From Spirochaetales bacterium (GTDB lineage: Bacteria > Spirochaetota > Spirochaetia > SZUA-6 > DRHE01), in assembly GCA_030615505.1 (NCBI GenBank), contig JAUWZD010000007.1:4702-68701 (forward strand): a stretch of 64,000 nt of DNA, read 5' to 3'. How positions within the stretch are numbered: position 1 is the first letter of the stretch; every line of letters begins with the position of its first letter. A model generated the notes under the pieces. It saw only the letters and a list, made by a program, of their open reading frames with translations. It had not been told where the DNA came from and ran no database searches. The position numbers were made by a program, and so were the translations under genes. Positions 1-64,000 of this stretch are shown here, piece by piece.

Positions 1-388
1 CATTCTCAAGGGCAAGTTTTTTCTTCTCCAGTGCCCTTTTGACTATCATCCGCAGACCGTTCGGGGTGAATGGTTTGGGAACAAAATCATAGGCTCCTCT
101 TTTCATGGCCTCTACGGCGGACTCGATGGTTGCATACCCGGTAATGACGATTATGATAGCCTCAGGGTCGTCCCCTTTTATCTCGTTCAATACTTCCATA
201 CCAGCCAAGCCAGGCATCTTTAAATCAAGTATGATGAGGTCGAAAGATTCTTTCTTTAGCATAGCGAGCCCCATCAAACCATCATCGGCTACTTCTACCC
301 TGTTTCCATCCCGGGAGAGCGCTTGCCGGCATGAATCCCTTATGGCTTCATCATCATCAATGACCAGTATGTTCGCCCGGCCGTACAT
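1..388 (-). CDS. Response regulator receiver domain protein (partial; N-terminus at 388, continues past window start)
   Basis: Minus-strand translation from ATG at 388..386 gives MYGRANILVIDDDEAIRDSCRQAL...DLIILDLKMPGLAGMEVL...VITGYATIESAVEAMKRGAYDFVPKPF, a CheY-like receiver with conserved DD/D/K positions. The ORF runs off the left edge. Adjacent to the histidine kinase. Confidence 0.8.
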   Translation of the reverse strand, partial: MYGRANILVIDDDEAIRDSCRQALSRDGNRVEVADDGLMGLAMLKKESFDLIILDLKMPGLAGMEVLNEIKGDDPEAIIIVITGYATIESAVEAMKRGAYDFVPKPFTPNGLRMIVKRALEKKKLALEN

Positions 389-2308
389 TCAGTTCTCTCC
401 CCGCTTTAGAGGTAATCTGATAAAAAAGGTAGTTCCTTTCCCAGGTTCACTTTTCACCTCGATCGCACCTTCATGCCTTGTAATGATTCCATAGCTGACA
501 GCTAAGCCAAGCCCGGTTCCGTGGCCCATTTCTTTGGTGGTGAAGAACGGATCAAATAATTTCTCGAGATTCTCCTGGATGATGCCACAGCCCGTATCGG
601 TGAATTCAATTTCAATAGGTTTGTCCTCAAGTGTCATTCTCGTAGCAATAGTCAGTTCTCCCTTCCCCTCCATGGCCTCAGCGGCATTTATGATGATATT
701 TGTAAATACCTGCTGTATCTGGCTGGCATCTATCATCACCTTTGCCAGAGAAGGAGAAATAACTTTTTTTATTTTAATATTTTGGAATAATGCCTGATTT
801 TCAACTAATGAGAGGGTCCGTTCTAAAACTCCGTTTATATCCCATTCTTTGAACATGGGCTTGGTTTGATGGGCAAAGTCGAGGAGCCCCTTCACAATGT
901 CCTTACATCGTGTGGCTTCCCTCACTACCTTCTCCAGATTTTTACGAATGAGACCCTTTGCTTCCAAATCCTCTAATACTAAATGAACGTACATTAAGAC
1001 AGCCCCAAGTGGATTGTTTATTTCATGGGCCACTCCGGCAGCCAACTGTCCCAGGGTGGCCAGCCTTTCCGATTTCATTATCTGCTGCTCGGTGTATTCC
1101 TTTAACTTCTCATCCCTTTCTTTTAGTGAAGAAGCCATAAGGTTGAACGTCTCTCCGAGCTCTCCTATCTCGTCTTTTGATCTGATCTTAACCCGGTATT
1201 GCAGGTTGCCCTTTGCCCACTGATGAGAGGCAAATACTAAACGTTTAATCGGTTCCAATACACCTTTGGCCAGAAAACCGGAGACAATGAGAGCGATAAT
1301 CATCCCGGCAAGTGCTATTCCCAAAAACAGCGCTTTAGTGCTATTTCTCATATCCGTAAATTTCTCTTCCAGAACTCCCACATAGAGAATCCCGATTATC
1401 TCACCATTTATATCCTTTATAGGTTCATATGCGGCTATATACCAGTTATTCACCACAAATGCTCTATCTATCCATGAAAGCCCCTTTACCAATACCTGCT
1501 CGTATACCTCCTCAGATACTCGGGTCCCAATTGCCCGGCTTCCATCCTCTCTCTTAACATTGGTTGAGATGCGCAGGTTGCACTGAAAGATCGTAGATGT
1601 TCCAATATCCTTTCCCTTATACTTTACGCCTTGATAGACTGTGTCTTTTACCCCATCAACGATCTTGTAGTCTCGACTAAGTAAATTGCCACCGTACAGT
1701 ACTCCAATCAGGCTGCCGTTATAAAAAACAGGTGCAGCAGCCTTTATCATCATCCCTGAAGTCTCTTCAGTTTCGAGCCTTGGCCTTGCCTTCGGAGTAG
1801 AGATGAATTTTATATAGGCTTGCTCAACCAGATCTACCCCTTCTTTTATGAGTTCTTCCCCTGGAACTATCACTGTTGCAGTCGCAACTTCCCTCCTCGA
1901 TAATACCCAGCCTACCAGATCATCATGCGCCTGGTTGTCACTATAGACAGACGGATTACGGGACCTGACTATGACCCGCCCATTTTTATCCGTAAGTGTC
2001 AATATATCTAAGAATTCCCTCTTTCTTATCTTCTCCAGTTCGGTTTTTAGCATTTCTATATCATTCTCTAAAATGGCCTCTTCTATGAAAAACCTCATAG
2101 TGGTGAAACGTACAATATCTTTAATATTTTTAACTTCATCCTGATATATATGCCGGGCAGAGTTCAGGTCAATTTCCACCTTATCCTGAGCCTGCCTGAT
2201 TATGCCGGTAACGATTAAACGACTGCCTACCAGGGTAGCAACCAAACCGCATATTAGTATCACCGCCAAAAAACTTATAATCAGTTTTGTCCTTAATGAG
2301 ATTTTCAT
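389..2308 (-). CDS. Sensor histidine kinase (N-terminal TM plus extracytoplasmic sensor domain, HAMP, HisKA, HATPase_c)
   Basis: 639-aa ORF. H-box ATLGQLAAGVAHEINNPLGAV. G-boxes GTGLGLAVSYGIITRHEGAIEVKSEPGKGTTFFIRLP. N-terminal hydrophobic helix, a ~270-aa sensor region, then a second TM helix. Stop abuts the RR start. Confidence 0.85.
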   Translation of the reverse strand: MKISLRTKLIISFLAVILICGLVATLVGSRLIVTGIIRQAQDKVEIDLNSARHIYQDEVKNIKDIVRFTTMRFFIEEAILENDIEMLKTELEKIRKREFLDILTLTDKNGRVIVRSRNPSVYSDNQAHDDLVGWVLSRREVATATVIVPGEELIKEGVDLVEQAYIKFISTPKARPRLETEETSGMMIKAAAPVFYNGSLIGVLYGGNLLSRDYKIVDGVKDTVYQGVKYKGKDIGTSTIFQCNLRISTNVKREDGSRAIGTRVSEEVYEQVLVKGLSWIDRAFVVNNWYIAAYEPIKDINGEIIGILYVGVLEEKFTDMRNSTKALFLGIALAGMIIALIVSGFLAKGVLEPIKRLVFASHQWAKGNLQYRVKIRSKDEIGELGETFNLMASSLKERDEKLKEYTEQQIMKSERLATLGQLAAGVAHEINNPLGAVLMYVHLVLEDLEAKGLIRKNLEKVVREATRCKDIVKGLLDFAHQTKPMFKEWDINGVLERTLSLVENQALFQNIKIKKVISPSLAKVMIDASQIQQVFTNIIINAAEAMEGKGELTIATRMTLEDKPIEIEFTDTGCGIIQENLEKLFDPFFTTKEMGHGTGLGLAVSYGIITRHEGAIEVKSEPGKGTTFFIRLPLKRGEN

Positions 2309-2456
2309 GTCTTTCCTGTAGAGTATAGAATTTGTTAAAAGCTTGGTCTACAAGATCTTCTGGAGCACGCTTTAACAAATTAACTCTCCAGTTTTTGCGG
2401 AAATTCTCCGGCTTCCTTGATTTTATACCTTTCTTGAATTATCATCTTTCCCATCA

Positions 2457-3320
2457 ATGGAACTTGAACATATCTTACAGCCAATATCAAAAGAACTGCT
2501 TAAGGTTTCGACAGAGATAACAATTCAGCTAAATAAAATTTGTGAAAAACAAAACCCAGGATTCCTGGATAAAAAATATATGGATCAGACTATCAAGCAT
2601 CTCTTTAAGGTTCCGGGAAAATTATTGCGCCCGGCTTTAATTTTACTGTCTGCCAAAGCGGTCAACAAAATAGAAACACCAGATTATGATTCCTTAATAA
2701 AACTGGCAACAGCAGTTGAACTCATGCATTCTGCATCGCTTGTTCATGATGATATAATCGATGAATCAGAATATCGTAGAAAGCAGTTATCCCTGAACAA
2801 AGAGTTTTGCAATCAAACAGCAGTTCTCGTCGGGGATATCCTCTATTCTCAATTCTTCTCTATACTAATTAATCTCGAAACAGTGAGCCACGAACAGCAA
2901 ATAATGCTTTTAGAAATCTTCGCAACCACTACAAGAAGAATGTGTATAGGTGAAATATATGAACAGCAGATAAAGAATTACAATACAAAGCCCACTCTCC
3001 AGGAATACCTGGAAATTATAGAAAATAAGACTGCTTCTCTTATGTCCGCATGTTGCCTTTCTGGAGCAGCAATAAATGGAGCAGATGAAAAATTCTCCAG
3101 GGCGCTGGCAAACTATGGGCTTTGCCTCGGATCATCTTTTCAAATCAGTGATGATTGTATAGATGATGACTCATTATATAACTCTAAAAAAGATTTGATT
3201 GAAAAGGCAAAAGAATATTCTTGCCTGGCAAAAGAGGAGATAGCCGTTCTTGAGCAAAGCCCAGCCAAGCAAAGCCTCCTTAATCTAAGTGAGTATGTAA
3301 TTGAGAGAATTAAAGAATAG
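2457..3320 (+). CDS. Polyprenyl diphosphate synthase family protein (trans-isoprenyl diphosphate synthase)
   Basis: Two Asp-rich motifs typical of trans-prenyltransferases: LVHDDIIDESEYRRK and FQISDDCIDD. Confidence 0.7.
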   Translation: MELEHILQPISKELLKVSTEITIQLNKICEKQNPGFLDKKYMDQTIKHLFKVPGKLLRPALILLSAKAVNKIETPDYDSLIKLATAVELMHSASLVHDDIIDESEYRRKQLSLNKEFCNQTAVLVGDILYSQFFSILINLETVSHEQQIMLLEIFATTTRRMCIGEIYEQQIKNYNTKPTLQEYLEIIENKTASLMSACCLSGAAINGADEKFSRALANYGLCLGSSFQISDDCIDDDSLYNSKKDLIEKAKEYSCLAKEEIAVLEQSPAKQSLLNLSEYVIERIKE

Positions 3321-3325
3321 TAGGG

Positions 3326-4189
3326 TTAGAATATTTCCTCTGATAGTTCCTGAATTTGCTTGTAACTAAGAACCGGCCCATCCTTACAGACATACATAGT
3401 GCCAATATTGCATCGGCCGCACTTGCCGATTCCGCAGCTCATCCTTCTCTCTAAAGAGGTTATGATTCTATCCGGACTGAACCCCAAATCCAACAAGGGC
3501 AGCATGGTAAACTTCAACATTATCGGCGGGCCACAGACGAGCACAATAGCGTTCTCTGAGCTTGGCGCTATCTCCTGCAGCACCGCAGGTACGAATCCTT
3601 CCCGGCCCTTCCAGTCCTCATCACCCCTGTCCACGGTGACGTACATCTCTATTTCATCTCTCTCTTCCCACTCCTTTAGCTCGGGCTTGTATATGAGCTC
3701 GCCCGGGCTGCGTGCGCCGTAGATCACGGTGATATTTTCAAATCGGGCCCTGGACTTCTCGTTGAGCATATATCTGATGGTCGACCTCAGAGTTGTGAAG
3801 GCGAACCCCCCGCCCACGATAAGGACATTCTTCCTTTCCAACTCCTTCAAGGGAAAGGAATTCCCATAGGGTCCCCTCACGCCTATACGGGCGCCCTCCT
3901 CAAGATTGTGCAAAGCGGTTGTCACTACCCCTGTCGGGTAGCACTTCACTGTGAACTCCAGATATTGCTCATCCAGAGGCGAGGAGGCTATTCCTATAGG
4001 GCTTTCCCCGGCTCCCGGGACTGAAAGCATGGCAAACTGCCCACATTCGTATTTGAAGCTCTTCTTATCATCCCTGTTGCAGAAGGCCAGCCTGAATGTC
4101 TTGAGGTCCCTGGCCTCGTTCTCTATAGTGATCTTCTCGATGGTGACCAGTTTGGGGAAATATGGGTTAGCCATGCAATTTGAGCTCAC
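3326..4189 (-). CDS. FAD/NAD(P)-binding oxidoreductase with C-terminal [2Fe-2S] (AsrB / sulfhydrogenase gamma / PyrK-like)
   Basis: Ferredoxin-reductase-type fold motifs (GQFAMLSVPGAGESPIGIASSP; LIVGGGFAFTTLRST). C-terminal CGIGKCGRCNIG cluster motif. Last gene of the long operon; 4-bp overlap with the upstream gene. Confidence 0.75.
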   Translation of the reverse strand: MSSNCMANPYFPKLVTIEKITIENEARDLKTFRLAFCNRDDKKSFKYECGQFAMLSVPGAGESPIGIASSPLDEQYLEFTVKCYPTGVVTTALHNLEEGARIGVRGPYGNSFPLKELERKNVLIVGGGFAFTTLRSTIRYMLNEKSRARFENITVIYGARSPGELIYKPELKEWEERDEIEMYVTVDRGDEDWKGREGFVPAVLQEIAPSSENAIVLVCGPPIMLKFTMLPLLDLGFSPDRIITSLERRMSCGIGKCGRCNIGTMYVCKDGPVLSYKQIQELSEEIF

Positions 4190-5235
4190 TTAATCACCTC
4201 TGCCAATGTTTCTCTTATGTCCATGTTGACCGGGCAATTACTGATGCAGCGCCCGCAGCCGACACAGAAGATATCCTCGAAGTTTTCTACGGTATAGCGA
4301 AACTTGTGCATGATCCTCTGCCTCATCCTCTCCTCGTTCGAAGTCCTGGGGTTATGTCCCGAGGCTTCGAGGGTGAAGGAGGGGAACATGCAGGAGTCCT
4401 GAACTCTGATGCGCCTGCCCTTCAATTCGACCTTTTCATCGTAAAGACCGAAGCAGTGACAGGTCGGACACGTATAGGTGCAGACACCGCAGCCGAGGCA
4501 TCTCTGAGATATCTCCTCCCAGAGGGGGGAATCGAAGCAGCCCTGCAGCTTTTCGGTTATGCCGGAAAGATCGATTGTCTGAACCCTCTTCTCTGCAGCG
4601 GATACCTCCTCGTCTCTGGCTTTTATATCAGCTTTCCCGGGTTTCTTGAAGATGGCAGGGTAGTTCTCCATGAACCTCGTGCCTTTTTCAGAACAGGCCT
4701 CAAATAGAAGAGAGTCTTTCACCTCGAAGGCCAGTATGTCGGCCCCCTTCTTGCCAGCCGGGCTTGCCCCCACCGAGGTACAGAAGCAGGTCTTAAGCGG
4801 CTCCCTGCAGGCCAGTGATATTATGAGTGAGTTGTCCCTCCTGCTGCGATAGTAGGGATCAGTGAACTTCTCATCGATGAATATCTTATCCAGGTAGAGG
4901 AGTGAGAGCGCATCGCACGGCCTCACACCGAAGATCACGGCCTTCTCCTCGGACAGAGGAAGGTCTGTCATACTCTCATCCTCGTAGGTGCAGATCACCT
5001 CACTAAAGGGGAAGAACTGACGCTTGGGAGGCATCTTGAAGTTGGAGTAGTCAAGGGTCACCTCATCGTCCGGGCCGAGCTCGGAAAGGGACAGGCCCTC
5101 GCTTCCCCTGATGAGCCCATAGAATGTGCCCTCTTTTTTGACTGATGCGATGAGCTTCTTCAGGTCCTCTTTCTTTATCAATCCCTGCAACATCTCAATC
5201 CTCTTACGGTTCGGTGATAAAGCTCTGGCTATCAT
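4186..5235 (-). CDS. Fe-S protein, AsrA / sulfhydrogenase-beta-like (4Fe-4S clusters)
   Basis: Cys clusters CLGCGVCTYTCPTCHC and CVGCGRCISNCP. Pairs with the AsrB-like gene downstream, as in AsrAB/HydBG-type modules. Confidence 0.6.
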   Translation of the reverse strand: MIARALSPNRKRIEMLQGLIKKEDLKKLIASVKKEGTFYGLIRGSEGLSLSELGPDDEVTLDYSNFKMPPKRQFFPFSEVICTYEDESMTDLPLSEEKAVIFGVRPCDALSLLYLDKIFIDEKFTDPYYRSRRDNSLIISLACREPLKTCFCTSVGASPAGKKGADILAFEVKDSLLFEACSEKGTRFMENYPAIFKKPGKADIKARDEEVSAAEKRVQTIDLSGITEKLQGCFDSPLWEEISQRCLGCGVCTYTCPTCHCFGLYDEKVELKGRRIRVQDSCMFPSFTLEASGHNPRTSNEERMRQRIMHKFRYTVENFEDIFCVGCGRCISNCPVNMDIRETLAEVIK

Positions 5236-6199
5236 CCTGCTTGAAGGTCCACAGAGGCGGGAGCTCTTCGACTGAAAGACCGGGCACGTAATCGAACAGC
5301 TCTTTCACGTCCTTGACCAGTTTCTGGGTGAACAGCCGCAGGTCTATATCCATAGGACAGGCGTGGACGCAGGCGTCGCACTCCACGCATCTGCCGGCCT
5401 GGTGGAAGATCCGGCCTATGTGGTAGATCATCACATTCGAGAGCTCATCGCTTGCTCCTATCCACCTGGGTTTGGTTTGATCGACAAAACAGATCTTGCA
5501 GTAGCAATTCGGGCAGGCCTGCCTGCAGGCATAGCACCTGATGCATTTCGAGATCTCCTTGACAAAGCTCTGCCATCTCTCCTCGGTGGATTTGGCTTCG
5601 AATTCCCTGATCTTTTCATACCTTTCATCGCAGGCCTCTTTCGGCTCACCTTCGATCTGCAAGTCGGCTCCTTCCGCCAAAGGATGAGAGCATTCAAGAC
5701 AAGCCTCTGCGGTGACTTCCTCTCGTTTCAATCTCTTCTTCTCACCGGAGCTTGTGGTTACTTCAAGACTCCCGTCCACCTCTCCCTGGCAGGAATATGG
5801 GCCGGCACCGTCCAGGGCCGCCTCGACCTTTGCCGGATCGATCATGCCGGAACAGGGCATCCCGATGACGATGATATTTTCCTTAATTACCTGATTCTCC
5901 TTAAGCAGCCCCACGACCGATCGGGCATCGCAGCCCTTGGCGATGATCCCCACTCTCGGTGGCGGCGTCTCCTCTTTCTTATGCTCCTGCCTTTGGAAGA
6001 TCCGAGGAAGATAAACCGCCAGGTTATTTGTGCAGTAAGAGTTCCATACAAGCCTATCAACCTCCCCGGCGCTGTGCACGAAGCAGGGACGGCTCCTGAG
6101 CGGAAGCGAGCCATTCTCGTAGCCGATGAGGACGTCGATCTTCTCCCCGGCAAAAAGATCCTTCACCAAATCCTTTAGTTTAATCTCAATGTTGTTCAT
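5204..6199 (-). CDS. FrhB/FdhB-family Fe-S flavoprotein-like, HdrA-associated (paralog of 10280..11449)
   Basis: N-terminal domain with VGIIAKGCDARSV...IGMPCSG pattern. C-terminal ferredoxin-like CIRCYACRQACPNCYC...CVECDACVHACP. Clear paralogy to 10280..11449. Family assignment is tentative. Confidence 0.5.
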   Translation of the reverse strand: MNNIEIKLKDLVKDLFAGEKIDVLIGYENGSLPLRSRPCFVHSAGEVDRLVWNSYCTNNLAVYLPRIFQRQEHKKEETPPPRVGIIAKGCDARSVVGLLKENQVIKENIIVIGMPCSGMIDPAKVEAALDGAGPYSCQGEVDGSLEVTTSSGEKKRLKREEVTAEACLECSHPLAEGADLQIEGEPKEACDERYEKIREFEAKSTEERWQSFVKEISKCIRCYACRQACPNCYCKICFVDQTKPRWIGASDELSNVMIYHIGRIFHQAGRCVECDACVHACPMDIDLRLFTQKLVKDVKELFDYVPGLSVEELPPLWTFKQDDSQSFITEP

Positions 6200-6206
6200 T
6201 TCAGAA

Positions 6207-6641
6207 TCACAATCCCTTTTTCACAAGTTTTTTCGCTGGCCCCAATTCCTTTACCTCATCAACAACTTTTTCAATCAATGCGGCAAAGCGGCTGCCCTCG
6301 GATGCAGAAACCCATGAAAATTGCACCCGTTCAGGCTCGATGCCGAGGTAAGCGAGAAAATTCTTGAGCAGGGCGAACTTCCTCCTTGCCACGAGATTGC
6401 CACTGATATAGTGACAATCTCCAGGGTGGCAGCCGGAAACCAAAACCCCATCCACCCCCTGTTGCAGGGCTTTTACAATATACAATGGATTTATCCTTCC
6501 AGAGCAGGGCACTCTTATCACACGCAGATTAGGCGGATATTGAAGCCTGCTGACACCTGCCAGATCCGCACCTGCATAAGAGCACCAGTTACAGAGGAAT
6601 GCCACTATCTTGGGCTCCCAATTATCCACAGTTTTATTCAC
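6207..6641 (-). CDS. mvhD: MvhD/FlxD-like protein (methyl-viologen-reducing hydrogenase delta subunit family)
   Basis: IVAFLCNWCSYAGADLAG...GCHPGDCHY, the MvhD signature. Immediately downstream of an HdrL gene. Confidence 0.85.
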   Translation of the reverse strand: MNKTVDNWEPKIVAFLCNWCSYAGADLAGVSRLQYPPNLRVIRVPCSGRINPLYIVKALQQGVDGVLVSGCHPGDCHYISGNLVARRKFALLKNFLAYLGIEPERVQFSWVSASEGSRFAALIEKVVDEVKELGPAKKLVKKGL

Positions 6642-6671
6642 CTCTACCGTACCTACCTTATGCCAAAACTC

Positions 6672-9600
6672 TCAAATCGCTTCCAGCGCTTCTAAAATCT
6701 GTTCATTCCTGAAGCCCTTCAAGTCTATTGCCGATGCTAGGCACGTCGCGGCACAGGCGCCGCACCCCTTACACAGGGCTTCATTTATCGTGGCAATTCT
6801 CTTCTCGGTATCAAGCTCGATCGCATTATAGACGCACACCTCAACACAGGCACCGCATCCGTTGCATCTTTCCTCCCGTATGTATGAAACCTTGCCCTCG
6901 GCCTCGATCGTATCTTTGCTGAGAACCGTAGCGGCCCTTCCGGCCGCAGCCCTTGCCTGGGCTATGGTTTCCCCGATATCCTTGGGATAATGGGCAAGAC
7001 CGCAGACAAAAACACCGTCAGTAGCAAAATCAACCGGTCGAAGCTTGACATGTGCCTCAAGGAAGAATCCATCCGGGTCCAGAGGCACCTTCAAAAATTG
7101 AGAGAGAAGCTTGTTTTCCGGGTTGGGGATAATTCCCGCACTAAGCACTAAAAGGTCAGGATTAATGGCAAGCGTTTTGTTCAATATCTTGTCTCTTACA
7201 TCAACGGCCAAACCATTGCTATTTTTATGTACGTCGGGCTTTTCCTCTTTATCGTAGCGTATGAAGATAATGCCTTTCTCGCGGGCAGAGCGATAGAAGC
7301 TCTCCTTAAGCCCGTAGGTGCGGATATCCCGGAAGAGGACATATACTGCCGGCCTGGGATTTAGTTCTTTTAGCTTAATGGCATTTTTTATCGCATTTGA
7401 ACAACACACGCGGCTGCAGTAGGTCCTCTCATCATCCCTGGAACCCACACATTGAATCATCACCACCGTGGCTAAAGATGAGAGCTTTGATTTGTCGGAC
7501 CCATTCAGCATATCTTCTAACTCACGCTGTGTAACCACCCGGTCATCCTCGCCGTAGAGGTATTCCTTGGGTTGATACTCCTCTCCGCCTGAGGCGATGA
7601 TAACTACACCATGTTCGATTTCAGACAACGGGGGATCCAATACTGTCTTGAAATTCCCTATATACCCGCTTATTTCCCTGATCCTTGCATTCATATAGAG
7701 CTTAATCCTGGGATTTTTATTAACCTCTTCATCAAGTGCTTTCAGGATAGGTGCACTCTCCTCACCCTTGAGCGTAGTGTGGACATGCCTGAGATTTCCC
7801 CCCAGCTCCTTCTCCTTTTCCACCAGGTGAACCTGGAAGTTCTGCTCTGCAAGGTCAAGCGCAGCGGTCATACCGGCAAGGCCGCCGCCGATTATCAAGG
7901 CTTCCTTCTTGACATCGAGAGTTTCCTTGTACAACGGCTCGGCAAATACAACTTTAACAATAGAATTTCGAGTAAGATCCTTTGCCTTTTCCGTAGCCTT
8001 TTCAGGTTCCTTCTGATGAACCCAGGAGCATTGTTCTCGGATATTGGCAAATTCAAAGAGATAAGGGTTAACACCCGACTCTTTGAGGGTCTTCTGGAAC
8101 ATCGGTTCGTGAGTACGAGGGGTGCAGGCAGATACAACAATACGATTAAGGCCTTTCTCTTCTATAGCAGCCTTGATGATCTTCTGAGAATCCTGAGCAC
8201 AGGCAAAGAGGAGTTCCTGAGCATGCTTCACCCCGGGTAACCTTGAAACGTATTCCACCACCTGCGGAACATCAACGGTAGAAGCGATGTTTATCCCGCA
8301 CCGACAAATAAAAACTCCGACCCTGGGCGGAATGCCTCTAATATCTAACTCTTGCGGATATTCGAAGCGTATTTCCTTGCTCTGTAACTCACCCAGAAGC
8401 GCAGCTGCTGCTGAAGCCGCCCCGCTTGCCTCCATCACCGATTCGGGTATATCTTTAGGACCGGATATGCTCCCGCAGGAGAAGACCCCGGGCCTGGTGG
8501 TATTGACGGGCCGGAATGTATTCGTCTCCAGGAAACCCCTTGTATCCATAAACACAACTAATCGCCTGGCCGCATCCATGGATGATTCCGATGGCTCGAG
8601 GCCAACTGATAGTACAAGGAGGTCAAACTCTTCCCGGTTTATAATTCCCTCCTGGGTAATGTATTGGATTAGGAGGGTATCTGTATGGGGATTAGATTCC
8701 ACTGAAGCGATACGGCCGCAGATGAAACGAGTCTTATGTTGTTCCTTTGCCATGTCAACAAACCTGTCGAACCCCTTGCCGTAGGCCCTTACATCCATGT
8801 AAAAGATAGCGGTCTGAACCTCGGGTAAATGCTCCTGGGTAATTATCGCATCCTTGGCGGCCTGCATACAACAAATAGCAGAACAGTGCTCGTTTCCAGC
8901 CTGGGTCTCCCGGGATCCTACACATTGGAGAATCGCGATTCTTTTAGGTTCCTTCCCATCTGAAGGCCTTACTACATGGCCGCTGGTGGGGCCGGATGCG
9001 CTCAGTATCCTTTCGAATTCAATGCTCGTTACCACATTTGGGAAGAGCTTGTAGCCATATTCATTCTTGAGACTGGCATTAAACTCCTGAGAACCACAGG
9101 CCAGTATTACCGAACCAACCTCAAGCTCTAGAACCTGCTCCTTTTGTTCAAAATCTATGGCCTTTACTTCACAGAATTTCTCGCAGACCCGGCACTTTCC
9201 CGTCAGGTGATAGCGGCAGGTTTCCTTATCCATGATTGGAATGGCCGGGACAGCCTGAGGGAATGGTATGCGGATGCATTTGGTTTGGCTCAAGCCTTTA
9301 TTATATGGATCGGGTATCTTTATCGGGCACTTGGACATGCAGATCCCACACCCCGTACACTTATCTTCATCAACGTAGCGGGGCTTCTTGAGAACCTTCA
9401 CTCTGAAGTTGCAGGGAGAGCCTTCAAGGCTCAGAACCTCGGCATTGCTCACTATAGTGACATAGGGATGACTTCCCACCTCAACCAGCTTCGGGGAGAG
9501 GATGCACATAGCACAATCATTGGTCGGGAAGGTCTTGTCCAGCTGGGCCATCCGGCCGCCCACGGAGGGACCTTTCTCCACCAGGTAGGTCTCCACTCCC

Positions 9601-9701
9601 ATTTCTCCTAGATCGAGAGCAGCCTGAATACCGGCTATGCCTCCTCCTATCACCATTGCCTTCTTATGCATAGCTATTGTTCCTTCCGATCCTTGAGACA
9701 C
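6672..9701 (-). CDS. hdrL: HdrL-type large heterodisulfide reductase subunit A-like flavoprotein (HdrA domain plus a second HdrA-like FAD domain; 1009 aa)
   Basis: N-terminus VIGGGIAGIQAALDL...LDKTFPTNDCAMC (HdrA signature). Inserted ferredoxin Cys motifs. QCVGSRE...CSAICC, repeated in the second half as QCVGSRD...CSRVCC. C-terminal 2x CxxCxxC. Confidence 0.85.
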   Translation of the reverse strand: MSQGSEGTIAMHKKAMVIGGGIAGIQAALDLGEMGVETYLVEKGPSVGGRMAQLDKTFPTNDCAMCILSPKLVEVGSHPYVTIVSNAEVLSLEGSPCNFRVKVLKKPRYVDEDKCTGCGICMSKCPIKIPDPYNKGLSQTKCIRIPFPQAVPAIPIMDKETCRYHLTGKCRVCEKFCEVKAIDFEQKEQVLELEVGSVILACGSQEFNASLKNEYGYKLFPNVVTSIEFERILSASGPTSGHVVRPSDGKEPKRIAILQCVGSRETQAGNEHCSAICCMQAAKDAIITQEHLPEVQTAIFYMDVRAYGKGFDRFVDMAKEQHKTRFICGRIASVESNPHTDTLLIQYITQEGIINREEFDLLVLSVGLEPSESSMDAARRLVVFMDTRGFLETNTFRPVNTTRPGVFSCGSISGPKDIPESVMEASGAASAAAALLGELQSKEIRFEYPQELDIRGIPPRVGVFICRCGINIASTVDVPQVVEYVSRLPGVKHAQELLFACAQDSQKIIKAAIEEKGLNRIVVSACTPRTHEPMFQKTLKESGVNPYLFEFANIREQCSWVHQKEPEKATEKAKDLTRNSIVKVVFAEPLYKETLDVKKEALIIGGGLAGMTAALDLAEQNFQVHLVEKEKELGGNLRHVHTTLKGEESAPILKALDEEVNKNPRIKLYMNARIREISGYIGNFKTVLDPPLSEIEHGVVIIASGGEEYQPKEYLYGEDDRVVTQRELEDMLNGSDKSKLSSLATVVMIQCVGSRDDERTYCSRVCCSNAIKNAIKLKELNPRPAVYVLFRDIRTYGLKESFYRSAREKGIIFIRYDKEEKPDVHKNSNGLAVDVRDKILNKTLAINPDLLVLSAGIIPNPENKLLSQFLKVPLDPDGFFLEAHVKLRPVDFATDGVFVCGLAHYPKDIGETIAQARAAAGRAATVLSKDTIEAEGKVSYIREERCNGCGACVEVCVYNAIELDTEKRIATINEALCKGCGACAATCLASAIDLKGFRNEQILEALEAI

Positions 9702-9719
9702 GTTAGAGCTTTCAAGAGC

Positions 9720-10199
9720 TTACCCTGAGATCTGGCCAATCTTTGCCTTGAGCTCTTCTATCATCTGTTTTCTGCCTTCAATTGTGTTTTTTATCATGTC
9801 ACGCCTTATCATTTGAGAGAATCTGTCCACATCATCGCTATCCGCCAGCATATCCGCAGGTACACACTTATGCTTAATGGCGAGGTGTCTCAGTGCCTTC
9901 ATAATATCTGTAAAATTCACCTCCTGGGGGCAGCGGGCATAGCATCGGTAGCACATGACGCAAAACCAGATTACGGGTGATTTCAAAACCTCCTCCCGCA
10001 TCCCAAAAAGTACCTGCCGGATGATCTTTCTGGGGTTATACTCCTCATCAATGTTCGTTACAGGACAACCCGCAGCGCACGTACCACAGGCGAAGCACTT
10101 CCTAATATTCTCACCTCCCGGCAGAGAAGCCACCTCCTCACAGAAACTTGCATCCAGATCCTCAACCACTATCCTGTCGACTTCTCCACTATCCAACAT
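9720..10199 (-). CDS. HdrC-like 4Fe-4S dicluster protein
   Basis: CFACGTCAAGCP and CVMCYRCYARCP motifs in a ~160-aa protein; HdrC/SdhB-like architecture. Confidence 0.6.
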   Translation of the reverse strand: MLDSGEVDRIVVEDLDASFCEEVASLPGGENIRKCFACGTCAAGCPVTNIDEEYNPRKIIRQVLFGMREEVLKSPVIWFCVMCYRCYARCPQEVNFTDIMKALRHLAIKHKCVPADMLADSDDVDRFSQMIRRDMIKNTIEGRKQMIEELKAKIGQISG

Positions 10200-10279
10200 T
10201 ATCCGGCTCCTTATGAATTACAGAAATTACACACCTTTCAAGCGTTCGCCTATTCAAGTATACATGCCTCCGACTAAAA

Positions 10280-11449
10280 TTATTCACTCCCGGCCTCAGC
10301 CTGCAGCTCATCTTCCTTGAACACAGAAACCGGCGGTTCCTCCGCTGCATCCCTGCCCGGAACGTATTCAAACATCTCTTGCAGCTCACTCCCAATCAAG
10401 CCGAATAAACTCGATATGGGGAGATCACTGGGACAGGCACTGTCGCACATACCGCAGCCTACACAGGAGGTAGCCATGTGGCTCATTCGCGTCAGGTGAA
10501 ATATCAATGTGTCACCGGGCATTCGAATTGCTCCCCTTCGATCAGCCCAGTTCAAGAACTGCTCCGATCTATGCTCGAAAACCAACGATTTGAATACACA
10601 TTCCTTGCAATAACAGATCGGGCAGACATTCATACAGTTATGACAACGAATACAGGTGGACAGGGTTTGCATGAATTTTTCAATAATATTTACCCGCTCC
10701 TTTAATTCATCTATGACCTTAACACGCTGTTCTCTTCTCTTATGAGTAACTTTCTCTATCACTTTCTCTCTGTTGGCTGAATTTCCCTCTTTAAGCTCCA
10801 GTGAAAACTTCTGCGCCAGTTCTTTCTCAAATCGCCCACCCGCCATTAGAAGTATCTCTTTCGAATGATCAAGTCCCAAAAGACCAATGGTGATATCCCC
10901 ATTCAGCGGAACAGGATATTCACAGATCTGACAGCACTCCCGAAAGTTGTAGCCTTGCCTCGGTCTTATTTCTCCTTCGCTTGCCCCTTCTAAAAATGCC
11001 TGTGGTGAAAGCTCCCTGTCTTTCTTCACCATCTCAGCGTAATCTCCAACCTCATAAGTTCCGGGGCAATCTACGCCAATTGTCACGACATTGTCCAAAT
11101 TTACCTGCAAGAACTTGACCATCTCCACCGCCGCTCTCAGCTCACAGGGCTTCAATACGACTCCTATCCGACCATCAAAAGGGCTTGAGGTAAGCTCTGA
11201 GAGTATCCGGGCAGACTGGACCGCCATGGTAGGGGCAATCGGATTGGCGTCTTCTAACATCCTTGAGTCTTTGATCAAGCTCTGAACGAAACCGTCACCG
11301 CCTGGTAGCAGCTTTGGTACCAATAATGCCTCTACAAACTTACTTTCCATCAGTCGTCCCAAGAACTTCCGCAGACTCCTTAATGTGTCTTTATTCTCAA
11401 CCTTGATTATTGTGCTCTTCATCCTCTGTACCCCATCTAGACCATCCAT
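10280..11449 (-). CDS. FrhB/FdhB-family Fe-S flavoprotein-like, HdrA-associated
   Basis: IGVVLKPCELRAAVEMV...TIGVDCPG N-terminal domain. C-terminal CIRCHNCMNVCPICYC...CVGCGMCDSACP. Paralog of 5204..6199. Confidence 0.5.
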   Translation of the reverse strand: MDGLDGVQRMKSTIIKVENKDTLRSLRKFLGRLMESKFVEALLVPKLLPGGDGFVQSLIKDSRMLEDANPIAPTMAVQSARILSELTSSPFDGRIGVVLKPCELRAAVEMVKFLQVNLDNVVTIGVDCPGTYEVGDYAEMVKKDRELSPQAFLEGASEGEIRPRQGYNFRECCQICEYPVPLNGDITIGLLGLDHSKEILLMAGGRFEKELAQKFSLELKEGNSANREKVIEKVTHKRREQRVKVIDELKERVNIIEKFMQTLSTCIRCHNCMNVCPICYCKECVFKSLVFEHRSEQFLNWADRRGAIRMPGDTLIFHLTRMSHMATSCVGCGMCDSACPSDLPISSLFGLIGSELQEMFEYVPGRDAAEEPPVSVFKEDELQAEAGSE

Positions 11450-11859
11450 AGCTGCTTAATCGGATTGGGCCCTTTATCTTTCAGCTCTTCAACCATCTGG
11501 GCTGTTGTGTCGGCGAACAACTTCCCCTCGGACGCGCTGATCCAGCGAAGCCATATGCGGTCCTCGTCGTAACCAAAGCGATTCAGTATTTTTTTTAATA
11601 TGGTTATCCTCCGGCGTGCCTTATAGTTCCCCGTCTGGTAATGACAGTCTCCGGGGTGACACCCTCCAATCAGCACACCGTCTGCTCCTTCGATCAGGGC
11701 CTTCAGCACATATATCGTATCCACCGCTCCTGTGCACATAAGACGTACGATCCTTATGTTAGGCGGGTACTGCAGCCGGCTCGTTCCGGCAAGATCCGCC
11801 CCGGTGTAGGTACACCAATTACACAAGAATGCCACTATCCTTGGCTCAAACTCCTGCAT
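11437..11859 (-). CDS. mvhD: MvhD/FlxD-like protein
   Basis: IVAFLCNWCTYTGADLAG...GCHPGDCHYQ. Downstream of the second HdrL gene. Confidence 0.85.
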   Translation of the reverse strand: MQEFEPRIVAFLCNWCTYTGADLAGTSRLQYPPNIRIVRLMCTGAVDTIYVLKALIEGADGVLIGGCHPGDCHYQTGNYKARRRITILKKILNRFGYDEDRIWLRWISASEGKLFADTTAQMVEELKDKGPNPIKQLWMV

Positions 11860-11929
11860 AAGATTCCTCCTGATTCGGCACTAATTCTATTGGTAAAGCT
11901 CATAAAACCCGAGCAAACATTCTTATACT

Positions 11930-14900
11930 TCATCCTATTACCTCATCCAAAATATCCAATATCGTCGATCTCTCGAAATCATACTGCTGGGATGCTCCAT
12001 TTGGACAGGATATCACACAGGTACCGCATCCTTTGCAAAGATCCTCCAATACATTGGCCTTGTTGCTTACCTCATCTATTATTCGCGCATCGTAGGGACA
12101 TGCTGAAACGCAAATCCCACAACCTGAGCACAACCGTTCGTTCACATAAGCCTGATTATCCGCGTATTCCTGGAAAGCGTTCCAAATCAGTGCCGAGGCA
12201 CGAGCAGCCGCTGCCTTTCCCTGGCAGATAGCATCCCCTATGTGGTTCGGCGAATGACTGAGCCCACAGAAATATTTACCCCGATCCACCGAATCCAGAG
12301 GGGCTGCCTTGGGGTTGGCCTCGGCGAAGAATCCGTCCGCGTTCAATTCTAAGCCGGCTATCTCCGCCAGACGGTGGTTGTCCTCATTGGGTGCTATCCC
12401 GCTGCTCAAGACCAGGAGGTCCGCCTCCAGGCTAATCCTTTCTTTGACCACGCTGTCAAAGAAAGAGACCCTCAAAGTGCCGCTTGAGGCCGAGACCTCT
12501 GGCCTGGCTTGAGGTTCATAGCGGACGAAGATCACTCCCTTCCCCCGGGCCTCGTGATAGTATTTCTCATAGAACCCATAGGTCCTCATATCTCTGTAAA
12601 GCACATATACATCGGCCTCCGGATTCAGCTCCTTGAGCTTTAGCGCATTCTTCACTGCCTGCCCGCAGCATACCCTGCTGCAGTAGGGGTGCTTCTCATC
12701 CCGCGACCCCACGCACTGTATCATCACCACCGTTTTTGCCTTTGCGGCTTTCTCCTCCCTGCCGGCGAGCAGTCGCTCAAATGACTTCTGCGTAAGAACG
12801 TTCTCGTTCTTACCAAAGAAATACTCATCCGGCAGTGCTTCTCTACCGCCGGTTGCGAATATCACCGCGCCGTGAAGGATCTCCTTCTCTTCACCGTCAG
12901 CCGAGATCAGCGAATGATAGCTCCCCCAGGTTCCCTCAAGAGCCTTGAGCTCCGAACCTTTGAGCACTTCTATCTTGGGATGGGCCTCAACCCTGGAAAC
13001 CATATCCCTGAGCAGGGCTTGAATGTCCGAACCTTTGAGCGTGTAGTAAGCGGTTCGTGCGATTCCTCCCAGCTTATCACTTTTCTCTACCAATGTTACA
13101 TCCATGCCCTGTTCTGCGAGGCTCAAGCCGCTTGAAAGCCCGGATATTCCCCCACCTACTACCAGGACCCTGGAGCACACTCTCTTCCTGCCTGCCCTCC
13201 TGGGAACCGCCAGTTTGGCCTTCCTGAGGCTTGCCTGTACCAAACTCTTTGCCTTGCTGGTGGCTGCCGGAGAATCAAGAGCATGAACGTTCGCGCACTG
13301 CTCACCTATGTTTGCGTAGTCCAGCAGGCAGGAGCCTGTCGAAACGGCCTTGCACACACTTCTCAATGCCTTGCTCAGCGCCATGCCTCTGTGACCGGCT
13401 ATCACAACCCTGGTCAGCTCCTTCTCAGCAATTTTATTCTTTATTTCGTCCGCGCCTTTCTTCAGGGAAGTGATGTTGACCTTTTCCACGCATACGATAT
13501 CCGGATCTTGCTCAAACAACCTCGTTATCTCCTCGATGTCTAACCCTTGCGCAAGCACTCCCCTGTTATCGCAGATGAAGACTCCTATCGCCAGGCTCTC
13601 CTCATCAGCGATATCCTTCTCCTCGAAAAACTCCTCCTCCTCGACAGCCCTTTGCTCAAAATCATCAAGGAGACCCGAGACATCCGCCGCTGCGCTGGAT
13701 GCCTCCACCACGGTCTCCGGTATGTCTCTTGGCTCACGAAAGGCGCCGGCCACATATATCCCGGGCACAGAGGTCTCTGTGGGGCGAAACTCGTCGGTCA
13801 GGCAGAAGTTGTATTCGTTCAACTCCACGCCCAGCCGTTCGGCTGTTTCCTTGACCCTCGCCGGGGGGATAAACCCGAGTGAGAGCACCACCATATCGAA
13901 CTCTTCTTCCTCAAGCTGTCCGTTTTCGAGTCCGTATGTAAACATGAGGCACTTGCTGCGCTGAAGCTCCCGAACGGCCGAAATCGCGCTCCTCAGATAG
14001 CGTATCCCGTACTCCTGCTTGGCCCTTTCGTAGTAGCGCTCGTAGTCCTTGCCCATGGCGCGGATATCCATATAGAAGATGGCCGCCTCCAGCTCTTTAT
14101 CCCGCTCTTTCGATACCATGGCCTGCTTGGTGGCGTACATGCAGCAAATACTCGAGCAGTAGCCCTGACCGCACGATGGGTCTCGAGAGCCGACGCATTG
14201 TATGAAGGCTACCTTCTTTGGCCTTTTGCCGTCGGAGGGGCGTCCCGGCAGCCCTCCGGTAGAGCTTGAGAAACTCATCATCCGCTCGTACTGGATGCTG
14301 GAGACAACATTCTTGTACCTCCCGAGCCCGTACTCACCCTTGTTCTCTCCCTGGAAGGGTTCGAATCCAAACCCCAAAACGATTGCTCCGACATTGAGCT
14401 TCCTCTCCCGGGACTTATCCTGGAGATTGATCGCGCCGGGCGAGCACACCTTCAGGCAATCCCCGCACTTCGTACACGACGTCTCATCTATCACATAGGA
14501 ACGTGGTATCGCCTGGGCGAAGGGCAGGTGTATGGCCTTGCGCTTCTCTATGCCCGCACCCAGCTCACTATCAACTTCGACCGGGCAGACCTCGACGCAT
14601 CTATTGCACAAGTCACATTTTTCAATATCAACGAATCTCGGCTTCTCCACATAGGATACCTCAAAGTTTCCGGCCTGCCCTGCAAGATCCTTTAGTTCGC
14701 AATTGGTCAGAAGCTCTATGTTTTCGTGGAAATCGCTCTCATATATCGGGCAGTAAGCCGGCGGCTTGGGGCTCATGAAGCAGACGCCGCACGAGTTGGT
14801 GGGGAATGTCCGGTCCAGCAGGGGAAAGAACCCGCCTATGGCAGGAGCGCTCTCAAGCACATAGATGCGGTGGTCCTTCTCAGCCAGCAGCAGGGCCGAC

Positions 14901-14959
14901 TGCATCCCCGCAATACCGCCGCCGATTACCAGTACATCCCTATTCATGTCCTTGCTCAT
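11930..14959 (-). CDS. hdrL: HdrL-type large HdrA-like flavoprotein (1009 aa), paralog of 6672..9701
   Basis: VIGGGIAGMQSALLL...LDRTFPTNSCGVC, FIQCVGSRD...CSSICC, second MIQCVGSRD...CSRVCC, C-terminal CxxCxxC ferredoxin domain. About 40% identical to the other HdrL by eye. Confidence 0.85.
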   Translation of the reverse strand: MSKDMNRDVLVIGGGIAGMQSALLLAEKDHRIYVLESAPAIGGFFPLLDRTFPTNSCGVCFMSPKPPAYCPIYESDFHENIELLTNCELKDLAGQAGNFEVSYVEKPRFVDIEKCDLCNRCVEVCPVEVDSELGAGIEKRKAIHLPFAQAIPRSYVIDETSCTKCGDCLKVCSPGAINLQDKSRERKLNVGAIVLGFGFEPFQGENKGEYGLGRYKNVVSSIQYERMMSFSSSTGGLPGRPSDGKRPKKVAFIQCVGSRDPSCGQGYCSSICCMYATKQAMVSKERDKELEAAIFYMDIRAMGKDYERYYERAKQEYGIRYLRSAISAVRELQRSKCLMFTYGLENGQLEEEEFDMVVLSLGFIPPARVKETAERLGVELNEYNFCLTDEFRPTETSVPGIYVAGAFREPRDIPETVVEASSAAADVSGLLDDFEQRAVEEEEFFEEKDIADEESLAIGVFICDNRGVLAQGLDIEEITRLFEQDPDIVCVEKVNITSLKKGADEIKNKIAEKELTRVVIAGHRGMALSKALRSVCKAVSTGSCLLDYANIGEQCANVHALDSPAATSKAKSLVQASLRKAKLAVPRRAGRKRVCSRVLVVGGGISGLSSGLSLAEQGMDVTLVEKSDKLGGIARTAYYTLKGSDIQALLRDMVSRVEAHPKIEVLKGSELKALEGTWGSYHSLISADGEEKEILHGAVIFATGGREALPDEYFFGKNENVLTQKSFERLLAGREEKAAKAKTVVMIQCVGSRDEKHPYCSRVCCGQAVKNALKLKELNPEADVYVLYRDMRTYGFYEKYYHEARGKGVIFVRYEPQARPEVSASSGTLRVSFFDSVVKERISLEADLLVLSSGIAPNEDNHRLAEIAGLELNADGFFAEANPKAAPLDSVDRGKYFCGLSHSPNHIGDAICQGKAAAARASALIWNAFQEYADNQAYVNERLCSGCGICVSACPYDARIIDEVSNKANVLEDLCKGCGTCVISCPNGASQQYDFERSTILDILDEVIG

Positions 14960-14979
14960 GATACCTTCTTCTGACCTCT

Positions 14980-15834
14980 CTATAAGAGATTCCGGGACTC
15001 TAAAAGAGCTCTTGGATTCATTACATGTTTATCCCACCACTCATCTCTTCCCGGAAGATCCATAGCTATTCCCATCAGTTCCGTGAAATAGAACACAGGT
15101 AGTTTGGCATGGTTCCTGCCCGATTGCCTCATGTCCAGGTTAATCTGGCAGAGCCCACAGCTGACCATCGCGCAATCCGCCTCAGCCTCTAGCGCCATTC
15201 CGGTGATCTTGTCCGCTATCCCCACGGCTATCTTCCCGTGGGACATCCCCAGATCAGCACCGCAGCAGTCTGTCTTGTAGGACCAATCCAGTGCCTCGCC
15301 GCCCAGAGCCGTTACAATATCGTCCAGGAACATCGGGTTCTCAAAATCACCCATCTGTACAACCTTGGGGTCACGAACAAGAGCGCATCCGTAATAAGAG
15401 ACTACCTTAAGTCCGGAAAGCGGTTTCTTTACGTGGCTCTTCAGCCTATCCAGACCGACCTGGTCGAGAACCACATCGTGCATCAGCTTTATTTCCAGAT
15501 CCCCTCTGTACTTGAAGCCCACGATACCCTCGAGCTTCTTCCTCATATCGGGGTCATTTAAAAGTGCGTACTGAGCCCTCTTGACGGCATTGAAACAGCC
15601 TGCGCAGGGAATCGCCAGGGGTAAATCCCGCATCTGTGCCCTGGCTATGTTCCTGGCAGGAAGAGCAAGCCCGAGCAAATTACTCAAGCTGTGAGCGGCG
15701 GCAGCTCCGCAGCAGTTCCAATCATCTATCTCCATCAACTTGACTCCCAACTTATCAAAAACAGCGTGCAGGGAAAGGCTGTATTCAATACCTGTCGAAT
15801 GTGCCGTACAGCCGGGATAAAAAGAAACTTCCAA
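14980..15834 (-). CDS. hdrB: Heterodisulfide reductase subunit B-like (two CCG domains)
   Basis: YPGCT...CCGAAAAHS and later YYGCALVRD...CCGADLG, i.e. two CCG cysteine-rich domains. Confidence 0.85.
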   Translation of the reverse strand: MEVSFYPGCTAHSTGIEYSLSLHAVFDKLGVKLMEIDDWNCCGAAAAHSLSNLLGLALPARNIARAQMRDLPLAIPCAGCFNAVKRAQYALLNDPDMRKKLEGIVGFKYRGDLEIKLMHDVVLDQVGLDRLKSHVKKPLSGLKVVSYYGCALVRDPKVVQMGDFENPMFLDDIVTALGGEALDWSYKTDCCGADLGMSHGKIAVGIADKITGMALEAEADCAMVSCGLCQINLDMRQSGRNHAKLPVFYFTELMGIAMDLPGRDEWWDKHVMNPRALLESRNLL

Positions 15835-15837
15835 TGA

Positions 15838-16398
15838 TTATTCCTCTCTTTCCAGTTGGCCTTTGGTCTTGTAGGCCTTCTCATACAGCTTCCGTATCTC
15901 TTCGATCCCCTCCATCTGCTTGGGTATGAACGGAATCTTTCCCTTAGCCATCAGTGTGAGTCCTGAGGGCATTGGTGAGAAAAGATCAAGAGTTCGGATC
16001 ATATACGCTACGAAGAAGGTGGCCTCGTGCAGCCGGCCCCACATCTTGATTGACCTCATGAACTCTTCATGTAACTGTACTACGTTCCTCTCGGCCTCGT
16101 AGGCGCAGCCTTCCTCTATAGATAACTCCCTGAGGGTGTCCATGACCGCGCTCATATCTACCTCGTTAGGGCATCTCGCCCCGCAGGTCATGCAGGATAC
16201 ACAGAGCCAGATAGCGTGGCTCTTTAATACCTTCTCTCTCTCCCCGTACTGGATCATGCGTATCAAGGCGTTGGGCTTAAACTCCATATAAGAGGAGAGC
16301 GGGCACCCCACAAAGCATTTTAAACACTGGTAGCAGGCTTCAATGTTTTGTCCGCTGCGCTCCCTTACTTCCTTGATGAAACTCCTGTCTCTTTTCAT
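15838..16398 (-). CDS. hdrC: Heterodisulfide reductase subunit C-like (2x[4Fe-4S])
   Basis: CYQCLKCFVGCP and CVSCMTCGARCP. 3-bp gap to hdrB. Confidence 0.8.
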   Translation of the reverse strand: MKRDRSFIKEVRERSGQNIEACYQCLKCFVGCPLSSYMEFKPNALIRMIQYGEREKVLKSHAIWLCVSCMTCGARCPNEVDMSAVMDTLRELSIEEGCAYEAERNVVQLHEEFMRSIKMWGRLHEATFFVAYMIRTLDLFSPMPSGLTLMAKGKIPFIPKQMEGIEEIRKLYEKAYKTKGQLEREE

Positions 16399-16401
16399 TC
16401 T

Positions 16402-19400
16402 CTACTCCAATGCCGCGCTGACCATTTCAAATAATTGTTTCGCCCTGAATCCAAGCTGTTGCACAGCTCCCGAAGGACAGGCGCTTGCACAGGCCCCACA
16501 GCCCTTACACAGAGCCGCGTTAATTTTAGACACTCTCTTTCCCCTCACCGTAACTATCTCAGGTGCGTCATAGCTGCAAACAGAGACACAAATACCGCAG
16601 GCTGCACACACATCCTCATCCACAGAGCAGACGATTGCCTCCGGCGTGTATTCTGCCTTGGATATGATCGTGGCGGCACGACTGGCCGCTGCTTCGGCCT
16701 GGGTAATCGTCTCTTCGACATTTTTAGGTGCATGAGCCATGCCGGCAAGGAAGACACCGTCTACGGAGAAATCCACCGGACGCAGCTTCATATGAGCTTC
16801 AAGGAAAAACTTCTCCTTAGTCAGGGGGGTTTTAAGCATTTTTGCAATATCCTCCACATCGTCCTGTGGCACTATGGCCGGTGCAAGTACAAGAAGATCG
16901 CTGTCGATCTGCAGCATGCTTCCCAGGATAGGATCCTTGGTCTCGATCCGTAATCTTCCATTGGCCGCAGACACAAGCGGCTTCTGATCCACATCATAGC
17001 GGACAAACCTTACCCCCTTCTCTCGTGCCGCCGTATAATACCTCTCCCGGAAGCCATAAGTTCTCAGTTCCCGATACAGGATAAATACGTCCGTTTCCGG
17101 ATAATCCTCTTTTATTTTAAGCGCGTTCTTGATCGCCTGCGAGCAGCATATTCTGCTGCAGTACATCCTGTCCCCTTCGCGTGAACCAACGCATTGGATC
17201 ATCACCACCCTCTTTGCCTCGAACTCTCCCCGGGCAAGCTTTTCCTCCAGCTCACGCTGGGAAACTACCCTTTCCTCGGAGCCGTACATGTACTCGTCGG
17301 GCATACGTTCCCTGGCCCCGGTGGCTACGATTACTGCGCCGTGTTCAATCTCAGCTTCTTTCCCGTCCTGCGTGATCGCGGTCTTAAAATTGCCGACAAA
17401 CCCGTCAACGGATTTTATATTCGCGCCCATCCAGACCCTGATATTCGGATGGTTATTGACCTTCAGGATCATCTCTCCAAGCTGTCTCTGCGGATCTTCT
17501 GCACCAAGAAGGTAGTGCACATTCTTGAGATTTCCACCAAGTTCTTCCTCTCTTTCTACGATATTCACCTCGAAGCCCTGCTCAGCGAGATTGAGAGCCG
17601 CAGTCATTCCACCCATGCCGCCGCCGATGACCAGAGCCCCGCTCTTGACCGGTATGGGCATGCTGTAGAGAGGCTCTATCAGGCGGGCCTTGGCAACTGC
17701 CATACGAACCAAATCCTTGGACTTTCTCGTCGCTTCTTCCGGTTGGTGCATATGTACCCAGGAGCACTGGTCTCGGATATTCGCCATCTCGAAAAGATAA
17801 GGATTTAGACCCGCATCCCGAACGGTTTCCCGGAATAGCGGCTCATGAGTGCGGGGGGTGCAGGATGCGACCACAACCCTGTTGAGATTGTACTCCTCTA
17901 TCGCCTTCTTGATGCTTTCCTGAGTATCGATGGAACAGGTGTAGAGGTTGTCTTGGGCAAAAACAACGTCAGCTAACGTCTTGGCATATTCACGTACCTC
18001 AGGTACGTTTACTACTCCGCCGATGTTCACACCACAGTGACATACGAAAACGCCTATGCGAGGTCTTTGACCGGATACGTCTCTCTCGGGAGGCCATTCC
18101 TTCTGCGTCACAAGGGTACCGCGCTTCTCAGTTAATAGGGCCATAGCCTTTGCTGATGCGCTCGAGGCCTCCATCACGGTTTCCGGAATGTCCTTCGGCT
18201 CGGAAAACGGCCCACAGACGTATACACCCGGCCTTGACGACTCTACAGGATTGAACATTGAGGTTAAGGCGAACCCATTGCTGTCGAGCTCCACCTCGAA
18301 TTTCTTTGCCAGTTCCTTGACCTCCGCAGGTGGACGCAGTCCTGTCGAAAGAACAACAAGGTCGAACTCCCTGGTGACAAAATGGTTATCTTCATCGGTA
18401 TAACCGATACGGAGGTTCCTGGTCTGCTCTATCTCTTCAACAGAGGAGGGCCGACACCGGGTGTAGATTACACCCAGCTCTTTGGCGCGTTCGTAGTAGG
18501 CATCGAAGCCCTTGCCGAAGGCCCGCAGATCCATAAAGAAGATATTGCACTCAAGGTCCTCCTCATGTTCCATGGAGATGATAGCCTCCTTGGTAGCGTA
18601 CATGCAGCAAACCGACGAACAGTAGTTTCGTTCCGCGTCCCTTGACCCGACGCACTGGATGAAGGCGATCCTCTTTGGCGCCTTGAGGTCTGATGGACGG
18701 ACGATCTTCCCCCCATGCGGACCGCTTGCTGAGAGCAAGCGCTCGAATTGGAGACTGGTGATTACGTTCGGATACCAGGCATAGCCCAGCTCAAGCTTTT
18801 GACCTGCCTCGAAAATACAGTAGCCGGGAGTAAGGATGGCAGCTCCAACCTCGATTTCGACGACCTCGTCTTCCTGCGAATAGTCTATCGCCCCTGCCGG
18901 GCAGAAGGCCTCACATGCCTTACAGGCGCCGGTAAGAAAATGTATGCAGTGCTCTCTGTCGATTACCGGCACGTTGGGAAGAGCCTGGGGAAAGGGAATA
19001 TAGATGGCAGGTCGACTTACAAGCCCGGCATTATAGTCGGAGGCTATAGGCCGGGCTTGTCGGGTAGCAACATCTTCCACGGTCGCTGTACTGGTCGGAC
19101 ACACAACCTGGCAGGCCCCGCAGGCCATGCAGATAGGTGAATGTTTGTCATAGGCCGGCCCGACCTTACGGGTGTCGCCGCGGCCGCTGAAGTCGATCGC
19201 TCCTGTTTTCATCAGCTCTGAGCATACTCTGGTGCACAGGCCGCAGAGTATGCAGTCTTCGTTCTTCTTCGGGAAACGAGTATCAGTGACCCCAAGCTCC
19301 GCAGCGACCTCTTTTACCTTCTCCGAATCCGGGCACCGGGCCAGGAGGAGTTCCGCCATGATCCGCCGCGTCCTTTGCACCTTCTCGCTGTTTGTGCGGA

Positions 19401-19632
19401 CCACCAGACCTTCCTGCAAAGAGAAGGTACAGGCAGCCTTGAGCTGAGTGCGTGCCCGCTCCCCCACCTCTACCAGGCAGAGGCGGCAGGCGCCGTAGCT
19501 GGGTAAGCCTTTGCGATAGCAGAGAGTGGGTATCTTTATGCCCAACTCCTGGCAAGCCTCCAGGACGGTGCTGCCTGATTCCGTGCTCACCTGCCGGTCG
19601 TCGATTTTTAGGGTGATCTTACTCATAGGCAT
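16402..19632 (-). CDS. Fusion protein: NuoG/HydA-N-terminus-like [2Fe-2S]+[4Fe-4S] domain joined to an HdrL-like flavoprotein that lacks the N-terminal FAD-binding segment (1076 aa)
   Basis: N-terminus ITLKIDDRQV...CYRKGLPSYGACRLCLVEV (plant-type 2Fe-2S as in NuoG/HydA), then CILCGLCTRVC and CMACGACQVVCP. The HdrA body picks up at IPFPQALPNVPVIDREHCIHFLTGACKACEAFCP, which aligns to the HdrL region after residue ~130. FIQCVGSRD...CSSVCC, then a second FAD domain with MIQCVGSRE...CSRICC. Confidence 0.8.
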   Translation of the reverse strand: MPMSKITLKIDDRQVSTESGSTVLEACQELGIKIPTLCYRKGLPSYGACRLCLVEVGERARTQLKAACTFSLQEGLVVRTNSEKVQRTRRIMAELLLARCPDSEKVKEVAAELGVTDTRFPKKNEDCILCGLCTRVCSELMKTGAIDFSGRGDTRKVGPAYDKHSPICMACGACQVVCPTSTATVEDVATRQARPIASDYNAGLVSRPAIYIPFPQALPNVPVIDREHCIHFLTGACKACEAFCPAGAIDYSQEDEVVEIEVGAAILTPGYCIFEAGQKLELGYAWYPNVITSLQFERLLSASGPHGGKIVRPSDLKAPKRIAFIQCVGSRDAERNYCSSVCCMYATKEAIISMEHEEDLECNIFFMDLRAFGKGFDAYYERAKELGVIYTRCRPSSVEEIEQTRNLRIGYTDEDNHFVTREFDLVVLSTGLRPPAEVKELAKKFEVELDSNGFALTSMFNPVESSRPGVYVCGPFSEPKDIPETVMEASSASAKAMALLTEKRGTLVTQKEWPPERDVSGQRPRIGVFVCHCGVNIGGVVNVPEVREYAKTLADVVFAQDNLYTCSIDTQESIKKAIEEYNLNRVVVASCTPRTHEPLFRETVRDAGLNPYLFEMANIRDQCSWVHMHQPEEATRKSKDLVRMAVAKARLIEPLYSMPIPVKSGALVIGGGMGGMTAALNLAEQGFEVNIVEREEELGGNLKNVHYLLGAEDPQRQLGEMILKVNNHPNIRVWMGANIKSVDGFVGNFKTAITQDGKEAEIEHGAVIVATGARERMPDEYMYGSEERVVSQRELEEKLARGEFEAKRVVMIQCVGSREGDRMYCSRICCSQAIKNALKIKEDYPETDVFILYRELRTYGFRERYYTAAREKGVRFVRYDVDQKPLVSAANGRLRIETKDPILGSMLQIDSDLLVLAPAIVPQDDVEDIAKMLKTPLTKEKFFLEAHMKLRPVDFSVDGVFLAGMAHAPKNVEETITQAEAAASRAATIISKAEYTPEAIVCSVDEDVCAACGICVSVCSYDAPEIVTVRGKRVSKINAALCKGCGACASACPSGAVQQLGFRAKQLFEMVSAALE

Positions 19633-20081
19633 TCACCTTTTCTAGTGTCAAAGCGGGTAACATCTGTACCTCTCCTGTGCTCGTAGAGGAAATCGACCCC
19701 GCGATGCCCCGCCACCAGTGTCTCCAGGGTAGCGTAAGTGTCGCCCAGTGGTTTGCGGTCAGGATGGCTGCGGCGGAAGGTTGCCCTGATCCTCGTGCCG
19801 GCCTCCGGCCTGGAGGATATTTCAAACTTACCCTCTGCTTCCCTGGTTGCTTGAGCCAATAGTGCCAGGCCCAACCCGATTCTCTTTTCAGACTTTGTGG
19901 TAAAGAAGGGATTGGCTGCCTGGCGCATTGTCTCCGAATCCATACCCTTGCCGTCATCCTCGATCTGAAGGGTAAGCAGGTCATTTTCCAGGTCCTCGAC
20001 CAAAGAGATCCCGATCAGTTTTGCCTCAGCGCGGATCGAGTTCTCTACGATGTCCATAATATGAAACGATAGATCTTTCAT
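19623..20081 (-). CDS. GHKL-type ATPase (HATPase_c, anti-sigma regulatory factor-like)
   Basis: IEDDGKGMD...GLGLALL motifs; 152 aa with no kinase H-box. Confidence 0.6.
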   Translation of the reverse strand: MKDLSFHIMDIVENSIRAEAKLIGISLVEDLENDLLTLQIEDDGKGMDSETMRQAANPFFTTKSEKRIGLGLALLAQATREAEGKFEISSRPEAGTRIRATFRRSHPDRKPLGDTYATLETLVAGHRGVDFLYEHRRGTDVTRFDTRKGECL

Positions 20082-20797
20082 TGCCCTGTAATTATCCTCC
20101 GTCCCCCTGTTCGCCTGAGGGCCATCCCTATCTCCGCTGCTGTTCCATTCTCAACTAGAAAGCAAGTCTGCCTGGTACCGATCTCCCCGGGACGGTGAGC
20201 GTCCGAAGACCGAATCACAGGTGTATTTCCAGGCAGTGCAGGTAGTCTTTCGGAGCATACCTCCACCCCGTCCAGCTTCAGGTCCTCCGGGATGAATCCG
20301 AGCTGGCTGAGCACGCTGAAGCTAGGACGGTCCACATGAGATGCTATCGCCAGGCCATTGAACTCGTGGATAATCCGCACGACTTCATCCAGACTCAGAT
20401 CCGTGGCCCCGATCAACAGCTTCCGATTGCGGCGGATCACCCTGTCCTGTCCATCCATCACCAGTTGTTCACCGAAGATGCCGGGATCGTTCTCGCCCGG
20501 GAGATTGTCATAGATGACATCCTGAACCGCACTCAGAAGGCGGTCCTCCTGGAAGAGCCCCAGCACATGCACTTCCTCACGGGAGGTTATCTCCATACCT
20601 CCGATCACGGCCAGCCCAACCTTTTCTGCTGCTCGGACCACCGCCTGGACGTTCTCCGCTGAGTTGTGGTCACAGATCGCAATCAGATCCAATCCTTTCT
20701 CTCGAGCTTGCCTGGTCACCGTCAAAGGAGACATCTCCCTCTCTGCGCACGGTGAAAGGCAGGTATGTATATGCATATCAGCATGCAGTGCCCTCAC
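20078..20797 (-). CDS. PHP-domain phosphoesterase
   Basis: N-terminus ADMHIHTCLSPCA, then DLIAICDHN, the PHP metal-binding histidine/aspartate pattern. Confidence 0.7.
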   Translation of the reverse strand: MRALHADMHIHTCLSPCAEREMSPLTVTRQAREKGLDLIAICDHNSAENVQAVVRAAEKVGLAVIGGMEITSREEVHVLGLFQEDRLLSAVQDVIYDNLPGENDPGIFGEQLVMDGQDRVIRRNRKLLIGATDLSLDEVVRIIHEFNGLAIASHVDRPSFSVLSQLGFIPEDLKLDGVEVCSERLPALPGNTPVIRSSDAHRPGEIGTRQTCFLVENGTAAEIGMALRRTGGRRIITGQ

Positions 20798-21165
20798 TTC
20801 CTGATTCCGGACAGGCCCAGATTGTACAGCCGGCCTATCAGCTCGAAGGCCGGAAGGGCGCTGACCAGCAGCGGAATATTCTCTTCCCTGGCCTTCTGGA
20901 GGGTATCTGCTTCGGGCTCACGCCCGTTGACCAGGACTATTCCAGCCAACCCTTTCATGCTCGCTACGGCGACGGTGTTCTGGTGCGTTTGCAGAGTCAC
21001 CCACAGGTCCCCTTCCTCAGCGTTAGCTATCACATCGCTGATCAGATCGCTGGCGTATCCCCCCTGCACCTCGTTCGAGAGTGAACCATTGCCGGCCTTC
21101 ACTTCAAGCTTAAGCCTTTTTGTGATCTCACTCAGATCCATCTTCGTTCCCCACCAGAATCTCAA
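20794..21165 (-). CDS. DRTGG domain protein
   Basis: ASDLISDVIANAEEGDLWVTLQTHQNTVAVASMKGLAGIVLVNG matches the DRTGG domain pattern. Paralogous to 22074..22478. Confidence 0.6.
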   Translation of the reverse strand: MRFWWGTKMDLSEITKRLKLEVKAGNGSLSNEVQGGYASDLISDVIANAEEGDLWVTLQTHQNTVAVASMKGLAGIVLVNGREPEADTLQKAREENIPLLVSALPAFELIGRLYNLGLSGIRK

Positions 21166-22117
21166 CTTTTAGCCTCGTCCCTTTGCCTACAGTTGAGCTA
21201 AGGTTCATTCTGTCAGAACACTTCTGTATATTGTGAAGGCCCATTCCTGCACCAAATCCGAGCTCCCTCACCCACTCCGGGGCTGTGGAGAAGCCCGGCT
21301 TAAGGGCCTGATCGATATCCGGAATCCCGGGGCCATCATCCTCCACCTCGATCTGGATAATTTCAGGCTCGATCTTCGTCTTTATTTTTCCGCCATTGGT
21401 GAAAAATATTAGATTCATCTCCGCCTCGTAGGTGGCAATGGCGGCTCGGCGTGTGATCTGGGGGGATATTCCCAGCCGCAGAAGGGTGGTTTTTAGACCG
21501 CCGGCGCTGTTGCCTGCCCGGCTGAAATCCCCTCCGCTCACCTGGTACTCAAAGATCAGCGCGCTCTTGTCGGCAACTATATCCTCGAAGATATGGCTCG
21601 ACCTGGTGCTGTGTATCTCCGCCTGGCGGTAACCGATATCTAACTTTTTAAGCAGTCCCCCGATAATGTCGCCCTTGGTGATCACCCCGGTCAGCTTTCC
21701 GATCCCCCTGGCGAGTACCGGCAGTCGGCCGAAGCCGAACCGCTCAAGATTGTTGAACGCCTGGATGAGGGGTTCATCCTCAAAAACGCTGATGACCTTT
21801 CTGGTCATTCGATCAACTACGGCACAGTCAGGCCCACCGTCATATAGCCACCTGATGAAATCCTCCAGGCTGATGATACCTACCAATCGTCCTTCCTCGA
21901 CTACTGGTGTACCGGAGATGCGATTATCTCGCAAGACTGCCCGTAGATCGCTCATCTGGGTTGAAGGGATGACTTTGATAACCCCCCTCTTCATCACATC
22001 GCCGACCCGGAGCTCATAAACGAGCTCCTGAATCTTGGTTATTTCTCTTTCTATCAATGGGAGTTTACCCTCCTTATCTAGCCCCGACGGCCAGGCCCTT
22101 TGAGTACAGCCGGCCAC
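21128..22117 (-). CDS. CBS-pair plus GHKL ATPase domain protein
   Basis: Two CBS-like segments (VMKRGVIKVIPSTQMSDL...; VDRMTRKVISVFEDEPL...), then IEVEDDGPGIPD...GFGAGMGLHNIQ (HATPase_c). Confidence 0.7.
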   Translation of the reverse strand: MAGCTQRAWPSGLDKEGKLPLIEREITKIQELVYELRVGDVMKRGVIKVIPSTQMSDLRAVLRDNRISGTPVVEEGRLVGIISLEDFIRWLYDGGPDCAVVDRMTRKVISVFEDEPLIQAFNNLERFGFGRLPVLARGIGKLTGVITKGDIIGGLLKKLDIGYRQAEIHSTRSSHIFEDIVADKSALIFEYQVSGGDFSRAGNSAGGLKTTLLRLGISPQITRRAAIATYEAEMNLIFFTNGGKIKTKIEPEIIQIEVEDDGPGIPDIDQALKPGFSTAPEWVRELGFGAGMGLHNIQKCSDRMNLSSTVGKGTRLKVEILVGNEDGSE

Positions 22118-22478
22118 AAGATTCGTACATCAACAGTTGCGTAACGAACAGCGGCATCCCCTTCTCCTTAGCCAGCGTGATTGTTTCCGGCTGGGGTTTC
22201 TTACCACGGACGAAGCATATAGCGGTTAAATCCAATATTTCGGCCGTGCGTATCACCTGCGAATTGGTCAATCCGGTCAAGAGCAGAGAACCTGGAGTGC
22301 AGCAGGTCAGCATATCGCTTATGAGGTCGCTGGCGTGGCCTGAGCTGACCTCCTGGTCGCCGCAGTCGGTGTTCCAGACCAACTCCGCTTGGAGAACCTG
22401 CTGAACGTCTTGCAGCTTCACTGCACCGTTACCGCCTCGGACCTGCAAACGTCTCGGCAAACGCCGCACTTGATGCAC
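22074..22478 (-). CDS. DRTGG domain protein (start uncertain; ORF overlaps the NuoF-like gene by ~60 nt)
   Basis: HASDLISDMLTCCTPGSLLLTGLTNSQVIRTAEILDLTAICFVRG; paralog of 20794..21165. Confidence 0.55.
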   Translation of the reverse strand: MHQVRRLPRRLQVRGGNGAVKLQDVQQVLQAELVWNTDCGDQEVSSGHASDLISDMLTCCTPGSLLLTGLTNSQVIRTAEILDLTAICFVRGKKPQPETITLAKEKGMPLFVTQLLMYESCGRLYSKGLAVGAR

Positions 22479-24211
22479 TTCTCCTGATCAATGGTCTGCG
22501 GTTTCCCCTTCTCGCCCGAGATCGCCTGCTGCGGGCAATTCTTTACACAGAGCAGGCAGGCATTGCACTTCTCCGCATCGATGGTATACGTTATCAGAGC
22601 CCTGCAGACACCTGCCGGACAGCGCTGCTCATTGATATGCGTCTCGTACTCATCCTTGAAGTAACGCAAGGTGCTCAATACCGGGTTCGAAGCCGTAGCG
22701 CCCAACTGGCAAAGGGAGCCGTCCTTTACCGCCTGGCTCAATTCCTCGAGCAGCTGGATATCCCCCTGATTGCCCTTGCCATCGCAGATATCTGTAACGA
22801 TCCGATACATGGCATCCACTCCCTCGCGGCAGGCGGTGCACTTTCCGCAAGACTCGCTCCGCAAGAACTCGAGGAAGTATCTGGCCACATCGACCATGCA
22901 GTTATCCTCATCCATCACAATCATCCCGCCCGAGCCCATCATCGAGCCGACCTCGGTCAGGCGCTCGTAGTCTATCGGTAGGTCCAGGAGGGACGCCGGG
23001 ATACATCCACCTGAGGGTCCTCCCGTCTGCACAGCCTTGAAGGCCTTGCCGTTCTCCATCCCGCCGCCGATATCGAAGATGATCTCTCGCAGCGTGATAC
23101 CCATTGGGACCTCAACCAGGCCGGTGTTCCTCACCTTGCCAACCAGTGCGAAGACCTTGGTTCCCTTGCTGGTCTCCGTGCCGATCTGTGAGAACCACCC
23201 TGCTCCCCGCTTGATAATCTCGGGGACGATTGCCAGTGTCTCCACATTATTGAGAACCGTCGGCTTCTCCCATAGTCCTTTCTCGGTAGCGTGAACTTGC
23301 TTCGAGAACGGCTCCGGCGGATCTCCCTGAATCGAGGCTCTCAGGGCACTGGACTCACCGCAGACAAACGCCCCAGCGCCCCTGAACACGGATATATCAA
23401 AGTCAAATCCTGTCCCCAGAATGTCATGGCCCAGGAGGCCGTATTCCATGGCCTGCTTGATGGCCAGGTTCAGCCGTTGCAGTGCCAGGGGGTACTCCGT
23501 GCGGATGTAAATGTAGCCCTGGCCGGCGCCTACTGCCTTGCCTGCGATAGCCATACCTTCGAGTACGGAGTGAGGATCACTTTCTATTATGCTTCTATCC
23601 ATAAAAGCGCCGGGATCGCCTTCGTCGGCATTACATATGATATATTTTTCCTTGCTGTGATGACTTGCAGCTGATTCCCATTTCCTCCCGGTGGGGAAGC
23701 CGGCGCCCCCCCGCCCGCGGAGACCGGAATCCTTGACAGTCTGGATGATCTCCTGGCTGGTCATTGAGGTGAGGGCCCTGGCCAGCGCCCGGTAGCCTCC
23801 TCGGGCAATTGCTTCCTCGATCTTCTCAGGGTCGATCATTCCGCGATTGCGCAGGGCGATCAGCCGCTGCTTCTCGAAGAAATCAATCTCACTCATCTTC
23901 GGGACCGGCGCTTTCTCAAGCGAAGGAGTGTACATGAGCCGCTTGACCGGACGCCCTTTCAAGAAGTGCTCCTCGACCAGGTGGGGAATATCCTTCTCGG
24001 AAAGAAGCTGGTAAAAGATATTGTCCGGCTGGACGACCATTACCGGGCCCTGGGCGCAGAATCCGTTGCAGCCGGTCATGACAACGGCGATCTCATCCTG
24101 TAGCTCATGCTTTCCCAACTCCTGTTCAAGGTCGGCTTTAATCCGAAAGGACCCGTTCGAGACACAACCGGTTCCGGCACAGAGCATTAGATGCATCCGG
24201 GACTTTTTCAT
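22418..24211 (-). CDS. NuoF/HydB-like NADH-binding FMN flavoprotein with N-terminal thioredoxin-like [2Fe-2S] and C-terminal 2x[4Fe-4S] (bifurcating-hydrogenase beta-subunit type)
   Basis: GRGGAGFPTGRKWE (FMN/NADH site), ESCGKCTACREG (NuoF 4Fe-4S), N-terminus CAGTGC...CNGFCAQGP, C-terminus CNACLLCVKNCP / CIKCGVCRDVC. Confidence 0.9.
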   Translation of the reverse strand: MKKSRMHLMLCAGTGCVSNGSFRIKADLEQELGKHELQDEIAVVMTGCNGFCAQGPVMVVQPDNIFYQLLSEKDIPHLVEEHFLKGRPVKRLMYTPSLEKAPVPKMSEIDFFEKQRLIALRNRGMIDPEKIEEAIARGGYRALARALTSMTSQEIIQTVKDSGLRGRGGAGFPTGRKWESAASHHSKEKYIICNADEGDPGAFMDRSIIESDPHSVLEGMAIAGKAVGAGQGYIYIRTEYPLALQRLNLAIKQAMEYGLLGHDILGTGFDFDISVFRGAGAFVCGESSALRASIQGDPPEPFSKQVHATEKGLWEKPTVLNNVETLAIVPEIIKRGAGWFSQIGTETSKGTKVFALVGKVRNTGLVEVPMGITLREIIFDIGGGMENGKAFKAVQTGGPSGGCIPASLLDLPIDYERLTEVGSMMGSGGMIVMDEDNCMVDVARYFLEFLRSESCGKCTACREGVDAMYRIVTDICDGKGNQGDIQLLEELSQAVKDGSLCQLGATASNPVLSTLRYFKDEYETHINEQRCPAGVCRALITYTIDAEKCNACLLCVKNCPQQAISGEKGKPQTIDQEKCIKCGVCRDVCRSEAVTVQ

Positions 24212-24597
24212 AGCGCCTGCTCACTGCCAATGGCCAGGGCGTAATCGGCAACGATCTTGCCGCCCATAACGTGCTCTGTAAATATCTTATTCACCTTCTC
24301 CTCTGTGAGATCTATATATTTAACCGGGGCTTGCCCTTCAAGCTCGACGGTCATCATTGGCTCCTTGCTGCACAAGCCTGCGCAACCGGAGCTAGTGATG
24401 ATAATATCGCCAGTATCGAGCTCGCTAACGCATTCGATCACGGCAGACATTATTTTACGCGCCCCGGCAGATATCCCGCAGGTCCCCATGTGGATAGTAA
24501 TCTTGGCCCGCCCCGATCCTTCGCGCAGAGACATCACCTTTTTCATACGCTCGGTAATCTTGTCAAGATCCTCTGGTCGCAGCTTAGCCATTTTCAC
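24208..24597 (-). CDS. Thioredoxin-like [2Fe-2S] ferredoxin (HndB/NuoE-like small subunit)
   Basis: ITIHMGTCGISAGARK...SSGCAGLCSKEP. 129 aa, typical small subunit of NADH-dependent hydrogenase/FDH modules. Confidence 0.7.
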   Translation of the reverse strand: MKMAKLRPEDLDKITERMKKVMSLREGSGRAKITIHMGTCGISAGARKIMSAVIECVSELDTGDIIITSSGCAGLCSKEPMMTVELEGQAPVKYIDLTEEKVNKIFTEHVMGGKIVADYALAIGSEQAL

Positions 24598-24605
24598 TTC
24601 CTTCG

Positions 24606-25505
24606 CTAGGCAGGATATTTGTCCAGCGCCTTAACTATCTTTTGCGGGGTAATTTTGCCGTAAACATCTTCATCGATGGTCACTACTGGTGCCAGGCCGC
24701 AGCAGCCCAGACAGCGCACAGCTTCCAGCGTAAAGCGTCTATCCCCGGTTGTTCTGCCGGCTTGAACATCAAGCTCCCGCTCAAGGCTTTCCAGAATCCG
24801 CGAGCCTCCCTTAACATGGCAGGCGGTCCCCAAACACACCCTGATGATATGCTCGCCCCGGGGCTCGAGGCTGAACACGTTGTAGAATGTAGCGATACGC
24901 AAGACCCGTGATAGAGGTATTCCAACGGCCTCGGATACATGCCGCATCGCGCCAGGCGGGAGCCACTTGTACCTGGCGTTAATGTCCTGAAGGATAGGGA
25001 GAACCGATCCCCTTTCTCCCTCATGTTCGGCGAGGATTCGGTTCACCTCGCTGAGCTCGCCGGGAGTGAGCTCCAGCGGCTCCGGTTCCGCGGGTTCAAC
25101 ATAGGCCCTGTTCCTCACCAAACAGTTCGCCATGCACTCTCCGCAGCCTGTGCATTGATCAGCTTTTACCGAGCGAGCCTTTTTCCTGACGCGGACTTTG
25201 AAGGCCCCAGGTTCTCCCTCTATGCTTTCAACTTCTGAGTAGGTAAGCTTCTCAATGTTTATGTGGCTCCCGCACTCTACCATTCTTGGTGCAAGTGTGC
25301 ACATTGCACAGTCATTGGTTGGAAAGGTCTTGTCGAGCTGGGACATGACCCCGCCGATAGCGGGACTTCTTTCCACCAAATAGACCTTAAACCCTGCATT
25401 TGCCAGGTCTAAAGATGCCTGCATACCTCCGATGCCTGCCCCCACAACCAGGACTGAACCCACCTTGTTATTACTACCCTGACTACTCAAAGCCATAGCC
25501 TCCAC
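24606..25505 (-). CDS. Fusion protein: HdrA N-terminal FAD-binding segment joined to a NuoE-like [2Fe-2S] domain; first gene of the operon
   Basis: Residues 1..~130 (VLVVGAGIGGMQASLDLANAGFKVYLVERSPAIGGVMSQLDKTFPTNDCAMC...CTGCGECMANC) run parallel to the first ~130 aa of both HdrL genes. The remainder (LPILQDINARYKWLP...RVCLGTACHVKG...CLGCCGLAPVV) is a NuoE/24-kDa-subunit fold. Confidence 0.8.
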   Translation of the reverse strand: MEAMALSSQGSNNKVGSVLVVGAGIGGMQASLDLANAGFKVYLVERSPAIGGVMSQLDKTFPTNDCAMCTLAPRMVECGSHINIEKLTYSEVESIEGEPGAFKVRVRKKARSVKADQCTGCGECMANCLVRNRAYVEPAEPEPLELTPGELSEVNRILAEHEGERGSVLPILQDINARYKWLPPGAMRHVSEAVGIPLSRVLRIATFYNVFSLEPRGEHIIRVCLGTACHVKGGSRILESLERELDVQAGRTTGDRRFTLEAVRCLGCCGLAPVVTIDEDVYGKITPQKIVKALDKYPA

Positions 25506-25610
25506 GCCCTGTTTCGCTATTACAATTATTCTGATTCAACCAAGGAACTCTGTCAATCAGAATCGTCCATTTTTTCACGGAAAGATCGATCCTTAGTGTA
25601 GCTGATTCTA

Positions 25611-26420
25611 TTACTCATTGCTGCGTTTGCGCCTGCCCCAGGCTATTTTTGAAATCCAGATACTAATCTCATACAATATAATTACTGGAATCGCCAGCAT
25701 AAACTGGGTAAATATATCCGGGGGTGTTAGAATAGCTGATAATATAAACATCAGAAGAATAGCGTATTTTCTTTTTTGAGCTAAGAACTTGGGTGTAACA
25801 AGTCCTATTCTGGTGAGAAAGAGAATTACTAAGGGTAACTCAAAAATCAGTCCAAAGACTGATATTAATAATATAATTATAGATGTATACTTACTGATGG
25901 TAAACATCGGTTTTAAGCCGCTACTGACACTTATCAGAAAGTACAATCCTGCCGGAGACATAATAAAATATGCAAATAGAGCTCCCGCTGCAAATAGAAG
26001 AAAAGATATTGGAAAATAAATAAAGATAATCCTGCGTTCCTTTTTCTCCAGTCCTACTGAAATAAACTTCCATATTTGATAGATAATAAATGGCAGTACT
26101 ATTATAATCCCACTAAAAAATGATACCTTTAATTTTACTATAAAACCTTCAGATGGTCCTATGTAGTGTAAGTCGAATTCCGGATTTTGCAATTTGGCCC
26201 TGACTGATTTAACTAATTCTAAAAAGGGACTGCCCAAAGCAAAGGGATTATCTTTTTTTCCGCTTAAGGCATCCAGGGGGCCGCGTATGATATCCAGGAT
26301 TAAAATATCATAACATAAATAACTGACAATCATTCCAATCACGACAGCCACAAGGCAGAATATTATCCTCATCCTCAACTCACCGAGGTGCTCAAGTAAT
26401 GATTTTTCTTCGTCTATCAA
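25611..26420 (-). CDS. tatC: Twin-arginine translocase subunit TatC (TTG start)
   Basis: LLEHLGELRMRIIF at the N-terminus, six hydrophobic helices, ILTPPD motif. RBS GGGGAG 6 nt upstream of the TTG. Confidence 0.9.
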   Translation of the reverse strand: MIDEEKSLLEHLGELRMRIIFCLVAVVIGMIVSYLCYDILILDIIRGPLDALSGKKDNPFALGSPFLELVKSVRAKLQNPEFDLHYIGPSEGFIVKLKVSFFSGIIIVLPFIIYQIWKFISVGLEKKERRIIFIYFPISFLLFAAGALFAYFIMSPAGLYFLISVSSGLKPMFTISKYTSIIILLISVFGLIFELPLVILFLTRIGLVTPKFLAQKRKYAILLMFILSAILTPPDIFTQFMLAIPVIILYEISIWISKIAWGRRKRSNE

Positions 26421-26425
26421 AGTAA
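26221..26425. repeat. Direct repeat copy A (~205 bp): tatC 5' end plus start region; partner at 37087..37290
   Basis: Visual alignment of 26221..26425 with 37087..37290 shows ~94% identity (about 12 substitutions). Confidence 0.85.
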
Positions 26426-26509
26426 TCTCCCCATGTATGGAATCTGCAAAGTCTTAAGGTAAGCCGATAACAATATTTATCAGACAAGTAAAAATGTCAA
26501 GTATAAATT

Positions 26510-27568
26510 AAAATGATTATCCGGTTCCCTAAGGTTCTTCCTTCAAAATAAAGAGATAGGATGCAACCATCCTGTAAGCTTACCTGAAGCATATAAATCC
26601 TCATAAGTTGGTCCACATTTTTGACTTGCCAATCCCAAGATTGTCTGGAAAGCTGCCATGGGAGTTCTTCGCCTATTATGTCGAAAGACAAACTCATTCA
26701 AGTATGCTTGCAAGTGCTTTCCACTTACTCCGTGATGTGTGCCTTCGAGCCAAACCTTCAAATTGCCTATGGTGCGGTGAATGTGCTCAAGTTCCTTAAT
26801 ACTAACAACTTCATGTATATAGCCTGCCTTATTCAAACCGTCATAACCAGACCAATCATCTGTATAAACTAACGAACCAGGTTCTACATTGCCTTCAACA
26901 AATCCAATAAGAGTTTCACCTGAAACATCAGGGATAACATTTAACCTTAGACGCCCAACACGTTTCTTCTTTGTTGGTTCATCGATAACTTCTATCGCAC
27001 CAGCAACAATTGTTTTTCCTGACACTCCACGACCTCGTTTTCCCGCTTTTGAGGCCCCAATATATGTTTCGTCGACTTCTATAACACTGTGGATTCTATC
27101 ACGATCTGGACGTACCATCGCTGCACGGAGCTTGTGCAGAATTTGATAAGCTGTTTCATATCGATTTATGCTAAGCTGTTTCTGGAACTGAAGAGCTGAA
27201 AAACCTGGTGTATGAGTGGCAACAAGATAAGCACCCCAGAACCATATCACTAATGAAGTTCTTGTACCATGCATGACAGTTCCTGCCGTAATGCTAGTTT
27301 GATTCCCACATTCCGAACATTCAAGTCTACGATAGGTTTCTATATTGTAAGGATCAGCATTAATCTTACATTTAGGGCAAATAAACCCATTGGGCCAACG
27401 GCATTTATAAAGGTAGTCTATGCAAGTTTTTTCGTCAGGAAACCAATGTTGAAATTCAAGGAGTGTTTTCGGAAATGGAATTTTACCTCGCTCATGTCCA
27501 TTCTTGATTTTTTGCACAAATATTATGCTACTTCAGATCACTTCCTTAGTAAACCGGATAATCATTTT
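26510..27568. mobile_element. IS1595-family insertion sequence (ISXO2-like transposase) with ~25-bp imperfect terminal inverted repeats
   Basis: IRs aaaatgattatccggttccctaagg (26510..26534) and ccttagtaaaccggataatcatttt (27544..27568), 2 mismatches. A single transposase ORF lies inside. Confidence 0.75.
26543..27517 (-). CDS. IS1595-family (ISXO2-like) transposase with N-terminal zinc-ribbon
   Basis: CIDYLYKCRWPNGFICPKCK...CSECGNQTSITAGTVMHG (zinc ribbon), then DETYIG...TDDWSGY...YLNEFVFRHNRR, the ISXO2-like DDE domain. Confidence 0.85.
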   Translation of the reverse strand: MQKIKNGHERGKIPFPKTLLEFQHWFPDEKTCIDYLYKCRWPNGFICPKCKINADPYNIETYRRLECSECGNQTSITAGTVMHGTRTSLVIWFWGAYLVATHTPGFSALQFQKQLSINRYETAYQILHKLRAAMVRPDRDRIHSVIEVDETYIGASKAGKRGRGVSGKTIVAGAIEVIDEPTKKKRVGRLRLNVIPDVSGETLIGFVEGNVEPGSLVYTDDWSGYDGLNKAGYIHEVVSIKELEHIHRTIGNLKVWLEGTHHGVSGKHLQAYLNEFVFRHNRRRTPMAAFQTILGLASQKCGPTYEDLYASGKLTGWLHPISLF

Positions 27569-27689
27569 TTTTATTTTATAGCACTTCTTGCCAATATATG
27601 TTTTAAAGAGAGGGTTGGTATAATTCTAAACGCAACTCTTTTTACCATCCTTCTGATTTTTACAGTAAATCCCCGCAAAATTGTCAATT

Positions 27690-28283
27690 TCTCCCAGAAA
27701 TTGCGTATGAAGAATCTCCTCCCATCAGGAGAGTTTATCAGTGAAGTTTACACCCCTTATCAACATATCCTTTTAGGCGCACTTCCCTCTCAGATGGTTG
27801 TCCTTTCCAACGGAGAGATTATCAATAGCATTCCTGAGGTTGTAGATGCCGATAAGGATAGCGCTCTCTTCGTATCTGGAGCTAATTTACCGTAAAAAGT
27901 ACTTATTTTGGGAATTGGCTCAGAAAATTTAATCCGTTCTCTTTTAAAATTCCCCATAAAAAATATAACTTATTGTTCGGAGGATCAGATTTACTATGAT
28001 GAAGTTCAACGAAACCTCCCCTTCGGAATTAAAAAAGAGTTTCCAAGACAGCCGGTTAGAAATTGTTTTCCGTTCTCCTCGGTTATTTTTAAAAGAAAAT
28101 GCATCTCCTGGAAACAGTAGCCAGAAAAAGTTTGACCTGGTCATAGTTAATACCCCTGATCCTTCCAATCTAATAATAAATAATCTTTTTACTCAGGAGT
28201 TTTATTCCCTCCTAAAGGAGAATTTGAAAGACAGGGGAGTTCTGGGCACCCGCATAACATCAGCAGAGAATTATATTGGTTAA
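27690..28283 (+). pseudogene. Spermidine-synthase-like (aminopropyltransferase fold) gene with at least two frameshifts; may originally have continued into the TM segment at 28563..28979
   Basis: Fragments in three frames: EVYTPYQHILLGA...LSNGEIINS...DADKDSALF (27269..27895 ORF tail); MGIGSENLIRSLLKFP...SEDQIYYDEVQ (27908..28120); FDLVIVNTPDPSNLIINNLFTQEFYSLLKENLKDRGVL (27996..28283). AT-rich. Confidence 0.5.
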
Positions 28284-28562
28284 GAAATCAGAAATTATGG
28301 TTCCTGCCTTTATTATACTTTAAAAGAGGTATTCCCTAAAATTGTCATCGTGCCGGGGAAAATAAACTGGTTTTTCGCCGGAGCTAACGATTCTTCTTTA
28401 ACAGAGGATGCATCCGTTTTGGAATCGCGGTTTAAAAAATTGGCTCCTTTTGTTTAAGAGAGGTAAATTCCTGAACCGTGATGCACATCCTTTAACTTTC
28501 TTCCTTAATCTTCTTGTCATGGCACGCTATTCCAGCTCATCGGTTTAATCAATTCCCTCTTT

Positions 28563-28979
28563 ATGCTTGGATTATGTATAGGGGGCTTTTGGGAAAAGTC
28601 TTTTATAAAGAGTTTTCCCATCCTAAAAACAATAGTTTCCATATTATCTATTCAATCAATATTGATTCTCATTGCTTACCCAATTTTTAATCAGCTAAAT
28701 CTTGTCCCTCAAGCACTATTTATTCTTTTTATCGTTTTTTTCTTAATTTCTGGAATCTTAACAGGAAGCTCTTATCCTCTTTGTGCCCAACTGCTTCAGT
28801 ATAATAATATTTCATTGTTAAATACTGCAGTAAATTTAGAACTCCTCGACCACTGGGGAGGTTCATTGGCAGGATTAATAACAGGATTGTTCATGCTGCC
28901 CCTCTTAGGAGTATTTAATACTCTACTCGTTCTGTTTTTTGTTTGCTTTACTTTATTAGTGCTTTTTTTATGGAAGTAA
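28563..28979 (+). CDS. Hydrophobic membrane protein (3-4 predicted TM helices); possibly a remnant C-terminal segment of the disrupted upstream gene
   Basis: 138-aa ORF made almost entirely of hydrophobic helices; no catalytic motifs. Confidence 0.3.
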   Translation: MLGLCIGGFWEKSFIKSFPILKTIVSILSIQSILILIAYPIFNQLNLVPQALFILFIVFFLISGILTGSSYPLCAQLLQYNNISLLNTAVNLELLDHWGGSLAGLITGLFMLPLLGVFNTLLVLFFVCFTLLVLFLWK

Positions 28980-30547
28980 TCCCTATTCATCTTATTGTAG
29001 GAGAAAGAAAGCTTCAGAGATTATCCCTTCCCTACGTTCGAACTTCTTTCATTCTGCTGGCGATAGCTATATCTTTTTTGCTTGACTCCTATCTTTTGGA
29101 GAGAAAGAGAGATGTCCAGGTGGAAAAGCTCTCTCTGATTGTAAAAATGACAGGAGAGAAGTTCAACAGACAAAAAACTCCTTTTCCTGCCTACCTATCT
29201 CAAAGCAAAGAAAAAAGGATATATGTCCTGGATTCCGATGATTATGCTCCCCGGATAAGGGGATTTGCTGGCCCAATAAACCTTCTTATCGGAGTAGATG
29301 CAAAGGGAGAAATCCAAGAAATAAGAGCATCCCCACATAGGGAGACTCCTTCTTATGTCTTAGGTATGGATAATTTTTTGTCTAAATTTAAAAGTCTTCG
29401 GTTAGGGCAAAAATTTTTTCTCACCACAAAGCGAGACTCACATCAGCAAATCCCTCAAACGGGTGCTTTCGGCGGAAATATAGATGCCATGAGTGGAGCA
29501 ACAATTACCTCTCAAGCATTGATAGACATTGTAAATGAAACGGGCAGCAAGCTTAGAGAAATAGAAGCGTTTGGATTATCGAAGGAGAGCTTAGAGCAAA
29601 AGGATGTGGCCTCTTTAGCTATTGATGTCCCTTCTTTAGTCCTTATCTTCTTCACTGTATCAGCAATTGTACTTTATCTGTTCTTCTCTGATAAAGTAAT
29701 GCTGAGGAGGGTATATCTTTTCCTTTCAGTGATTTTTTTAGGATTTTTTTATAACTCTACTTTTTCTGTTTTTCATCTAAGCAAGCTTTTCACTTTCAAT
29801 TTACCGTCCTTTACATTGCTATCGATTATTCTTATATATCTTATTCCTTTAACCTTAGCTATATTGTTTGGGCCAGTATGGTGCGGCTGGATATGTCCTT
29901 TTGGAGCGCTTCAAGAGCTGTTAGGGAGTTCCAGATTATCTTTTAAGGTATCTAAAAAACTCGATAAAAAGGCGAGGTACTTTAAGTTTGCATTCCTGGC
30001 ATTCTTTATCGTAGTTATATCTCTCGAGAGAGAAGCATCTTTTTTCAAGCAGGAACCTCTCTCTATGTTTTTCCTTAATCCTACTAGGATTTCTTTTGAT
30101 AAACTTTTGTGCATTGTCATAATAATATTATCAATTTTTTTCTTAAGATTCTGGTGCAGGTATTTCTGCATCTGCAGGGCATTACTTTCTTTCTTTAATA
30201 AGATTTCTCCTCTTAAAAGGCTTTTCTCTAAAAACTACAAAAATTACCCCTTTGGCATTGAGGGTCCCCATGATTTAGATTGTATTCACTGTAATCTGTG
30301 TCTGTATGCCATAAGAAAGGATATGAGGAAAGATAGCTACTTTAAGATCGCCTTCTTTTTTACCATTCTGCTAATGATAATAATATTTTTTTCTAATATA
30401 AAAATACAGAAGCCAACTTCATATCGTACAGAAGCAGGAGAGAGGATTCTTTTTGAAAGAATAGATAAAGAGAGAATAGAAAGGCTCATCGAAGAGGATA
30501 AGCTTTCCAATAAGGAAGCCATGTTCTATGAGGTTATAGAGGAGTAA
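28943..30547 (+). CDS. NosR/NirI-like membrane protein: FMN-binding domain plus polytopic TM region with CxxxCP and ferredoxin-like Cys motifs
   Basis: GGNIDAMSGATITSQALIDIV (FMN_bind motif), PVWCGWICPFGALQE (NapH/NosR-type CX3CP), CIHCNLCLYAI, about 8 hydrophobic helices. AT-rich. Confidence 0.55.
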   Translation: MLYFISAFFMEVIPIHLIVGERKLQRLSLPYVRTSFILLAIAISFLLDSYLLERKRDVQVEKLSLIVKMTGEKFNRQKTPFPAYLSQSKEKRIYVLDSDDYAPRIRGFAGPINLLIGVDAKGEIQEIRASPHRETPSYVLGMDNFLSKFKSLRLGQKFFLTTKRDSHQQIPQTGAFGGNIDAMSGATITSQALIDIVNETGSKLREIEAFGLSKESLEQKDVASLAIDVPSLVLIFFTVSAIVLYLFFSDKVMLRRVYLFLSVIFLGFFYNSTFSVFHLSKLFTFNLPSFTLLSIILIYLIPLTLAILFGPVWCGWICPFGALQELLGSSRLSFKVSKKLDKKARYFKFAFLAFFIVVISLEREASFFKQEPLSMFFLNPTRISFDKLLCIVIIILSIFFLRFWCRYFCICRALLSFFNKISPLKRLFSKNYKNYPFGIEGPHDLDCIHCNLCLYAIRKDMRKDSYFKIAFFFTILLMIIIFFSNIKIQKPTSYRTEAGERILFERIDKERIERLIEEDKLSNKEAMFYEVIEE

Positions 30548-30666
30548 ATTACGTTTATTTTCCAAACGGCCGCGCTCATCCTGCACCTTAAGACCAGCCT
30601 TGAAAGGTCAAGATTGTGAAATACGGGACTCTCCCCCACTAAGATATTCGTACCAGGAAAAAAATA

Positions 30667-30984
30667 TCAAAAAGGTTCTAAAAATAACAACATCTTGCCT
30701 CCGCAGACATCTCCATTCCGAGTGCCTAGATCGTCTGTAAGATCTACTTCTATTAGTTCGGTGGTTTTAGTAGTGATAATACAGCGAAGTGCGGCAGTCC
30801 GGACATTGTCCTCTCCACATCCCCCTCCTACGGATCCATACAAAGTACCATCGACACAGACAATCATCTTAGCTCCTTGCTCCCGTGGAGTGGAACCGAT
30901 GGTTTCAACGATGGTAGCAAGACAAACAGCTACTCCGCGATTTCGAAGCTCTGCAAGTTTGCGAAAGATTTCTTGATCGGTCAT
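30667..30984 (-). CDS. XdhC/CoxI N-terminal-domain-only protein (105 aa)
   Basis: VCLATIVETIGSTPREQGAKMIVCVDGTLYGSVGGGCGEDNV...DVCGGKMLLFLEPF. 4-bp overlap with the upstream xdhC. Confidence 0.7.
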   Translation of the reverse strand: MTDQEIFRKLAELRNRGVAVCLATIVETIGSTPREQGAKMIVCVDGTLYGSVGGGCGEDNVRTAALRCIITTKTTELIEVDLTDDLGTRNGDVCGGKMLLFLEPF

Positions 30985-31748
30985 TTGCTACCTCCAACCG
31001 CTGTTCTCAAAGCTAGCACTCCTGCCGAACCCTTCCTGCGTATGCAAACAAGCTCAGCCACGATGGAGATGGCAATCTCAGCAGGCGATTCGGCCCCGAT
31101 TGGAAGCCCAATCGGAGTAAAGACTTCTTTCAGACGATCTTGAGGTATACCCTCTTGAGCTAATATGTCTAAAACAAAGCGAATCCTTCGGCGGCTTCCG
31201 ATAAGTCCAACGTAAGCAGTTTCATTGCGCAATATCTCAACAAGACACTCTATGTCATGCTCATGGCCACGCGTTATCACGACAACATAGGTGGATGGGC
31301 TGAGGGGCATATCACGCAAGGCTTCTGTGAAGTCCTCCGCAATCACCTTACAATCAGGAAAGAGAGACGTGTGAGCAAACTCAGATCGATCATCGAGCAC
31401 AGTAACACTAAATCCAACTTGGCGGGCAAAGCGCGTTAGGTGTAAGGCTATATGACCTGCGCCGCATACCAGAAGCTTCGCATCAGCTGAAAGAACATCG
31501 ATAAAGACTCTTACTCCGTGAGCAATTTCAACAATGCGTTTCTTCTTCTCTTTGAGAGCCTCCAGAGCCGGATCACACAAAGTCATTCTCAACTGCTTCG
31601 ACTCAATTTCTCCCTCCATCGATCCATCCCTCAATATAATCACTTTCCGACCAGATGGGACATCCGAGCGGTGAGAGGCTACGATAGTGGCAAGACAAAA
31701 AGTTTCCCCTTTTTCCAGAAGTTCATTAACTCTATCAATAAGCTCCAT
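30981..31748 (-). CDS. xdhC: XdhC family protein (molybdenum-cofactor insertion/sulfuration accessory; XdhC_CoxI plus Rossmann XdhC_C)
   Basis: FCLATIVASHRSDVPSGRKVIIL...KLLVCGAGHIALHLTRFARQVGFSVTVLDDR...ITRGHEHD. Confidence 0.8.
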   Translation of the reverse strand: MELIDRVNELLEKGETFCLATIVASHRSDVPSGRKVIILRDGSMEGEIESKQLRMTLCDPALEALKEKKKRIVEIAHGVRVFIDVLSADAKLLVCGAGHIALHLTRFARQVGFSVTVLDDRSEFAHTSLFPDCKVIAEDFTEALRDMPLSPSTYVVVITRGHEHDIECLVEILRNETAYVGLIGSRRRIRFVLDILAQEGIPQDRLKEVFTPIGLPIGAESPAEIAISIVAELVCIRRKGSAGVLALRTAVGGSK

Positions 31749-31866
31749 AAGTACTTCAATAATAAATCAATAATTGGTGAGGAGAAAGTAATCTGCAAGG
31801 CATTAAAGGCGGTTTTACAAGGCGAAAAACCCACCTATCCGCTGAATCAGGTTTGATAAGGTATGG

Positions 31867-32916
31867 TCAGCCCTTAAAGCTTATCCCTCTGCCCTCTTTG
31901 ACCTCGCCAATGATCCAGCAGGGATGTCCCCGCCGCTCGAATAATTCGAACAGCCGATCCAGCTTATTAGGCCTTACGGAAGAGAGTAGCCCCCCCGATG
32001 TTTCCGGGGTAAAAAGCATCAACTGCTCTTTTTTGCCTATGGAGGCTTCAAAACGAACCTTCCCGACGTAACAGTTCCTGTTACGGAACGTACCGCCTGG
32101 AAACAGATTCTTTTCTGCATACTCCCGGGCACCCTCCAAAAAGGGAATCTTTTGCATAAATAAAGAGAGCTGCACATTACTATTATCAGCCATCTCCAGG
32201 CCGTGGCCCATCAGGGAAAACCCGCTAACATCCGTACAGGCCTGCACACCGACTTCCTGAAAGATGCGGGCGGCCTGGCGGTTCAGTTTTTTCATACTGG
32301 CAACTGAAGCGGAGATCTCCGGCTCACTGGCGATTTCCATTTTTAAAGCCGTAGTGGTAATACCAGTGCCCAGAGGCTTGGTGAGAACCATCAGATCCCC
32401 CGGACGGGCATTCGCCTTCTTCAGGATCCGATGCGGATTTGCCAGACCTGTAACGGCCAATCCGTATTTAAGCTCCTTATCTATTAGCGTGTGTCCCCCG
32501 GCCAGGACGCCTCCGGCTTCAGCCACCTTATCAGCACCACCGCGCAGGATATTTTCCATGGTCTCTGAGGACAGATCTTCGGGAAAGCAGCAGACATTCA
32601 GGGCCAGGGTAACCTCACCGCCCATGGCATAGACATCGCTTAGAGAATTGGCAGCCGCGATTGCGCCGAAGTCGTATGGATCGTTTACAATGGGCGGGAA
32701 AAAGTCTATGGTCTGGATCAGTGCACACTCTTCACTGATCTTATACACCGCCGCATCATCGCTGACCGCCAGTCCTACTAAAAGATTGGGGTATTGATCC
32801 GGATTAAAATAACTCTTTAAAAGGCGCAGGACCTGCGCCAGGGTCTCAGGACCCATCTTGGCCGCTCACCCAGCCGCAGAAGATAAAGCTGTAAGCGGAA
32901 TAGTTCGCTCAGCCAA
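31867..32916 (-). CDS. selD: Selenophosphate synthetase SelD, selenoprotein form: TTG start at 32916, in-frame UGA (Sec) at 32868..32866
   Basis: The ORF track starts at ATG 32856, but in-frame upstream translation gives (L/M)AERTIPLTALSSAAG-U-AAKMGPETLAQVLRLL. This matches the SelD N-terminal motif (E. coli ...[25 protein letters not shown]) with TGA at the catalytic Cys/Sec position. GGAGG RBS 6 nt upstream of the TTG. Downstream DAAVY...DFFPPIVNDPYDFGAIAAANSLSDVYAMGG is the AIR-synthase-like fold. Confidence 0.8.
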
Positions 32917-33196
32917 CTGCTTACCTCCAATCCCTTTATTAATCCATGGTGATTCTTTCACAAACTTGTTCCAATTTCAAGCAGGTGCGTTCCCAAGGTA
33001 AATCAGATAGTTGTTTTTGGTTTGATTCGTTTTCGACAGGTAGCCTATTACTATGCCCAGAATTAGGGCAGCTTCAAGAATTTCCCTCAGCATAATTATG
33101 TAACTGGACAGCACAATTTTTCTCCTGTAGTCTGATCAGGTTATAGGTAGCATCCCGCGCATGAGTCCTCCATATGGCTCCGCGGCTCTTCTCAGC

Positions 33197-33532
33197 TTAC
33201 CTATCACGAGGATCATTCAGTTTGCAACAGTCAAGCTTTTTGCCTCCAAACTGCTTCCTGTTATTCTCGGCCATTCGGCCAAGAAAGCGCTCAAGAGGAC
33301 TCTTTTTCTTCTCAACAGCAGCAGTAATACAGCAGCCTGAATCGATAATCTCTTCTTTGATGCAATCGATAGACAGAATCCGCCGGCAGTATTCGATCCT
33401 GATGCCGCTTTCCTGGAGGGCGACGTTATTCACACCCTCCATTTTCATCAACCTTTCATAGAAAGCGGAAGCCGCCTCCTGTGATGGACGATCTTCTAAA
33501 GGAATCACAGATACTGATAAGTACTCTTCCAT
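33197..33532 (-). CDS. Hypothetical Cys-rich small protein (GCC and DCC motifs), next to copZ
   Basis: 111-aa ORF with SGCCITAA and LDCCKLNDP; no recognisable family. Confidence 0.35.
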   Translation of the reverse strand: MEEYLSVSVIPLEDRPSQEAASAFYERLMKMEGVNNVALQESGIRIEYCRRILSIDCIKEEIIDSGCCITAAVEKKKSPLERFLGRMAENNRKQFGGKKLDCCKLNDPRDR

Positions 33533-33603
33533 AAATATCTCCTCTTTTCGGGTAGGCGAAGAGGAAGTAGAGGTGTGAGCTCCCTCTGCGCAGTGAATCA
33601 GAT

Positions 33604-33813
33604 TCAGGAGACTCGATAGCCCTGAGCCTCTATGGTTTCTTTGATCTGGGGTAACCCGACCTGGCTCTCATCGTAGCGAACGGCAACCGATTTTCCTTCC
33701 AGGTCTACCTCGACGTTCGTAACTCCCTGTAAGGCATCCACTGCCTTTTCCACCGTCATCTTGCAGTGGTTGCAGGTCATGCCTTCCACTGTAAGCTTGT
33801 TTTCTATAGCCAT
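33604..33813 (-). CDS. copZ: Heavy-metal-associated (HMA) domain copper chaperone CopZ-like
   Basis: LTVEGMTCNHCKMTVEKAV, the GMTCxxC motif in a 69-aa protein. Confidence 0.85.
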   Translation of the reverse strand: MAIENKLTVEGMTCNHCKMTVEKAVDALQGVTNVEVDLEGKSVAVRYDESQVGLPQIKETIEAQGYRVS

Positions 33814-33840
33814 CTTTTTCTCCTTCTTTTGGTTTGACGT

Positions 33841-34074
33841 TTAATTTCCTTTAGCTATAAATCGTTTCAGACTCAGTGAGTTTGAAACCACCGATACAGA
33901 GCTGAACGACATGGCAGCTCCTGCAATGATCGGGCTCAGCAATCCTACCGCGGCAACTGAAATGCCCACGGCGTTGTAGAAGAATGCCCAGAAGAGGTTC
34001 TGCCGGATCTTGGTCATGATCTTTCGTGAAAGCTGTAAAACTGCCCCTATCGTACGCAGATCACCTTTCATCAA
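33841..34074 (-). pseudogene. C-terminal fragment (~77 aa) of a heavy-metal P-type ATPase (CopA-like); the rest of the gene is absent
   Basis: [49 protein letters not shown] matches the last two TM helices of CopA-type ATPases. The upstream gene is unrelated (a kinase 23 bp away). Confidence 0.7.
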
Positions 34075-34096
34075 AGTGACATCGGCAGACGGGTAT

Positions 34097-35797
34097 CTAC
34101 ATGTTCTTTATCTCTCTGAATTTGATTCGGAATTCTGTCCCTTCATCTCTGTTTAGCTCTATCTTACCCTCAAGCTGTTCCTCTGCTAAACCGGTGACCA
34201 GTTTTAAACCTAATGATTCAATATCTCTGAAGTCCAAATCTTCTGGTATTCCAACACCGTTATCGCTGACCATCAGTTCAATCTCATTTTCATCAGTTGA
34301 GTTAAGGGATATCTTGATCTTACCTCTTCTGCCTTCGGAAAAGGCATGTTTCAGAGAATTGGAAACCAGCTCACTGATGATAAGTCCAAGCGGAATGGCA
34401 TTATCAATTCCTAAGTAAACATTTCCCAGATCCATTTCTAGTGAAATTCTGCCTGCTCTTCCTACATAAGTCCTGAATAAGTCATTTGCAAGATTCTTGA
34501 TATAATCACAGAAATTAATGCACGAAAGGTCTTTGGACTGGTAAAGTTTCTCGTGGATAAGTGCCATCGATTTTATACGGTTCTGGCTTTCTTTGAACAT
34601 CTCAATATACCTTTTATCCTTGATATGTCTGGACTGAAGCTTAAGCAGGCTTGTTATAACCTGCATATTGTTCTTGACCCTGTGGTGGATTTCCCTCAGA
34701 AGCACCTCTTTCTCTCTGAGAGATGCCTTGATTTGCTCTTCAGCCTTCTTACGTTCGGTAATGTCACGACTTATTCCTATCAATCCCCTGATGTTTTCCT
34801 GGTCGTCAAGGATGGGACATTTGATGGTTTCTAAGCAAAGCCTCTCGCCCTTATCGTCAGTCATTTGCTCTTCGATACGGATTGGCTTGCGCCTTTTGAT
34901 GACTTCTTCATCGCTCTTTCGACACAGCTCGGCCATTTCTGGAGGGAGGAATTGTTCATCGTTTTTTCCGAGGATCTTTTCTCTCTCCAAACCCACCAGT
35001 TTCTCAAGTGCTTTGTTCACCACAATATTGCGGCCCTGCGCATCCTTAAAATATACAGCATCAGGAATAGTCTCGATTAACGTATTAAGCTTTGTGTTTG
35101 CCTCCCGCAGCGCTTTTTCCGCCTGCTTGTGCTCAGTGATTTCTTGTTCAAGTTGTTCATTGGTCCTTTCTAATTCGATTGTGCGCTGCTCTACCTTCTC
35201 CTCAAGGTGGTCACGGTATTTCCTCAATTCCTCCTCTGCTTTTTTCCGCTCGGTGATTTCTCCATGCAACTGTTCATTTGTTTCTTTAAGCTTTTTAGTT
35301 CGGGAAGATACTAAACGTTTGAGCATCCAAATCCATAAGAGAAAAGCCACGGCTCCCAACAGGACCATAAGCAGTCCAATTACAAGCAATCGCTGTATCT
35401 CTTTTGCTCTTATTTGTTTTCTTTTGATAGGGACAAATATGAACTTATCTAGATCCAAATCCCCTTCAACTATCCCGCTCTGTTTAAGAAAAGTGTGCAT
35501 GCGTCGCCAGCGATCAGGGTTAGTATGACCTACAGGCACTATTGGATAAAGAATCAGCTTGCGAACTCTTTCATCCTGAAAATGATTGAAAGATTTAAAG
35601 TCATCCACGGCAATGATACGTGGTAGCTCGCGAGCAATTCTATATGCAATTGACTCAGGATTTTCTAGTGCATACATCCAGCCATTTAGGCTGGCCTGGA
35701 TGAATCTTTGAACCAGATCCGGATTCCGGTCAACCAGACGTTGGTGGGTGAACAGTGAATCTCCATAGAAATCGACTCCATAGGTCGATGGCAGCAA
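34097..35797 (-). CDS. Sensor histidine kinase, HisKA_2 type, with PAS domains and coiled-coils; N-terminal periplasmic binding-protein-like domain appears 5'-truncated
   Basis: [20 protein letters not shown] (HisKA_2 H-box), GLGLKLV (ATPase), two PAS-like regions. The ORF begins mid-way through an SsuA/NMT1-like binding domain with no signal peptide and no upstream coding. Confidence 0.7.
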
Positions 35798-36399
35798 ACT
35801 CTTTAATTGATAGGAAAAATTATAATTTGAGAAAGGAGAAAAATCAAAAAAAACGGAGTAATTTTCGCAAAAACTGACGAGATTCTCTTAAAAATCGCAT
35901 CTTATAGAGAAAAGCCAGGTATAGGATGTTTTGCAATCCGATTTTTAGCCATTAAGCCATTAGATTAGCATAATCATGCCTATCTGTCGATTCTTTAAAG
36001 AAATTGAGAACGTATATTACCCCTGGAAGATTGTAAGAGAAAATAAAAAGACAGTTTCACTTAATTCCATTCAGAGAGGCTGGATCAGGTCCGGGAGGGG
36101 TATGATGAGTTTTTACAAGATGCCTAAGGATTTTTTTCACCTCATCAGGATCGGTAATGACAGCTATTATCTTCATGGGAGATGCACATTTTTGGTAGTG
36201 CGGTCCATAATACTATACCTGCCGATTCACATACCTCACATAGAAAATCTTAAAACCACTAAAACAGGGTCGGCAGATCACCGTAAGTTCTTATTCGTAA
36301 ACGAAGTCTCCAGACTACACGCCTGCTTGTTCGCACTAGAACGACTTCCAGTTCTCCTGATTTAACCTTTTGCAAAACGGTCTACCGGCTTAACCCTGG

Positions 36400-37080
36400 G
36401 GCTGCAGTCGCTCTCTTATACGGCAGCCAACCCTCACCAACATCAACCGGTTTTAGCTTCTCGATATCCTGTTCAGTGATCACGATATGCCACGGAGCTC
36501 CATCCGTCAACTGTGAACCGCGCAGTAAGCTGGCTTCTACCCATCGAATGACTGTACTTCGATAGACTCCAAACAGCTCTGCTGCTTTCGAGCCAACACT
36601 CTCAGCCGCTTTCCGGCCAGGGGGTGCGGTGGGTATGTAATGTAGATTTCCGATAGCAGATCATCATCGGCATAAGTAGTCTGCAACGCAGTACGGACAG
36701 ATAAAGGGGTGAACTTCAAAGATCTAAAAACAAAAACTGGATTGTCTATGCGAAGCGTCCTTTTGCCGGTCCCGAACAAGTACTGGAATATCTGGGCCGC
36801 TATACCCATAGAGTGGCTATCTTCAATCACCGGATCAAGTCGATCAAGGATGGGAAAGGTGTGGTTAAGAATCCCAAGCATCGGGCCTTATTGATGACCG
36901 TTTATGGTACTGGTTTACGAGTAAGCGAAGTTGTCCGATTAAAGCCCTGTCATATCGAAAGTGATCGAATGTCGATTCGCGTGGAACTGTCGCAACCGCC
37001 ATTGTCCTAAGTGTCAGACCCTGGTCAAAGAGAGGTGGCTACAGGAACGTAAAGATGAACTCATACCTGTTGGTTATTTC
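36400..37080 (+). pseudogene. Remnant of an IS91-family element: degenerate tyrosine-recombinase-like ORF fragments plus the N-terminus of an IS91-type transposase, cut off at 37080
   Basis: Frames give KHRALLMTVYGTGLRVSEVVRLKPCHIESDRMSIRVE (integrase-like), then CPKCQTLVKERWLQERKDELIPVGYFQF (IS91 transposase N-terminal zinc motif). The element ends abruptly at the tatC repeat. Confidence 0.5.
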
Positions 37081-37086
37081 CAATTT

Positions 37087-37290
37087 TAAAAAGGGACTGC
37101 CCAGAGCAAAGGGATTATCTTTTCTGCCGCTTAAGGCATCCAAGGGACCGCGTATGATATCCAGGATCAAGATATTATAACATAAATAACTGACAATCAT
37201 TCCAACCACGACAGCCACAAGGCAGAATATTATCCTCATCCTCAACTCACCGAGGTGCTCAAGTAATGATTTTTTTTCGTCTTTCAAAAC
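37087..37290. repeat. Direct repeat copy B (~205 bp): duplicated tatC 5' end encoding an 82-aa truncated TatC N-terminus (ORF 37039..37287, TTG start), abutting the selB stop
   Basis: About 94% identical to 26221..26425. Encodes MKDEKKSLLEHLGELRMRIIFCLVAVVVGMIVSYLCYNILILDIIRGPLDALSGRKDNPFALGSPFL versus TatC MIDEEKSLLEHLGELRMRIIFCLVAVVIGMIVSYLCYDILILDIIRGPLDALSGKKDNPFALGSPFL. Confidence 0.85.
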
Positions 37291-39242
37291 AAGTCTCCTG
37301 CTTTGAGTGCTGCAATTCCTTTCTCCGTTATCAGGCGAAGATCTCCTGATCGTTGGGTAACACCCTCACTATCATATATAGCTAGTAATAACAGGCATAT
37401 TTTCCTGTTACCTTTAACAAGGTTACGAAACTCTGCCACTGTCATACCCTCTTTCCGGCAGGCAAGAGCCTTCAGCAACATCTTTCTGCATCGATCTACT
37501 AAAGAGGCATGGAGGTAACTATCATCTATAAAATAGACCTCCTTCTTTTCAACAAGATAGCGCAGGATATTGTTCAGCCCCTTTTCATCAATATCCTGGC
37601 TTTTCGCGGCAAGAATAAGTTCGGACATAAGGGGGGCCTTCATTTTGCAACTCTTCAGAAAATTTGCTACAAAACTTATCTGGCGATTCAATTCCTGCTC
37701 AATGTCTACTGAGTGATTATTTAGTGCCCAGGTATGTTCAACCTGTTTCAACTTCCCCTCCGCTTCCAGTTTATTAAGTAAAAGATGTAGAAAAACTTCT
37801 GCCGGGCAATCACGATCTATCCTCAATATGCCCATAAGTTCTTCGGTTGTACGTCCTCTCTTAACAAGCGGGTTTCTTCTGTGAAAGGAAGCAATATTTT
37901 TCAACAGCTGTTCCTCTAATCTATCGCATTCTCTCTTTACAATTAGATAGATATTGTCGCCGTAAGTAGAGCAGAATAGATCTTCCGGCAACGAGTTGGA
38001 AACTACTGCGTGCACCTGGTTGGGTGAGACATTCAGTAGATCAGCGATCTCCCTGTGTGTAACCACGCTTAAGCGCTTTCTTACTTCCAAAGCAACAAGT
38101 TCCTGGAGTTTTCCTTCAGCAATCCTGGTCATGCTTTCAATCAATTTTCCAGAACGCCGGCGGTGAAGCAGAGGGAATGTATCAATTACCACACCTCCCC
38201 CAAGAGTTATATCACTCGATGTATTCCGGATTACGAACCTATCACCCCATTGGACATTGAGGGGGTCTTCCAGATGTATCTGAACAAGGGCAGTGTTTCC
38301 CCCGGTTAACCTATCACAATCAATCAAGTGGACTCTTGCCTGTTGTTCATATGTACCAAGATGAAAAATCACCAGGTTCCATAATTTAGTGAAACTGCGA
38401 TTATGATGAAAGAGACGCAGTCTGGCATCCAGCATTTTAGTATGACGAAGAATACGGTCTGAGATGATCATACCTCTTTTAAAATCCTGGCGGGTAAGAC
38501 CTACAAGGTTTATTGCTGCCCTGTCACCAGCAACTACCTCTTCATCTTCTTTTCCGAAGCATTCAATCCGCCTCACTCGCAGCTTCTTTTCTCCAGGTAA
38601 TAGGTAAGCCGTATCACCCACACGCAGGGTACCGCCTATCACTGAGCCGGTGACAACCGTTCCAAAGCCCCTCACACTGAAGATCCGGTCAATAAACATC
38701 CTGAAAATCTCACCCACTGGTCTATCAGTAATTCGTGATGCTACCTGGTTAATACATTCCCTTAACTGATCAAGACCATCACCATTGATTGCAGAAACTT
38801 TTACAATCGGGCAATTCTCCAGAAAGGTTCCGGAAACAAGTCCTTTTATCTCATCCTCGGCCAAGTCGACAATCTCAGGTTCAACCAGATCAATTTTCGT
38901 TATTGCCACAAGTCCACTTCGTACGCCCAGTACGTCCATAATCTGAAGGTGCTCATGTGTTTGGGGCATCACACCACTATCTGCCGCAACAACCATCAGG
39001 GCAAAATCCAAACCACATGCACCTCCAACCATTGTATGGACAAAATCGCGATGACCTGGAACGTCTATAATGCCGATTATGTCACCAGAAGAAAGAGCTA
39101 AATACGCAAAACCCAGATTTATTGTTATCCCGCGCTTCTTCTCCTCCTGGTGAGTGTCACAGTCAATTCCTGTCAACGACTTTATTAACGCCGTTTTCCC
39201 ATGGTCAATATGGCCTGCGGTACCCATAATAAGGTGTTTCAA
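37284..39242 (-). CDS. selB: Selenocysteine-specific elongation factor SelB
   Basis: MGTAGHIDHGKTALIKSLTGIDCD...ITINLGF...DVPGH (EF-Tu-like G domain), then winged-helix C-terminal domains; 652 aa. Confidence 0.9.
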   Translation of the reverse strand: MKHLIMGTAGHIDHGKTALIKSLTGIDCDTHQEEKKRGITINLGFAYLALSSGDIIGIIDVPGHRDFVHTMVGGACGLDFALMVVAADSGVMPQTHEHLQIMDVLGVRSGLVAITKIDLVEPEIVDLAEDEIKGLVSGTFLENCPIVKVSAINGDGLDQLRECINQVASRITDRPVGEIFRMFIDRIFSVRGFGTVVTGSVIGGTLRVGDTAYLLPGEKKLRVRRIECFGKEDEEVVAGDRAAINLVGLTRQDFKRGMIISDRILRHTKMLDARLRLFHHNRSFTKLWNLVIFHLGTYEQQARVHLIDCDRLTGGNTALVQIHLEDPLNVQWGDRFVIRNTSSDITLGGGVVIDTFPLLHRRRSGKLIESMTRIAEGKLQELVALEVRKRLSVVTHREIADLLNVSPNQVHAVVSNSLPEDLFCSTYGDNIYLIVKRECDRLEEQLLKNIASFHRRNPLVKRGRTTEELMGILRIDRDCPAEVFLHLLLNKLEAEGKLKQVEHTWALNNHSVDIEQELNRQISFVANFLKSCKMKAPLMSELILAAKSQDIDEKGLNNILRYLVEKKEVYFIDDSYLHASLVDRCRKMLLKALACRKEGMTVAEFRNLVKGNRKICLLLLAIYDSEGVTQRSGDLRLITEKGIAALKAGDLF

Positions 39243-39291
39243 TTTTTCACCTCAACACTAATGGATAATACTCTTAAAAAATAATGAATTC

Positions 39292-40716
39292 TTAGCCCAG
39301 AGATTTAATCGATTCCGAGATTGAATGAGCTATATATTCAATATCTTCCTCAAATACAGTCAATACATCAAAAACAATCTTACCTTCGCGCAACACCCCA
39401 ACAATGGGACGTTCAAGGCTAAGGAGTCTCTTAAAAATTTGCTCGGCAAAGCTCAACTCATGCTCACCTTCTCTATTCTGCGGCAAAACTTCTACCGCGG
39501 CACTCTTAAGTCTAACAGCAGGTAATGTTCCGCCACCGCATTGGCCCTCGCTTGCATTCAGCCGGGCAGAGATTTCAAGGCTTGATAGTTCTTCAAGAAG
39601 TCTTGAAGCAATGGATTTCAGTTCCCCCTGACTCCTATCCAAAATGGCAAAAGTCGGGCAGGAAGAGGAGAGTTTTTTATCATCGAGATATTGCCTGCAC
39701 ACACTTGAAAGAGCTGTGAGTGTTAATTTTCCAACCCGTACAGCCCTCATAATTGGAGAACGGCTGAGACGCGAGATCAATAAAGCTTTGCCTGCAGCAA
39801 TTCCTGCCTGCGGACCGCCTAAGAGTTTATCGCAACTAAATGTCACAATGTCAGCGCCGGATGCTATCGCACTGCGGACATCCGGTTCATTCTGTAGAAG
39901 TATTCCCTTTAGCTTACTGAGAAGTCCTGAACCAATATCATACACCATTGGCAAATTATGCGTATGTGCCAGATGCGATAAATCTTTTACCGAGACTTCT
40001 TCAGTGAAGCCGGTTATTGTGAAGTTGGATCTATGGGCTTTGAAGAGTAATGCTGTTCGTGGAGTAATCGCTTCCTCGTAGTCAGAAAGACGAGTCTTGT
40101 TCGTTGTTCCAACCTCGACCATATGGACACCACTGGCTTCAATGATCTCTGGAATACGAAATGAGCCGCCAATTTCTATCAGTTCCCCTCTTGAAATAAT
40201 TACTTCACGATCGCGGGCCAGGGTATTGAGGACAAGGACTATAGCTGCGGCATTGTTGTTAACAACCACAGCATCTTCTGCCGAGGTTAGGAATTTCAGT
40301 ATCTCAACAACATGCTTGTTCCTGCTGCTGCGACAGGCATACTTAAGGTCATACTCTAAATTAGAATAGCCTTTAGCAACCTGTGATATATCATTTATGA
40401 CTTCCTGCCCCAGAGGTGCTCGACCAAGATTCGTGTGAAGCACCACTCCGGTTGCATTAATCACCGGCTTAAGTGACTGTCCTGAGATGCAGCTCACCAG
40501 GTCCTCAATATCTGAAATAATGAGCTCCATTGTGCAGGTGTTTTTACCATCCAGGATACTATCTCTGAGGCGCTTTATCACTTTGCGGGTGGCATAGGTT
40601 ATAAGCTCACGGCTGTTTTTATTAATCAATCCCCTTATAATGGGATTGTTTAACACCAGGTTAACGCTGGGTAAACTTCTTAAGTTTTTATTCTCAGGCT
40701 TAATGTTACTGGTCAT
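39292..40716 (-). CDS. selA: L-seryl-tRNA(Sec) selenium transferase SelA
   Basis: VINATGVVLHTNLGRAPL signature; PLP-fold region ...IVTFSCDKLLGGPQAGI. Confidence 0.9.
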   Translation of the reverse strand: MTSNIKPENKNLRSLPSVNLVLNNPIIRGLINKNSRELITYATRKVIKRLRDSILDGKNTCTMELIISDIEDLVSCISGQSLKPVINATGVVLHTNLGRAPLGQEVINDISQVAKGYSNLEYDLKYACRSSRNKHVVEILKFLTSAEDAVVVNNNAAAIVLVLNTLARDREVIISRGELIEIGGSFRIPEIIEASGVHMVEVGTTNKTRLSDYEEAITPRTALLFKAHRSNFTITGFTEEVSVKDLSHLAHTHNLPMVYDIGSGLLSKLKGILLQNEPDVRSAIASGADIVTFSCDKLLGGPQAGIAAGKALLISRLSRSPIMRAVRVGKLTLTALSSVCRQYLDDKKLSSSCPTFAILDRSQGELKSIASRLLEELSSLEISARLNASEGQCGGGTLPAVRLKSAAVEVLPQNREGEHELSFAEQIFKRLLSLERPIVGVLREGKIVFDVLTVFEEDIEYIAHSISESIKSLG

Positions 40717-40740
40717 GTGTACAACTGGTTTCTGATAGTA

Positions 40741-40834
40741 ACAGAGAGGGCAGGAATCGAACCTGCCGCGGAGGGTTTTATCCGCCCGCTACTGGTTTTG
40801 AAGACCAGCCGGAACACCAGTTCCATCCTCTCTA
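40741..40834 (-). tRNA. selC: tRNA-Sec (selC), anticodon UCA, ~94 nt, long variable arm; ends approximate
   Basis: Minus strand reads tagagagg-at-ggaactggtgttcc-g-gctggtCTTCAAAaccagt-agcgggcggataaaaccctccgcgg-caggttcgattcctgc-cctctctg. Anticodon loop cTTCAAAa (TCA) with a 6-bp anticodon stem, 4-nt D-loop, long extra arm and TTCGATT T-loop. 25 bp upstream of the selA start. Confidence 0.75.
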
Positions 40835-40877
40835 TGATAAATCTAATAGCCCATATTGCTTTGGGCCAGGTTGAATG

Positions 40878-41090
40878 TCAAGGGAGATCTTTATCTTCAC
40901 CTTTTGACTCTGTCTGTGGGGTGTCTTCTTGTTCAGAATTAGACTCCTCATCCATTCCCTCCAGTGAGTGCCTGAATTCCCTTATACCCTTAGCTATAGC
41001 CCGGCCAATCCCGGGTAATTTTTTAGGGCCTAATACTATAAATCCAATAATCAAAATAACAATTAATTCAGGCATTCCAATACCAGACAT
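40878..41090 (-). CDS. tatA: Twin-arginine translocase TatA/TatB-family protein
   Basis: MSGIGMPELIVILIIGFIVLGPKKLPGIGRAIAKGIREFR, the canonical TatA TM plus amphipathic helix; acidic C-terminal tail. Confidence 0.8.
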   Translation of the reverse strand: MSGIGMPELIVILIIGFIVLGPKKLPGIGRAIAKGIREFRHSLEGMDEESNSEQEDTPQTESKGEDKDLP

Positions 41091-41109
41091 ATCTCGTAAC
41101 TCCTGTATT

Positions 41110-42843
41110 TTAAATTAATTCTTTAGAAATGCCGCTTAGCATTCCTTGAATAACCCGGAACACATTAAAGCGAAAGAGCTTTACCGGCCACTTCATTTCA
41201 TTTTTTTTACACATGGTCGAATGATCCTTAAAATTATATTGACTCATTATTTTTTTTATCCCCTGCTCAAGCCTGGGATTATCTCCAAACGAAAAAATAT
41301 TATCAATCGCCTCTATCATCTCCTTTTCCCGTTCAATTCTTTCCTCAATTTTCTCAGCCTCCCTCTGGCTTAATATCCCATATCTCAGCTTCAGCCGATT
41401 AAGCTCAAAAGCTGCTTCGTATGTGCTGGATACCAATTCATCACGACTCATCCACTCTGTCTCATAATTAAGTGTGTATTTCCAACTTGGAGAAAGTTGC
41501 GCCTGACGGTGCTCTGCCAGAGTGCGATGAAATATCCTGTAACCAAACTTTTCAGGGCTCTCAAATGCCCTGCTTCCCGGGTCAAGAAACGGGGCAAGAG
41601 GTGAGATATAGGGATGAATTCTCCCGTTACTGTCTCGGCAGTACTTTTCCATTAAATTGCCACAGTATCCGATAGTTTCCTTAACTGATTGTGGTGTTTG
41701 ACCAGGCAGCCCAATCATAAAAAAGATATCCACCCTTTTACATCCCAATTCCAATGCATCTTTGAGGGTCCTCTCAAGGGATGCATTGTCATAATCCCTC
41801 CCGAGCTTCTTTCGTATTTTTTCATCATGTGATTCAGGTGAAATTTGAATGTTAAAGTTAGGAATGGCGGCCGCCACCGTCTCCAGAAACTCCTTAGACG
41901 GCGGAGAGAATAATTCAAAAGCTAGATGATTTTTAATCTTCCATTCCTTGATTTTATTCAGTAGATCTCGAGCATAATCAAAGCCGGCCTGCAGAATATC
42001 TCCTACTATGATAATCGGTGCGTTAAGATAGCCTGCTATCAATCCAATATCCTCTGCTACAAGGTGCGGGCTTCGATATGCCGGGGAGCTTCTTCCACAG
42101 ATGCTCTTATATGCACTTGCCGAACCGCCGCATATTAGGCAATTATGAACACAGCCCCGGCAATTTAAAGCAGCCACAATGGGATAATTTAACCATCCCC
42201 TGAAAGGCAGATGACCCAGGAGGTCTAGATGCCGGGCAGAAGACCTCATAATGCTCCTGTAATCGAATGGTATCCCGTTTAAATCTACAGGCAAATGGGA
42301 GAGCTCATTTATCCGAACCTGACCATCTTTCTGCCAGGTGAGATTGGATACATCTTCCAAAGAGCTTTTCTCTTTAACCGATGCTAAAAGCTGGCGCAAT
42401 GGCTCTTCTGCCGAATCACCCCTGATAACATAATCAACCTGAGGGTACAGGATTAGCTCCTTATGGTAATAAGAGGAAGTGAAACCACCGAAGATGACCG
42501 GTATTTCCGGATGATACTTTTTAACTATTCTGGCCAGTTCTAAGCTGCCCTGTGCATGAACCAACCAGTGCAAATCTATACCAAAGCTCAAGGGATTTAA
42601 TGATTTAATCAATTTCTCTACACTGAATCTGCGGTTTCTTAACATCCTGAGGGCTACATTAATTATGCGTACTGAATAACCTTGTCTCTGGAGATACTCC
42701 CGTATGGTCATAAAACCAATGGGATACATCTCAAATATCTGTGTCGAAGGAACCACATCACTGACGGGACCGTACATAACTGATTTTTCTCGAAAATCAT
42801 AGACACTCGGTGGATGAAGTAGAATTAAATCCGTCCTGGACAT
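41110..42843 (-). CDS. B12-binding-domain radical SAM protein (class B radical SAM-like)
   Basis: N-terminal Rossmann-like B12-type region (VIFGGFTSSYYHKELI...), then CRGCVHNCLICGG (CxxxCxxC radical SAM cluster motif); 577 aa. Confidence 0.65.
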   Translation of the reverse strand: MSRTDLILLHPPSVYDFREKSVMYGPVSDVVPSTQIFEMYPIGFMTIREYLQRQGYSVRIINVALRMLRNRRFSVEKLIKSLNPLSFGIDLHWLVHAQGSLELARIVKKYHPEIPVIFGGFTSSYYHKELILYPQVDYVIRGDSAEEPLRQLLASVKEKSSLEDVSNLTWQKDGQVRINELSHLPVDLNGIPFDYRSIMRSSARHLDLLGHLPFRGWLNYPIVAALNCRGCVHNCLICGGSASAYKSICGRSSPAYRSPHLVAEDIGLIAGYLNAPIIIVGDILQAGFDYARDLLNKIKEWKIKNHLAFELFSPPSKEFLETVAAAIPNFNIQISPESHDEKIRKKLGRDYDNASLERTLKDALELGCKRVDIFFMIGLPGQTPQSVKETIGYCGNLMEKYCRDSNGRIHPYISPLAPFLDPGSRAFESPEKFGYRIFHRTLAEHRQAQLSPSWKYTLNYETEWMSRDELVSSTYEAAFELNRLKLRYGILSQREAEKIEERIEREKEMIEAIDNIFSFGDNPRLEQGIKKIMSQYNFKDHSTMCKKNEMKWPVKLFRFNVFRVIQGMLSGISKELI

Positions 42844-42862
42844 ATATCCCTATTTTTCTCCT

Positions 42863-43747
42863 CTAGTGAAATATCCTGTTTCCAACCAGGATTGATTCCA
42901 TTACCCCACTGTATGCTAAAGAGATCTCAGTATGGGCCGAAAATCCACATCTTTCACAGGAAATCTCCCCGCGGTTCTTAACATAACAGCCCTGGGTGAG
43001 CTTTCCGTCCGGGTCCACGCTGGCAATCATCCACGGATGACACCTCCAGCGGTTGTTTTTCAATGCCTTAAGACAGGCGTAAGAATCTGCTATGGGCAGC
43101 CCCTGTTTTTTCAAGCTTATAAGATTTTCCAGAACCATCATCCGCTTATTAAATGGTAGAAATAGGTCCTCTTCTACCTCCTGGTATGGATAATGAAATT
43201 GGACGGTTATTCCCTTTACCTCCGTTGAAAGGAATTTCACCAATTCCGGTACTTCTTCCCAGTTGAGGGAATTAATGGTTATATGGGCGAAGATTTTGGG
43301 ATGAGAAGAGCTCCTTATATTAGAGATAATCTTATCAAAGCTCTCACCACGAAGGTAGTCGTGCGTTTTTTTTAAGCCGTCTATACTTACCCAGATATTA
43401 TTAGCATTAACATCCAGAGGAAATGTCCCGTTTGTTGTTATTCCCACATTAAAGAAAAGCCTTCTTGCCTCTCTCACAATATCCTTAATGTCATAGCCGG
43501 CTTCTTCCCATAGGAACGGCTCTCCTCCTTCAATAATTAATATTCTAACGCCATGCTCATAAAGCTTATTCAAAGACTCCATTGCCATGGAAAAGGAAAT
43601 ACTCTTCTTCTCCTTTTTCCAGAAAGGGCAATGTCTGCATTTGAGATTGCATTTATGGGTAAGCTTTATTCCTGCTAAAAGAGGCCTTTTAATATTAAAA
43701 AAGCGGCTTTTTACATAGTATAAGAAATAGTATGCATACCAGGCCAT
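42863..43747 (-). CDS. Radical SAM protein with SPASM/twitch-like C-terminal Cys motifs
   Basis: LTHKCNLKCRHCPFW (CxxxCxxC). C-terminus CHPWMIASVDPDGKLTQGCY...CERCGFSAH. Confidence 0.7.
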   Translation of the reverse strand: MAWYAYYFLYYVKSRFFNIKRPLLAGIKLTHKCNLKCRHCPFWKKEKKSISFSMAMESLNKLYEHGVRILIIEGGEPFLWEEAGYDIKDIVREARRLFFNVGITTNGTFPLDVNANNIWVSIDGLKKTHDYLRGESFDKIISNIRSSSHPKIFAHITINSLNWEEVPELVKFLSTEVKGITVQFHYPYQEVEEDLFLPFNKRMMVLENLISLKKQGLPIADSYACLKALKNNRWRCHPWMIASVDPDGKLTQGCYVKNRGEISCERCGFSAHTEISLAYSGVMESILVGNRIFH

Positions 43748-43792
43748 CCGTGTTAAGAGTTTCAGCGTTAACGGCTTATTGCCCTACCCCTT

Positions 43793-43963
43793 ATCATTGG
43801 TTGGTTCTTTAATCTCACCACTAATTTCCTGGCCCGCTTTTTTAAATTCCTTGATCGACTTGCCCAGAGAACGTGCTATCTCAGGAATCCTTGCCGCCCC
43901 AAATACAAGTAGGGCAATACCGAAGATCACAATCAGCTCCGTCAATCCCAATCCACCTATCAT
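43793..43963 (-). CDS. tatA: TatA/TatE-family protein (second copy; not in the supplied ORF track, read from the minus strand)
   Basis: Manual translation: MIGGLGLTELIVIFGIALLVFGAARIPEIARSLGKSIKEFKKAGQEISGEIKEPTNDKG. The plus-strand ORF 43779..44042 is its shadow. Confidence 0.7.
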
Positions 43964-44087
43964 ATCTCTTTACCAACCTTTCTCTATATTTAATATCAGC
44001 CGCTTTCTGCGGGAATATTATTTTAACCATATCTATCTTTAATATCTAAATCTTTTTACTTCCCCTGTCAAGAGCCTCATAGAGCAT

Positions 44088-45014
44088 CTATATTTTTAAA
44101 GCCCCGGCGATTATATAGCTGCAAGACAGGAGGAGTCCACTCATAAGATGGATAGCTATAGTCCTGCTCATAGCAGGTATCAATTTTCTTCCTGCTTTGT
44201 AGTTAATCCTTGCCAATCTGGCTGCTTTCCAGGCCAGGGGAACGGTAAATAGAGCCATAAGGCTCATCCAGGGGATTATTCCTAATAAAATTGCTAATAT
44301 TATAACCAGGAAAGTAAAAATCAACAGGAGATAAAAGCCTTTAATTGCCCTTTCCGGTCCCATTCGGACAATGAGTGTATCTTTCTTTGCTGCTTTATCG
44401 CAAATATAGTCCGGGAATTGGTTGATATAAAGGATAGCTGTTATCAGGAGACCCACCGGTATGGAGATAACCAATGCTTCTAAACTAAAGCTTTGTGTCT
44501 GAACATAGTAGGAACCCGATAACACCAGGGGGCCGCAGTTTAGACCTGCCAGGAACTCACCCCAGCCCCGATATCCAATTCTTATTGGTGATGCGGTATA
44601 GAAATATCCGGATAAAACTCCTATGATGCCAATTATTAATATCGCCCAGCCGCGAGCATAGCTTAGATATAAGCCAATCAAAATGGCCAGAGCGAAAAAG
44701 AATATTGCAGCCAGGTAAATCTTCTCTTGTGATATGAGTCCTTCCTGGATTACACGGCTGCCTCCGCTAAAGGGGGTGAATTCTTTATTAATATCATCAG
44801 CACGACTCTTATGATCAAAGTAGTCATTGGCCAGATTCGTTCCTGCATTTACAAATACAACAGCCAGGATGGTTAACAAAAAGTACCCAGAATAAAATAT
44901 ACCGGTTCTGTACCAGGCAATTGCCGCTCCCAAGACTGTTGGTACTATTACTGCTTGAAAGAATGGCGCACGAAGTGCCTTTATCCACAATTTTAATGAT
45001 GATAATAGATCCAT
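44088..45014 (-). CDS. UbiA-superfamily prenyltransferase (MenA-like 1,4-dihydroxy-2-naphthoate prenyltransferase candidate)
   Basis: NLANDYFDHKSRADD (NDxxDxxxD-type motif), 8-9 TM helices, 308 aa. Confidence 0.65.
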   Translation of the reverse strand: MDLLSSLKLWIKALRAPFFQAVIVPTVLGAAIAWYRTGIFYSGYFLLTILAVVFVNAGTNLANDYFDHKSRADDINKEFTPFSGGSRVIQEGLISQEKIYLAAIFFFALAILIGLYLSYARGWAILIIGIIGVLSGYFYTASPIRIGYRGWGEFLAGLNCGPLVLSGSYYVQTQSFSLEALVISIPVGLLITAILYINQFPDYICDKAAKKDTLIVRMGPERAIKGFYLLLIFTFLVIILAILLGIIPWMSLMALFTVPLAWKAARLARINYKAGRKLIPAMSRTIAIHLMSGLLLSCSYIIAGALKI

Positions 45015-45892
45015 TATGCCTGTTCTGTCCTGAATAAAGAAATATCCCCTCCCCGGAATCCTTCCTTATCTGCAACAATATCCAGGGCTAAGGTAGATAA
45101 GGTCTCAACAAACAGGTTCATGATATTGTCCATCCTGCGAGAATCTATTGTCTTAATGTATCTTTTGCATTTATCGCACACATCTATTCTATGTGCTTCA
45201 TCACCTTCTGCAAAGAAGTACCTCAAAGATTCCTGATCATCGTTTTCACAGAAAGGGCAGACCAGTCTCTTAAACAACCACTCGGTATGGCATAGCGGAC
45301 AGAACAGCCATCTTCTACCTGTTTCTTCCTCTAATCTAGCTATCAGGGACTCTCTGCCGCAGATGGGGCAATACCCCCTGAGCCAGTTATTTGAGTCAGC
45401 AATTTCTGCTAACTTTTCAGCGTAGCTTGCAATAAAAGGAGATAAAGCCTGATTGACAAGAAAATAGAATATAGTGTAATCAATCTCCAAATCACCGGCT
45501 AAGCTCTCCAGGACTGATCCATCCTCCATAAGGCCTTTAATAAGCAGCCTATGCTGCTCAGCCAGAGAGGAGCTGTTAAAGGTTGCAGGTATTGCTTCTT
45601 CCCTCTTATTTCGAAGAATCTGGTGGATGTCCCTTAAGATTTTATCAAGAAGATGCGGGTCTATTTTGATATCTTCAGGACTTAAGAGAGGGATACCTTT
45701 TGAATTTCTGCTGCGGAATAAGTCATTGTTAGAAACACTCAAATCAGGTTGAAAGGATGATTGAACCTTCTTTTGAGCATTGAACGTGCATTCATAAAAT
45801 TCGAGAATCTCCTTTAATTCCGGCTTTACGGTCTTTAACTCAGCAATCTGAACCAGAGCTAAGCTATAAAAATCTTCCTCTGTCTTCTCCAA
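45014..45892 (-). CDS. fdhE: Formate dehydrogenase accessory protein FdhE-like
   Basis: CPICGRE...CPLCHTEW...CPFCEN...CDKCKRYIK, the four CxxC pairs characteristic of FdhE. Confidence 0.75.
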   Translation of the reverse strand: MEKTEEDFYSLALVQIAELKTVKPELKEILEFYECTFNAQKKVQSSFQPDLSVSNNDLFRSRNSKGIPLLSPEDIKIDPHLLDKILRDIHQILRNKREEAIPATFNSSSLAEQHRLLIKGLMEDGSVLESLAGDLEIDYTIFYFLVNQALSPFIASYAEKLAEIADSNNWLRGYCPICGRESLIARLEEETGRRWLFCPLCHTEWLFKRLVCPFCENDDQESLRYFFAEGDEAHRIDVCDKCKRYIKTIDSRRMDNIMNLFVETLSTLALDIVADKEGFRGGDISLFRTEQA

Positions 45893-46051
45893 TTATGTGA
45901 CCCCTTTATGCTATTACCTTCGAAATCTTGCGCCTTCAACACAAGAAATAATCAAGTCCAGCGCCCGAATATATTGTGTCGGACTTTTACTTATAAAACT
46001 TTGGTTGCGGCTGTATGCTGCGCTGGGCTAATAAAACAAAAATGAACTTTT

Positions 46052-46942
46052 CTATATATGCATTTGCCCGCCAATCAGTATTGCGTACCTAAGGAAGAAA
46101 CCACCCAATAGTACCAGAACAGAAATAAGCATCGATATTTGAGGACTCTTTGCTCCTCCCTTAAAACCAACAAGAAGGGGTACAACCAAACCCAGACCAA
46201 TAATGCCGATCCACCATAGAAGTCCGAATGCAGAACCGATAACAGCTTTCATTTGAGCGGAACCGATTCCAACAATGATGAAAAGGATAACTATAAGAAG
46301 CTGAAACACAATTAAGCGGCTGTTCATAATCTCTAATCTGGGAACATCGGAACCTATCTTGCTCTCCGGCTTGAAGACCTGTAAAACCGCCAGTATAAAA
46401 GCAACTGCCGCTATGCCCGTTACAATGGCAGATGAAACAAAAACCAGGGGAAGCAGCCAGTTGTTCCAGAGTAGATTGCTTGTCGCAGAAATTAGAATAC
46501 CGGTGTAAACTGTAACCAGCAGTGCAAAAGGCAACCCAACAACTCCAAGTACTTTCTTGAGTGTTTCAGCCCATTTGAATGGGTAGGCGAGAAGAGTGAT
46601 GACCAGGTATAGCAAAGATCCCAATATAAATATGGTCAAAAGCCAGGTACCGGTTGACATTGTGGAGCCAATCTTGAACATAAGCGATTCAACGCCAAGT
46701 GTCTCGTGTGAGCGCTTTAAAATCATCTCCCAGAAACGCCCCGGTTTACCCAGGTCAATAACTAAAAGAAGCACACCCAGGATCGCAGGCCAGGGAGCAA
46801 TTAAAGCCCCTGTTGTGCTTATTCTCCTGTACTTTCTTCCCCCAGCCAGATCAGCCACTACGGCCACCATAAAAACTGCGGCACCTAAACCCGCCGCAAA
46901 TAAGTCTAAAGCTACTGGTATACCCCAATTGTAATGTTCCAT
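46052..46942 (-). CDS. NrfD/PsrC-family integral membrane subunit (quinone-interacting subunit of the formate dehydrogenase)
   Basis: 296 aa, 8 predicted TM helices, N-terminal MEHYNWGIPVALDLFAAGLGAAVF typical of NrfD/HybB-like proteins; follows fdhB. Confidence 0.65.
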   Translation of the reverse strand: MEHYNWGIPVALDLFAAGLGAAVFMVAVVADLAGGRKYRRISTTGALIAPWPAILGVLLLVIDLGKPGRFWEMILKRSHETLGVESLMFKIGSTMSTGTWLLTIFILGSLLYLVITLLAYPFKWAETLKKVLGVVGLPFALLVTVYTGILISATSNLLWNNWLLPLVFVSSAIVTGIAAVAFILAVLQVFKPESKIGSDVPRLEIMNSRLIVFQLLIVILFIIVGIGSAQMKAVIGSAFGLLWWIGIIGLGLVVPLLVGFKGGAKSPQISMLISVLVLLGGFFLRYAILIGGQMHI

Positions 46943-46944
46943 AT

Positions 46945-47736
46945 CTATTCTCCCCCTGACTTAGCATCGGATGCTGCAGTATCGGATGCTGACCGTTGTT
47001 TAAACAAATAAGCAAATATGGCGACAAGGATAGCCATCCCGGGTATTACTCCCAGCAGCCACCTCCAAAAAATCTTTTCAGTCGGCTTTCTGGGAGCCTC
47101 AGGCAACCCATATATTGAAGCCTTTTCTGGTAAGAGGTACATCACATGCTGACCACCCAACTCATCCTTTCCGTAAATGCGTGTAGAAAATCCCTGTTTC
47201 TCCAGGATATTCTGCCTCTCCCTGGCAACAGCTAACATTCCGGTTCTTGAACCGAAACTAACAGCTCCGGTTGGACAGGTTGTAGCGCAGGCCGGCTCAA
47301 GGCCATTTTTAACTCGATCCAAACACATCCAGCATTTCCTGACTGTCCCACTGGCACGGTCAAACTGCGGAATGTCGAATGGACAGACCTCAACGCAATA
47401 CTTACACCCGGTACAGATACTCTGGTTTATATAAACTATTCCATTCTCCAGTTTTTTTATTGCCCCGGTAGGACAGACCTGTTCACATGGAGCATCAACG
47501 CAGTGATGGCACTGTTGTTTACGGAATAACCACCTCGGATTTTCATCATAATCTTCCGGTTCAATAAATTGAATAAGCGTCCAGGTATTGGCAGAGAGCC
47601 TGGGAGGATTCTGGTAAGTGCCGGTAAATTTGGTCTTTTCGGCCGGACGTTGATTCCACTGCTTACAGGCTACCTGACATCCCCGGCACCCTATACATTT
47701 AGCTACGTCGATTAGCATTGAAACTTCAGTCATCAT
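46945..47736 (-). CDS. fdhB: Formate dehydrogenase Fe-S subunit (FdnH/HybA-like, 4x[4Fe-4S], C-terminal TM anchor)
   Basis: CIGCRGCQVACK, CHHCVDAPCEQVCP, CTGCKYCVEVCP, CWMCLDR...CATTCP, plus a C-terminal hydrophobic helix. Confidence 0.85.
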   Translation of the reverse strand: MMTEVSMLIDVAKCIGCRGCQVACKQWNQRPAEKTKFTGTYQNPPRLSANTWTLIQFIEPEDYDENPRWLFRKQQCHHCVDAPCEQVCPTGAIKKLENGIVYINQSICTGCKYCVEVCPFDIPQFDRASGTVRKCWMCLDRVKNGLEPACATTCPTGAVSFGSRTGMLAVARERQNILEKQGFSTRIYGKDELGGQHVMYLLPEKASIYGLPEAPRKPTEKIFWRWLLGVIPGMAILVAIFAYLFKQRSASDTAASDAKSGGE

Positions 47737-50700
47737 TTATGCCACTCCCTTCTTTTTAACATCGCACAGAAAAGCCTTGTACTCCGGAATCATTGTATTG
47801 GCATCTCCTACATGAGGAGTCAGACAGTTAGCGCTGGAACCCCTGGAAAGACCTGCATAGCCCCAGTGCCAGGGAATACCGATCTGGTGTACAACTTTTC
47901 CGTTCAGTTGGAAAGGCTTAAAACGCGAAGTAACACAGGCCACACCTTCTAATGTACCGCGAGCTGTTGTTACAATTACCCGGTTACCGTTCTTTATCCC
48001 CTTTTCAGAGGCAAGCTCACGGCTCATCTCCACAAATACATCCGGCATAAGTTCTACCAGCCAGGGCAGATTACGCGTCATAGCGCCTGCCTGCCAGTGT
48101 TCGGTTACACGGTATGTTGTGCCCACAATGGGGAAGTCGGCAGGCGTGCCTATTTCATTGCCCTCTGGTCTATCCTTGTGCCATAATTTTATAGCAGGAT
48201 TGATTGCTTCAGCATGTCCCATTGGATTTTTGTCCAGCGGGCTTTCCAGCGGTTCATAATGCTCAGGGAGGGGGCCATCGGCCCTGCCCATTCCAAAAAT
48301 CCGTGCATGCCCCTCAGGCTTCATAATGAAGGGATACCTTGCATCATCCCGCAAAGTTCCGTCTGGATTCATGAGCGGGTACCATCCTCCGTCAGGCACA
48401 TCACCGATCCACTTTTTGGTAACATACTTTCCATCCAATGCAACGCCCTCAAAGGCAATTACAGGATGCTCCTTATCCCAGGGCCTACCCTTCATGTCAA
48501 CAGATGCACGGTTATAGATAATTCTCCGATTCACCGGCCAGCACCAGGACCATTCCGCATAGAGCCCGATATTGCTCGGGTCTATTCCATTGCGCCTGGC
48601 AGCCATGTTGCCTGCTTCAGTATATGAAGCGCAGTAGAGCCAGTTGCCCGAAGAGGTGGTTCCGTCAGCATTCAGCTTACCGAAACTGGGAAGGAGCTTC
48701 CCGGTTGTAAGATCGTACCCGTTTATCTCTTTGGCTACCGCGTGCACATCCGGCTCATCAGCAGAGCCGTAATTCCACTGCATATCAAGAATCGCAGCAG
48801 AGATGGGACCGCCCTGATTTTTGTAGCGTGCACTTACAGCCTTGAAGAGCCTGTCAAGGATCCACAGGTCGGATTTAGCCTTACCGGGAGGATGGACCGC
48901 AGTGTAGCGCCACTGGCTCCAGCGTCCTGAGTTGGTTATGCTGCCTTCCTTCTCCACGGATGCAGCCGCCGGCAGCAAGAAGACCTCAGTTTTGATGGCA
49001 GCCGGGTCCACCAGGTCATTGAGATTGTCCGCCTTGGGGCGACGCCAGAAATTGGCGGTGTCGGTCTCCCAGAGATCGGCGCATACAAGCCAATCCAGCT
49101 TCTCCAGCGCTTTACGTTCCTTCTGGGCATTTGGGCCGCCTACCGCAGGATTCTGACCCATACATAGCATCCCTTTTATGGTCCCATCATACATAGCCTC
49201 AAACAACGAGATATGTGAGTAGTCCCTGTCTACCTCACGCTTGGGCAGATACCCATAAGCGAAATCATCGGCCGGCGTTGCCCTGTCTCCATACCAGGCT
49301 TTCAGAAGGCTGACAATGTATTTACGCGCATTATCCCACCAGTTGGCGCTCTTCGGGTCCTTGTTCTTTCCCTCGTAGTGGTTCTTGGAATAGGAATCTA
49401 CGGAGACATCCTCCTCATCAGGAGTCGCCAGATAACCTGGCAGGATATGAAATAATATGCAGTGGTCTGTTGAGCCCTGCACATTTGACTCACCGCGAAG
49501 CGCATTGATTCCTCCCCCGGCAACCCCCATATTGGCCAGCAGCAATTGGAGAATGGCATAGCCGCGGATGTTCTGTGTGCCGTAGGTGTGCTGTGTGGTG
49601 CCCATGGCATACATAATCGTACCGGCTTTTCCTGGACGGCCGGATTCAGCAAACGTCTTGCACACATCAAGGTAGGTATCTTCCGGAGTTCCCGTGATAC
49701 TGCAGACCGTTTTTGCATCGTATCGGGAAACATGCCTCTTGAGTAGCTGGAACACACAGTTCCGGTCCTTGAGGCTCTTATCCTTTATAGGAATGCCCTT
49801 ACCATCCAGCTGATATTTCCAGGTATCTTTGTTATACGTACGCTTATTCTTATCGTACCCGCTGAAAACACCATTCAGATCCCCAGGCAGTTTAAAAGCA
49901 GGATCGATAAGAAAGGAGGCATTGGTGTACTCATGCACATATTCCATATTATAGTTCTGCGGGTTCTTCTCCATATCGTCCAGCACATACTTTATCAGTC
50001 CGTTAATAAAGGCAATATCTGTCCCGGAACGCATTGGCGCATAGATATGCGCCTTGGAAGATGTTCGAGTAAAACGTGGGTCCACGCTGATAAGCTTTGC
50101 CCCGCGTTCGATTGCTTTTGTTACCCATTTAAATGAGATGGGATGGTTTTCTGCGGCATTACTGCCGATAATCATAATCCTGTCGGCGTTGCGTATATCA
50201 ATCCAGTGATTGGTCATAGCACCCCGCCCGAACGTCTCGGCCAAACTGGCCACAGTGGCTGAGTGTCATATTCGGGCCTGGTGTTCTATATAAACCACCC
50301 CCAGGGCGCGCATGAACTTGCTGTACAGGTAGCACTCCTCATTATCCAGGGCGGCGCCGCCAATTGCAGCTAGACTGTCGATGCGATTGACTTTACGACC
50401 GTCAGATAGTGCAGCATCACGGGTTTCTTTTATCCTGCTGGAAATCCGGTCAATCGCCCAATTCCAGGACTTCTCCTCCCAGTAAGCGCTTCCAGGCGCC
50501 CGGTACTTGACCTTTGTAAGACGAAGGTCATTGTTAGCTACCTGATACAGAGCTGAGCCCTTACTGCAAAGAGAACCCTCATTGATGGGATGGTCCGGAT
50601 CTCCTTCGATGTTGATAACCTTCCCGTTGCTAACAGAAACAATCTCACCACATCCAACAGCACAGTAAGGACATATGGTGGTTGTCTGTTTGGCATAACG

Positions 50701-50844
50701 AATTCTTAGACGTAATTCTTCAGCCTTGGCTTGAATTGCCTCCAGCTTAAATATGCCAATAGTCGCGAAAGCCGTAACTCCTGTGAGTTTTAGAAATTGT
50801 CTTCTTGTTATTTTCAATCTTTGTCTCCTCCTCTCTTGACTCAC
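47737..50844 (-). CDS. fdhA: Formate dehydrogenase catalytic subunit (molybdo/tungstopterin), Tat-exported, selenocysteine-containing: in-frame UGA at 50268..50266 joins ORFs 50266..50844 and 47737..50253
   Basis: Tat signal RRQRLKITRRQFLKLTGVTAFA. 4Fe-4S motif CPYCAVGCG. Read-through of TGA gives ...[36 protein letters not shown], the conserved Sec context of FdnG/FdhA (compare E. coli ...[26 protein letters not shown]). Confidence 0.9.
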
Positions 50845-51251
50845 TCTTCTTGGCTAAGAATCTTTTTTATATTGACCAATGATTTTCATTAAATTATATC
50901 ATACATAAAATAAATAATCAAGAATTTTTTTAAGTTGGGATCTTAAGAAGCAGATCTTTTCCATTGACCATCAATAAACAGTCTATACTAACCCCGGCAT
51001 AAATATACCGGGATGTAGATAAGCCGGAGAGGATTATTTAGATGGGATAATATTTGTATAGCAGAAATCATTCCCCTGCGAAATGAAAGCGAAGAAGAGT
51101 TTAAAGTGAAAGCAAGGGGGGATTGTAGTGGTTGGATTCTGTGCTATACTGGATGTTAGAACTGGTAAGGACTTTTACATGAACATCGCCATCACCCAAA
51201 CGGAATCAGGCGTGTCTGTATCCGATTGGGGCCTTATCGTTTGGAAGCACT

Positions 51252-52661
51252 ATGTTGAAAATGCGGGATGATAATCCTCTAACGGCAAAGATTTATAAGT
51301 TACTGTTATACTTCATTCTTCCCCTTTTATTAGCTGCCCTCATCTGTCTCTGTACCATTATTAGTAATCATCTTGACTCTATTCTCTTTAAAACACTCAT
51401 CCTGATTTCAGGCGGATTACTTGGCTTCCTCGCAGTCTATTTTTTCTTCACAAATTCTCCCTGGATAAAATCCTGTAAGCTTCAATCCAAACAGCTTCAG
51501 GCATTTTGTAAAGCAATCAAGAAAGCCGCCAGTTCTTTAGAACTTCAGGAGATTATTGATACTTTGACCAAGATAATCGTTGATGTCACCGAGGTGAGGG
51601 GATGTTCTATCAGGCTTCTGGATGCAAAAAGCGGAAAAATGGAGCTAAGAGCTATCGCAGGGATTGAGGATGATATTGGGGGTAATTTGCTGGATATAAA
51701 GGAAAATATCTATCAAAAGAGACTGCTGAATGGTGAACCGATAATCGTAAAAGACGTTTGTTTGAGAGATTTCCCTGAAATTAACGATGAAATTGAATCT
51801 CTCATCTGTGTTCCCCTGCGCCTTGAGCAACAAATTTTTGGTGCTATCTGCATTTACGGAGAAAGAGGTCAAAAGCTGTCCCAACAGATGATTTCAATTC
51901 TTTCCAGCCTGGGTAATGTAGTTTCTCTCACCATAGCTCATGCATCTGTTTATGAGGATTTAAAGAGCCTAGTAAAAACCAAAACACAGTTCATGCTCCA
52001 GGCCTCTCATGAATTAATTTCTCCTTTAAACACAATTCAATCAATTGCCAGGACCATTCTCCAGGGGTACACGGGAGAGCTCAACGAGAAGCAGAGAGAG
52101 ATGATTTCAAGGATAGATATTCGATCCCAAATACTTTCGGAAATAGTTAGTGACCTTTTGACTCTGGCCAGTGGCAGGGTCGTATCACCCACTATAAAAC
52201 TCAAGCGGGTTAATATGAATAGGATTGTGCAAGAAACTGTAAAATTCTTCGAAACTAAATCCAGGGAAAAGAATCTTGATATGGAGCTGCTGACTCTAGC
52301 CGAAGCTCCAGTTAATGGCAGCGAGGGGGGGCTGCGCTCAATAGTTACCAATCTCATCTCCAATGCGGTTAAATATACCCCTGAAGGCGGGAAGGTAACC
52401 CTCAGGCTGTTTGAGAAGCAGGGCGTTGTTGTTTTCGAAATAAGCGATACGGGAATTGGTATTCCGGAGGATGAGCAGGAGAGGCTGTTCAGTGAATTTT
52501 TCAGGGCCTCAAATGCCAGGACCCTTTCGGAGACGGGAACAGGGCTTGGTATGGCGATTGTCAAAGCAACAGTTGAACAGCACGGCGGTTCAGTGGAGTT
52601 CGAAAGTGAGCAGGGTAAAGGCACCACTTTTAGAGTTCACCTCCATAAAGCTGAAGGTTAG
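51252..52661 (+). CDS. Sensor histidine kinase with two N-terminal TM helices, GAF domain, HisKA and HATPase_c
   Basis: GAF region (VTEVRGCSIRLLD...LICVPL...GAICIY), H-box LQASHELISPLNTIQ, ATPase VFEISDTGIGIPEDEQERLFSEFFRA...GTGLGMAIVK. Confidence 0.85.
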   Translation: MLKMRDDNPLTAKIYKLLLYFILPLLLAALICLCTIISNHLDSILFKTLILISGGLLGFLAVYFFFTNSPWIKSCKLQSKQLQAFCKAIKKAASSLELQEIIDTLTKIIVDVTEVRGCSIRLLDAKSGKMELRAIAGIEDDIGGNLLDIKENIYQKRLLNGEPIIVKDVCLRDFPEINDEIESLICVPLRLEQQIFGAICIYGERGQKLSQQMISILSSLGNVVSLTIAHASVYEDLKSLVKTKTQFMLQASHELISPLNTIQSIARTILQGYTGELNEKQREMISRIDIRSQILSEIVSDLLTLASGRVVSPTIKLKRVNMNRIVQETVKFFETKSREKNLDMELLTLAEAPVNGSEGGLRSIVTNLISNAVKYTPEGGKVTLRLFEKQGVVVFEISDTGIGIPEDEQERLFSEFFRASNARTLSETGTGLGMAIVKATVEQHGGSVEFESEQGKGTTFRVHLHKAEG

Positions 52662-53040
52662 CCGAGGGGGCGGTTCATCGGAGATTACAAATAGGCCTGA
52701 TTATGCTAATCGAATGATTTTTTTCCTTTCTCGAATTATAACTTTTCCTATTAATTATAATTCTACCTCTCTATTTCCGGGGCCGTGAAAGGCCCTGGGA
52801 GGTAGGTTCAACCCTCAGCTACGTGACTGATATTCAAGGTCAGCTTTGCAAACCGTTACAAAACTAATCGCGTTCCGTATGAATGTTTGTAACTCCGGGA
52901 AATTGCCCCCAGAGCAAGCGCATCTAATTTCAGAGGAAGATCAAGGAGAAAAAATGATCATTACAAACACTTACGACGTAGCTAAGCTGGTTGGACCCAG
53001 GCTTAAGAATAAGCACAAGGAACATTTTCTGATTCCATCT

Positions 53041-53289
53041 CTACACCCATTCTTGACAAAGCGCCTCAGCCTGTTCCAGAACCGTCTGCGTGGCTTTCTC
53101 CTGTTTATCCGGCGGGTAATCGTACTTGCGAAGAATCCGTTTGACGATTACACGAATTTGAGCTCGGGCGTTTTCCCGGAGCGAAAATATCAACGACTTC
53201 ATCAGAGGCAACAGCGCGTGACACCAACGTTTCATTAAGAAAAAAATACCATATTGATATTGGTGACCGGATTGATGTGATTTCTGCAC
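53041..53289 (-). pseudogene. C-terminal remnant of a type I restriction enzyme R subunit (HsdR)
   Basis: [45 protein letters not shown] is the conserved HsdR C-terminal tail. Only ~80 codons are present. Confidence 0.65.
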
Positions 53290-53450
53290 CGGATGGTATT
53301 TTATTGAAACCTCTCCCTAAAGAAAATAGCCAAAAATCTTTGACTGAACGATTATTTGGGATCTTCAGCGGCTATGCATCCGGAAAATCAAAACCAACCA
53401 AAGCTCACATTTATAAGGCAACTGAAACAGGTTTTACTGAAGGATGGACA
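53232..53450 (+). pseudogene. AbrB/MazE-like antitoxin fragment (no clear start codon)
   Basis: Frame gives [29 protein letters not shown]..., the SpoVT/AbrB swapped-hairpin motif. Overlaps the start of the PIN fragment. Confidence 0.4.
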
Positions 53451-53629
53451 GAGTGATCGCTCTATTGGATACTAACATTCTGATTCGATTTTTAACACTT
53501 GATAAAAGCGAGAAATATAAAAATCTATATACTTTCTTTGAATCTCTGGAACGTGTCGAAATGCGGGTTGAGTTGAAGTTGATCGTTTTATTCCAGGTGA
53601 AGTATGAAAAAACTCCGTATAGTCGTTAA
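53444..53629 (+). pseudogene. PIN-domain (VapC-like) toxin N-terminal fragment (61 aa)
   Basis: MDRVIALLDTNILIRFL is the PIN N-terminal D-containing strand. The ORF terminates after 61 aa. Confidence 0.55.
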
Positions 53630-53935
53630 AACGGCTGTTTTTGACTTTTGAGAATAGCCACGTTTAAGCTCCAGATGATTCAGGTAACAGAGAATATCAT
53701 CCCGGCTTATAAGGTTGATTTTCTTCTTCTTCCCGATGAATTGTGCAAAAGCAAGGATATGGTAGTAATTTGATCTGACTGCTCCATCGCGAAGTCTTGT
53801 CTCCTGGATTAAGTGTTTTATATAGATGTGGCAAGCTTGCTTTACCTCCAGCCGATCCACGGCAGAATCGCCTTCATGTTCAATAAATCTTATTATCTTA
53901 CTGGTGTAAACCGGTAAATGCTTACTGTCGAGCAT
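53588..53935 (-). pseudogene. N-terminal (SAM-like domain) fragment of a tyrosine recombinase/integrase; catalytic domain absent
   Basis: ...RDGAVRSNYYHILAFAQFIGKK...YLNHLELKRGYSQKSKTAVLTTIRSFF resembles the XerD/phage-integrase N-terminal domain. 115 aa only. Confidence 0.55.
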
Positions 53936-54233
53936 GTTTGCGTGAATCAGAAACTTGAAGAATCTTTTTCCTCGTATAAGCTTCCCCCCTGGAGGATTCC
54001 TTCATGCAGTCCCGGATAACCTTTTCAGGTATTTGAGAGACTGCAAGATCATCAATATCGAGATTAATAATCTTAAACAAATGATTTTTTATACCCCCTA
54101 TGGAAACAACAAACGGTTGGATTTTGGCCGGGAGTGGTGTATCTGGCCCCGTGGAAATGGTGTGAGTCAGTAGCTTGTGACTTGAGGAGTCTTTCAGAAA
54201 ACGGGAAAGGGCGCGCTTCCGGAAGTCAATTGT

Positions 54234-55310
54234 CTATGAAGCCTTCTTACCCATCAAGGGTGTGAGGGATTCGGGAAACGTTGGGGCACTGATTATCCTC
54301 TTAAGTTTGGCAGAAACCGGGCACTCGTTCCCGGTTGATTTCTTCATTTCCCGGCGTACGATCTCTGCATCGACGTCGGAAAACCGTTGGGCAAGATCCC
54401 TCTTACCACTGAGAAGAATATCCATAAAATCCTTGTTTCTTAGATTCATGACCAAAGGGGTGTCCTTGAGCATTGCCTTCAGTGCTCTCTCCGTAGCTTG
54501 AAAACCATTCTTCTTGCGATAGGTTCGCATGAGGGTTCTGAAGAACTGCTCCAGTATGTCGTTGGTCCGTTGGGGTTGGATGATGATCTTCCCCACCTTT
54601 GTTTCCAAAACAATGGGATCACAGAACAACATGTCCCAGTACTTGTTGATTTGGCCGATCATCTTTTGATATGCTTTGTCCTTCATGCAGTTGTTGTCCT
54701 TGGACAGCCGGCTTTTAAACTTCGTTACCTCTTTCTCGATCGTCTTCATGTTGCACAGTTCTCCGTCGTCATTCAATTTCTTGATTCTAAAAGTGGTTTC
54801 TATGCTCGTCCTGCTCGGCTCAACTATAATCAGCATCTCATCGACACCGATGGCCGTGCCTCTCCCCATATGCTCTATTTCGGCTTCCATATCAAGAATC
54901 ACCCATTCCTGTCGCGCCACCATCAGATGGGAAAGAAGACTCTTGAGGAAAGCATTTTCAGGACAGGCGCAGCCGCCTCCGCCTTTTTTCACCGTCCCCA
55001 TGACGAGCAGTTTTATTCCCTCTTGTTCCACCCAATATTTCTCGGGTATATCATCAACTTTGGGATTTAAGGTGAAAAAGGGAGCGGGCTCGTCGACTCT
55101 TGTTCCTGTTCTTTCGGCAATCAACTCTTTCAGCTCCACGATCGGAGTTATTTTTTTCTCCCCTGGGATATTGAGAATAGTAGCCAAGTTCATATCCGGG
55201 TCGGCATCGATTACCAGGACTCTGTGCCCCGATTCGCTCAATATTCTAGCCATCAAGGCCGTAATAGTGGTCTTGCCTACCCCGCCCTTTCCCGTAACCG
55301 CTATTTTCAT
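54234..55310 (-). CDS. CooC-like MinD/ParA-family metallochaperone ATPase with ~100-aa C-terminal extension
   Basis: MKIAVTGKGGVGKTTITALMARILSESGHRVLVIDADPDMNL (deviant Walker A), GGGGCACPE (CxC motif as in CooC Ni-insertion ATPases), downstream Walker B region. 358 aa. Confidence 0.65.
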   Translation of the reverse strand: MKIAVTGKGGVGKTTITALMARILSESGHRVLVIDADPDMNLATILNIPGEKKITPIVELKELIAERTGTRVDEPAPFFTLNPKVDDIPEKYWVEQEGIKLLVMGTVKKGGGGCACPENAFLKSLLSHLMVARQEWVILDMEAEIEHMGRGTAIGVDEMLIIVEPSRTSIETTFRIKKLNDDGELCNMKTIEKEVTKFKSRLSKDNNCMKDKAYQKMIGQINKYWDMLFCDPIVLETKVGKIIIQPQRTNDILEQFFRTLMRTYRKKNGFQATERALKAMLKDTPLVMNLRNKDFMDILLSGKRDLAQRFSDVDAEIVRREMKKSTGNECPVSAKLKRIISAPTFPESLTPLMGKKAS

Positions 55311-55381
55311 ATTGCCTCGCTATCAACAATATAGCCCGGTCTGAAACAGATGCCAAACCGGTGCCGGCACCGCTCATTTCG

Positions 55382-56161
55382 TTAGACAATTATCCTGTCC
55401 TCGGCACTGTAAACGTTCATTCTATCTCCCCTGGCGAATCCCACCAGGGTTAAGCCCATCTCCCGGGCCAGGTATACGCTTCGGTTGGTAGGAGCGCTCC
55501 TGGAGATCATCAGCGGCAGCCTGAATCGCTGCATTTTGAGAAGAACTTCAGAGGATATTCTCCCACTGGTCACCAGGATTTTATCCTCGAAGTCATGATT
55601 TTCCAGGACATACCGGCCGATTACTTTGTCCACCGCATTGTGCCTGCCTATATCCTCCCTGAAAATGATAATGCCCCTGCGGTCGGCCAGGGCGGCGCTG
55701 TGCACCCCGCCTGTTTTTTTATGAATAAATGACCTTTTTTTAAAATCCGCCATCAATTTCTTGATCAGCAGGCGGTTTATCCTGAAATCGGAAAAGGATT
55801 CGGGAATACGGCCTGGCTTTTGATCGGGGCGGTCAAAAAACCTGAAAGCCCCAGCCCCGCAACTGGTGCCGATCACCCACCCTGAATCCGGTAGGTTCGG
55901 CTCATTTCCGCCGTTCAAATAGATATAGGCGATCCAGGTGGCTCGATTCAGAACGATTTTCCCGATGTCTTCCGGCTTTCGCACCAGCCCCGAGGTGAGC
56001 AGGAATCCCCTGACCAGATCTTCGAGGTCCATGGGGGAGCAGATGAGGGTGGCAATGCACTTATACCCGGCCATGAGTTTCAGGGGAACTTCCTCGGTTA
56101 GGAGATCTTCCTCGGTAGTCTTATGCGGTCCTCTTATTTTCGTGATTTTAAAGGATTCCAT
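55382..56161 (-). CDS. fdhD: Formate dehydrogenase accessory sulfurtransferase FdhD
   Basis: GTSCGAGAF, GRHNAVDKVIG, TSGRISSEVLLK, the FdhD family signatures. 259 aa. Confidence 0.85.
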   Translation of the reverse strand: MESFKITKIRGPHKTTEEDLLTEEVPLKLMAGYKCIATLICSPMDLEDLVRGFLLTSGLVRKPEDIGKIVLNRATWIAYIYLNGGNEPNLPDSGWVIGTSCGAGAFRFFDRPDQKPGRIPESFSDFRINRLLIKKLMADFKKRSFIHKKTGGVHSAALADRRGIIIFREDIGRHNAVDKVIGRYVLENHDFEDKILVTSGRISSEVLLKMQRFRLPLMISRSAPTNRSVYLAREMGLTLVGFARGDRMNVYSAEDRIIV

Positions 56162-56860
56162 TTTTACTCCCGGCTTGGAAATCTCGGTCTAAAAGAAACC
56201 TCCGGGCTCTGCTTGCAAAAGTATCTTTAAAATCCTTCGGTGTATTCAGATTGACGAAGATCTCCCTGTTTTGCTTTTTATTTTCCAATTCGAGATATTG
56301 AATATTAATGGACCGGAATAAGCCCCTGGTTGAATATTCTTGTTTTGATTTGATTAAAGACCGGATACTATCTTTCAGGCTCTTCTTGTATACGGCGTGC
56401 AGAGGCTCTATCAATTTCCCGATCCTGGGCACTAAGGCCTCGCAGTCCAGTTTTTTGAAATATTTTATCTCTTCCCGAATCAGCTCAATCTTAAGAAAGG
56501 GCATATCGCAGGCCACGAAAAAAACAGCCTCCTTGGTAGTCCGGTTTAAACCGGCGTGAATTCCTCTCAGGGTGCCCACCCCCCTCAATATGTCCGATTC
56601 CATTATGATCCCTGTGACAAAGTTTTTGAAGCTCCCCGGCGAATCGGTGATCAGAATGATCTCTTCAAATATCTCTGCAAAAAGGTCGATTGTCCTCTTG
56701 ATGATGGGAATGCCGTTCACCCGGAAGAAACACTTATTCTATCCCCCTCCATCCTGACATTTTTCCCGCCGGCCAGGATAGCCCCGGCCAGAGCATTTTC
56801 CTTGTTTTGCGGCACGGCCCATCCCGGCCGGCCGGTTGAATGCCTGTTTGTCATATACAT
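56148..56860 (-). pseudogene. mobA: Molybdenum cofactor guanylyltransferase MobA, apparently frameshifted: N-terminal 47 codons (56860..56717) in a different frame from the main body (56720..56148, GTG)
   Basis: Body NGIPIIKRTIDLFAEIFEEIILITD...VACDMPF matches MobA. The GTP-binding N-terminal motif AILAGGKNVRMEGD is encoded upstream in another frame that ends at a TGA overlapping the GTG (tccgGGTGAacgg). Confidence 0.65.
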
Positions 56861-56960
56861 GCCCTATTCTAACATCTGTTCGTTAAAAGAGGAAGATTCC
56901 TTACCGGATCAGGCTGGACCTGAAAGTGGCGCGGTGAAACCGGTAAGAAATCAATGTTGC

Positions 56961-59355
56961 TAATACATAATTTTCGGCTATTAAAAATATAGCTTGACAA
57001 TAATTGAAAAGCATTATATGATTCTCTTAGGTTCAAGAAAAAGGACCTTCTGGGAGGGATCATATATGCAAACTCATCTTGGCAAAACTGATATTCCGCA
57101 ATGGATTCAAAAGATCTCCGAATCTAAATTGTCTGTTCCTGAGTACTTTAGCAATAACAAAGTTCCTTTTAGCCAAGCTCAGTATTATCGGTACAAAAAG
57201 CGAATAGATCAGGAGGGTACCGAATCACTGGAAGATCAGCGAGCGAAGGGGAATAATCGTCGTATCACCGCTGAGATAGAGGGGTATCTGAAGGGGTATG
57301 TTTCCGGAAAGCCGGAGTCTAGCCTATCGGAGATAAAGGAGGTATTGAAAGAGCGGTTTGCCATTGATCTTTCAGAGGCTGGGATAAGCCGATGCTTAAA
57401 ACGCCTTGGATGTAGTCGAAAAGATAAACCGAGGCAAGAGAAAGTTAAACGAACATACACGGTATGTGGAGGCTTCGAGCTTATTAGTGCACTGGCTTGT
57501 CATATGGGCTGGCCGCAAGCTGTTTCGGTCATTATCAAGAAACGAATACAGCAGATAAAAAGAAGTAAGCTCTGGGATAAGAATAATCCTGAAGACAAAA
57601 AGCTTGGACGAAACAAGCAGGGCCAATTCACATCAAGATACAACCGGCGCCGTGAAGTCCGGGAGAGACGATTTGAGTCGATAGAGAACAAAAGAGAAGA
57701 GAACAACTTTCGCAGCATGAGTATAAGTACAGCAAGTCCACCAGTGATAGCCCGCAAGAGTTTAGCGATGCTCGCTTTACCTGTTGTCACCAACAATGGG
57801 ATGATACGTTCTGTGGATACGCCTCTGGGTGATGCCCTTCGCTGTGTATGCGGATTTAATTACAAGCAGTCTACACTTACCAAGTTCATGGCGGAGTTGA
57901 AGTATCTTGGGGTAGCGGAGTATCTGTTACGCAACCAGGTAGAGTTCTGGCAGAAGTTCTGGCAGAAACATCCTATCGGCAAGATGGAGTTACCTGTGCT
58001 TTGCTACTACATAGATGGAAACACAAAGGCCCTCTGGTCCAAAAAGCGTGTGAAGAAAAATAAAGTCACGATGCTGGGACGGGTGATGGGATGTATGGAA
58101 ACAGTGTTTGTGCACGATAATTTCGGCAGACCCATCTATTTTGAGACTTATTCCGGGCATGCACCGGTAGGAGAGTACATATTGAGTCTTTTCCAAAAAA
58201 TAGAAAAGGCTCTTGAAGGTCCTGGAAGCGAATTACCGGTCAACCGGGCTATTGTGATGGATGCAGCAAATAACAGTGTTCGTACCCTTCGGGCATTTGC
58301 TGCGCAAGATAAGTATCACTACATCACCTCATTAGACGACAACCAATGGAATCCGCGAAATATACGCGCTGAAGGCAAGCCACAACGGTATCACTATGGC
58401 GAAGCAACCCTGAGTGATTGTGAGATTGAATTAAAGGATTCCCAAGATGAAGGATATCTCATCACCAGCCGGGCAATCAAGATAGAATGGGACTATGGTA
58501 AACGCACAGTTATTTTAACAAGCCTTGATCCATCCATTGTGGGAGCAAGTGAAGTTGTAAAAGCGTACTTTGACCGCTGGCCGGATGAGGAACTTCAGTT
58601 TCGCTCGATGAAGAAAGTCGCCTGTTTGAATCGAGTTACAGGATATGGCAAGCAACAGCAGGAGGACAGAAATGTGCTGGAAAAACAAAAGGAGCTTCAA
58701 AGAAAGATCAGCACTTTGAAAAAAACACTGGCTGAACTTTTTCCCCCCATTGGGGAGCAAGAAGCTGCAATTGCCAGGTTAGTGAAAGATGAGCGGAAAC
58801 TCAGAGAAATCAGCCGAATTGAAAAGGGGCAGCGCATCTTGCCTCAAAAGGAGCATGAGAGATTTCAAGAGATTGTCCGTGAAATAGCCCAAAAACAGCG
58901 CGCAATAAAAAAGATCATGGAACCGCAGAAACATGAGTTTAAGAGGCTTCGCAAGTGGGAACGTGAATGGTTACGACTGCAAGGCAAAGAAAAAGTATAC
59001 AGCGTAGATGTTGAATTGGATGAAATCATGACTTTTTATCGAGTGGGTTTGGTTAATATGTATAGTTACCTCTCATATGAGCTTTTTGGTAAAAGTTCCA
59101 TATCGATGAATAGGCTTGTTCACTCAATACTGCACCTACCGGCTCTTGTGGAAGAGACGAAGGAGATGAAAAGAGTGAGGCTAAAGTATAATGGAAAGGA
59201 TCCTGAGATGATGGAAAATCTACAGGAGGCGATTGGCAAAATAAACGATCTTGGACTAAAAGAACTAAACGGGAAAACCGTAGAGTTTAATATCGGAGAT
59301 ATTGATTCTCATTTATTTTCAAATAATTAGCTAATAGCCGAAAATTATGTAATAT
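56961..59355. mobile_element. IS4/IS1634-like insertion sequence with ~23-bp terminal inverted repeats (1 mismatch) and an intact 778-aa transposase ORF
   Basis: Left end taatacataattttcggctatta (56961..56983). Right end taatagccgaaaattatgtatta as reverse complement (59333..59355), 1 mismatch. Confidence 0.7.
56994..59330 (+). CDS. DDE transposase, IS4-superfamily type (N-terminal HTH, long C-terminal coiled-coil)
   Basis: LCYYIDGNTKALW (D1), AIVMDAANNSV (D2), YFDRWPDEELQFRSMKK (Y-x2-R-x3-E-x6-K, the IS4 YREK signature). Confidence 0.75.
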   Translation: MTIIEKHYMILLGSRKRTFWEGSYMQTHLGKTDIPQWIQKISESKLSVPEYFSNNKVPFSQAQYYRYKKRIDQEGTESLEDQRAKGNNRRITAEIEGYLKGYVSGKPESSLSEIKEVLKERFAIDLSEAGISRCLKRLGCSRKDKPRQEKVKRTYTVCGGFELISALACHMGWPQAVSVIIKKRIQQIKRSKLWDKNNPEDKKLGRNKQGQFTSRYNRRREVRERRFESIENKREENNFRSMSISTASPPVIARKSLAMLALPVVTNNGMIRSVDTPLGDALRCVCGFNYKQSTLTKFMAELKYLGVAEYLLRNQVEFWQKFWQKHPIGKMELPVLCYYIDGNTKALWSKKRVKKNKVTMLGRVMGCMETVFVHDNFGRPIYFETYSGHAPVGEYILSLFQKIEKALEGPGSELPVNRAIVMDAANNSVRTLRAFAAQDKYHYITSLDDNQWNPRNIRAEGKPQRYHYGEATLSDCEIELKDSQDEGYLITSRAIKIEWDYGKRTVILTSLDPSIVGASEVVKAYFDRWPDEELQFRSMKKVACLNRVTGYGKQQQEDRNVLEKQKELQRKISTLKKTLAELFPPIGEQEAAIARLVKDERKLREISRIEKGQRILPQKEHERFQEIVREIAQKQRAIKKIMEPQKHEFKRLRKWEREWLRLQGKEKVYSVDVELDEIMTFYRVGLVNMYSYLSYELFGKSSISMNRLVHSILHLPALVEETKEMKRVRLKYNGKDPEMMENLQEAIGKINDLGLKELNGKTVEFNIGDIDSHLFSNN

Positions 59356-59632
59356 ATAATTACCCTCTCATTTTTGCGTCCTACGCGAGAAAATTGCGAG
59401 CAATTAACTGTTGAACATAAAAATATACCTTCTTCTCATCGAGAAGTTTTTACGAGTTAATAAATCTGGCTGAGACCTTTGCACAATTGTTGATACCTAA
59501 AACCTACTTTAAAAGAAACTTGACAAAATAAAAGAGCAAAAATCGAAATTTGTCATATTTTCCCCTTGCAAAACAAACAGATTTTGAGATACTAACTGTT
59601 AGTAGTAATAACAAACAGTTAGGAGGGGACTG

Positions 59633-59937
59633 GGGAGTTCGAAAAAGAAAAGATCAAAATCATCGATAAGATTCATTCCTTGGACAACGTCATTCGAGGA
59701 TCTGTGTTTGAATACAAGCGGTATTGTGGTAAATCGAGCTGTAATTGTGCCAGAATGAAGAAACCACATAAGTCGATGTTTTTGTCCTTCAAGTACCAGG
59801 GCAAAACCCGATTAATACCTATCAAAAAAGAGCAGATCCCGCAAATTAAAAAGCGAATCAAGGATTACAAGGAATTAAAAGCCGCCATCGATGAATTGGC
59901 CCGAATTAATGCCGAGTTGCTTAGAAGCGAAGAGTGA
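59633..59937 (+). CDS. Small basic Cys-containing protein preceding the transposase fragment (possible IS accessory/OrfA-like protein); start uncertain
   Basis: ...YKRYCGKSSCNCARMKKPHK... Overlaps the next ORF by 4 nt. No recognisable family. Confidence 0.3.
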
Positions 59938-61090
59938 GGGTCATTATGGGAGGAGATCAAGTAATCTACCGGGATGAGAAGGTAGAGGTTTTCCGGCAGG
60001 AAGAGGATCTGCTGTTAACTTTCAAGCAACCCCATATGTTGCGGATCCATTCCAGGGATCGGCAGGCCATCGATGATGAAGTGATCCGTATGCTGAAGAT
60101 GCGTAATCCAGAGGGGCAGAAGTATTTTGTCCAGGAAGAAGTGGGAAGGATCATCGGGGTATCGCGACAGATGATCAACCGGCGCTGGCAGGTGTACAAG
60201 AAAGAGGGCTTGCTTGCGCTGTTGGCCGGAGAGTGGGAGAAATCTAAGATCACACCGGCACTCTTAGACAGGCTGGCAGAGATCGTTGTGGAGAATCCAT
60301 TCCTGTTCGAGCAAGAAATCAAAGAGCGTCTTCAGGAAGAAGGGTTCTGTACAGAGATATCAAATGCCACGCTCTACAGCGCCTTAAAACAAATGGACGG
60401 CAGGAAACTGATCATGCTCATGCGTAAGAAAGCCAGTAAGATCGTGCCGGAGGCTTTTATGGAAGCAAGCTACATGATCGAGAGGTTGTTCGGGATCATC
60501 GATGATCTGTTTACCAAGGTGCCCAAAGAAGCAATAGACCACGCTATAAAGCAGGGATTAGAGTACTTGAGGTCATATTTCAGACAGACAACCCATAATA
60601 GAGCAGGACCCACCGAGAAAGACAAATACAGGCAGAGGAAAAAGCTTAAGCGTGACAAGAAGAGAAAGATTAGGTTTTTGAAATATCTATTGGCAGGAAT
60701 TATGGGAGTCCATGAATGCCCCGACTGCCATAGTCCCAATATCAAGTTCCACTCCAAGCGAGAGCGTGGATACACCGATAGATGGGGTGAGAAGATACAA
60801 TCCCATTCAATAGCTTATCAGTGTTTGAACCGGAAATGTAAGACAAAGTATTTCACCCGCCCACCTGACGGGGTTGAGCTGTATTCCCGGGTTCATCGGG
60901 AGGTAAAGAAGATGATGCTAAGATTGAGCTTTCACCTTCGGGGCTCCTTATGCAGGGTTCGCGACGAACTGAAGGAACATGGGATTGACGTGTCTTTGAC
61001 CACCGTGCTCCGATGGATCAAAAAAGCTGGAGAAGAATGTGTGAAAATGGGTATCCACTTCCTTCTCGTAGGCACAAGATGTAGTATAGA
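59934..61090 (+). pseudogene. N-terminal portion (HTH plus zinc-ribbon) of a transposase gene interrupted by insertion of a degenerate IS1595 copy
   Basis: HTH-like IIGVSRQMINRRWQVYKKEGL, zinc ribbon CPDCHSPNIKF...CLNRKCKTKYF. The reading frame then runs into the inserted ISXO2-like sequence (~61094). Confidence 0.45.
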
Positions 61091-61093
61091 GAG

Positions 61094-61932
61094 GTGTTTG
61101 AGAAAGAAGAGCGCTATCCCGTCGGAGGGGTGGACTACCCGAGGACGTTACAGGAATATGAGGAGTGGTTTTCCTCGGAAGCCGCTTGCATCGACTACTT
61201 GCGGCGTGTCAGATGGTCCGGAGGATTCAAGTGCCCTGGATGTGGTGGAAATTCTGCTTGGGCCACTTACAGGGGGCACCTGAGGTGCAAGAAGTGCCAG
61301 CGTCAGACGTCCGTAACGGCGGGTACCAGACGGCATGGGCCTGGCTTCACAAGCTTCGTCGTGCCATGATCCGACCTGGCAGGGACCGTCTCTCTGGTGA
61401 GGTTGAGGTGGACGAGACATACTTCGGGGGCGTGGAGGCCGGCGTTTCGGGGCGAGAGACCGAGACGAAATCGATAGTCATGATCGCGGCGGAGGTTCAG
61501 GGCCGCGGCATCGGACGTATTCGCATGGCTCGTGTGGAGGACGTTTCCGCCGAAAGCCTTATTCCTTTCATTCAGTCGACCGTGCACGAAGGGAGTATAG
61601 TGCGTACGGACGGCTGGAGGTCCTACAACGGACTGAAGAAAGTTGGATACGACCACCGGCTAAAGTCCATCTCCGGTAGTGGCGATCCTGCCCACGTAGT
61701 TATGCCTCGTGTCCACCGTGTGTCGGCCCTCCTCGACCGGTGGTGGCTGGGAATTTATCAGGGAGGCATCAGCGCCAGGCACCTGGATTATTACCTGGAC
61801 GAGTTCACGTTCCGCTTCAATCGGCGCGGTTCGCGGGCTCGCGGTATGTTATTCTATCGTCTTGTTCAACAGGCTTTGCAAGTGGATCCAGCACCATACA
61901 AACGCCTTGTCAAGGGTAAAGAAAAGGAGTGA
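61094..61932 (+). pseudogene. Degenerate IS1595-family (ISXO2-like) transposase gene: internal ~40-codon deletion/frameshift splits it into 61094..61369 and 61165..61932
   Basis: N-terminus CIDYLRRVRWSGGFKCPGCGG...CKKCQRQTSVTAGT (zinc ribbon). Second frame ...AWLHKLRRAMIRPGRDRLSGEVEVDETYFGG...TDGWRSYNGL...YYLDEFTFRFNRR. Compare the intact copy at 26543..27517. GC-rich, unlike that copy. Confidence 0.75.
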
Positions 61933-62762
61933 TACAAGATGTTGTGGTCACGAGAGCGAAGTGGATACCCAATTGTGTGAATACTTTGAGTCTTTCCAGG
62001 CGGGAAGACTGGAAACAGCCGCTTTGTATCGATGAGAAGTGGATCAAAATCAGGAATCGATGGTGCTATGTGTTCACTGCCGTAGGAGCCACCGTAGGGG
62101 ATCTATTGGCAGTGGAGCTGTTTTTTCACAAAGACAAGCAGGCCATGAGGACCTTTCTTTACCAGCTGAAAGCCTTTGGATTTCGTCCAGAATCGATCAC
62201 CACAGATCTATTGATGGGCTATGAGTCGGTTGTGAAGAAAGTATTCCCGGATTGTCTTTTTATGCAGTGTGTTCTACATGCTGGCCGGGATGCCAAACGT
62301 ATTGTCAGGACCACTCTACCGGCTGAGGAAGATGAGGAGTGGAAGAAGAGGTTGACCAAGCGTATCGGAACCTTATTTAAAAGTAAGAATATAAAACAGG
62401 CTAAAAAGCGGTATTTCAAGATCATGCGTTTGAGAGATCAAGCGCCTGATGCGGTTTCAGGGGTTTTTGATATGTTGGAGAAGTATTACCCAAAACTCCG
62501 CCTCTCGCTTCTTCGAAAGGATATCCCCAGTACCACCAATCCGGTAGAGAGAGCGATTGGAGAGTTTGAAGAACGCTACCAGCTTACTAAAGGCTTCACT
62601 TCCTTCTTTTATGCTCAGTTCTTCATCAAAGCCTACCAAATCTATTATCGACTCAGAAAGATAAGCTTTGGGCGTTTCCAAGGTAAAAGTCGTTTGGAGC
62701 TAAAGGGAAACCCCGCCGGGAAATTGAGCTTTGCCGATTTCCTGACCCCTACCTTCTGTTGA
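61929..62762 (+). pseudogene. C-terminal DDE catalytic portion of the interrupted transposase (IS6/IS240-like DDE pattern); true 5' boundary inside the IS1595 remnant
   Basis: CIDEKWIKIRNRWCYVFTAV (D), ESITTDLLMGY (D), TNPVERAIGEFEERY (E), resembling the IS6/IS240 DDE_Tnp layout. Confidence 0.5.
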
Positions 62763-62873
62763 TTTTGTCAAGTTTCTAAGCGCCAACAATTTTGCAAAGG
62801 TCTCTTTTAATAAAGTAGAAAAAGTTAGTAATAATAACTTGACTAATATATCTGATAATACAATAATGAAAGT

Positions 62874-63086
62874 ATGAAAATAACTGTAGAGATATCAGAA
62901 AAAGAATTAATAGAAATCCAATTATATTCAGGAGAAAAACGTAAAGGACCTGCTGTTCGCAAACTGGCATTGGAATCTCTTCAATTAAAAAAGCGCCGTG
63001 CCATGAGTGATAAAATAATGTCAGGTGAATGGAATATAGACTTCCCCGCATCAGTCGGCAAACAAGAGGACCGCTCATCTTGGTAA
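62874..63086 (+). CDS. Putative VapB-type antitoxin (70 aa) immediately upstream of the PIN toxin
   Basis: Small ORF MKITVEISEKELIEIQLYSGEKRKGPAVRKLALESLQLKKRR... ending where the PIN ORF begins. Classic toxin-antitoxin arrangement. Confidence 0.45.
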   Translation: MKITVEISEKELIEIQLYSGEKRKGPAVRKLALESLQLKKRRAMSDKIMSGEWNIDFPASVGKQEDRSSW

Positions 63087-63484
63087 TTGATACATCTATT
63101 TGGGTTGATTATTTTCGTTCCAAAACACCGAATCATGTAAAACATCTGGCCGATAGACTGATAAATAGCCCTGGTGTCTGGATGTGCGAACCAATCCACT
63201 TTGAGCTTCTTAGATCAACACCTGTAGAAATGCACAGTGAATTGGAATCATACTTTTCCACTTTCCCTGTTCTACCGACACCGGGTGATCTCTGGTTAAA
63301 AGCAACATACCTTGGACAGAAATGTCAGGAGATAGGTTTCAATCCGCGGCCTTTAGATATTCTGATTGCACAGATTTGTCTTACTCACAATACTGTTCTG
63401 GCCACTTTTGATGCTGATTTTAATAAAATTGCATCGGTTTGTAATCTGCAGGTCAATTACTTTGATCGATTATCCCTACCGTAA
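63029..63484 (+). CDS. vapC: PIN-domain toxin VapC; true start probably near 63080, as the ORF-track start overlaps the antitoxin
   Basis: LILVIDTSIWVDYF (first PIN acidic residue), ...MCEPIHFELLRS..., LATFDADF (C-terminal D). Confidence 0.75.
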   Translation: MEYRLPRISRQTRGPLILVIDTSIWVDYFRSKTPNHVKHLADRLINSPGVWMCEPIHFELLRSTPVEMHSELESYFSTFPVLPTPGDLWLKATYLGQKCQEIGFNPRPLDILIAQICLTHNTVLATFDADFNKIASVCNLQVNYFDRLSLP

Positions 63485-63695
63485 TTGATTGACTATAGTT
63501 TTATAAAAATTAGGCGATCCATCCTCACTTCTTCCTGTCACGGTACCTTTTATTCTTCATGATATTTAACCATAAAGAATATAACAAGTATCCTGCTGTG
63601 GCACAGAGTATCCCGATCAGCAGCAAGGTTCCTGTCTTCATTTTAATTACTCCTTTCCCGTTAGTGTGCGGAAGCCTTTCCTTTCGTCGAATGAC

Positions 63696-64000
63696 CTAAA
63701 TCAGGCGGTGCAGGGCTTCTAAATGCTCCTCAAACTCCGATCCTGAAAAGCAGAACTTGAGCTCCTGAAATCTTTTCCTGAAACTTGTGACTTCCCCTTT
63801 CACCTGCTTGCCTTCCACCACCACATCGCGGATGAATTGGGTCAGGGTTTTAAAATCTTCTTCTTCCATACCGAACCGGGTCATTTCCGAAACCCCTAAC
63901 CTCAATGAGCCTGATGCGGTAAATCCCTCCTCCTGGGGAGATGCCTGAAAATTGACAATGATATTGTTCTCTTCAAGAGAGTTGTTGCATAATCCTAACT
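63696..64000 (-). CDS. glyA: Serine hydroxymethyltransferase (GlyA) C-terminal part; partial, continues beyond the window end
   Basis: The ORF extends in-frame to the window edge: ...EENNIIVNFQASPQEEGFTASGSLRLGVSEMTRFGMEEEDFKTLTQFIRDVV. Compare E. coli GlyA ...[35 protein letters not shown]. Confidence 0.6.
   Translation of the reverse strand, partial: LGLCNNSLEENNIIVNFQASPQEEGFTASGSLRLGVSEMTRFGMEEEDFKTLTQFIRDVVVEGKQVKGEVTSFRKRFQELKFCFSGSEFEEHLEALHRLI

Follow-up and report, generated by a model that had tools for sequence, protein, structure and literature searches.

What are two XdhC-family genes doing immediately downstream of selD, in a 64-kb stretch of DNA (64,000 nucleotides; hereafter the window) from a Spirochaetales bacterium? 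The original prediction saw a full xdhC followed by an extra, N-domain-only gene, probably co-transcribed with selD, and proposed that the trio may be a portable selenium/molybdenum cofactor-maturation module. Our analysis indicates that the pair is probably one split, permuted XdhC-family Moco chaperone, and that the position of selD reflects recent deletions rather than a module. The relevant features are collected in Table 1; pseudogene fragments and transposases surround the pair.

Table 1 Positions in the window of the split XdhC, of selD and of other molybdenum-related genes.
Feature	Position	Strand	Remarks
Large subunit of split XdhC, 255 aa	30981-31748	minus	degenerate domain 2 and XdhC_C Rossmann domain (CGAGHIA)
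Small subunit of split XdhC, 105 aa	30667-30984	minus	domain 1 (XdhC_CoxI); C56 in GGGCGE, C94 in VCGG
selD-xdhC spacer, 118 bp	31749-31866	no strand	deletion relic by comparison with relative L086
selD (selenide, water dikinase), Sec at codon 17	31867-32916	minus	TIGR00476, 347 bits; upstream neighbour
Sec-containing Mo/W formate dehydrogenase	47737-50844		with FdhE
FdhD	55382-56161		226.9 bits
MobA-like gene	56148-56720		

The sequence confirmed the gene positions, the distance between selD and the pair, and the ATGA overlap that joins the 255-aa and 105-aa ORFs (ATG at 30984-30982, TGA at 30983-30981); the two genes are translationally coupled. It also confirmed that selD contains Sec: with translation from the TTG start at 32916, the TGA at 32868-32866 is codon 17, in frame and within the motif LTALSSAAG-U-AAKMG, and RNA folding placed stable hairpins directly 3' of the UGA (z = -2.45). 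The TTG start lies 7 nt downstream of a GGAGG, and a sigma-70-like site is found upstream of the gene at 32980-32952.

Both proteins belong, as predicted, to the XdhC/CoxI family, which is defined by Pfam PF02625 and PF13478. Gathering scores were exceeded by the 105-aa protein for XdhC_CoxI (75.8 bits against 24.3) and by the 255-aa protein for both XdhC_CoxI (36.1 bits against 24.3) and XdhC_C (142.3 bits against 29.7). Full-length relatives showed which part of an XdhC each protein represents. The 105-aa protein aligns to residues 15-105 of 2WE7 and residues 36-121 of 3ON5, cysteines included, while the 255-aa protein aligns to residues 128-364 of 2WE7 and positions 172-345 of NF045664; the alignments of both proteins to PDB chains had E values of 1e-11 to 1e-20. 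The near-invariant C56 and C94 of the 105-aa protein match cysteines of 2WE7 and 3ON5, and one of them may correspond to Cys82 of R. capsulatus XdhC, the family's highly conserved cysteine (PMC2997495); the 255-aa protein has neither cysteine motif. NF045664 was the best-matching curated model, with 80.4 bits for the 105-aa protein (model positions 2-98) and 204.8 bits for the 255-aa protein (whose best stretch is positions 172-345); each score, and even the sum of the two, lies below its cutoff of 350. Both proteins also scored below the cutoff of TIGR02964, the equivalog model for the xanthine dehydrogenase accessory protein XdhC (48.5 and 87.7 bits for the 105-aa and 255-aa proteins, respectively, against 161.6). 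Instead of one polypeptide in which domain 1 precedes the Rossmann domain, the locus has two ORFs arranged as domain 2-Rossmann followed by domain 1. The alignments to 2WE7, 3ON5 and NF045664 thus replace the reading of a full XdhC with an extra N-domain-only companion: judged by sequence, they show the two ORFs to be complementary halves of one XdhC in permuted gene order.

The subfamily to which the pair belongs is large, and roughly 380 GTDB species carry the pair. A search with the 255-aa protein returned 1917 homologues at E<=1e-10, mainly from Desulfobacterales, Syntrophales, Syntrophobacterales and Elusimicrobiota, and all but two of the best 120 of these (277 and 282 aa) were 253-272 aa long. 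With the window's own copy left out, the other 119 of the best 120 showed 61-74% identity. In 85 of 85 loci the next gene after the 255-aa one encodes a homologue of the 105-aa protein, abutting or overlapping it in most, and both cysteine motifs of the small subunit were kept in all of these loci bar one outlier (L082, GGGYSE). Lower tblastn scores had hinted at in-frame stops in some of the 105-aa orthologues, which raised the possibility of selenocysteine codons; translation of all 85 revealed no in-frame stops, and both cysteine positions are encoded by cysteine codons. In the window, both ORFs are intact with all family-invariant residues present. Compared with a sister strain, dN/dS was 0.13 for the small subunit and a moderately low 0.49, based on few substitutions, for the large subunit.

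Fused relatives support the view that the split pair is a single functional unit. Some XdhC-like proteins, 333-389 aa in length, have their modules arranged as domain 2-Rossmann-domain 1 (P0159, P0161, P0177, P0184, P0193, P0211 and P0288, all metagenomic); in these the Pfam order is XdhC_C and then XdhC_CoxI. Two of these, P0184 and P0161, are colinear with the concatenated window pair across the 255/256 junction (37-41% identity, E values of 2e-59 and 5e-64). Canonical forms with the order domain 1-domain 2-Rossmann also occur among the relatives. The HMM alignments to 2WE7 and 3ON5, together with the fused permuted homologues, fix the domain assignment. The literature searched did not describe any XdhC that is split or permuted, though coverage was incomplete and novelty is not proven.

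Conservation does not extend to the selD link. None of the 85 loci anchored on XdhC had selD linked to xdhC (upstream sequence of at least 1.2 kb was available for 69 of the 80 genome loci), nor did any of 11 selD-anchored loci, the latter being a weak reciprocal test composed of metagenome contigs with 44-65% identity, several of them short. Only one strain-level relative (L086, 97% identical) has the neighbourhood of the window, and there the spacer is 727 bp long, selD is truncated and the XdhC pair is intact. When the two were aligned, the 118-bp spacer of the window resolved into three blocks dispersed across the 727-bp spacer of the relative, which carries an opposite-strand pseudogene fragment (2-Hacid_dh_C, 30.8 bits against a cutoff of 25.1); on the plus strand, the window spacer retains leftovers of a 2-hydroxyacid dehydrogenase C-terminus (…EEKVICKALK / AVLQGEKPTYPLNQV*). 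Because the spacer of the relative is longer and holds a pseudogene fragment, and its selD is truncated, the adjacency arose by deletion; the comparison shows it to be a recent and lineage-specific outcome of such events.

No promoter-like or terminator-like site was found in the 118-bp spacer, so read-through from selD is possible, and the pair may now be expressed in part from the selD promoter. This much of the predicted co-transcription stands; the comparison across genomes gives no support to a selD-xdhC linkage. The spacer RNA folded no better than shuffled sequences (z = +0.65). We also considered a structured RNA, such as a Moco riboswitch, ahead of the pair and rejected it, with no Rfam match in the spacer and an empty permissive scan of positions 30400-33300; tRNA-Sec was the sole Rfam match over the window. 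The conserved XdhC unit does not include selD.

Pfam scans of large ORFs and tblastn with an XO-family large subunit recovered no XO-family hydroxylase in the 64 kb, which upholds part of the original prediction that no molybdenum hydroxylase is nearby; the window nevertheless encodes the Sec formate dehydrogenase, FdhE, FdhD and a MobA-like protein. No client hydroxylase, cysteine desulfurase or cytidylyltransferase adjoins the pair. The window also contains selenocysteine machinery (tRNA-Sec, selA, selB and the Sec-containing formate dehydrogenase), by which the presence of selD is already explained.

In related loci, neighbours were counted across 80 genome loci of the 85 XdhC-anchored loci. 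Genes near the pair included XO-family Mo subunits (12 of 80), cysteine-desulfurase-like genes matching TIGR01976 (10), YqeC (8), YqeB (6), MobA-like cytidylyltransferases (5) and DMSO-reductase-family matches (5), as well as AAA/VWA pairs related to MadB/MadC (6 and 9 of 80). Orthologous pairs had YqeB or YqeC and XO-family genes beside them in about 10% of loci. About 50 of the 80 loci had no molybdenum-related neighbour at all. Immediate neighbours were heterogeneous, and an unbiased Pfam census (n=107) found no dominant partner: EamA was recorded 11 times, NAD synthase 5 and YqeC 5, and of these YqeC was the only frequent immediate partner with a functional link. Of the neighbours counted in the 80 loci, the XO-family, desulfurase-like, MadB/MadC-related, YqeB, YqeC and MobA-like genes are consistent with a function of the pair in maturing Moco for XO-family enzymes.

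YqeB (TIGR03309) and YqeC (TIGR03172) form an accessory system of Se-dependent molybdenum hydroxylases (Haft & Self 2008, PMC2276186; Zhang et al. 2008), and their presence near some orthologues bears on the reading in which selD and the XdhC pair constitute a functional Se/Mo unit. SelD would make selenophosphate and the pair would hold the Moco that receives a labile selenium ligand, on behalf of a Se-dependent hydroxylase encoded elsewhere. The organism does use selenium, and selD adjoins the pair across a spacer without terminator-like structure. Orthologous pairs are enclosed in clusters of YqeB/YqeC, a MobA-like protein and an XO-family subunit at seven loci (L046, L056, L060, L061, L063, L068 and L079), belonging to some Desulfobacterales and related MAGs (L060 is a cluster of Desulfonema limicola), and the pair adjoins YqeB in two loci of the window's own broad clade (L010 and L052). 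In many YqeB-family proteins, an XdhC-like domain is part of the same chain (Haft & Self 2008, PMC2276186).

Several observations nevertheless make this reading improbable. Neither window protein matched TIGR03309 (cutoff 220 bits) or TIGR03172 (cutoff 73) at E<=0.01, although both models performed as expected on positive controls (369.8 bits for the YqeB beside the pair in L061 and 182.7 bits for the neighbouring YqeC in L060), which gives no support to the proposed YqeB-type maturation factors. Searches of the 64-kb window by tblastn, using the YqeB of L061 and a YqeC, recovered neither family; with no XO-family hydroxylase in the window either, SelD is the only one of the four genome-level components of the Se-hydroxylase trait that the window contains. 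Where YqeC occurs together with MadB/MadC-like and NifU-like genes, the clusters belong to a clade of their own, with 51-57% identity to the pair of the window. The absence of selD linkage from both sets of loci, the origin of the spacer as a deletion relic with opposite-strand pseudogene fragments, and the truncation of selD in a sister strain whose pair is still intact all argue in the same direction. Finally, selD lies near YqeB only in orphan-selD genomes (PMC2276186), and here selD is explained by the Sec trait. Markers of Se-hydroxylases accompany orthologues in some genomes, and neither accessory family occurs in the window. We saw no sign of joint transfer of the three genes as a portable unit, and they are not an evolved selenium/molybdenum module.

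The selenium idea is a weak, family-level lead only. In its boldest form, which we regard as a long shot, the split permuted pair would be the cofactor-holding core of the system that matures Se-dependent molybdenum hydroxylases in Desulfobacterota and in phyla close to them, presenting Moco to YqeB and YqeC for installation of a selenium ligand derived from selenophosphate; read-through from selD into xdhC would then be a newly formed coupling of donor and carrier.

Less probable again is service to a bis-pterin enzyme of the DMSO-reductase family, such as the Sec formate dehydrogenase 16 kb away, for which the pair would hold or sulfurate the Mo/W cofactor. The pair, this formate dehydrogenase, FdhE, FdhD, the MobA-like gene and the Sec machinery all fall within 26 kb, and in the closest clade (L006, L089 and L090) the pair is preceded at 205 bp, in the same orientation, by the gene of a 702-aa DMSO-reductase-family enzyme and not of an XO-family one. 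The five loci with DMSO-reductase-family matches, however, include closely related contigs and may represent a single evolutionary event, and they are outnumbered by the 12 with XO-family neighbours. The cofactors on which characterised XdhC proteins work, in competition with MobA, are of the mono-pterin type (PMC2997495). As a specific candidate, the role of formate dehydrogenase chaperone is weakened by the MobA-like gene and the dedicated fdhD in the window, whose product is the enzyme's own sulfurtransferase/chaperone. That the pair is a decaying or non-functional remnant of a mosaic, transposase-rich region, or has a Rossmann-based function unrelated to Moco, is very improbable: the pseudogene fragments and transposases around it, the dN/dS of the large subunit and the many related loci without molybdenum context could be read this way, but neither ORF is disrupted or has lost a residue that is invariant in the family, the dN/dS of the small subunit is low, and the family is strongly conserved among the best homologues.

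A split, permuted XdhC would most likely function, by analogy with characterised relatives, as a chaperone of two subunits that sulfurates Moco and inserts it into hydroxylases encoded elsewhere. How the subunits assemble, bind the cofactor and take part in its sulfuration, and which enzymes are their clients, we infer from R. capsulatus XdhC and E. coli PaoD. The two subunits would associate into an XdhC fold, and the complex would bind and protect Mo-molybdopterin or its cytosine dinucleotide form. A cysteine desulfurase would then exchange an oxo ligand of the bound cofactor for a terminal sulfido ligand, with the conserved cysteines of the small subunit acting as a persulfide relay or as cofactor ligands. 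The complex may then insert the matured cofactor into at least one XO-family hydroxylase encoded outside the window.

These results have consequences for how such loci are annotated and studied. Since the selenium/molybdenum module that had been proposed is not conserved, the locus should not be reported as such a module. What the alignments reveal is probably a large, tightly conserved XdhC subfamily that is made as two polypeptides in permuted order, with the conserved-cysteine domain on a 105-aa ORF. Annotation pipelines label both ORFs with the generic name 'XdhC/CoxI family protein', and the small one is easily mistaken for a redundant extra; both genes are needed when these chaperones are expressed or when Moco maturation capacity is inferred from genomes. 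The clusters that combine the pair with YqeB/YqeC, MobA-like and XO-family genes offer defined, compact candidates for work on the installation of the labile selenium ligand in Se-dependent hydroxylases.

Among the closest known systems, YqeB/YqeC also draws on XdhC-like domains, which in E. coli and Haloarcula form one protein with YqeB, and on SelD, a MobA-related protein and XO-family enzymes; the window proteins match neither model, and selD, in a genome that uses selenocysteine, is not an orphan. The full-length XdhC structures 2WE7/2WE8 (M. smegmatis, 386 aa) and 3ON5 (B. halodurans BH1974, 362 aa), together with NF045664 ('XdhC family aldehyde oxidoreductase maturation factor', 346 positions), contain the same three modules as the window pair (domain 1, domain 2 and Rossmann), but in one chain with the order domain 1-domain 2-Rossmann rather than in two overlapping genes. 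The permuted fusions follow the order of the window's genes, but in a single chain, and are only distantly related. The functional model comes from R. capsulatus XdhC and E. coli PaoD (COG1975), which are Moco-binding, sulfuration and insertion chaperones for XO-family enzymes. Unlike these, the window protein is split and permuted, falls below the TIGR02964 cutoff and has no client enzyme in its operon; like them, it combines XdhC_CoxI and XdhC_C with conserved cysteine(s) in domain 1, and its related loci associate with cysteine desulfurases, MobA-like cytidylyltransferases and XO-family subunits.

Although the original prediction described a complete XdhC followed by a spare N-terminal domain, alignments to full-length references (structures 2WE7, 386 aa, and 3ON5, 362 aa; NCBIfam model NF045664, 346 positions) give complementary halves instead. 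All three references contain three modules: domain 1, which in full-length XdhC-family proteins carries the motifs GGC.E and CGG/CNG; domain 2, a degenerate repeat of domain 1; and a Rossmann domain. The 105-aa protein (small subunit) aligns as domain 1 (2WE7 residues 15-105, NF045664 positions 2-98) and the 255-aa protein (large subunit) as domain 2 followed by the Rossmann domain (2WE7 residues 128-364; best NF045664 stretch 172-345). Both cysteine motifs sit on the 105-aa protein (C56 in GGGCGE, C94 in VCGG), and the N-domain of the 255-aa protein has neither. The module alignments and the confinement of the cysteine motifs to the small ORF thus show that the two genes are complementary halves of one XdhC, with the N-terminal module encoded downstream. 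This split, permuted architecture is unusual and is covered by no curated model. The predicted coordinates, the ATGA overlap coupling the ORFs (ATG of the 105-aa ORF at 30984-30982, TGA of the 255-aa ORF at 30983-30981), the 118-bp spacer between selD and the 255-aa gene, and the selenocysteine in selD were all borne out by the sequence; the observation was thus real, though partly misdescribed in taking halves for an XdhC plus an extra gene.

A search of the small subunit against 1.84 billion representative proteins placed domain 1 in three settings: stand-alone proteins of ~100-160 aa, the N-terminus of canonical fused XdhC (P0157, P0162, and P0170), and the C-terminal end of other fusions, 333-389 aa long (metagenomic proteins P0159, P0161, P0177, P0184, P0193, P0211, and P0288). 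P0184 and P0161, in which the Pfam order is XdhC_C then XdhC_CoxI, are colinear with the concatenated window pair across its junction (37% identity, E 2e-59, and 41% identity, E 5e-64, respectively). These C-terminal-domain-1 fusions support the view that the window's two products would function jointly as a single unit of circularly permuted topology. The permuted order (domain 2, Rossmann, domain 1), seen in metagenomic proteins, coexists in nature with canonical and split forms.

At E ≤ 1e-10, 1917 homologues of the large subunit were found; of the best 120, all but two measure 253-272 aa (the other two, 277 and 282 aa), and 119 (the window's own copy excluded) are 61-74% identical to the window protein. 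We compared 85 related loci from 80 species-representative genomes (mostly Desulfobacterales, Syntrophales, Syntrophobacterales, Deferrisomatales, and Elusimicrobiota) and five metagenome contigs. A 105-aa homologue lies directly downstream of the large-subunit gene in 85/85, usually overlapping or abutting it. In these loci the 105-aa orthologues contain no in-frame stops, and all except one outlier retain both cysteine motifs. Against the sister strain L086, the large subunit has a dN/dS of 0.49 and the small subunit one of 0.13.

Within the window, selD has an obvious role in selenocysteine use, given tRNA-Sec, selA, selB, and a Sec-containing formate dehydrogenase. The decoding set is complete and in a row (37284-40834), and a TGA at 50268-50266 (motif ARI-U-HSATV) interrupts the reading frame of the formate dehydrogenase alpha subunit. 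Since FdhD and a MobA-like gene are also present, this enzyme has its own cofactor sulfuration chaperone; a ParA/Mrp-like ATPase lies alongside them (54234-56720, minus). SelD, too, is a selenoprotein: codon 17 is an in-frame TGA (32868-32866; motif LTALSSAAG-U-AAKMG) occupying the catalytic Cys/Sec position, and two stable hairpins within 50 nt downstream (z=-2.45) fit a bacterial SECIS element. Immediately upstream of selD (33197-33813, minus) are an HMA copper-chaperone-like protein of 69 aa and a 111-aa protein with a C-terminal LDCC metal-binding motif (NF040898, 48.3 bits), both conserved in L086 (917-1533).

Coordinates and supporting evidence for the selenium- and molybdenum-related features of the window
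Feature	Position	Strand	Evidence
105-aa ORF	30667-30984	minus	XdhC_CoxI 75.8 bits (Pfam)
255-aa ORF	30981-31748	minus	XdhC_CoxI 36.1 bits, XdhC_C 142.3 bits (Pfam)
selD	31867-32916	minus	TTG start at 32916, 7 nt after GGAGG; end at 31867
selB	37284-39242	minus	
selA	39292-40716	minus	
tRNA-Sec	40741-40834	minus	Rfam 70 bits
Sec-containing Mo/W formate dehydrogenase locus	45014-50844	minus	FdnH-like 4Fe-4S subunit, NrfD-like membrane subunit, FdhE
FdhD	55382-56161	minus	226.9 bits
MobA-like gene	56148-56720	minus	

As predicted, no molybdenum hydroxylase of the xanthine-oxidase (XO) family was found in the 64-kb window, nor were YqeB, YqeC, or a TIGR01976 desulfurase. The description of a mosaic block likewise agrees with the mobile-element debris (26543-28560, 56994-59330, and 61929-62762) and broken ORFs. 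A 324-aa ORF at 26543-27517 reads by eye, from its translation, as an ISXO2-like transposase and adjoins a low-GC stretch of short broken ORFs, one resembling by eye a spermidine synthase fragment; the debris also includes a 778-aa protein with HTH_32 and a DDE transposase. What looks like a large electron-bifurcation locus (6672-25505, minus) encodes three very large HdrA-like flavoproteins that contain Fe-S domains (1009, 1009, and 1076 aa), HdrB/C-like CCG and 4Fe-4S proteins, and NuoE/NuoF-like subunits, at a GC content of 0.52-0.57 versus 0.37-0.38 at 26-30 kb.

The proposed selD-xdhC linkage did not hold across genomes. A selD homologue occurs in the flanks of 0/85 XdhC-anchored loci (median flank ~8 kb each side; at least 1.2 kb upstream in 69/80 genome loci), and an XdhC pair in 0/11 selD-anchored metagenome loci, the more distant of which have selA-selB and then selD. 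The only locus with the same neighborhood is L086, a 4.4-kb metagenome scaffold (ENA ERZ23498458 scaffold_36974) with 96-97% DNA identity to the window. There (1500-2770 compared with window 31749-33150), selD has lost its 5' portion, and with it the selenocysteine codon, through two deletions, but the XdhC pair is intact; either L086 carries a further selD or the scaffold represents a heterogeneous population. The L086 spacer, at 727 bp, is 609 bp longer than the window's and includes what is left of a D-2-hydroxyacid dehydrogenase, a frameshifted C-terminal piece on the opposite strand that scores 30.8 bits for 2-Hacid_dh_C (cutoff 25.1). The L086 spacer also contains a 49-aa ORF whose start, judged by eye, is response-regulator-receiver-like and which has no Pfam match. 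Relative to the L086 spacer, the window's 118-bp spacer has lost two internal stretches of 143 and ~437 bp and retains three blocks; its plus strand still encodes the last dehydrogenase residues. The longer L086 spacer, its pseudogene fragments, and the window deletions therefore show that recent deletions in an intergenic region undergoing decay brought selD and the pair together, and that the arrangement did not evolve as an operon; the selD/spacer region is a hotspot of decay. The 118-bp spacer contains no promoter-like or terminator-like site, Rfam match, or unusual RNA fold, and read-through into the pair from the promoter-like site ahead of selD (32980-32952) is plausible, if incidental.

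In other genomes the immediate neighbors of the pair (n=107) are variable and mostly unrelated genes (EamA 11, NAD synthase 5, YqeC 5, DUF3106 5, thymidylate synthase 4). A wider census of genes within 10 kb of the pair at 80 genome loci revealed a coherent recurring set: XO-family Mo-binding subunits (12/80), TIGR01976 cysteine-desulfurase-like proteins (10/80), VWA proteins related to MadC (9/80), YqeC (8/80; TIGR03172, 182.7 bits), AAA proteins related to MadB (6/80), YqeB (6/80; TIGR03309, 369.8 bits), NifU-like scaffolds (6/80), MobA-like NTP transferases (5/80), and DMSO-reductase-family enzymes (5/80). Recurrent genes are joined as one cluster in L060, L061, L063, L068, L046, L056, and L079. 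In L060 (Desulfonema limicola MAG, 3453-9574) the order is MadB-like AAA ATPase, MadC-like VWA, NifU-like, short canonical XdhC (263 aa), split pair, YqeC, and MobA-like NTP transferase, and L061 and L063 additionally have YqeB and XO-family subunits upstream. Such clusters, with two kinds of XdhC side by side, are compact candidate maturation clusters for selenium-dependent molybdenum hydroxylases.

A neighbor-joining tree separates the cluster-embedded pairs (51-57% identity to the window pair) as a distinct clade and places the window pair in a larger one, most members of which have no molybdenum context. This larger clade also includes L010, with YqeB directly upstream, and L052, with an XO-family gene and YqeB upstream. 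In the closest relatives (L006, L089, and L090), a 702-aa DMSO-reductase-family enzyme is encoded 205 bp upstream on the same strand, and closest-clade pairs may also serve bis-pterin enzymes. The 702-aa enzyme is cytoplasmic; a ParA/Mrp-like ATPase lies downstream of the pair in these loci (L089, 5688-10400), which also have CoA-transferase, thiolase, and DUF35-type (zf-ChsH2/OB) genes in the vicinity.

Previous work linked YqeB, YqeC, XdhC-like domains, and SelD, and noted selD close to YqeB only where the genome's selD is an orphan (Haft & Self 2008, PMC2276186; Zhang et al. 2008). Overall, the original interpretation receives partial support. The idea of a portable Se/Mo maturation module for selenium-dependent hydroxylases finds no support for the window from synteny, family membership, or junction history, and is alive only at the family level, for cluster-embedded orthologues. 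The best-supported reading, which we consider probable, is that the pair is a two-subunit XdhC-type chaperone, predicted to function as an ordinary molybdenum cofactor chaperone. By analogy with Rhodobacter capsulatus XdhC, the model from which this mechanism is drawn (PMC2997495), the pair would bind Mo-molybdopterin, keep it bound during installation of the sulfido ligand by a cysteine desulfurase, and then insert the cofactor into XO-family enzymes, which here would be encoded elsewhere in the genome.

Follow-up and report, generated by a model that had tools for sequence, protein, structure and literature searches.

The 64,000-nucleotide stretch of Spirochaetales DNA analysed here (the window) very probably encodes a selenocysteine-type selenophosphate synthetase, selD, whose in-frame UGA is read as selenocysteine (Sec) with the help of a SECIS element located downstream. 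The full-length coding sequence (31867–32916, minus strand) has 349 codons, starting with TTG and ending with TGA, and the in-frame UGA is codon 17. The main value of the result is the correction of an annotation, as the only form of the protein returned from the public protein collection that we searched is a 329-amino acid product (P0001) starting at Met21.

Gene structure and identity of SelD

The mechanically called ORF (31867–32856, minus strand) is likewise 329 amino acids in length and begins MGPETLAQ. Its ATG (32854–32856, minus strand) is the start taken by default callers and encodes Met21, an internal codon of the real gene. In-frame translation upstream of this ORF reads …GIGGKQ-L-AERTIPLTALSSAAG-stop-AAK-MGPETL, in which the stop is the UGA at 32866–32868 (minus strand). 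This codon is located within the motif G-U-A-A-K and aligns with Cys17 of Escherichia coli SelD.

Initiation at the TTG (32914–32916, minus strand) makes Sec residue 17, in agreement with homologues. The N-termini of homologous SelD proteins extend 5–7 residues ahead of an (I/V)(R/K)LT motif, as in the Sec17 example L002 (MTREEIRLTAMTTAAG-U). Residue 7 of the protein encoded here is proline; 72 of 80 sequences have arginine or lysine at this position. The TTG at 32916 is the only position in the start region with a strong Shine-Dalgarno sequence, a GGAGG (32924–32928, minus strand) that is separated from it by a 7-nt spacer (TAAGCAG) in a direct reading of the sequence. One alternative in-frame start occurs below the upstream stop, a GTG 15 codons above the TTG, and no Shine-Dalgarno sequence was seen before this GTG. 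A weak Shine-Dalgarno-like sequence, GGUGAG, is present 8 nt 5' of the ATG at 32854–32856. The promoter scan gave one minus-strand sigma-70-like site (32980–32952), a count equal to chance expectation, and no terminator was found.

An earlier, sequence-only reading of the window had proposed that the ORF beginning at ATG 32856 lacks the N-terminal loop of SelD, that translation starts instead at TTG 32916, and that the product is a selenoprotein of ~37 kDa. We recovered the same ORF and found the catalytic column upstream of it, and both the length of the N-terminus relative to homologues and the sole strong Shine-Dalgarno sequence bear out the TTG. The GGAGG is present as described, although the gap to the TTG is 7 nt rather than the 6 nt given. 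The predicted mass of the 349 residues, including Sec, is 37.65 kDa, in agreement with the earlier figure.

The predicted product is SelD (selenide,water dikinase). With U written as C for profile scoring, it matched the SelD models TIGR00476 (367.9 bits, cut-off 125) and NF002098 (318 bits, cut-off 299), the former from residue 8 onward and thus from upstream of the TGA. Among solved structures, the best match was Aquifex SelD (2yye, E = 3.5e-68), and E. coli SelD (3u0o, E = 1.3e-62) was co-linear over residues 1–344, the alignment running from end to end across 3u0o residues 1–339. Alignment of the segment maertipltalssaagCaaKmgpetl with the N-terminus of E. coli SelD puts the TGA on Cys17 and retains Lys20, two residues that are needed for the activity of the E. 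coli enzyme. The G-[U/C]-x-x-K loop is present as AAG-U-AAK, the equivalents being GAG-C-GCK in E. coli (C17 and K20) and SSG-C-AAK in Aquifex. These alignments, with E. coli residues 1–20 and with Aquifex …SSGCAAKVGP, together with the TIGR00476 match, uphold the earlier assignment of the upstream stretch to the SelD N-terminus. Residues D54, D71, N90, D94, and D229 align with E. coli D51, D68, N87, D91, and D227, which we take to be the Asp/Asn ligands of the AIRS-type ATP/metal site, and all five are invariant in an alignment of 34 sequences. The nearest sequences, mostly from Anaerolineae/Chloroflexota metagenome-assembled genomes, are 63–65% identical at the protein level. The predicted SelD is fairly divergent, sharing 65% identity at most with any sequence found.

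The catalytic codon was compared across 80 related selD loci, collected in a scan of one genome per species, and the G-[U/C]-x-x-K column was located in 79 of these. TGA occupies the column in 64 of the 79 loci, and TGC or TGT in the other 15. Such alternation between Sec and Cys at a catalytic column is a standard signature of a true selenoprotein gene, and here it agrees with the earlier placement of the TGA at the Cys17/Sec position. Genes with TGA were found in Chloroflexota/Anaerolineae (the closest, at no more than 63% identity), Spirochaetales, Chitinivibrionales, Photobacterium, Pirellulaceae, Rokubacteria, and many Clostridia. TGA is an ordinary stop elsewhere in the window, ending selB, an XdhC-family gene (30981–31748), a NuoF-like ORF (22418–24211), and selD itself, so recoding must be local to the selD site.

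Truncation at Met21 is a systematic error for this clade. Nearly all of the best 120 homologues are 328–335 amino acids in length and cover 90–94% of the query, and each of the 33 close homologues that were aligned (33/33) begins at the same Met21. A default call had been expected to truncate selD, and the stored 329-amino acid P0001 and its 33 identically cut relatives are in accord with this. The stored protein lacks the catalytic loop and would be taken for an inactive or odd SelD.

Hairpins downstream of the UGA

The mRNA past the UGA is predicted to fold into two adjacent hairpins. Hairpin 1, GGGUC-CUGA-GACCC (32841–32854, minus strand), spans nt 15–28 as counted from the U of the UGA and thus lies between the UGA and hairpin 2. 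Hairpin 2, GGCGCAG-GUC-CUGCGCC (32823–32839, minus strand), spans nt 30–46 and has a GUC loop at 32832–32830. Its stem begins 26 nt after the UGA, and its apical loop follows after 33 nt (nt 4–36 lying between). The minimum free energy (MFE) of hairpin 2 is -12.5 kcal/mol (nt 28–48). Hairpin 2 is the 7-bp hairpin that the sequence-only reading had put forward as a SECIS, and the hairpin itself held up; the distance of about 20 nt from the UGA was too low.

The bacterial SECIS (bSECIS) model of Zhang and Gladyshev, as quoted in the Fig. 2 legend of PMC13188914, has an apical loop of 3–9 nt on an upper stem of 4–16 bp, a G in the first two loop positions that is usually followed by G or U, a distance of 16–37 nt from the UGA to the apical loop, and an MFE of -7.5 kcal/mol or lower. 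Hairpin 2 agrees with this model in 4 of 4 respects, having a 3-nt loop on a 7-bp stem, G then U in the loop, a 33-nt spacing (inside the range and close to its upper end), and an MFE of -12.5 kcal/mol. Hairpin 1 was rejected as the SECIS, as its CUGA loop breaks the loop rule of the same model.

Hairpin 2 is more stable than its coding sequence would lead one to expect. Its stem codons specify L-A-Q, V for the loop, and L-R-P, and include GCG, the rarest Ala codon (31 of 225 in the seven window ORFs tallied). Among 5000 synonymous recodings drawn from window codon usage, 0.18% reach -12.5 kcal/mol and 0.66% keep all seven pairs. The corresponding value for hairpin 1, which begins exactly 11 nt after the UGA and is present in both the MFE and centroid structures, is marginal (3.8%). 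The stability of the hairpin region is significant only when protein-coding constraint is controlled through such synonymous-codon randomisation; relative to dinucleotide shuffles, the 69 nt after the UGA are not more stable (z = -0.84).

Both hairpins are maintained in relatives. Across 65 Sec-type sequences, the 60 nt that begin at the UGA gave an ungapped alignment, in which 84% of cells are paired for hairpin 2, with both-side changes at seven of seven pairs. For hairpin 1, 59% of cells are paired in a fixed register, and compensatory changes occur at five of five pairs. Taken together, the two stems (15–19/24–28 and 30–36/40–46) have 73.6% of cells paired, versus 33–49% when the 3' partners are slid by 1–3 columns. 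The two-hairpin covariation score was reached by none of 500 column shuffles (0/500), these covariation counts being not fully controlled for phylogenetic non-independence. Both hairpins are present in 43 of the 65 Sec-type loci.

Covariation extends to synonymous changes. Where residues 12 and 14 are Gln and Leu, the codon combinations are CAG:CUG (32 cases), CAA:UUG (7), and CAG:UUG (4). The sole non-pairing combination, CAA:CUG, which would place A opposite C, is never seen (0 cases). The loop is conserved as well, with GU at the loop columns of hairpin 2 in 56 of the 65 Sec-type loci and in 51 of the 51 relatives that fold this hairpin.

The hairpins also distinguish Sec-type from Cys-type genes. 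At the same columns, the mean number of hairpin 2 pairs is 5.9 of 7 in Sec-type and 3.7 of 7 in Cys-type sequences, and the mean local folding energies are -8.6 versus -2.9 kcal/mol (p = 2.9e-6). Hairpin 1 behaves similarly (mean -6.4 versus -2.4 kcal/mol, p = 1.6e-6). These results support hairpin 2 as the putative SECIS proper, kept in Sec-type relatives and largely absent from Cys-type ones. The agreement with the published bSECIS model, the covariation at every pair, and the Sec-type specificity thus favour the earlier proposal for this hairpin.

General RNA searches did not report a SECIS. At gathering thresholds, Rfam identified only tRNA-Sec in the whole window and no SECIS family, and a permissive scan of 32700–32960 returned two chance-level matches (E = 2.2 and 7.8), neither to a SECIS family. 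RNAalifold found no consensus pairs in the 65 Sec-type sequences, because the set is very diverse and includes a Clostridium group without hairpin 2.

Hairpin 1 may be an accessory or spacer stem that fills the extra distance between the UGA and hairpin 2. A bolder version of this idea, which we regard as rather unlikely, is that hairpin 1 acts as a folded spacer bringing hairpin 2 to the ribosomal mRNA entrance. Sec insertion and SelD output would then need the two-hairpin fold, and the fold might itself be tuned, for example by selenium supply via SelB occupancy, such that the Sec pathway as a whole would come under feed-forward control. The enrichment of both hairpins in Sec-type genes and the 43 of 65 loci with both are compatible with a folded spacer.

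Probable selenocysteine decoding of the UGA

The genes of the Sec pathway are located near selD and on the same strand. These are selB, the Sec-specific elongation factor (37284–39242, minus strand; TIGR00475, 348.3 bits, cut-off 242; Pfam GTP_EFTU, Beta-barrel_SelB, and WHD_3rd_SelB); selA, selenocysteine synthase (39292–40716, minus strand; TIGR00474, 525.4 bits, cut-off 268); and selC, tRNA-Sec with anticodon UCA (40741–40834, minus strand; found by ARAGORN and by Rfam RF01852 at 70 bits, gathering score 47). They lie 4.4–8 kb from selD (6.4 kb for selA), all four genes falling within 9 kb, which matches the earlier statement that the pathway is encoded a few kb away.

A scan for TGA-interrupted ORFs identified a second Sec gene, fdhA, encoding the alpha subunit of a periplasmic formate dehydrogenase (47737–50844, minus strand). 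Its UGA at 50268 occurs in HQARI-U-HSATV and is spanned by a TIGR01553 match of 1287.7 bits. Given this second gene, the organism would clearly be making use of Sec decoding. A further TGA, at 6674 between HdrA-like and MvhD-like ORFs, was set aside as a Sec candidate; no downstream structure accompanies it (-4.4 kcal/mol), and in-frame Val codons, a possible GTG start, follow. A link of the downstream XdhC-like genes to a YqeB-type selenium-dependent molybdenum hydroxylase was also set aside, as only generic XdhC-family models matched, both below their cut-offs.

The UGA could in principle be a genuine stop, with the protein starting at ATG 32856 as a 329-amino acid SelD without the N-terminal loop, and with the 16 upstream codons either untranslated or yielding a free 16-residue peptide. 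Such a product agrees with the mechanically called ORF and with the public gene calls, as well as with the weak GGUGAG 8 nt before the ATG. We consider it very improbable, since the upstream codons are conserved as a SelD N-terminus across which SelD models align, and in 15 relatives a Cys codon at this column keeps the frame open. Furthermore, the hairpin is maintained by compensatory and synonymous changes in TGA-bearing genes only, and the shortened product would be without Sec/Cys17 and Lys20, which E. coli SelD requires.

Slightly less probable still is a mainly selenium-independent read-through of the UGA, by insertion of Cys or Trp or by Cys-tRNA(Sec), such that the enzyme has Cys or Trp and the hairpins are read-through enhancers. 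This could offer a way out of the bootstrap problem that arises when SelD requires selenophosphate for its own synthesis, and UGA-adjacent stem-loops can promote such read-through in eukaryotic SPS genes (PMC4561486). Against it stand the GU that the bSECIS model requires in the loop, retained in 51 of the 51 relatives folding hairpin 2, and a window that also encodes selA, selB, selC, and a Sec-type fdhA. Sec-independent read-through is possible as a minor contribution when selenium is scarce.

An error of sequencing or assembly, or recent inactivation of a Cys codon to leave a pseudogene, is comparably hard to credit: TGA is one base from TGC or TGT and the contig is metagenomic, but the selD sequence, TGA included, is identical in the Logan assembly of run SRR14872670 (not fully independent of the NCBI assembly if that run supplied the same reads to both), 64 relatives have TGA at the same column, the gene is intact with no further defect across its 349 codons, and it is accompanied by a matching SECIS and by the Sec machinery.

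We thus favour the reading of the UGA as Sec. Gene structure, homology, the conserved TGA, the conservation and covariation of the hairpins, and the presence of selA, selB, and selC come directly from the analysis; what we infer in addition is that Sec is in fact inserted and that SelB binds hairpin 2, along with any function of hairpin 1 and any autoregulation. Translation would initiate at TTG 32916, and the ribosome would reach the UGA at codon 17 with the two hairpins folded ahead of it, the second (nt 30–46, loop GUC) serving as the bacterial SECIS. SelB·GTP·Sec-tRNA(Sec) would presumably bind hairpin 2 and deliver Sec at the UGA, where release factor 2 would otherwise act. The predicted product, of 349 residues and 37.7 kDa, would have a flexible N-terminal glycine-rich loop, AAG-U-AAK, containing the catalytic Sec and Lys. 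Closure of this Sec17/Lys20 loop over the ATP site would lead to the formation of selenophosphate, with which SelA would charge tRNA(Sec).

Because SelA would make Sec-tRNA(Sec) from the selenophosphate of SelD, full-length SelD would depend on its own product. Such autocatalytic dependence, long a subject of discussion, follows logically from how the gene is built. Priming of the loop might come from inherited enzyme, from low-level Sec-independent read-through, or from a second selD elsewhere in the genome. Correctly called, the gene identifies the organism as one that uses Sec, that has two selenoproteins or more encoded in the window (SelD and FdhA), and whose whole Sec pathway hinges on a selenoprotein.

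Comparison with known SelD and SECIS systems

A Sec-type selD is the normal condition in many anaerobes, with descriptions going back to the 1990s–2000s. In every Sec-decoding bacterial genome examined in PMC1794560, at least one of FdhA and SelD was found, these being the most widespread bacterial selenoproteins, with SelD described as the second most widespread. The Sec and Cys forms of SelD have been mapped across prokaryotes and their bSECIS elements described (PMC4561486). As in the bacterial Sec-type SelD proteins of Deltaproteobacteria, Clostridia, and Pasteurellales (PMC1794560, PMC4561486), the UGA here is at the catalytic N-terminal position and the putative SECIS is in the coding sequence right after it, and selA, selB, selC, and a Sec-type fdhA co-occur. 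This SelD differs from the catalogued Sec-type proteins in being 63–65% identical to its nearest relatives and in having Pro rather than Arg/Lys at residue 7.

According to supplement S6 of PMC4561486, SelD bSECIS elements can have two stems and a minimal apical loop of 3–4 nt, stem2 being downstream of stem1 in Clostridiales. The tandem stems seen here, with a short apical loop on the second, have the same arrangement. As tandem stems are already described for SelD in that supplement, the two-hairpin architecture is not new. The predicted gene shows every feature of SelD, of a bacterial selenoprotein gene, and of a bSECIS that was tested; it is an expected find in an anaerobe with selABC and a Sec-type fdhA and implies no new biology. 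The 65-sequence SECIS alignment, with its synonymous covariation, may be of use in training or testing programs that predict bacterial SECIS elements.

Among structurally characterized proteins, SelD from Aquifex aeolicus (2yye/2zod) has an N-terminal loop, S-S-G-C-A-A-K-V-G-P, that is nearly identical to the S-A-A-G-U-A-A-K-M-G-P found here. However, the crystallised Aquifex chain has Cys at the catalytic position and is about 345 residues in length, and the two proteins share a family without being close kin. The truncated Aquifex structure 2zau (311 amino acids) matches the predicted SelD from residue 49 on; its loop is absent, as in the miscalled ORF, with the cut made deeper. E. coli SelD (3u0o) is co-linear with the protein encoded here, Cys17 aligning with U17 and Lys20 with K20, and the Asp/Asn ligands for metal and ATP are conserved. 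It differs in being a Cys-type enzyme whose gene has neither UGA nor SECIS, and its synthesis is independent of the Sec pathway.

The reference bacterial SECIS is that of E. coli fdhF (GGUUGCAGGUCUGCACC), in which SelB recognises the G and U of the loop. The apex of hairpin 2, GCAGGUC(C)UGC (GCAGGUCCUGC), is nearly the same as the fdhF apex (GCAGGUCUGC), with G and U exposed in the loop. The loop of hairpin 2 is at nt 37–39 from the U of the UGA, ~15 nt farther than in fdhF (nt 22–25). Unlike in fdhF, the additional length is taken up by a separate 14-nt hairpin, and the stem of hairpin 2 has no bulged U.

Sec codons and gene calls

Truncation of Sec-type SelD at the N-terminus looks systematic in the public gene calls for its clade, as judged from the lengths and start positions of homologues. 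Nearly all of the best 120 database homologues of the SelD encoded in the window (31867–32916, minus strand) are 328–335 amino acids in length, and all 33 of the 33 aligned SelD homologues start at the Met located right after U-A-A-K (Sec17 to Lys20).

The second selenoprotein gene is fdhA (47737–50844, minus strand), whose product, 1035 residues long, is the Tat-exported alpha subunit of a formate dehydrogenase. The in-frame UGA of fdhA (TGA at 50268–50266, minus strand) lies within the classic motif HQARI-U-HSATV, and the match to TIGR01553 spans this UGA (1287.7 bits). A stem-loop 3' of the UGA has an energy of -18.9 kcal/mol over 66 nt. Under default ORF calling, fdhA would come out as two separate fragments, one of 192 codons and one of 842. 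The fdhE gene is located at 45014–45892.

An HdrA-like ORF (1009 codons) and an MvhD-like ORF (154 codons) share one frame at 6207–9701 (minus strand), with a single TGA (6674) between them. A Sec site at this TGA was set aside, as no hairpin was found after it (-4.4 kcal/mol) and in-frame Val codons usable as a GTG start are present. The most probable reading is that this TGA is a normal stop codon separating two genes, and not a Sec codon.

Genomic surroundings of selD

Immediately downstream of selD are two overlapping XdhC-family genes on the minus strand. The 255-amino acid product of the first (30981–31748) aligns with the C-terminal part of NF045664, and the 105-amino acid product of the second (30667–30984) with its N-terminal part, both scoring below the family cut-off. 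This pair is predicted to be a split, permuted XdhC-family maturation factor. No YqeB/YqeC-type match tying the pair to selenium-dependent molybdenum hydroxylases was found.

Upstream of selD is a small metal-handling cluster (33197–34074, minus strand), composed of a putative metal-binding protein with an LDCC motif (33197–33532), a CopZ-type copper chaperone (33604–33813), and a 77-amino acid ORF (33841–34074). The last of these matches only the final ~70 residues of copper P-type ATPases and is apparently a gene remnant.

The G+C content is 54–56% over positions 12001–24000, as compared to 40–47% across most of the remainder of the window. Near the edge of the high-G+C stretch is a transposase-like ORF (26543–27517), judged by eye to be a putative IS1595-like transposase.

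Variation in SelD and its proposed SECIS

Residue 7 of the window SelD is Pro (IPLT; 32896–32898, minus strand), which occurs in no other sequence among the 80 compared; Arg (53 sequences) and Lys (19) predominate, giving the motif (I/V)(R/K)LT. Hairpin 2, the proposed SECIS, is wholly missing from seven Sec-type selD loci of the Clostridium group (L048, L056, L057, L059, L063, L071, and L072), where its energy is 0 to -2 kcal/mol within the first 60 nt past the TGA. The sole hairpin kept in these loci is at nt 15–29, and its loop (GGA or CCGGAGA) contains G. This combination suggests that a different SECIS class may occur within the selD gene family, in the Clostridium group.
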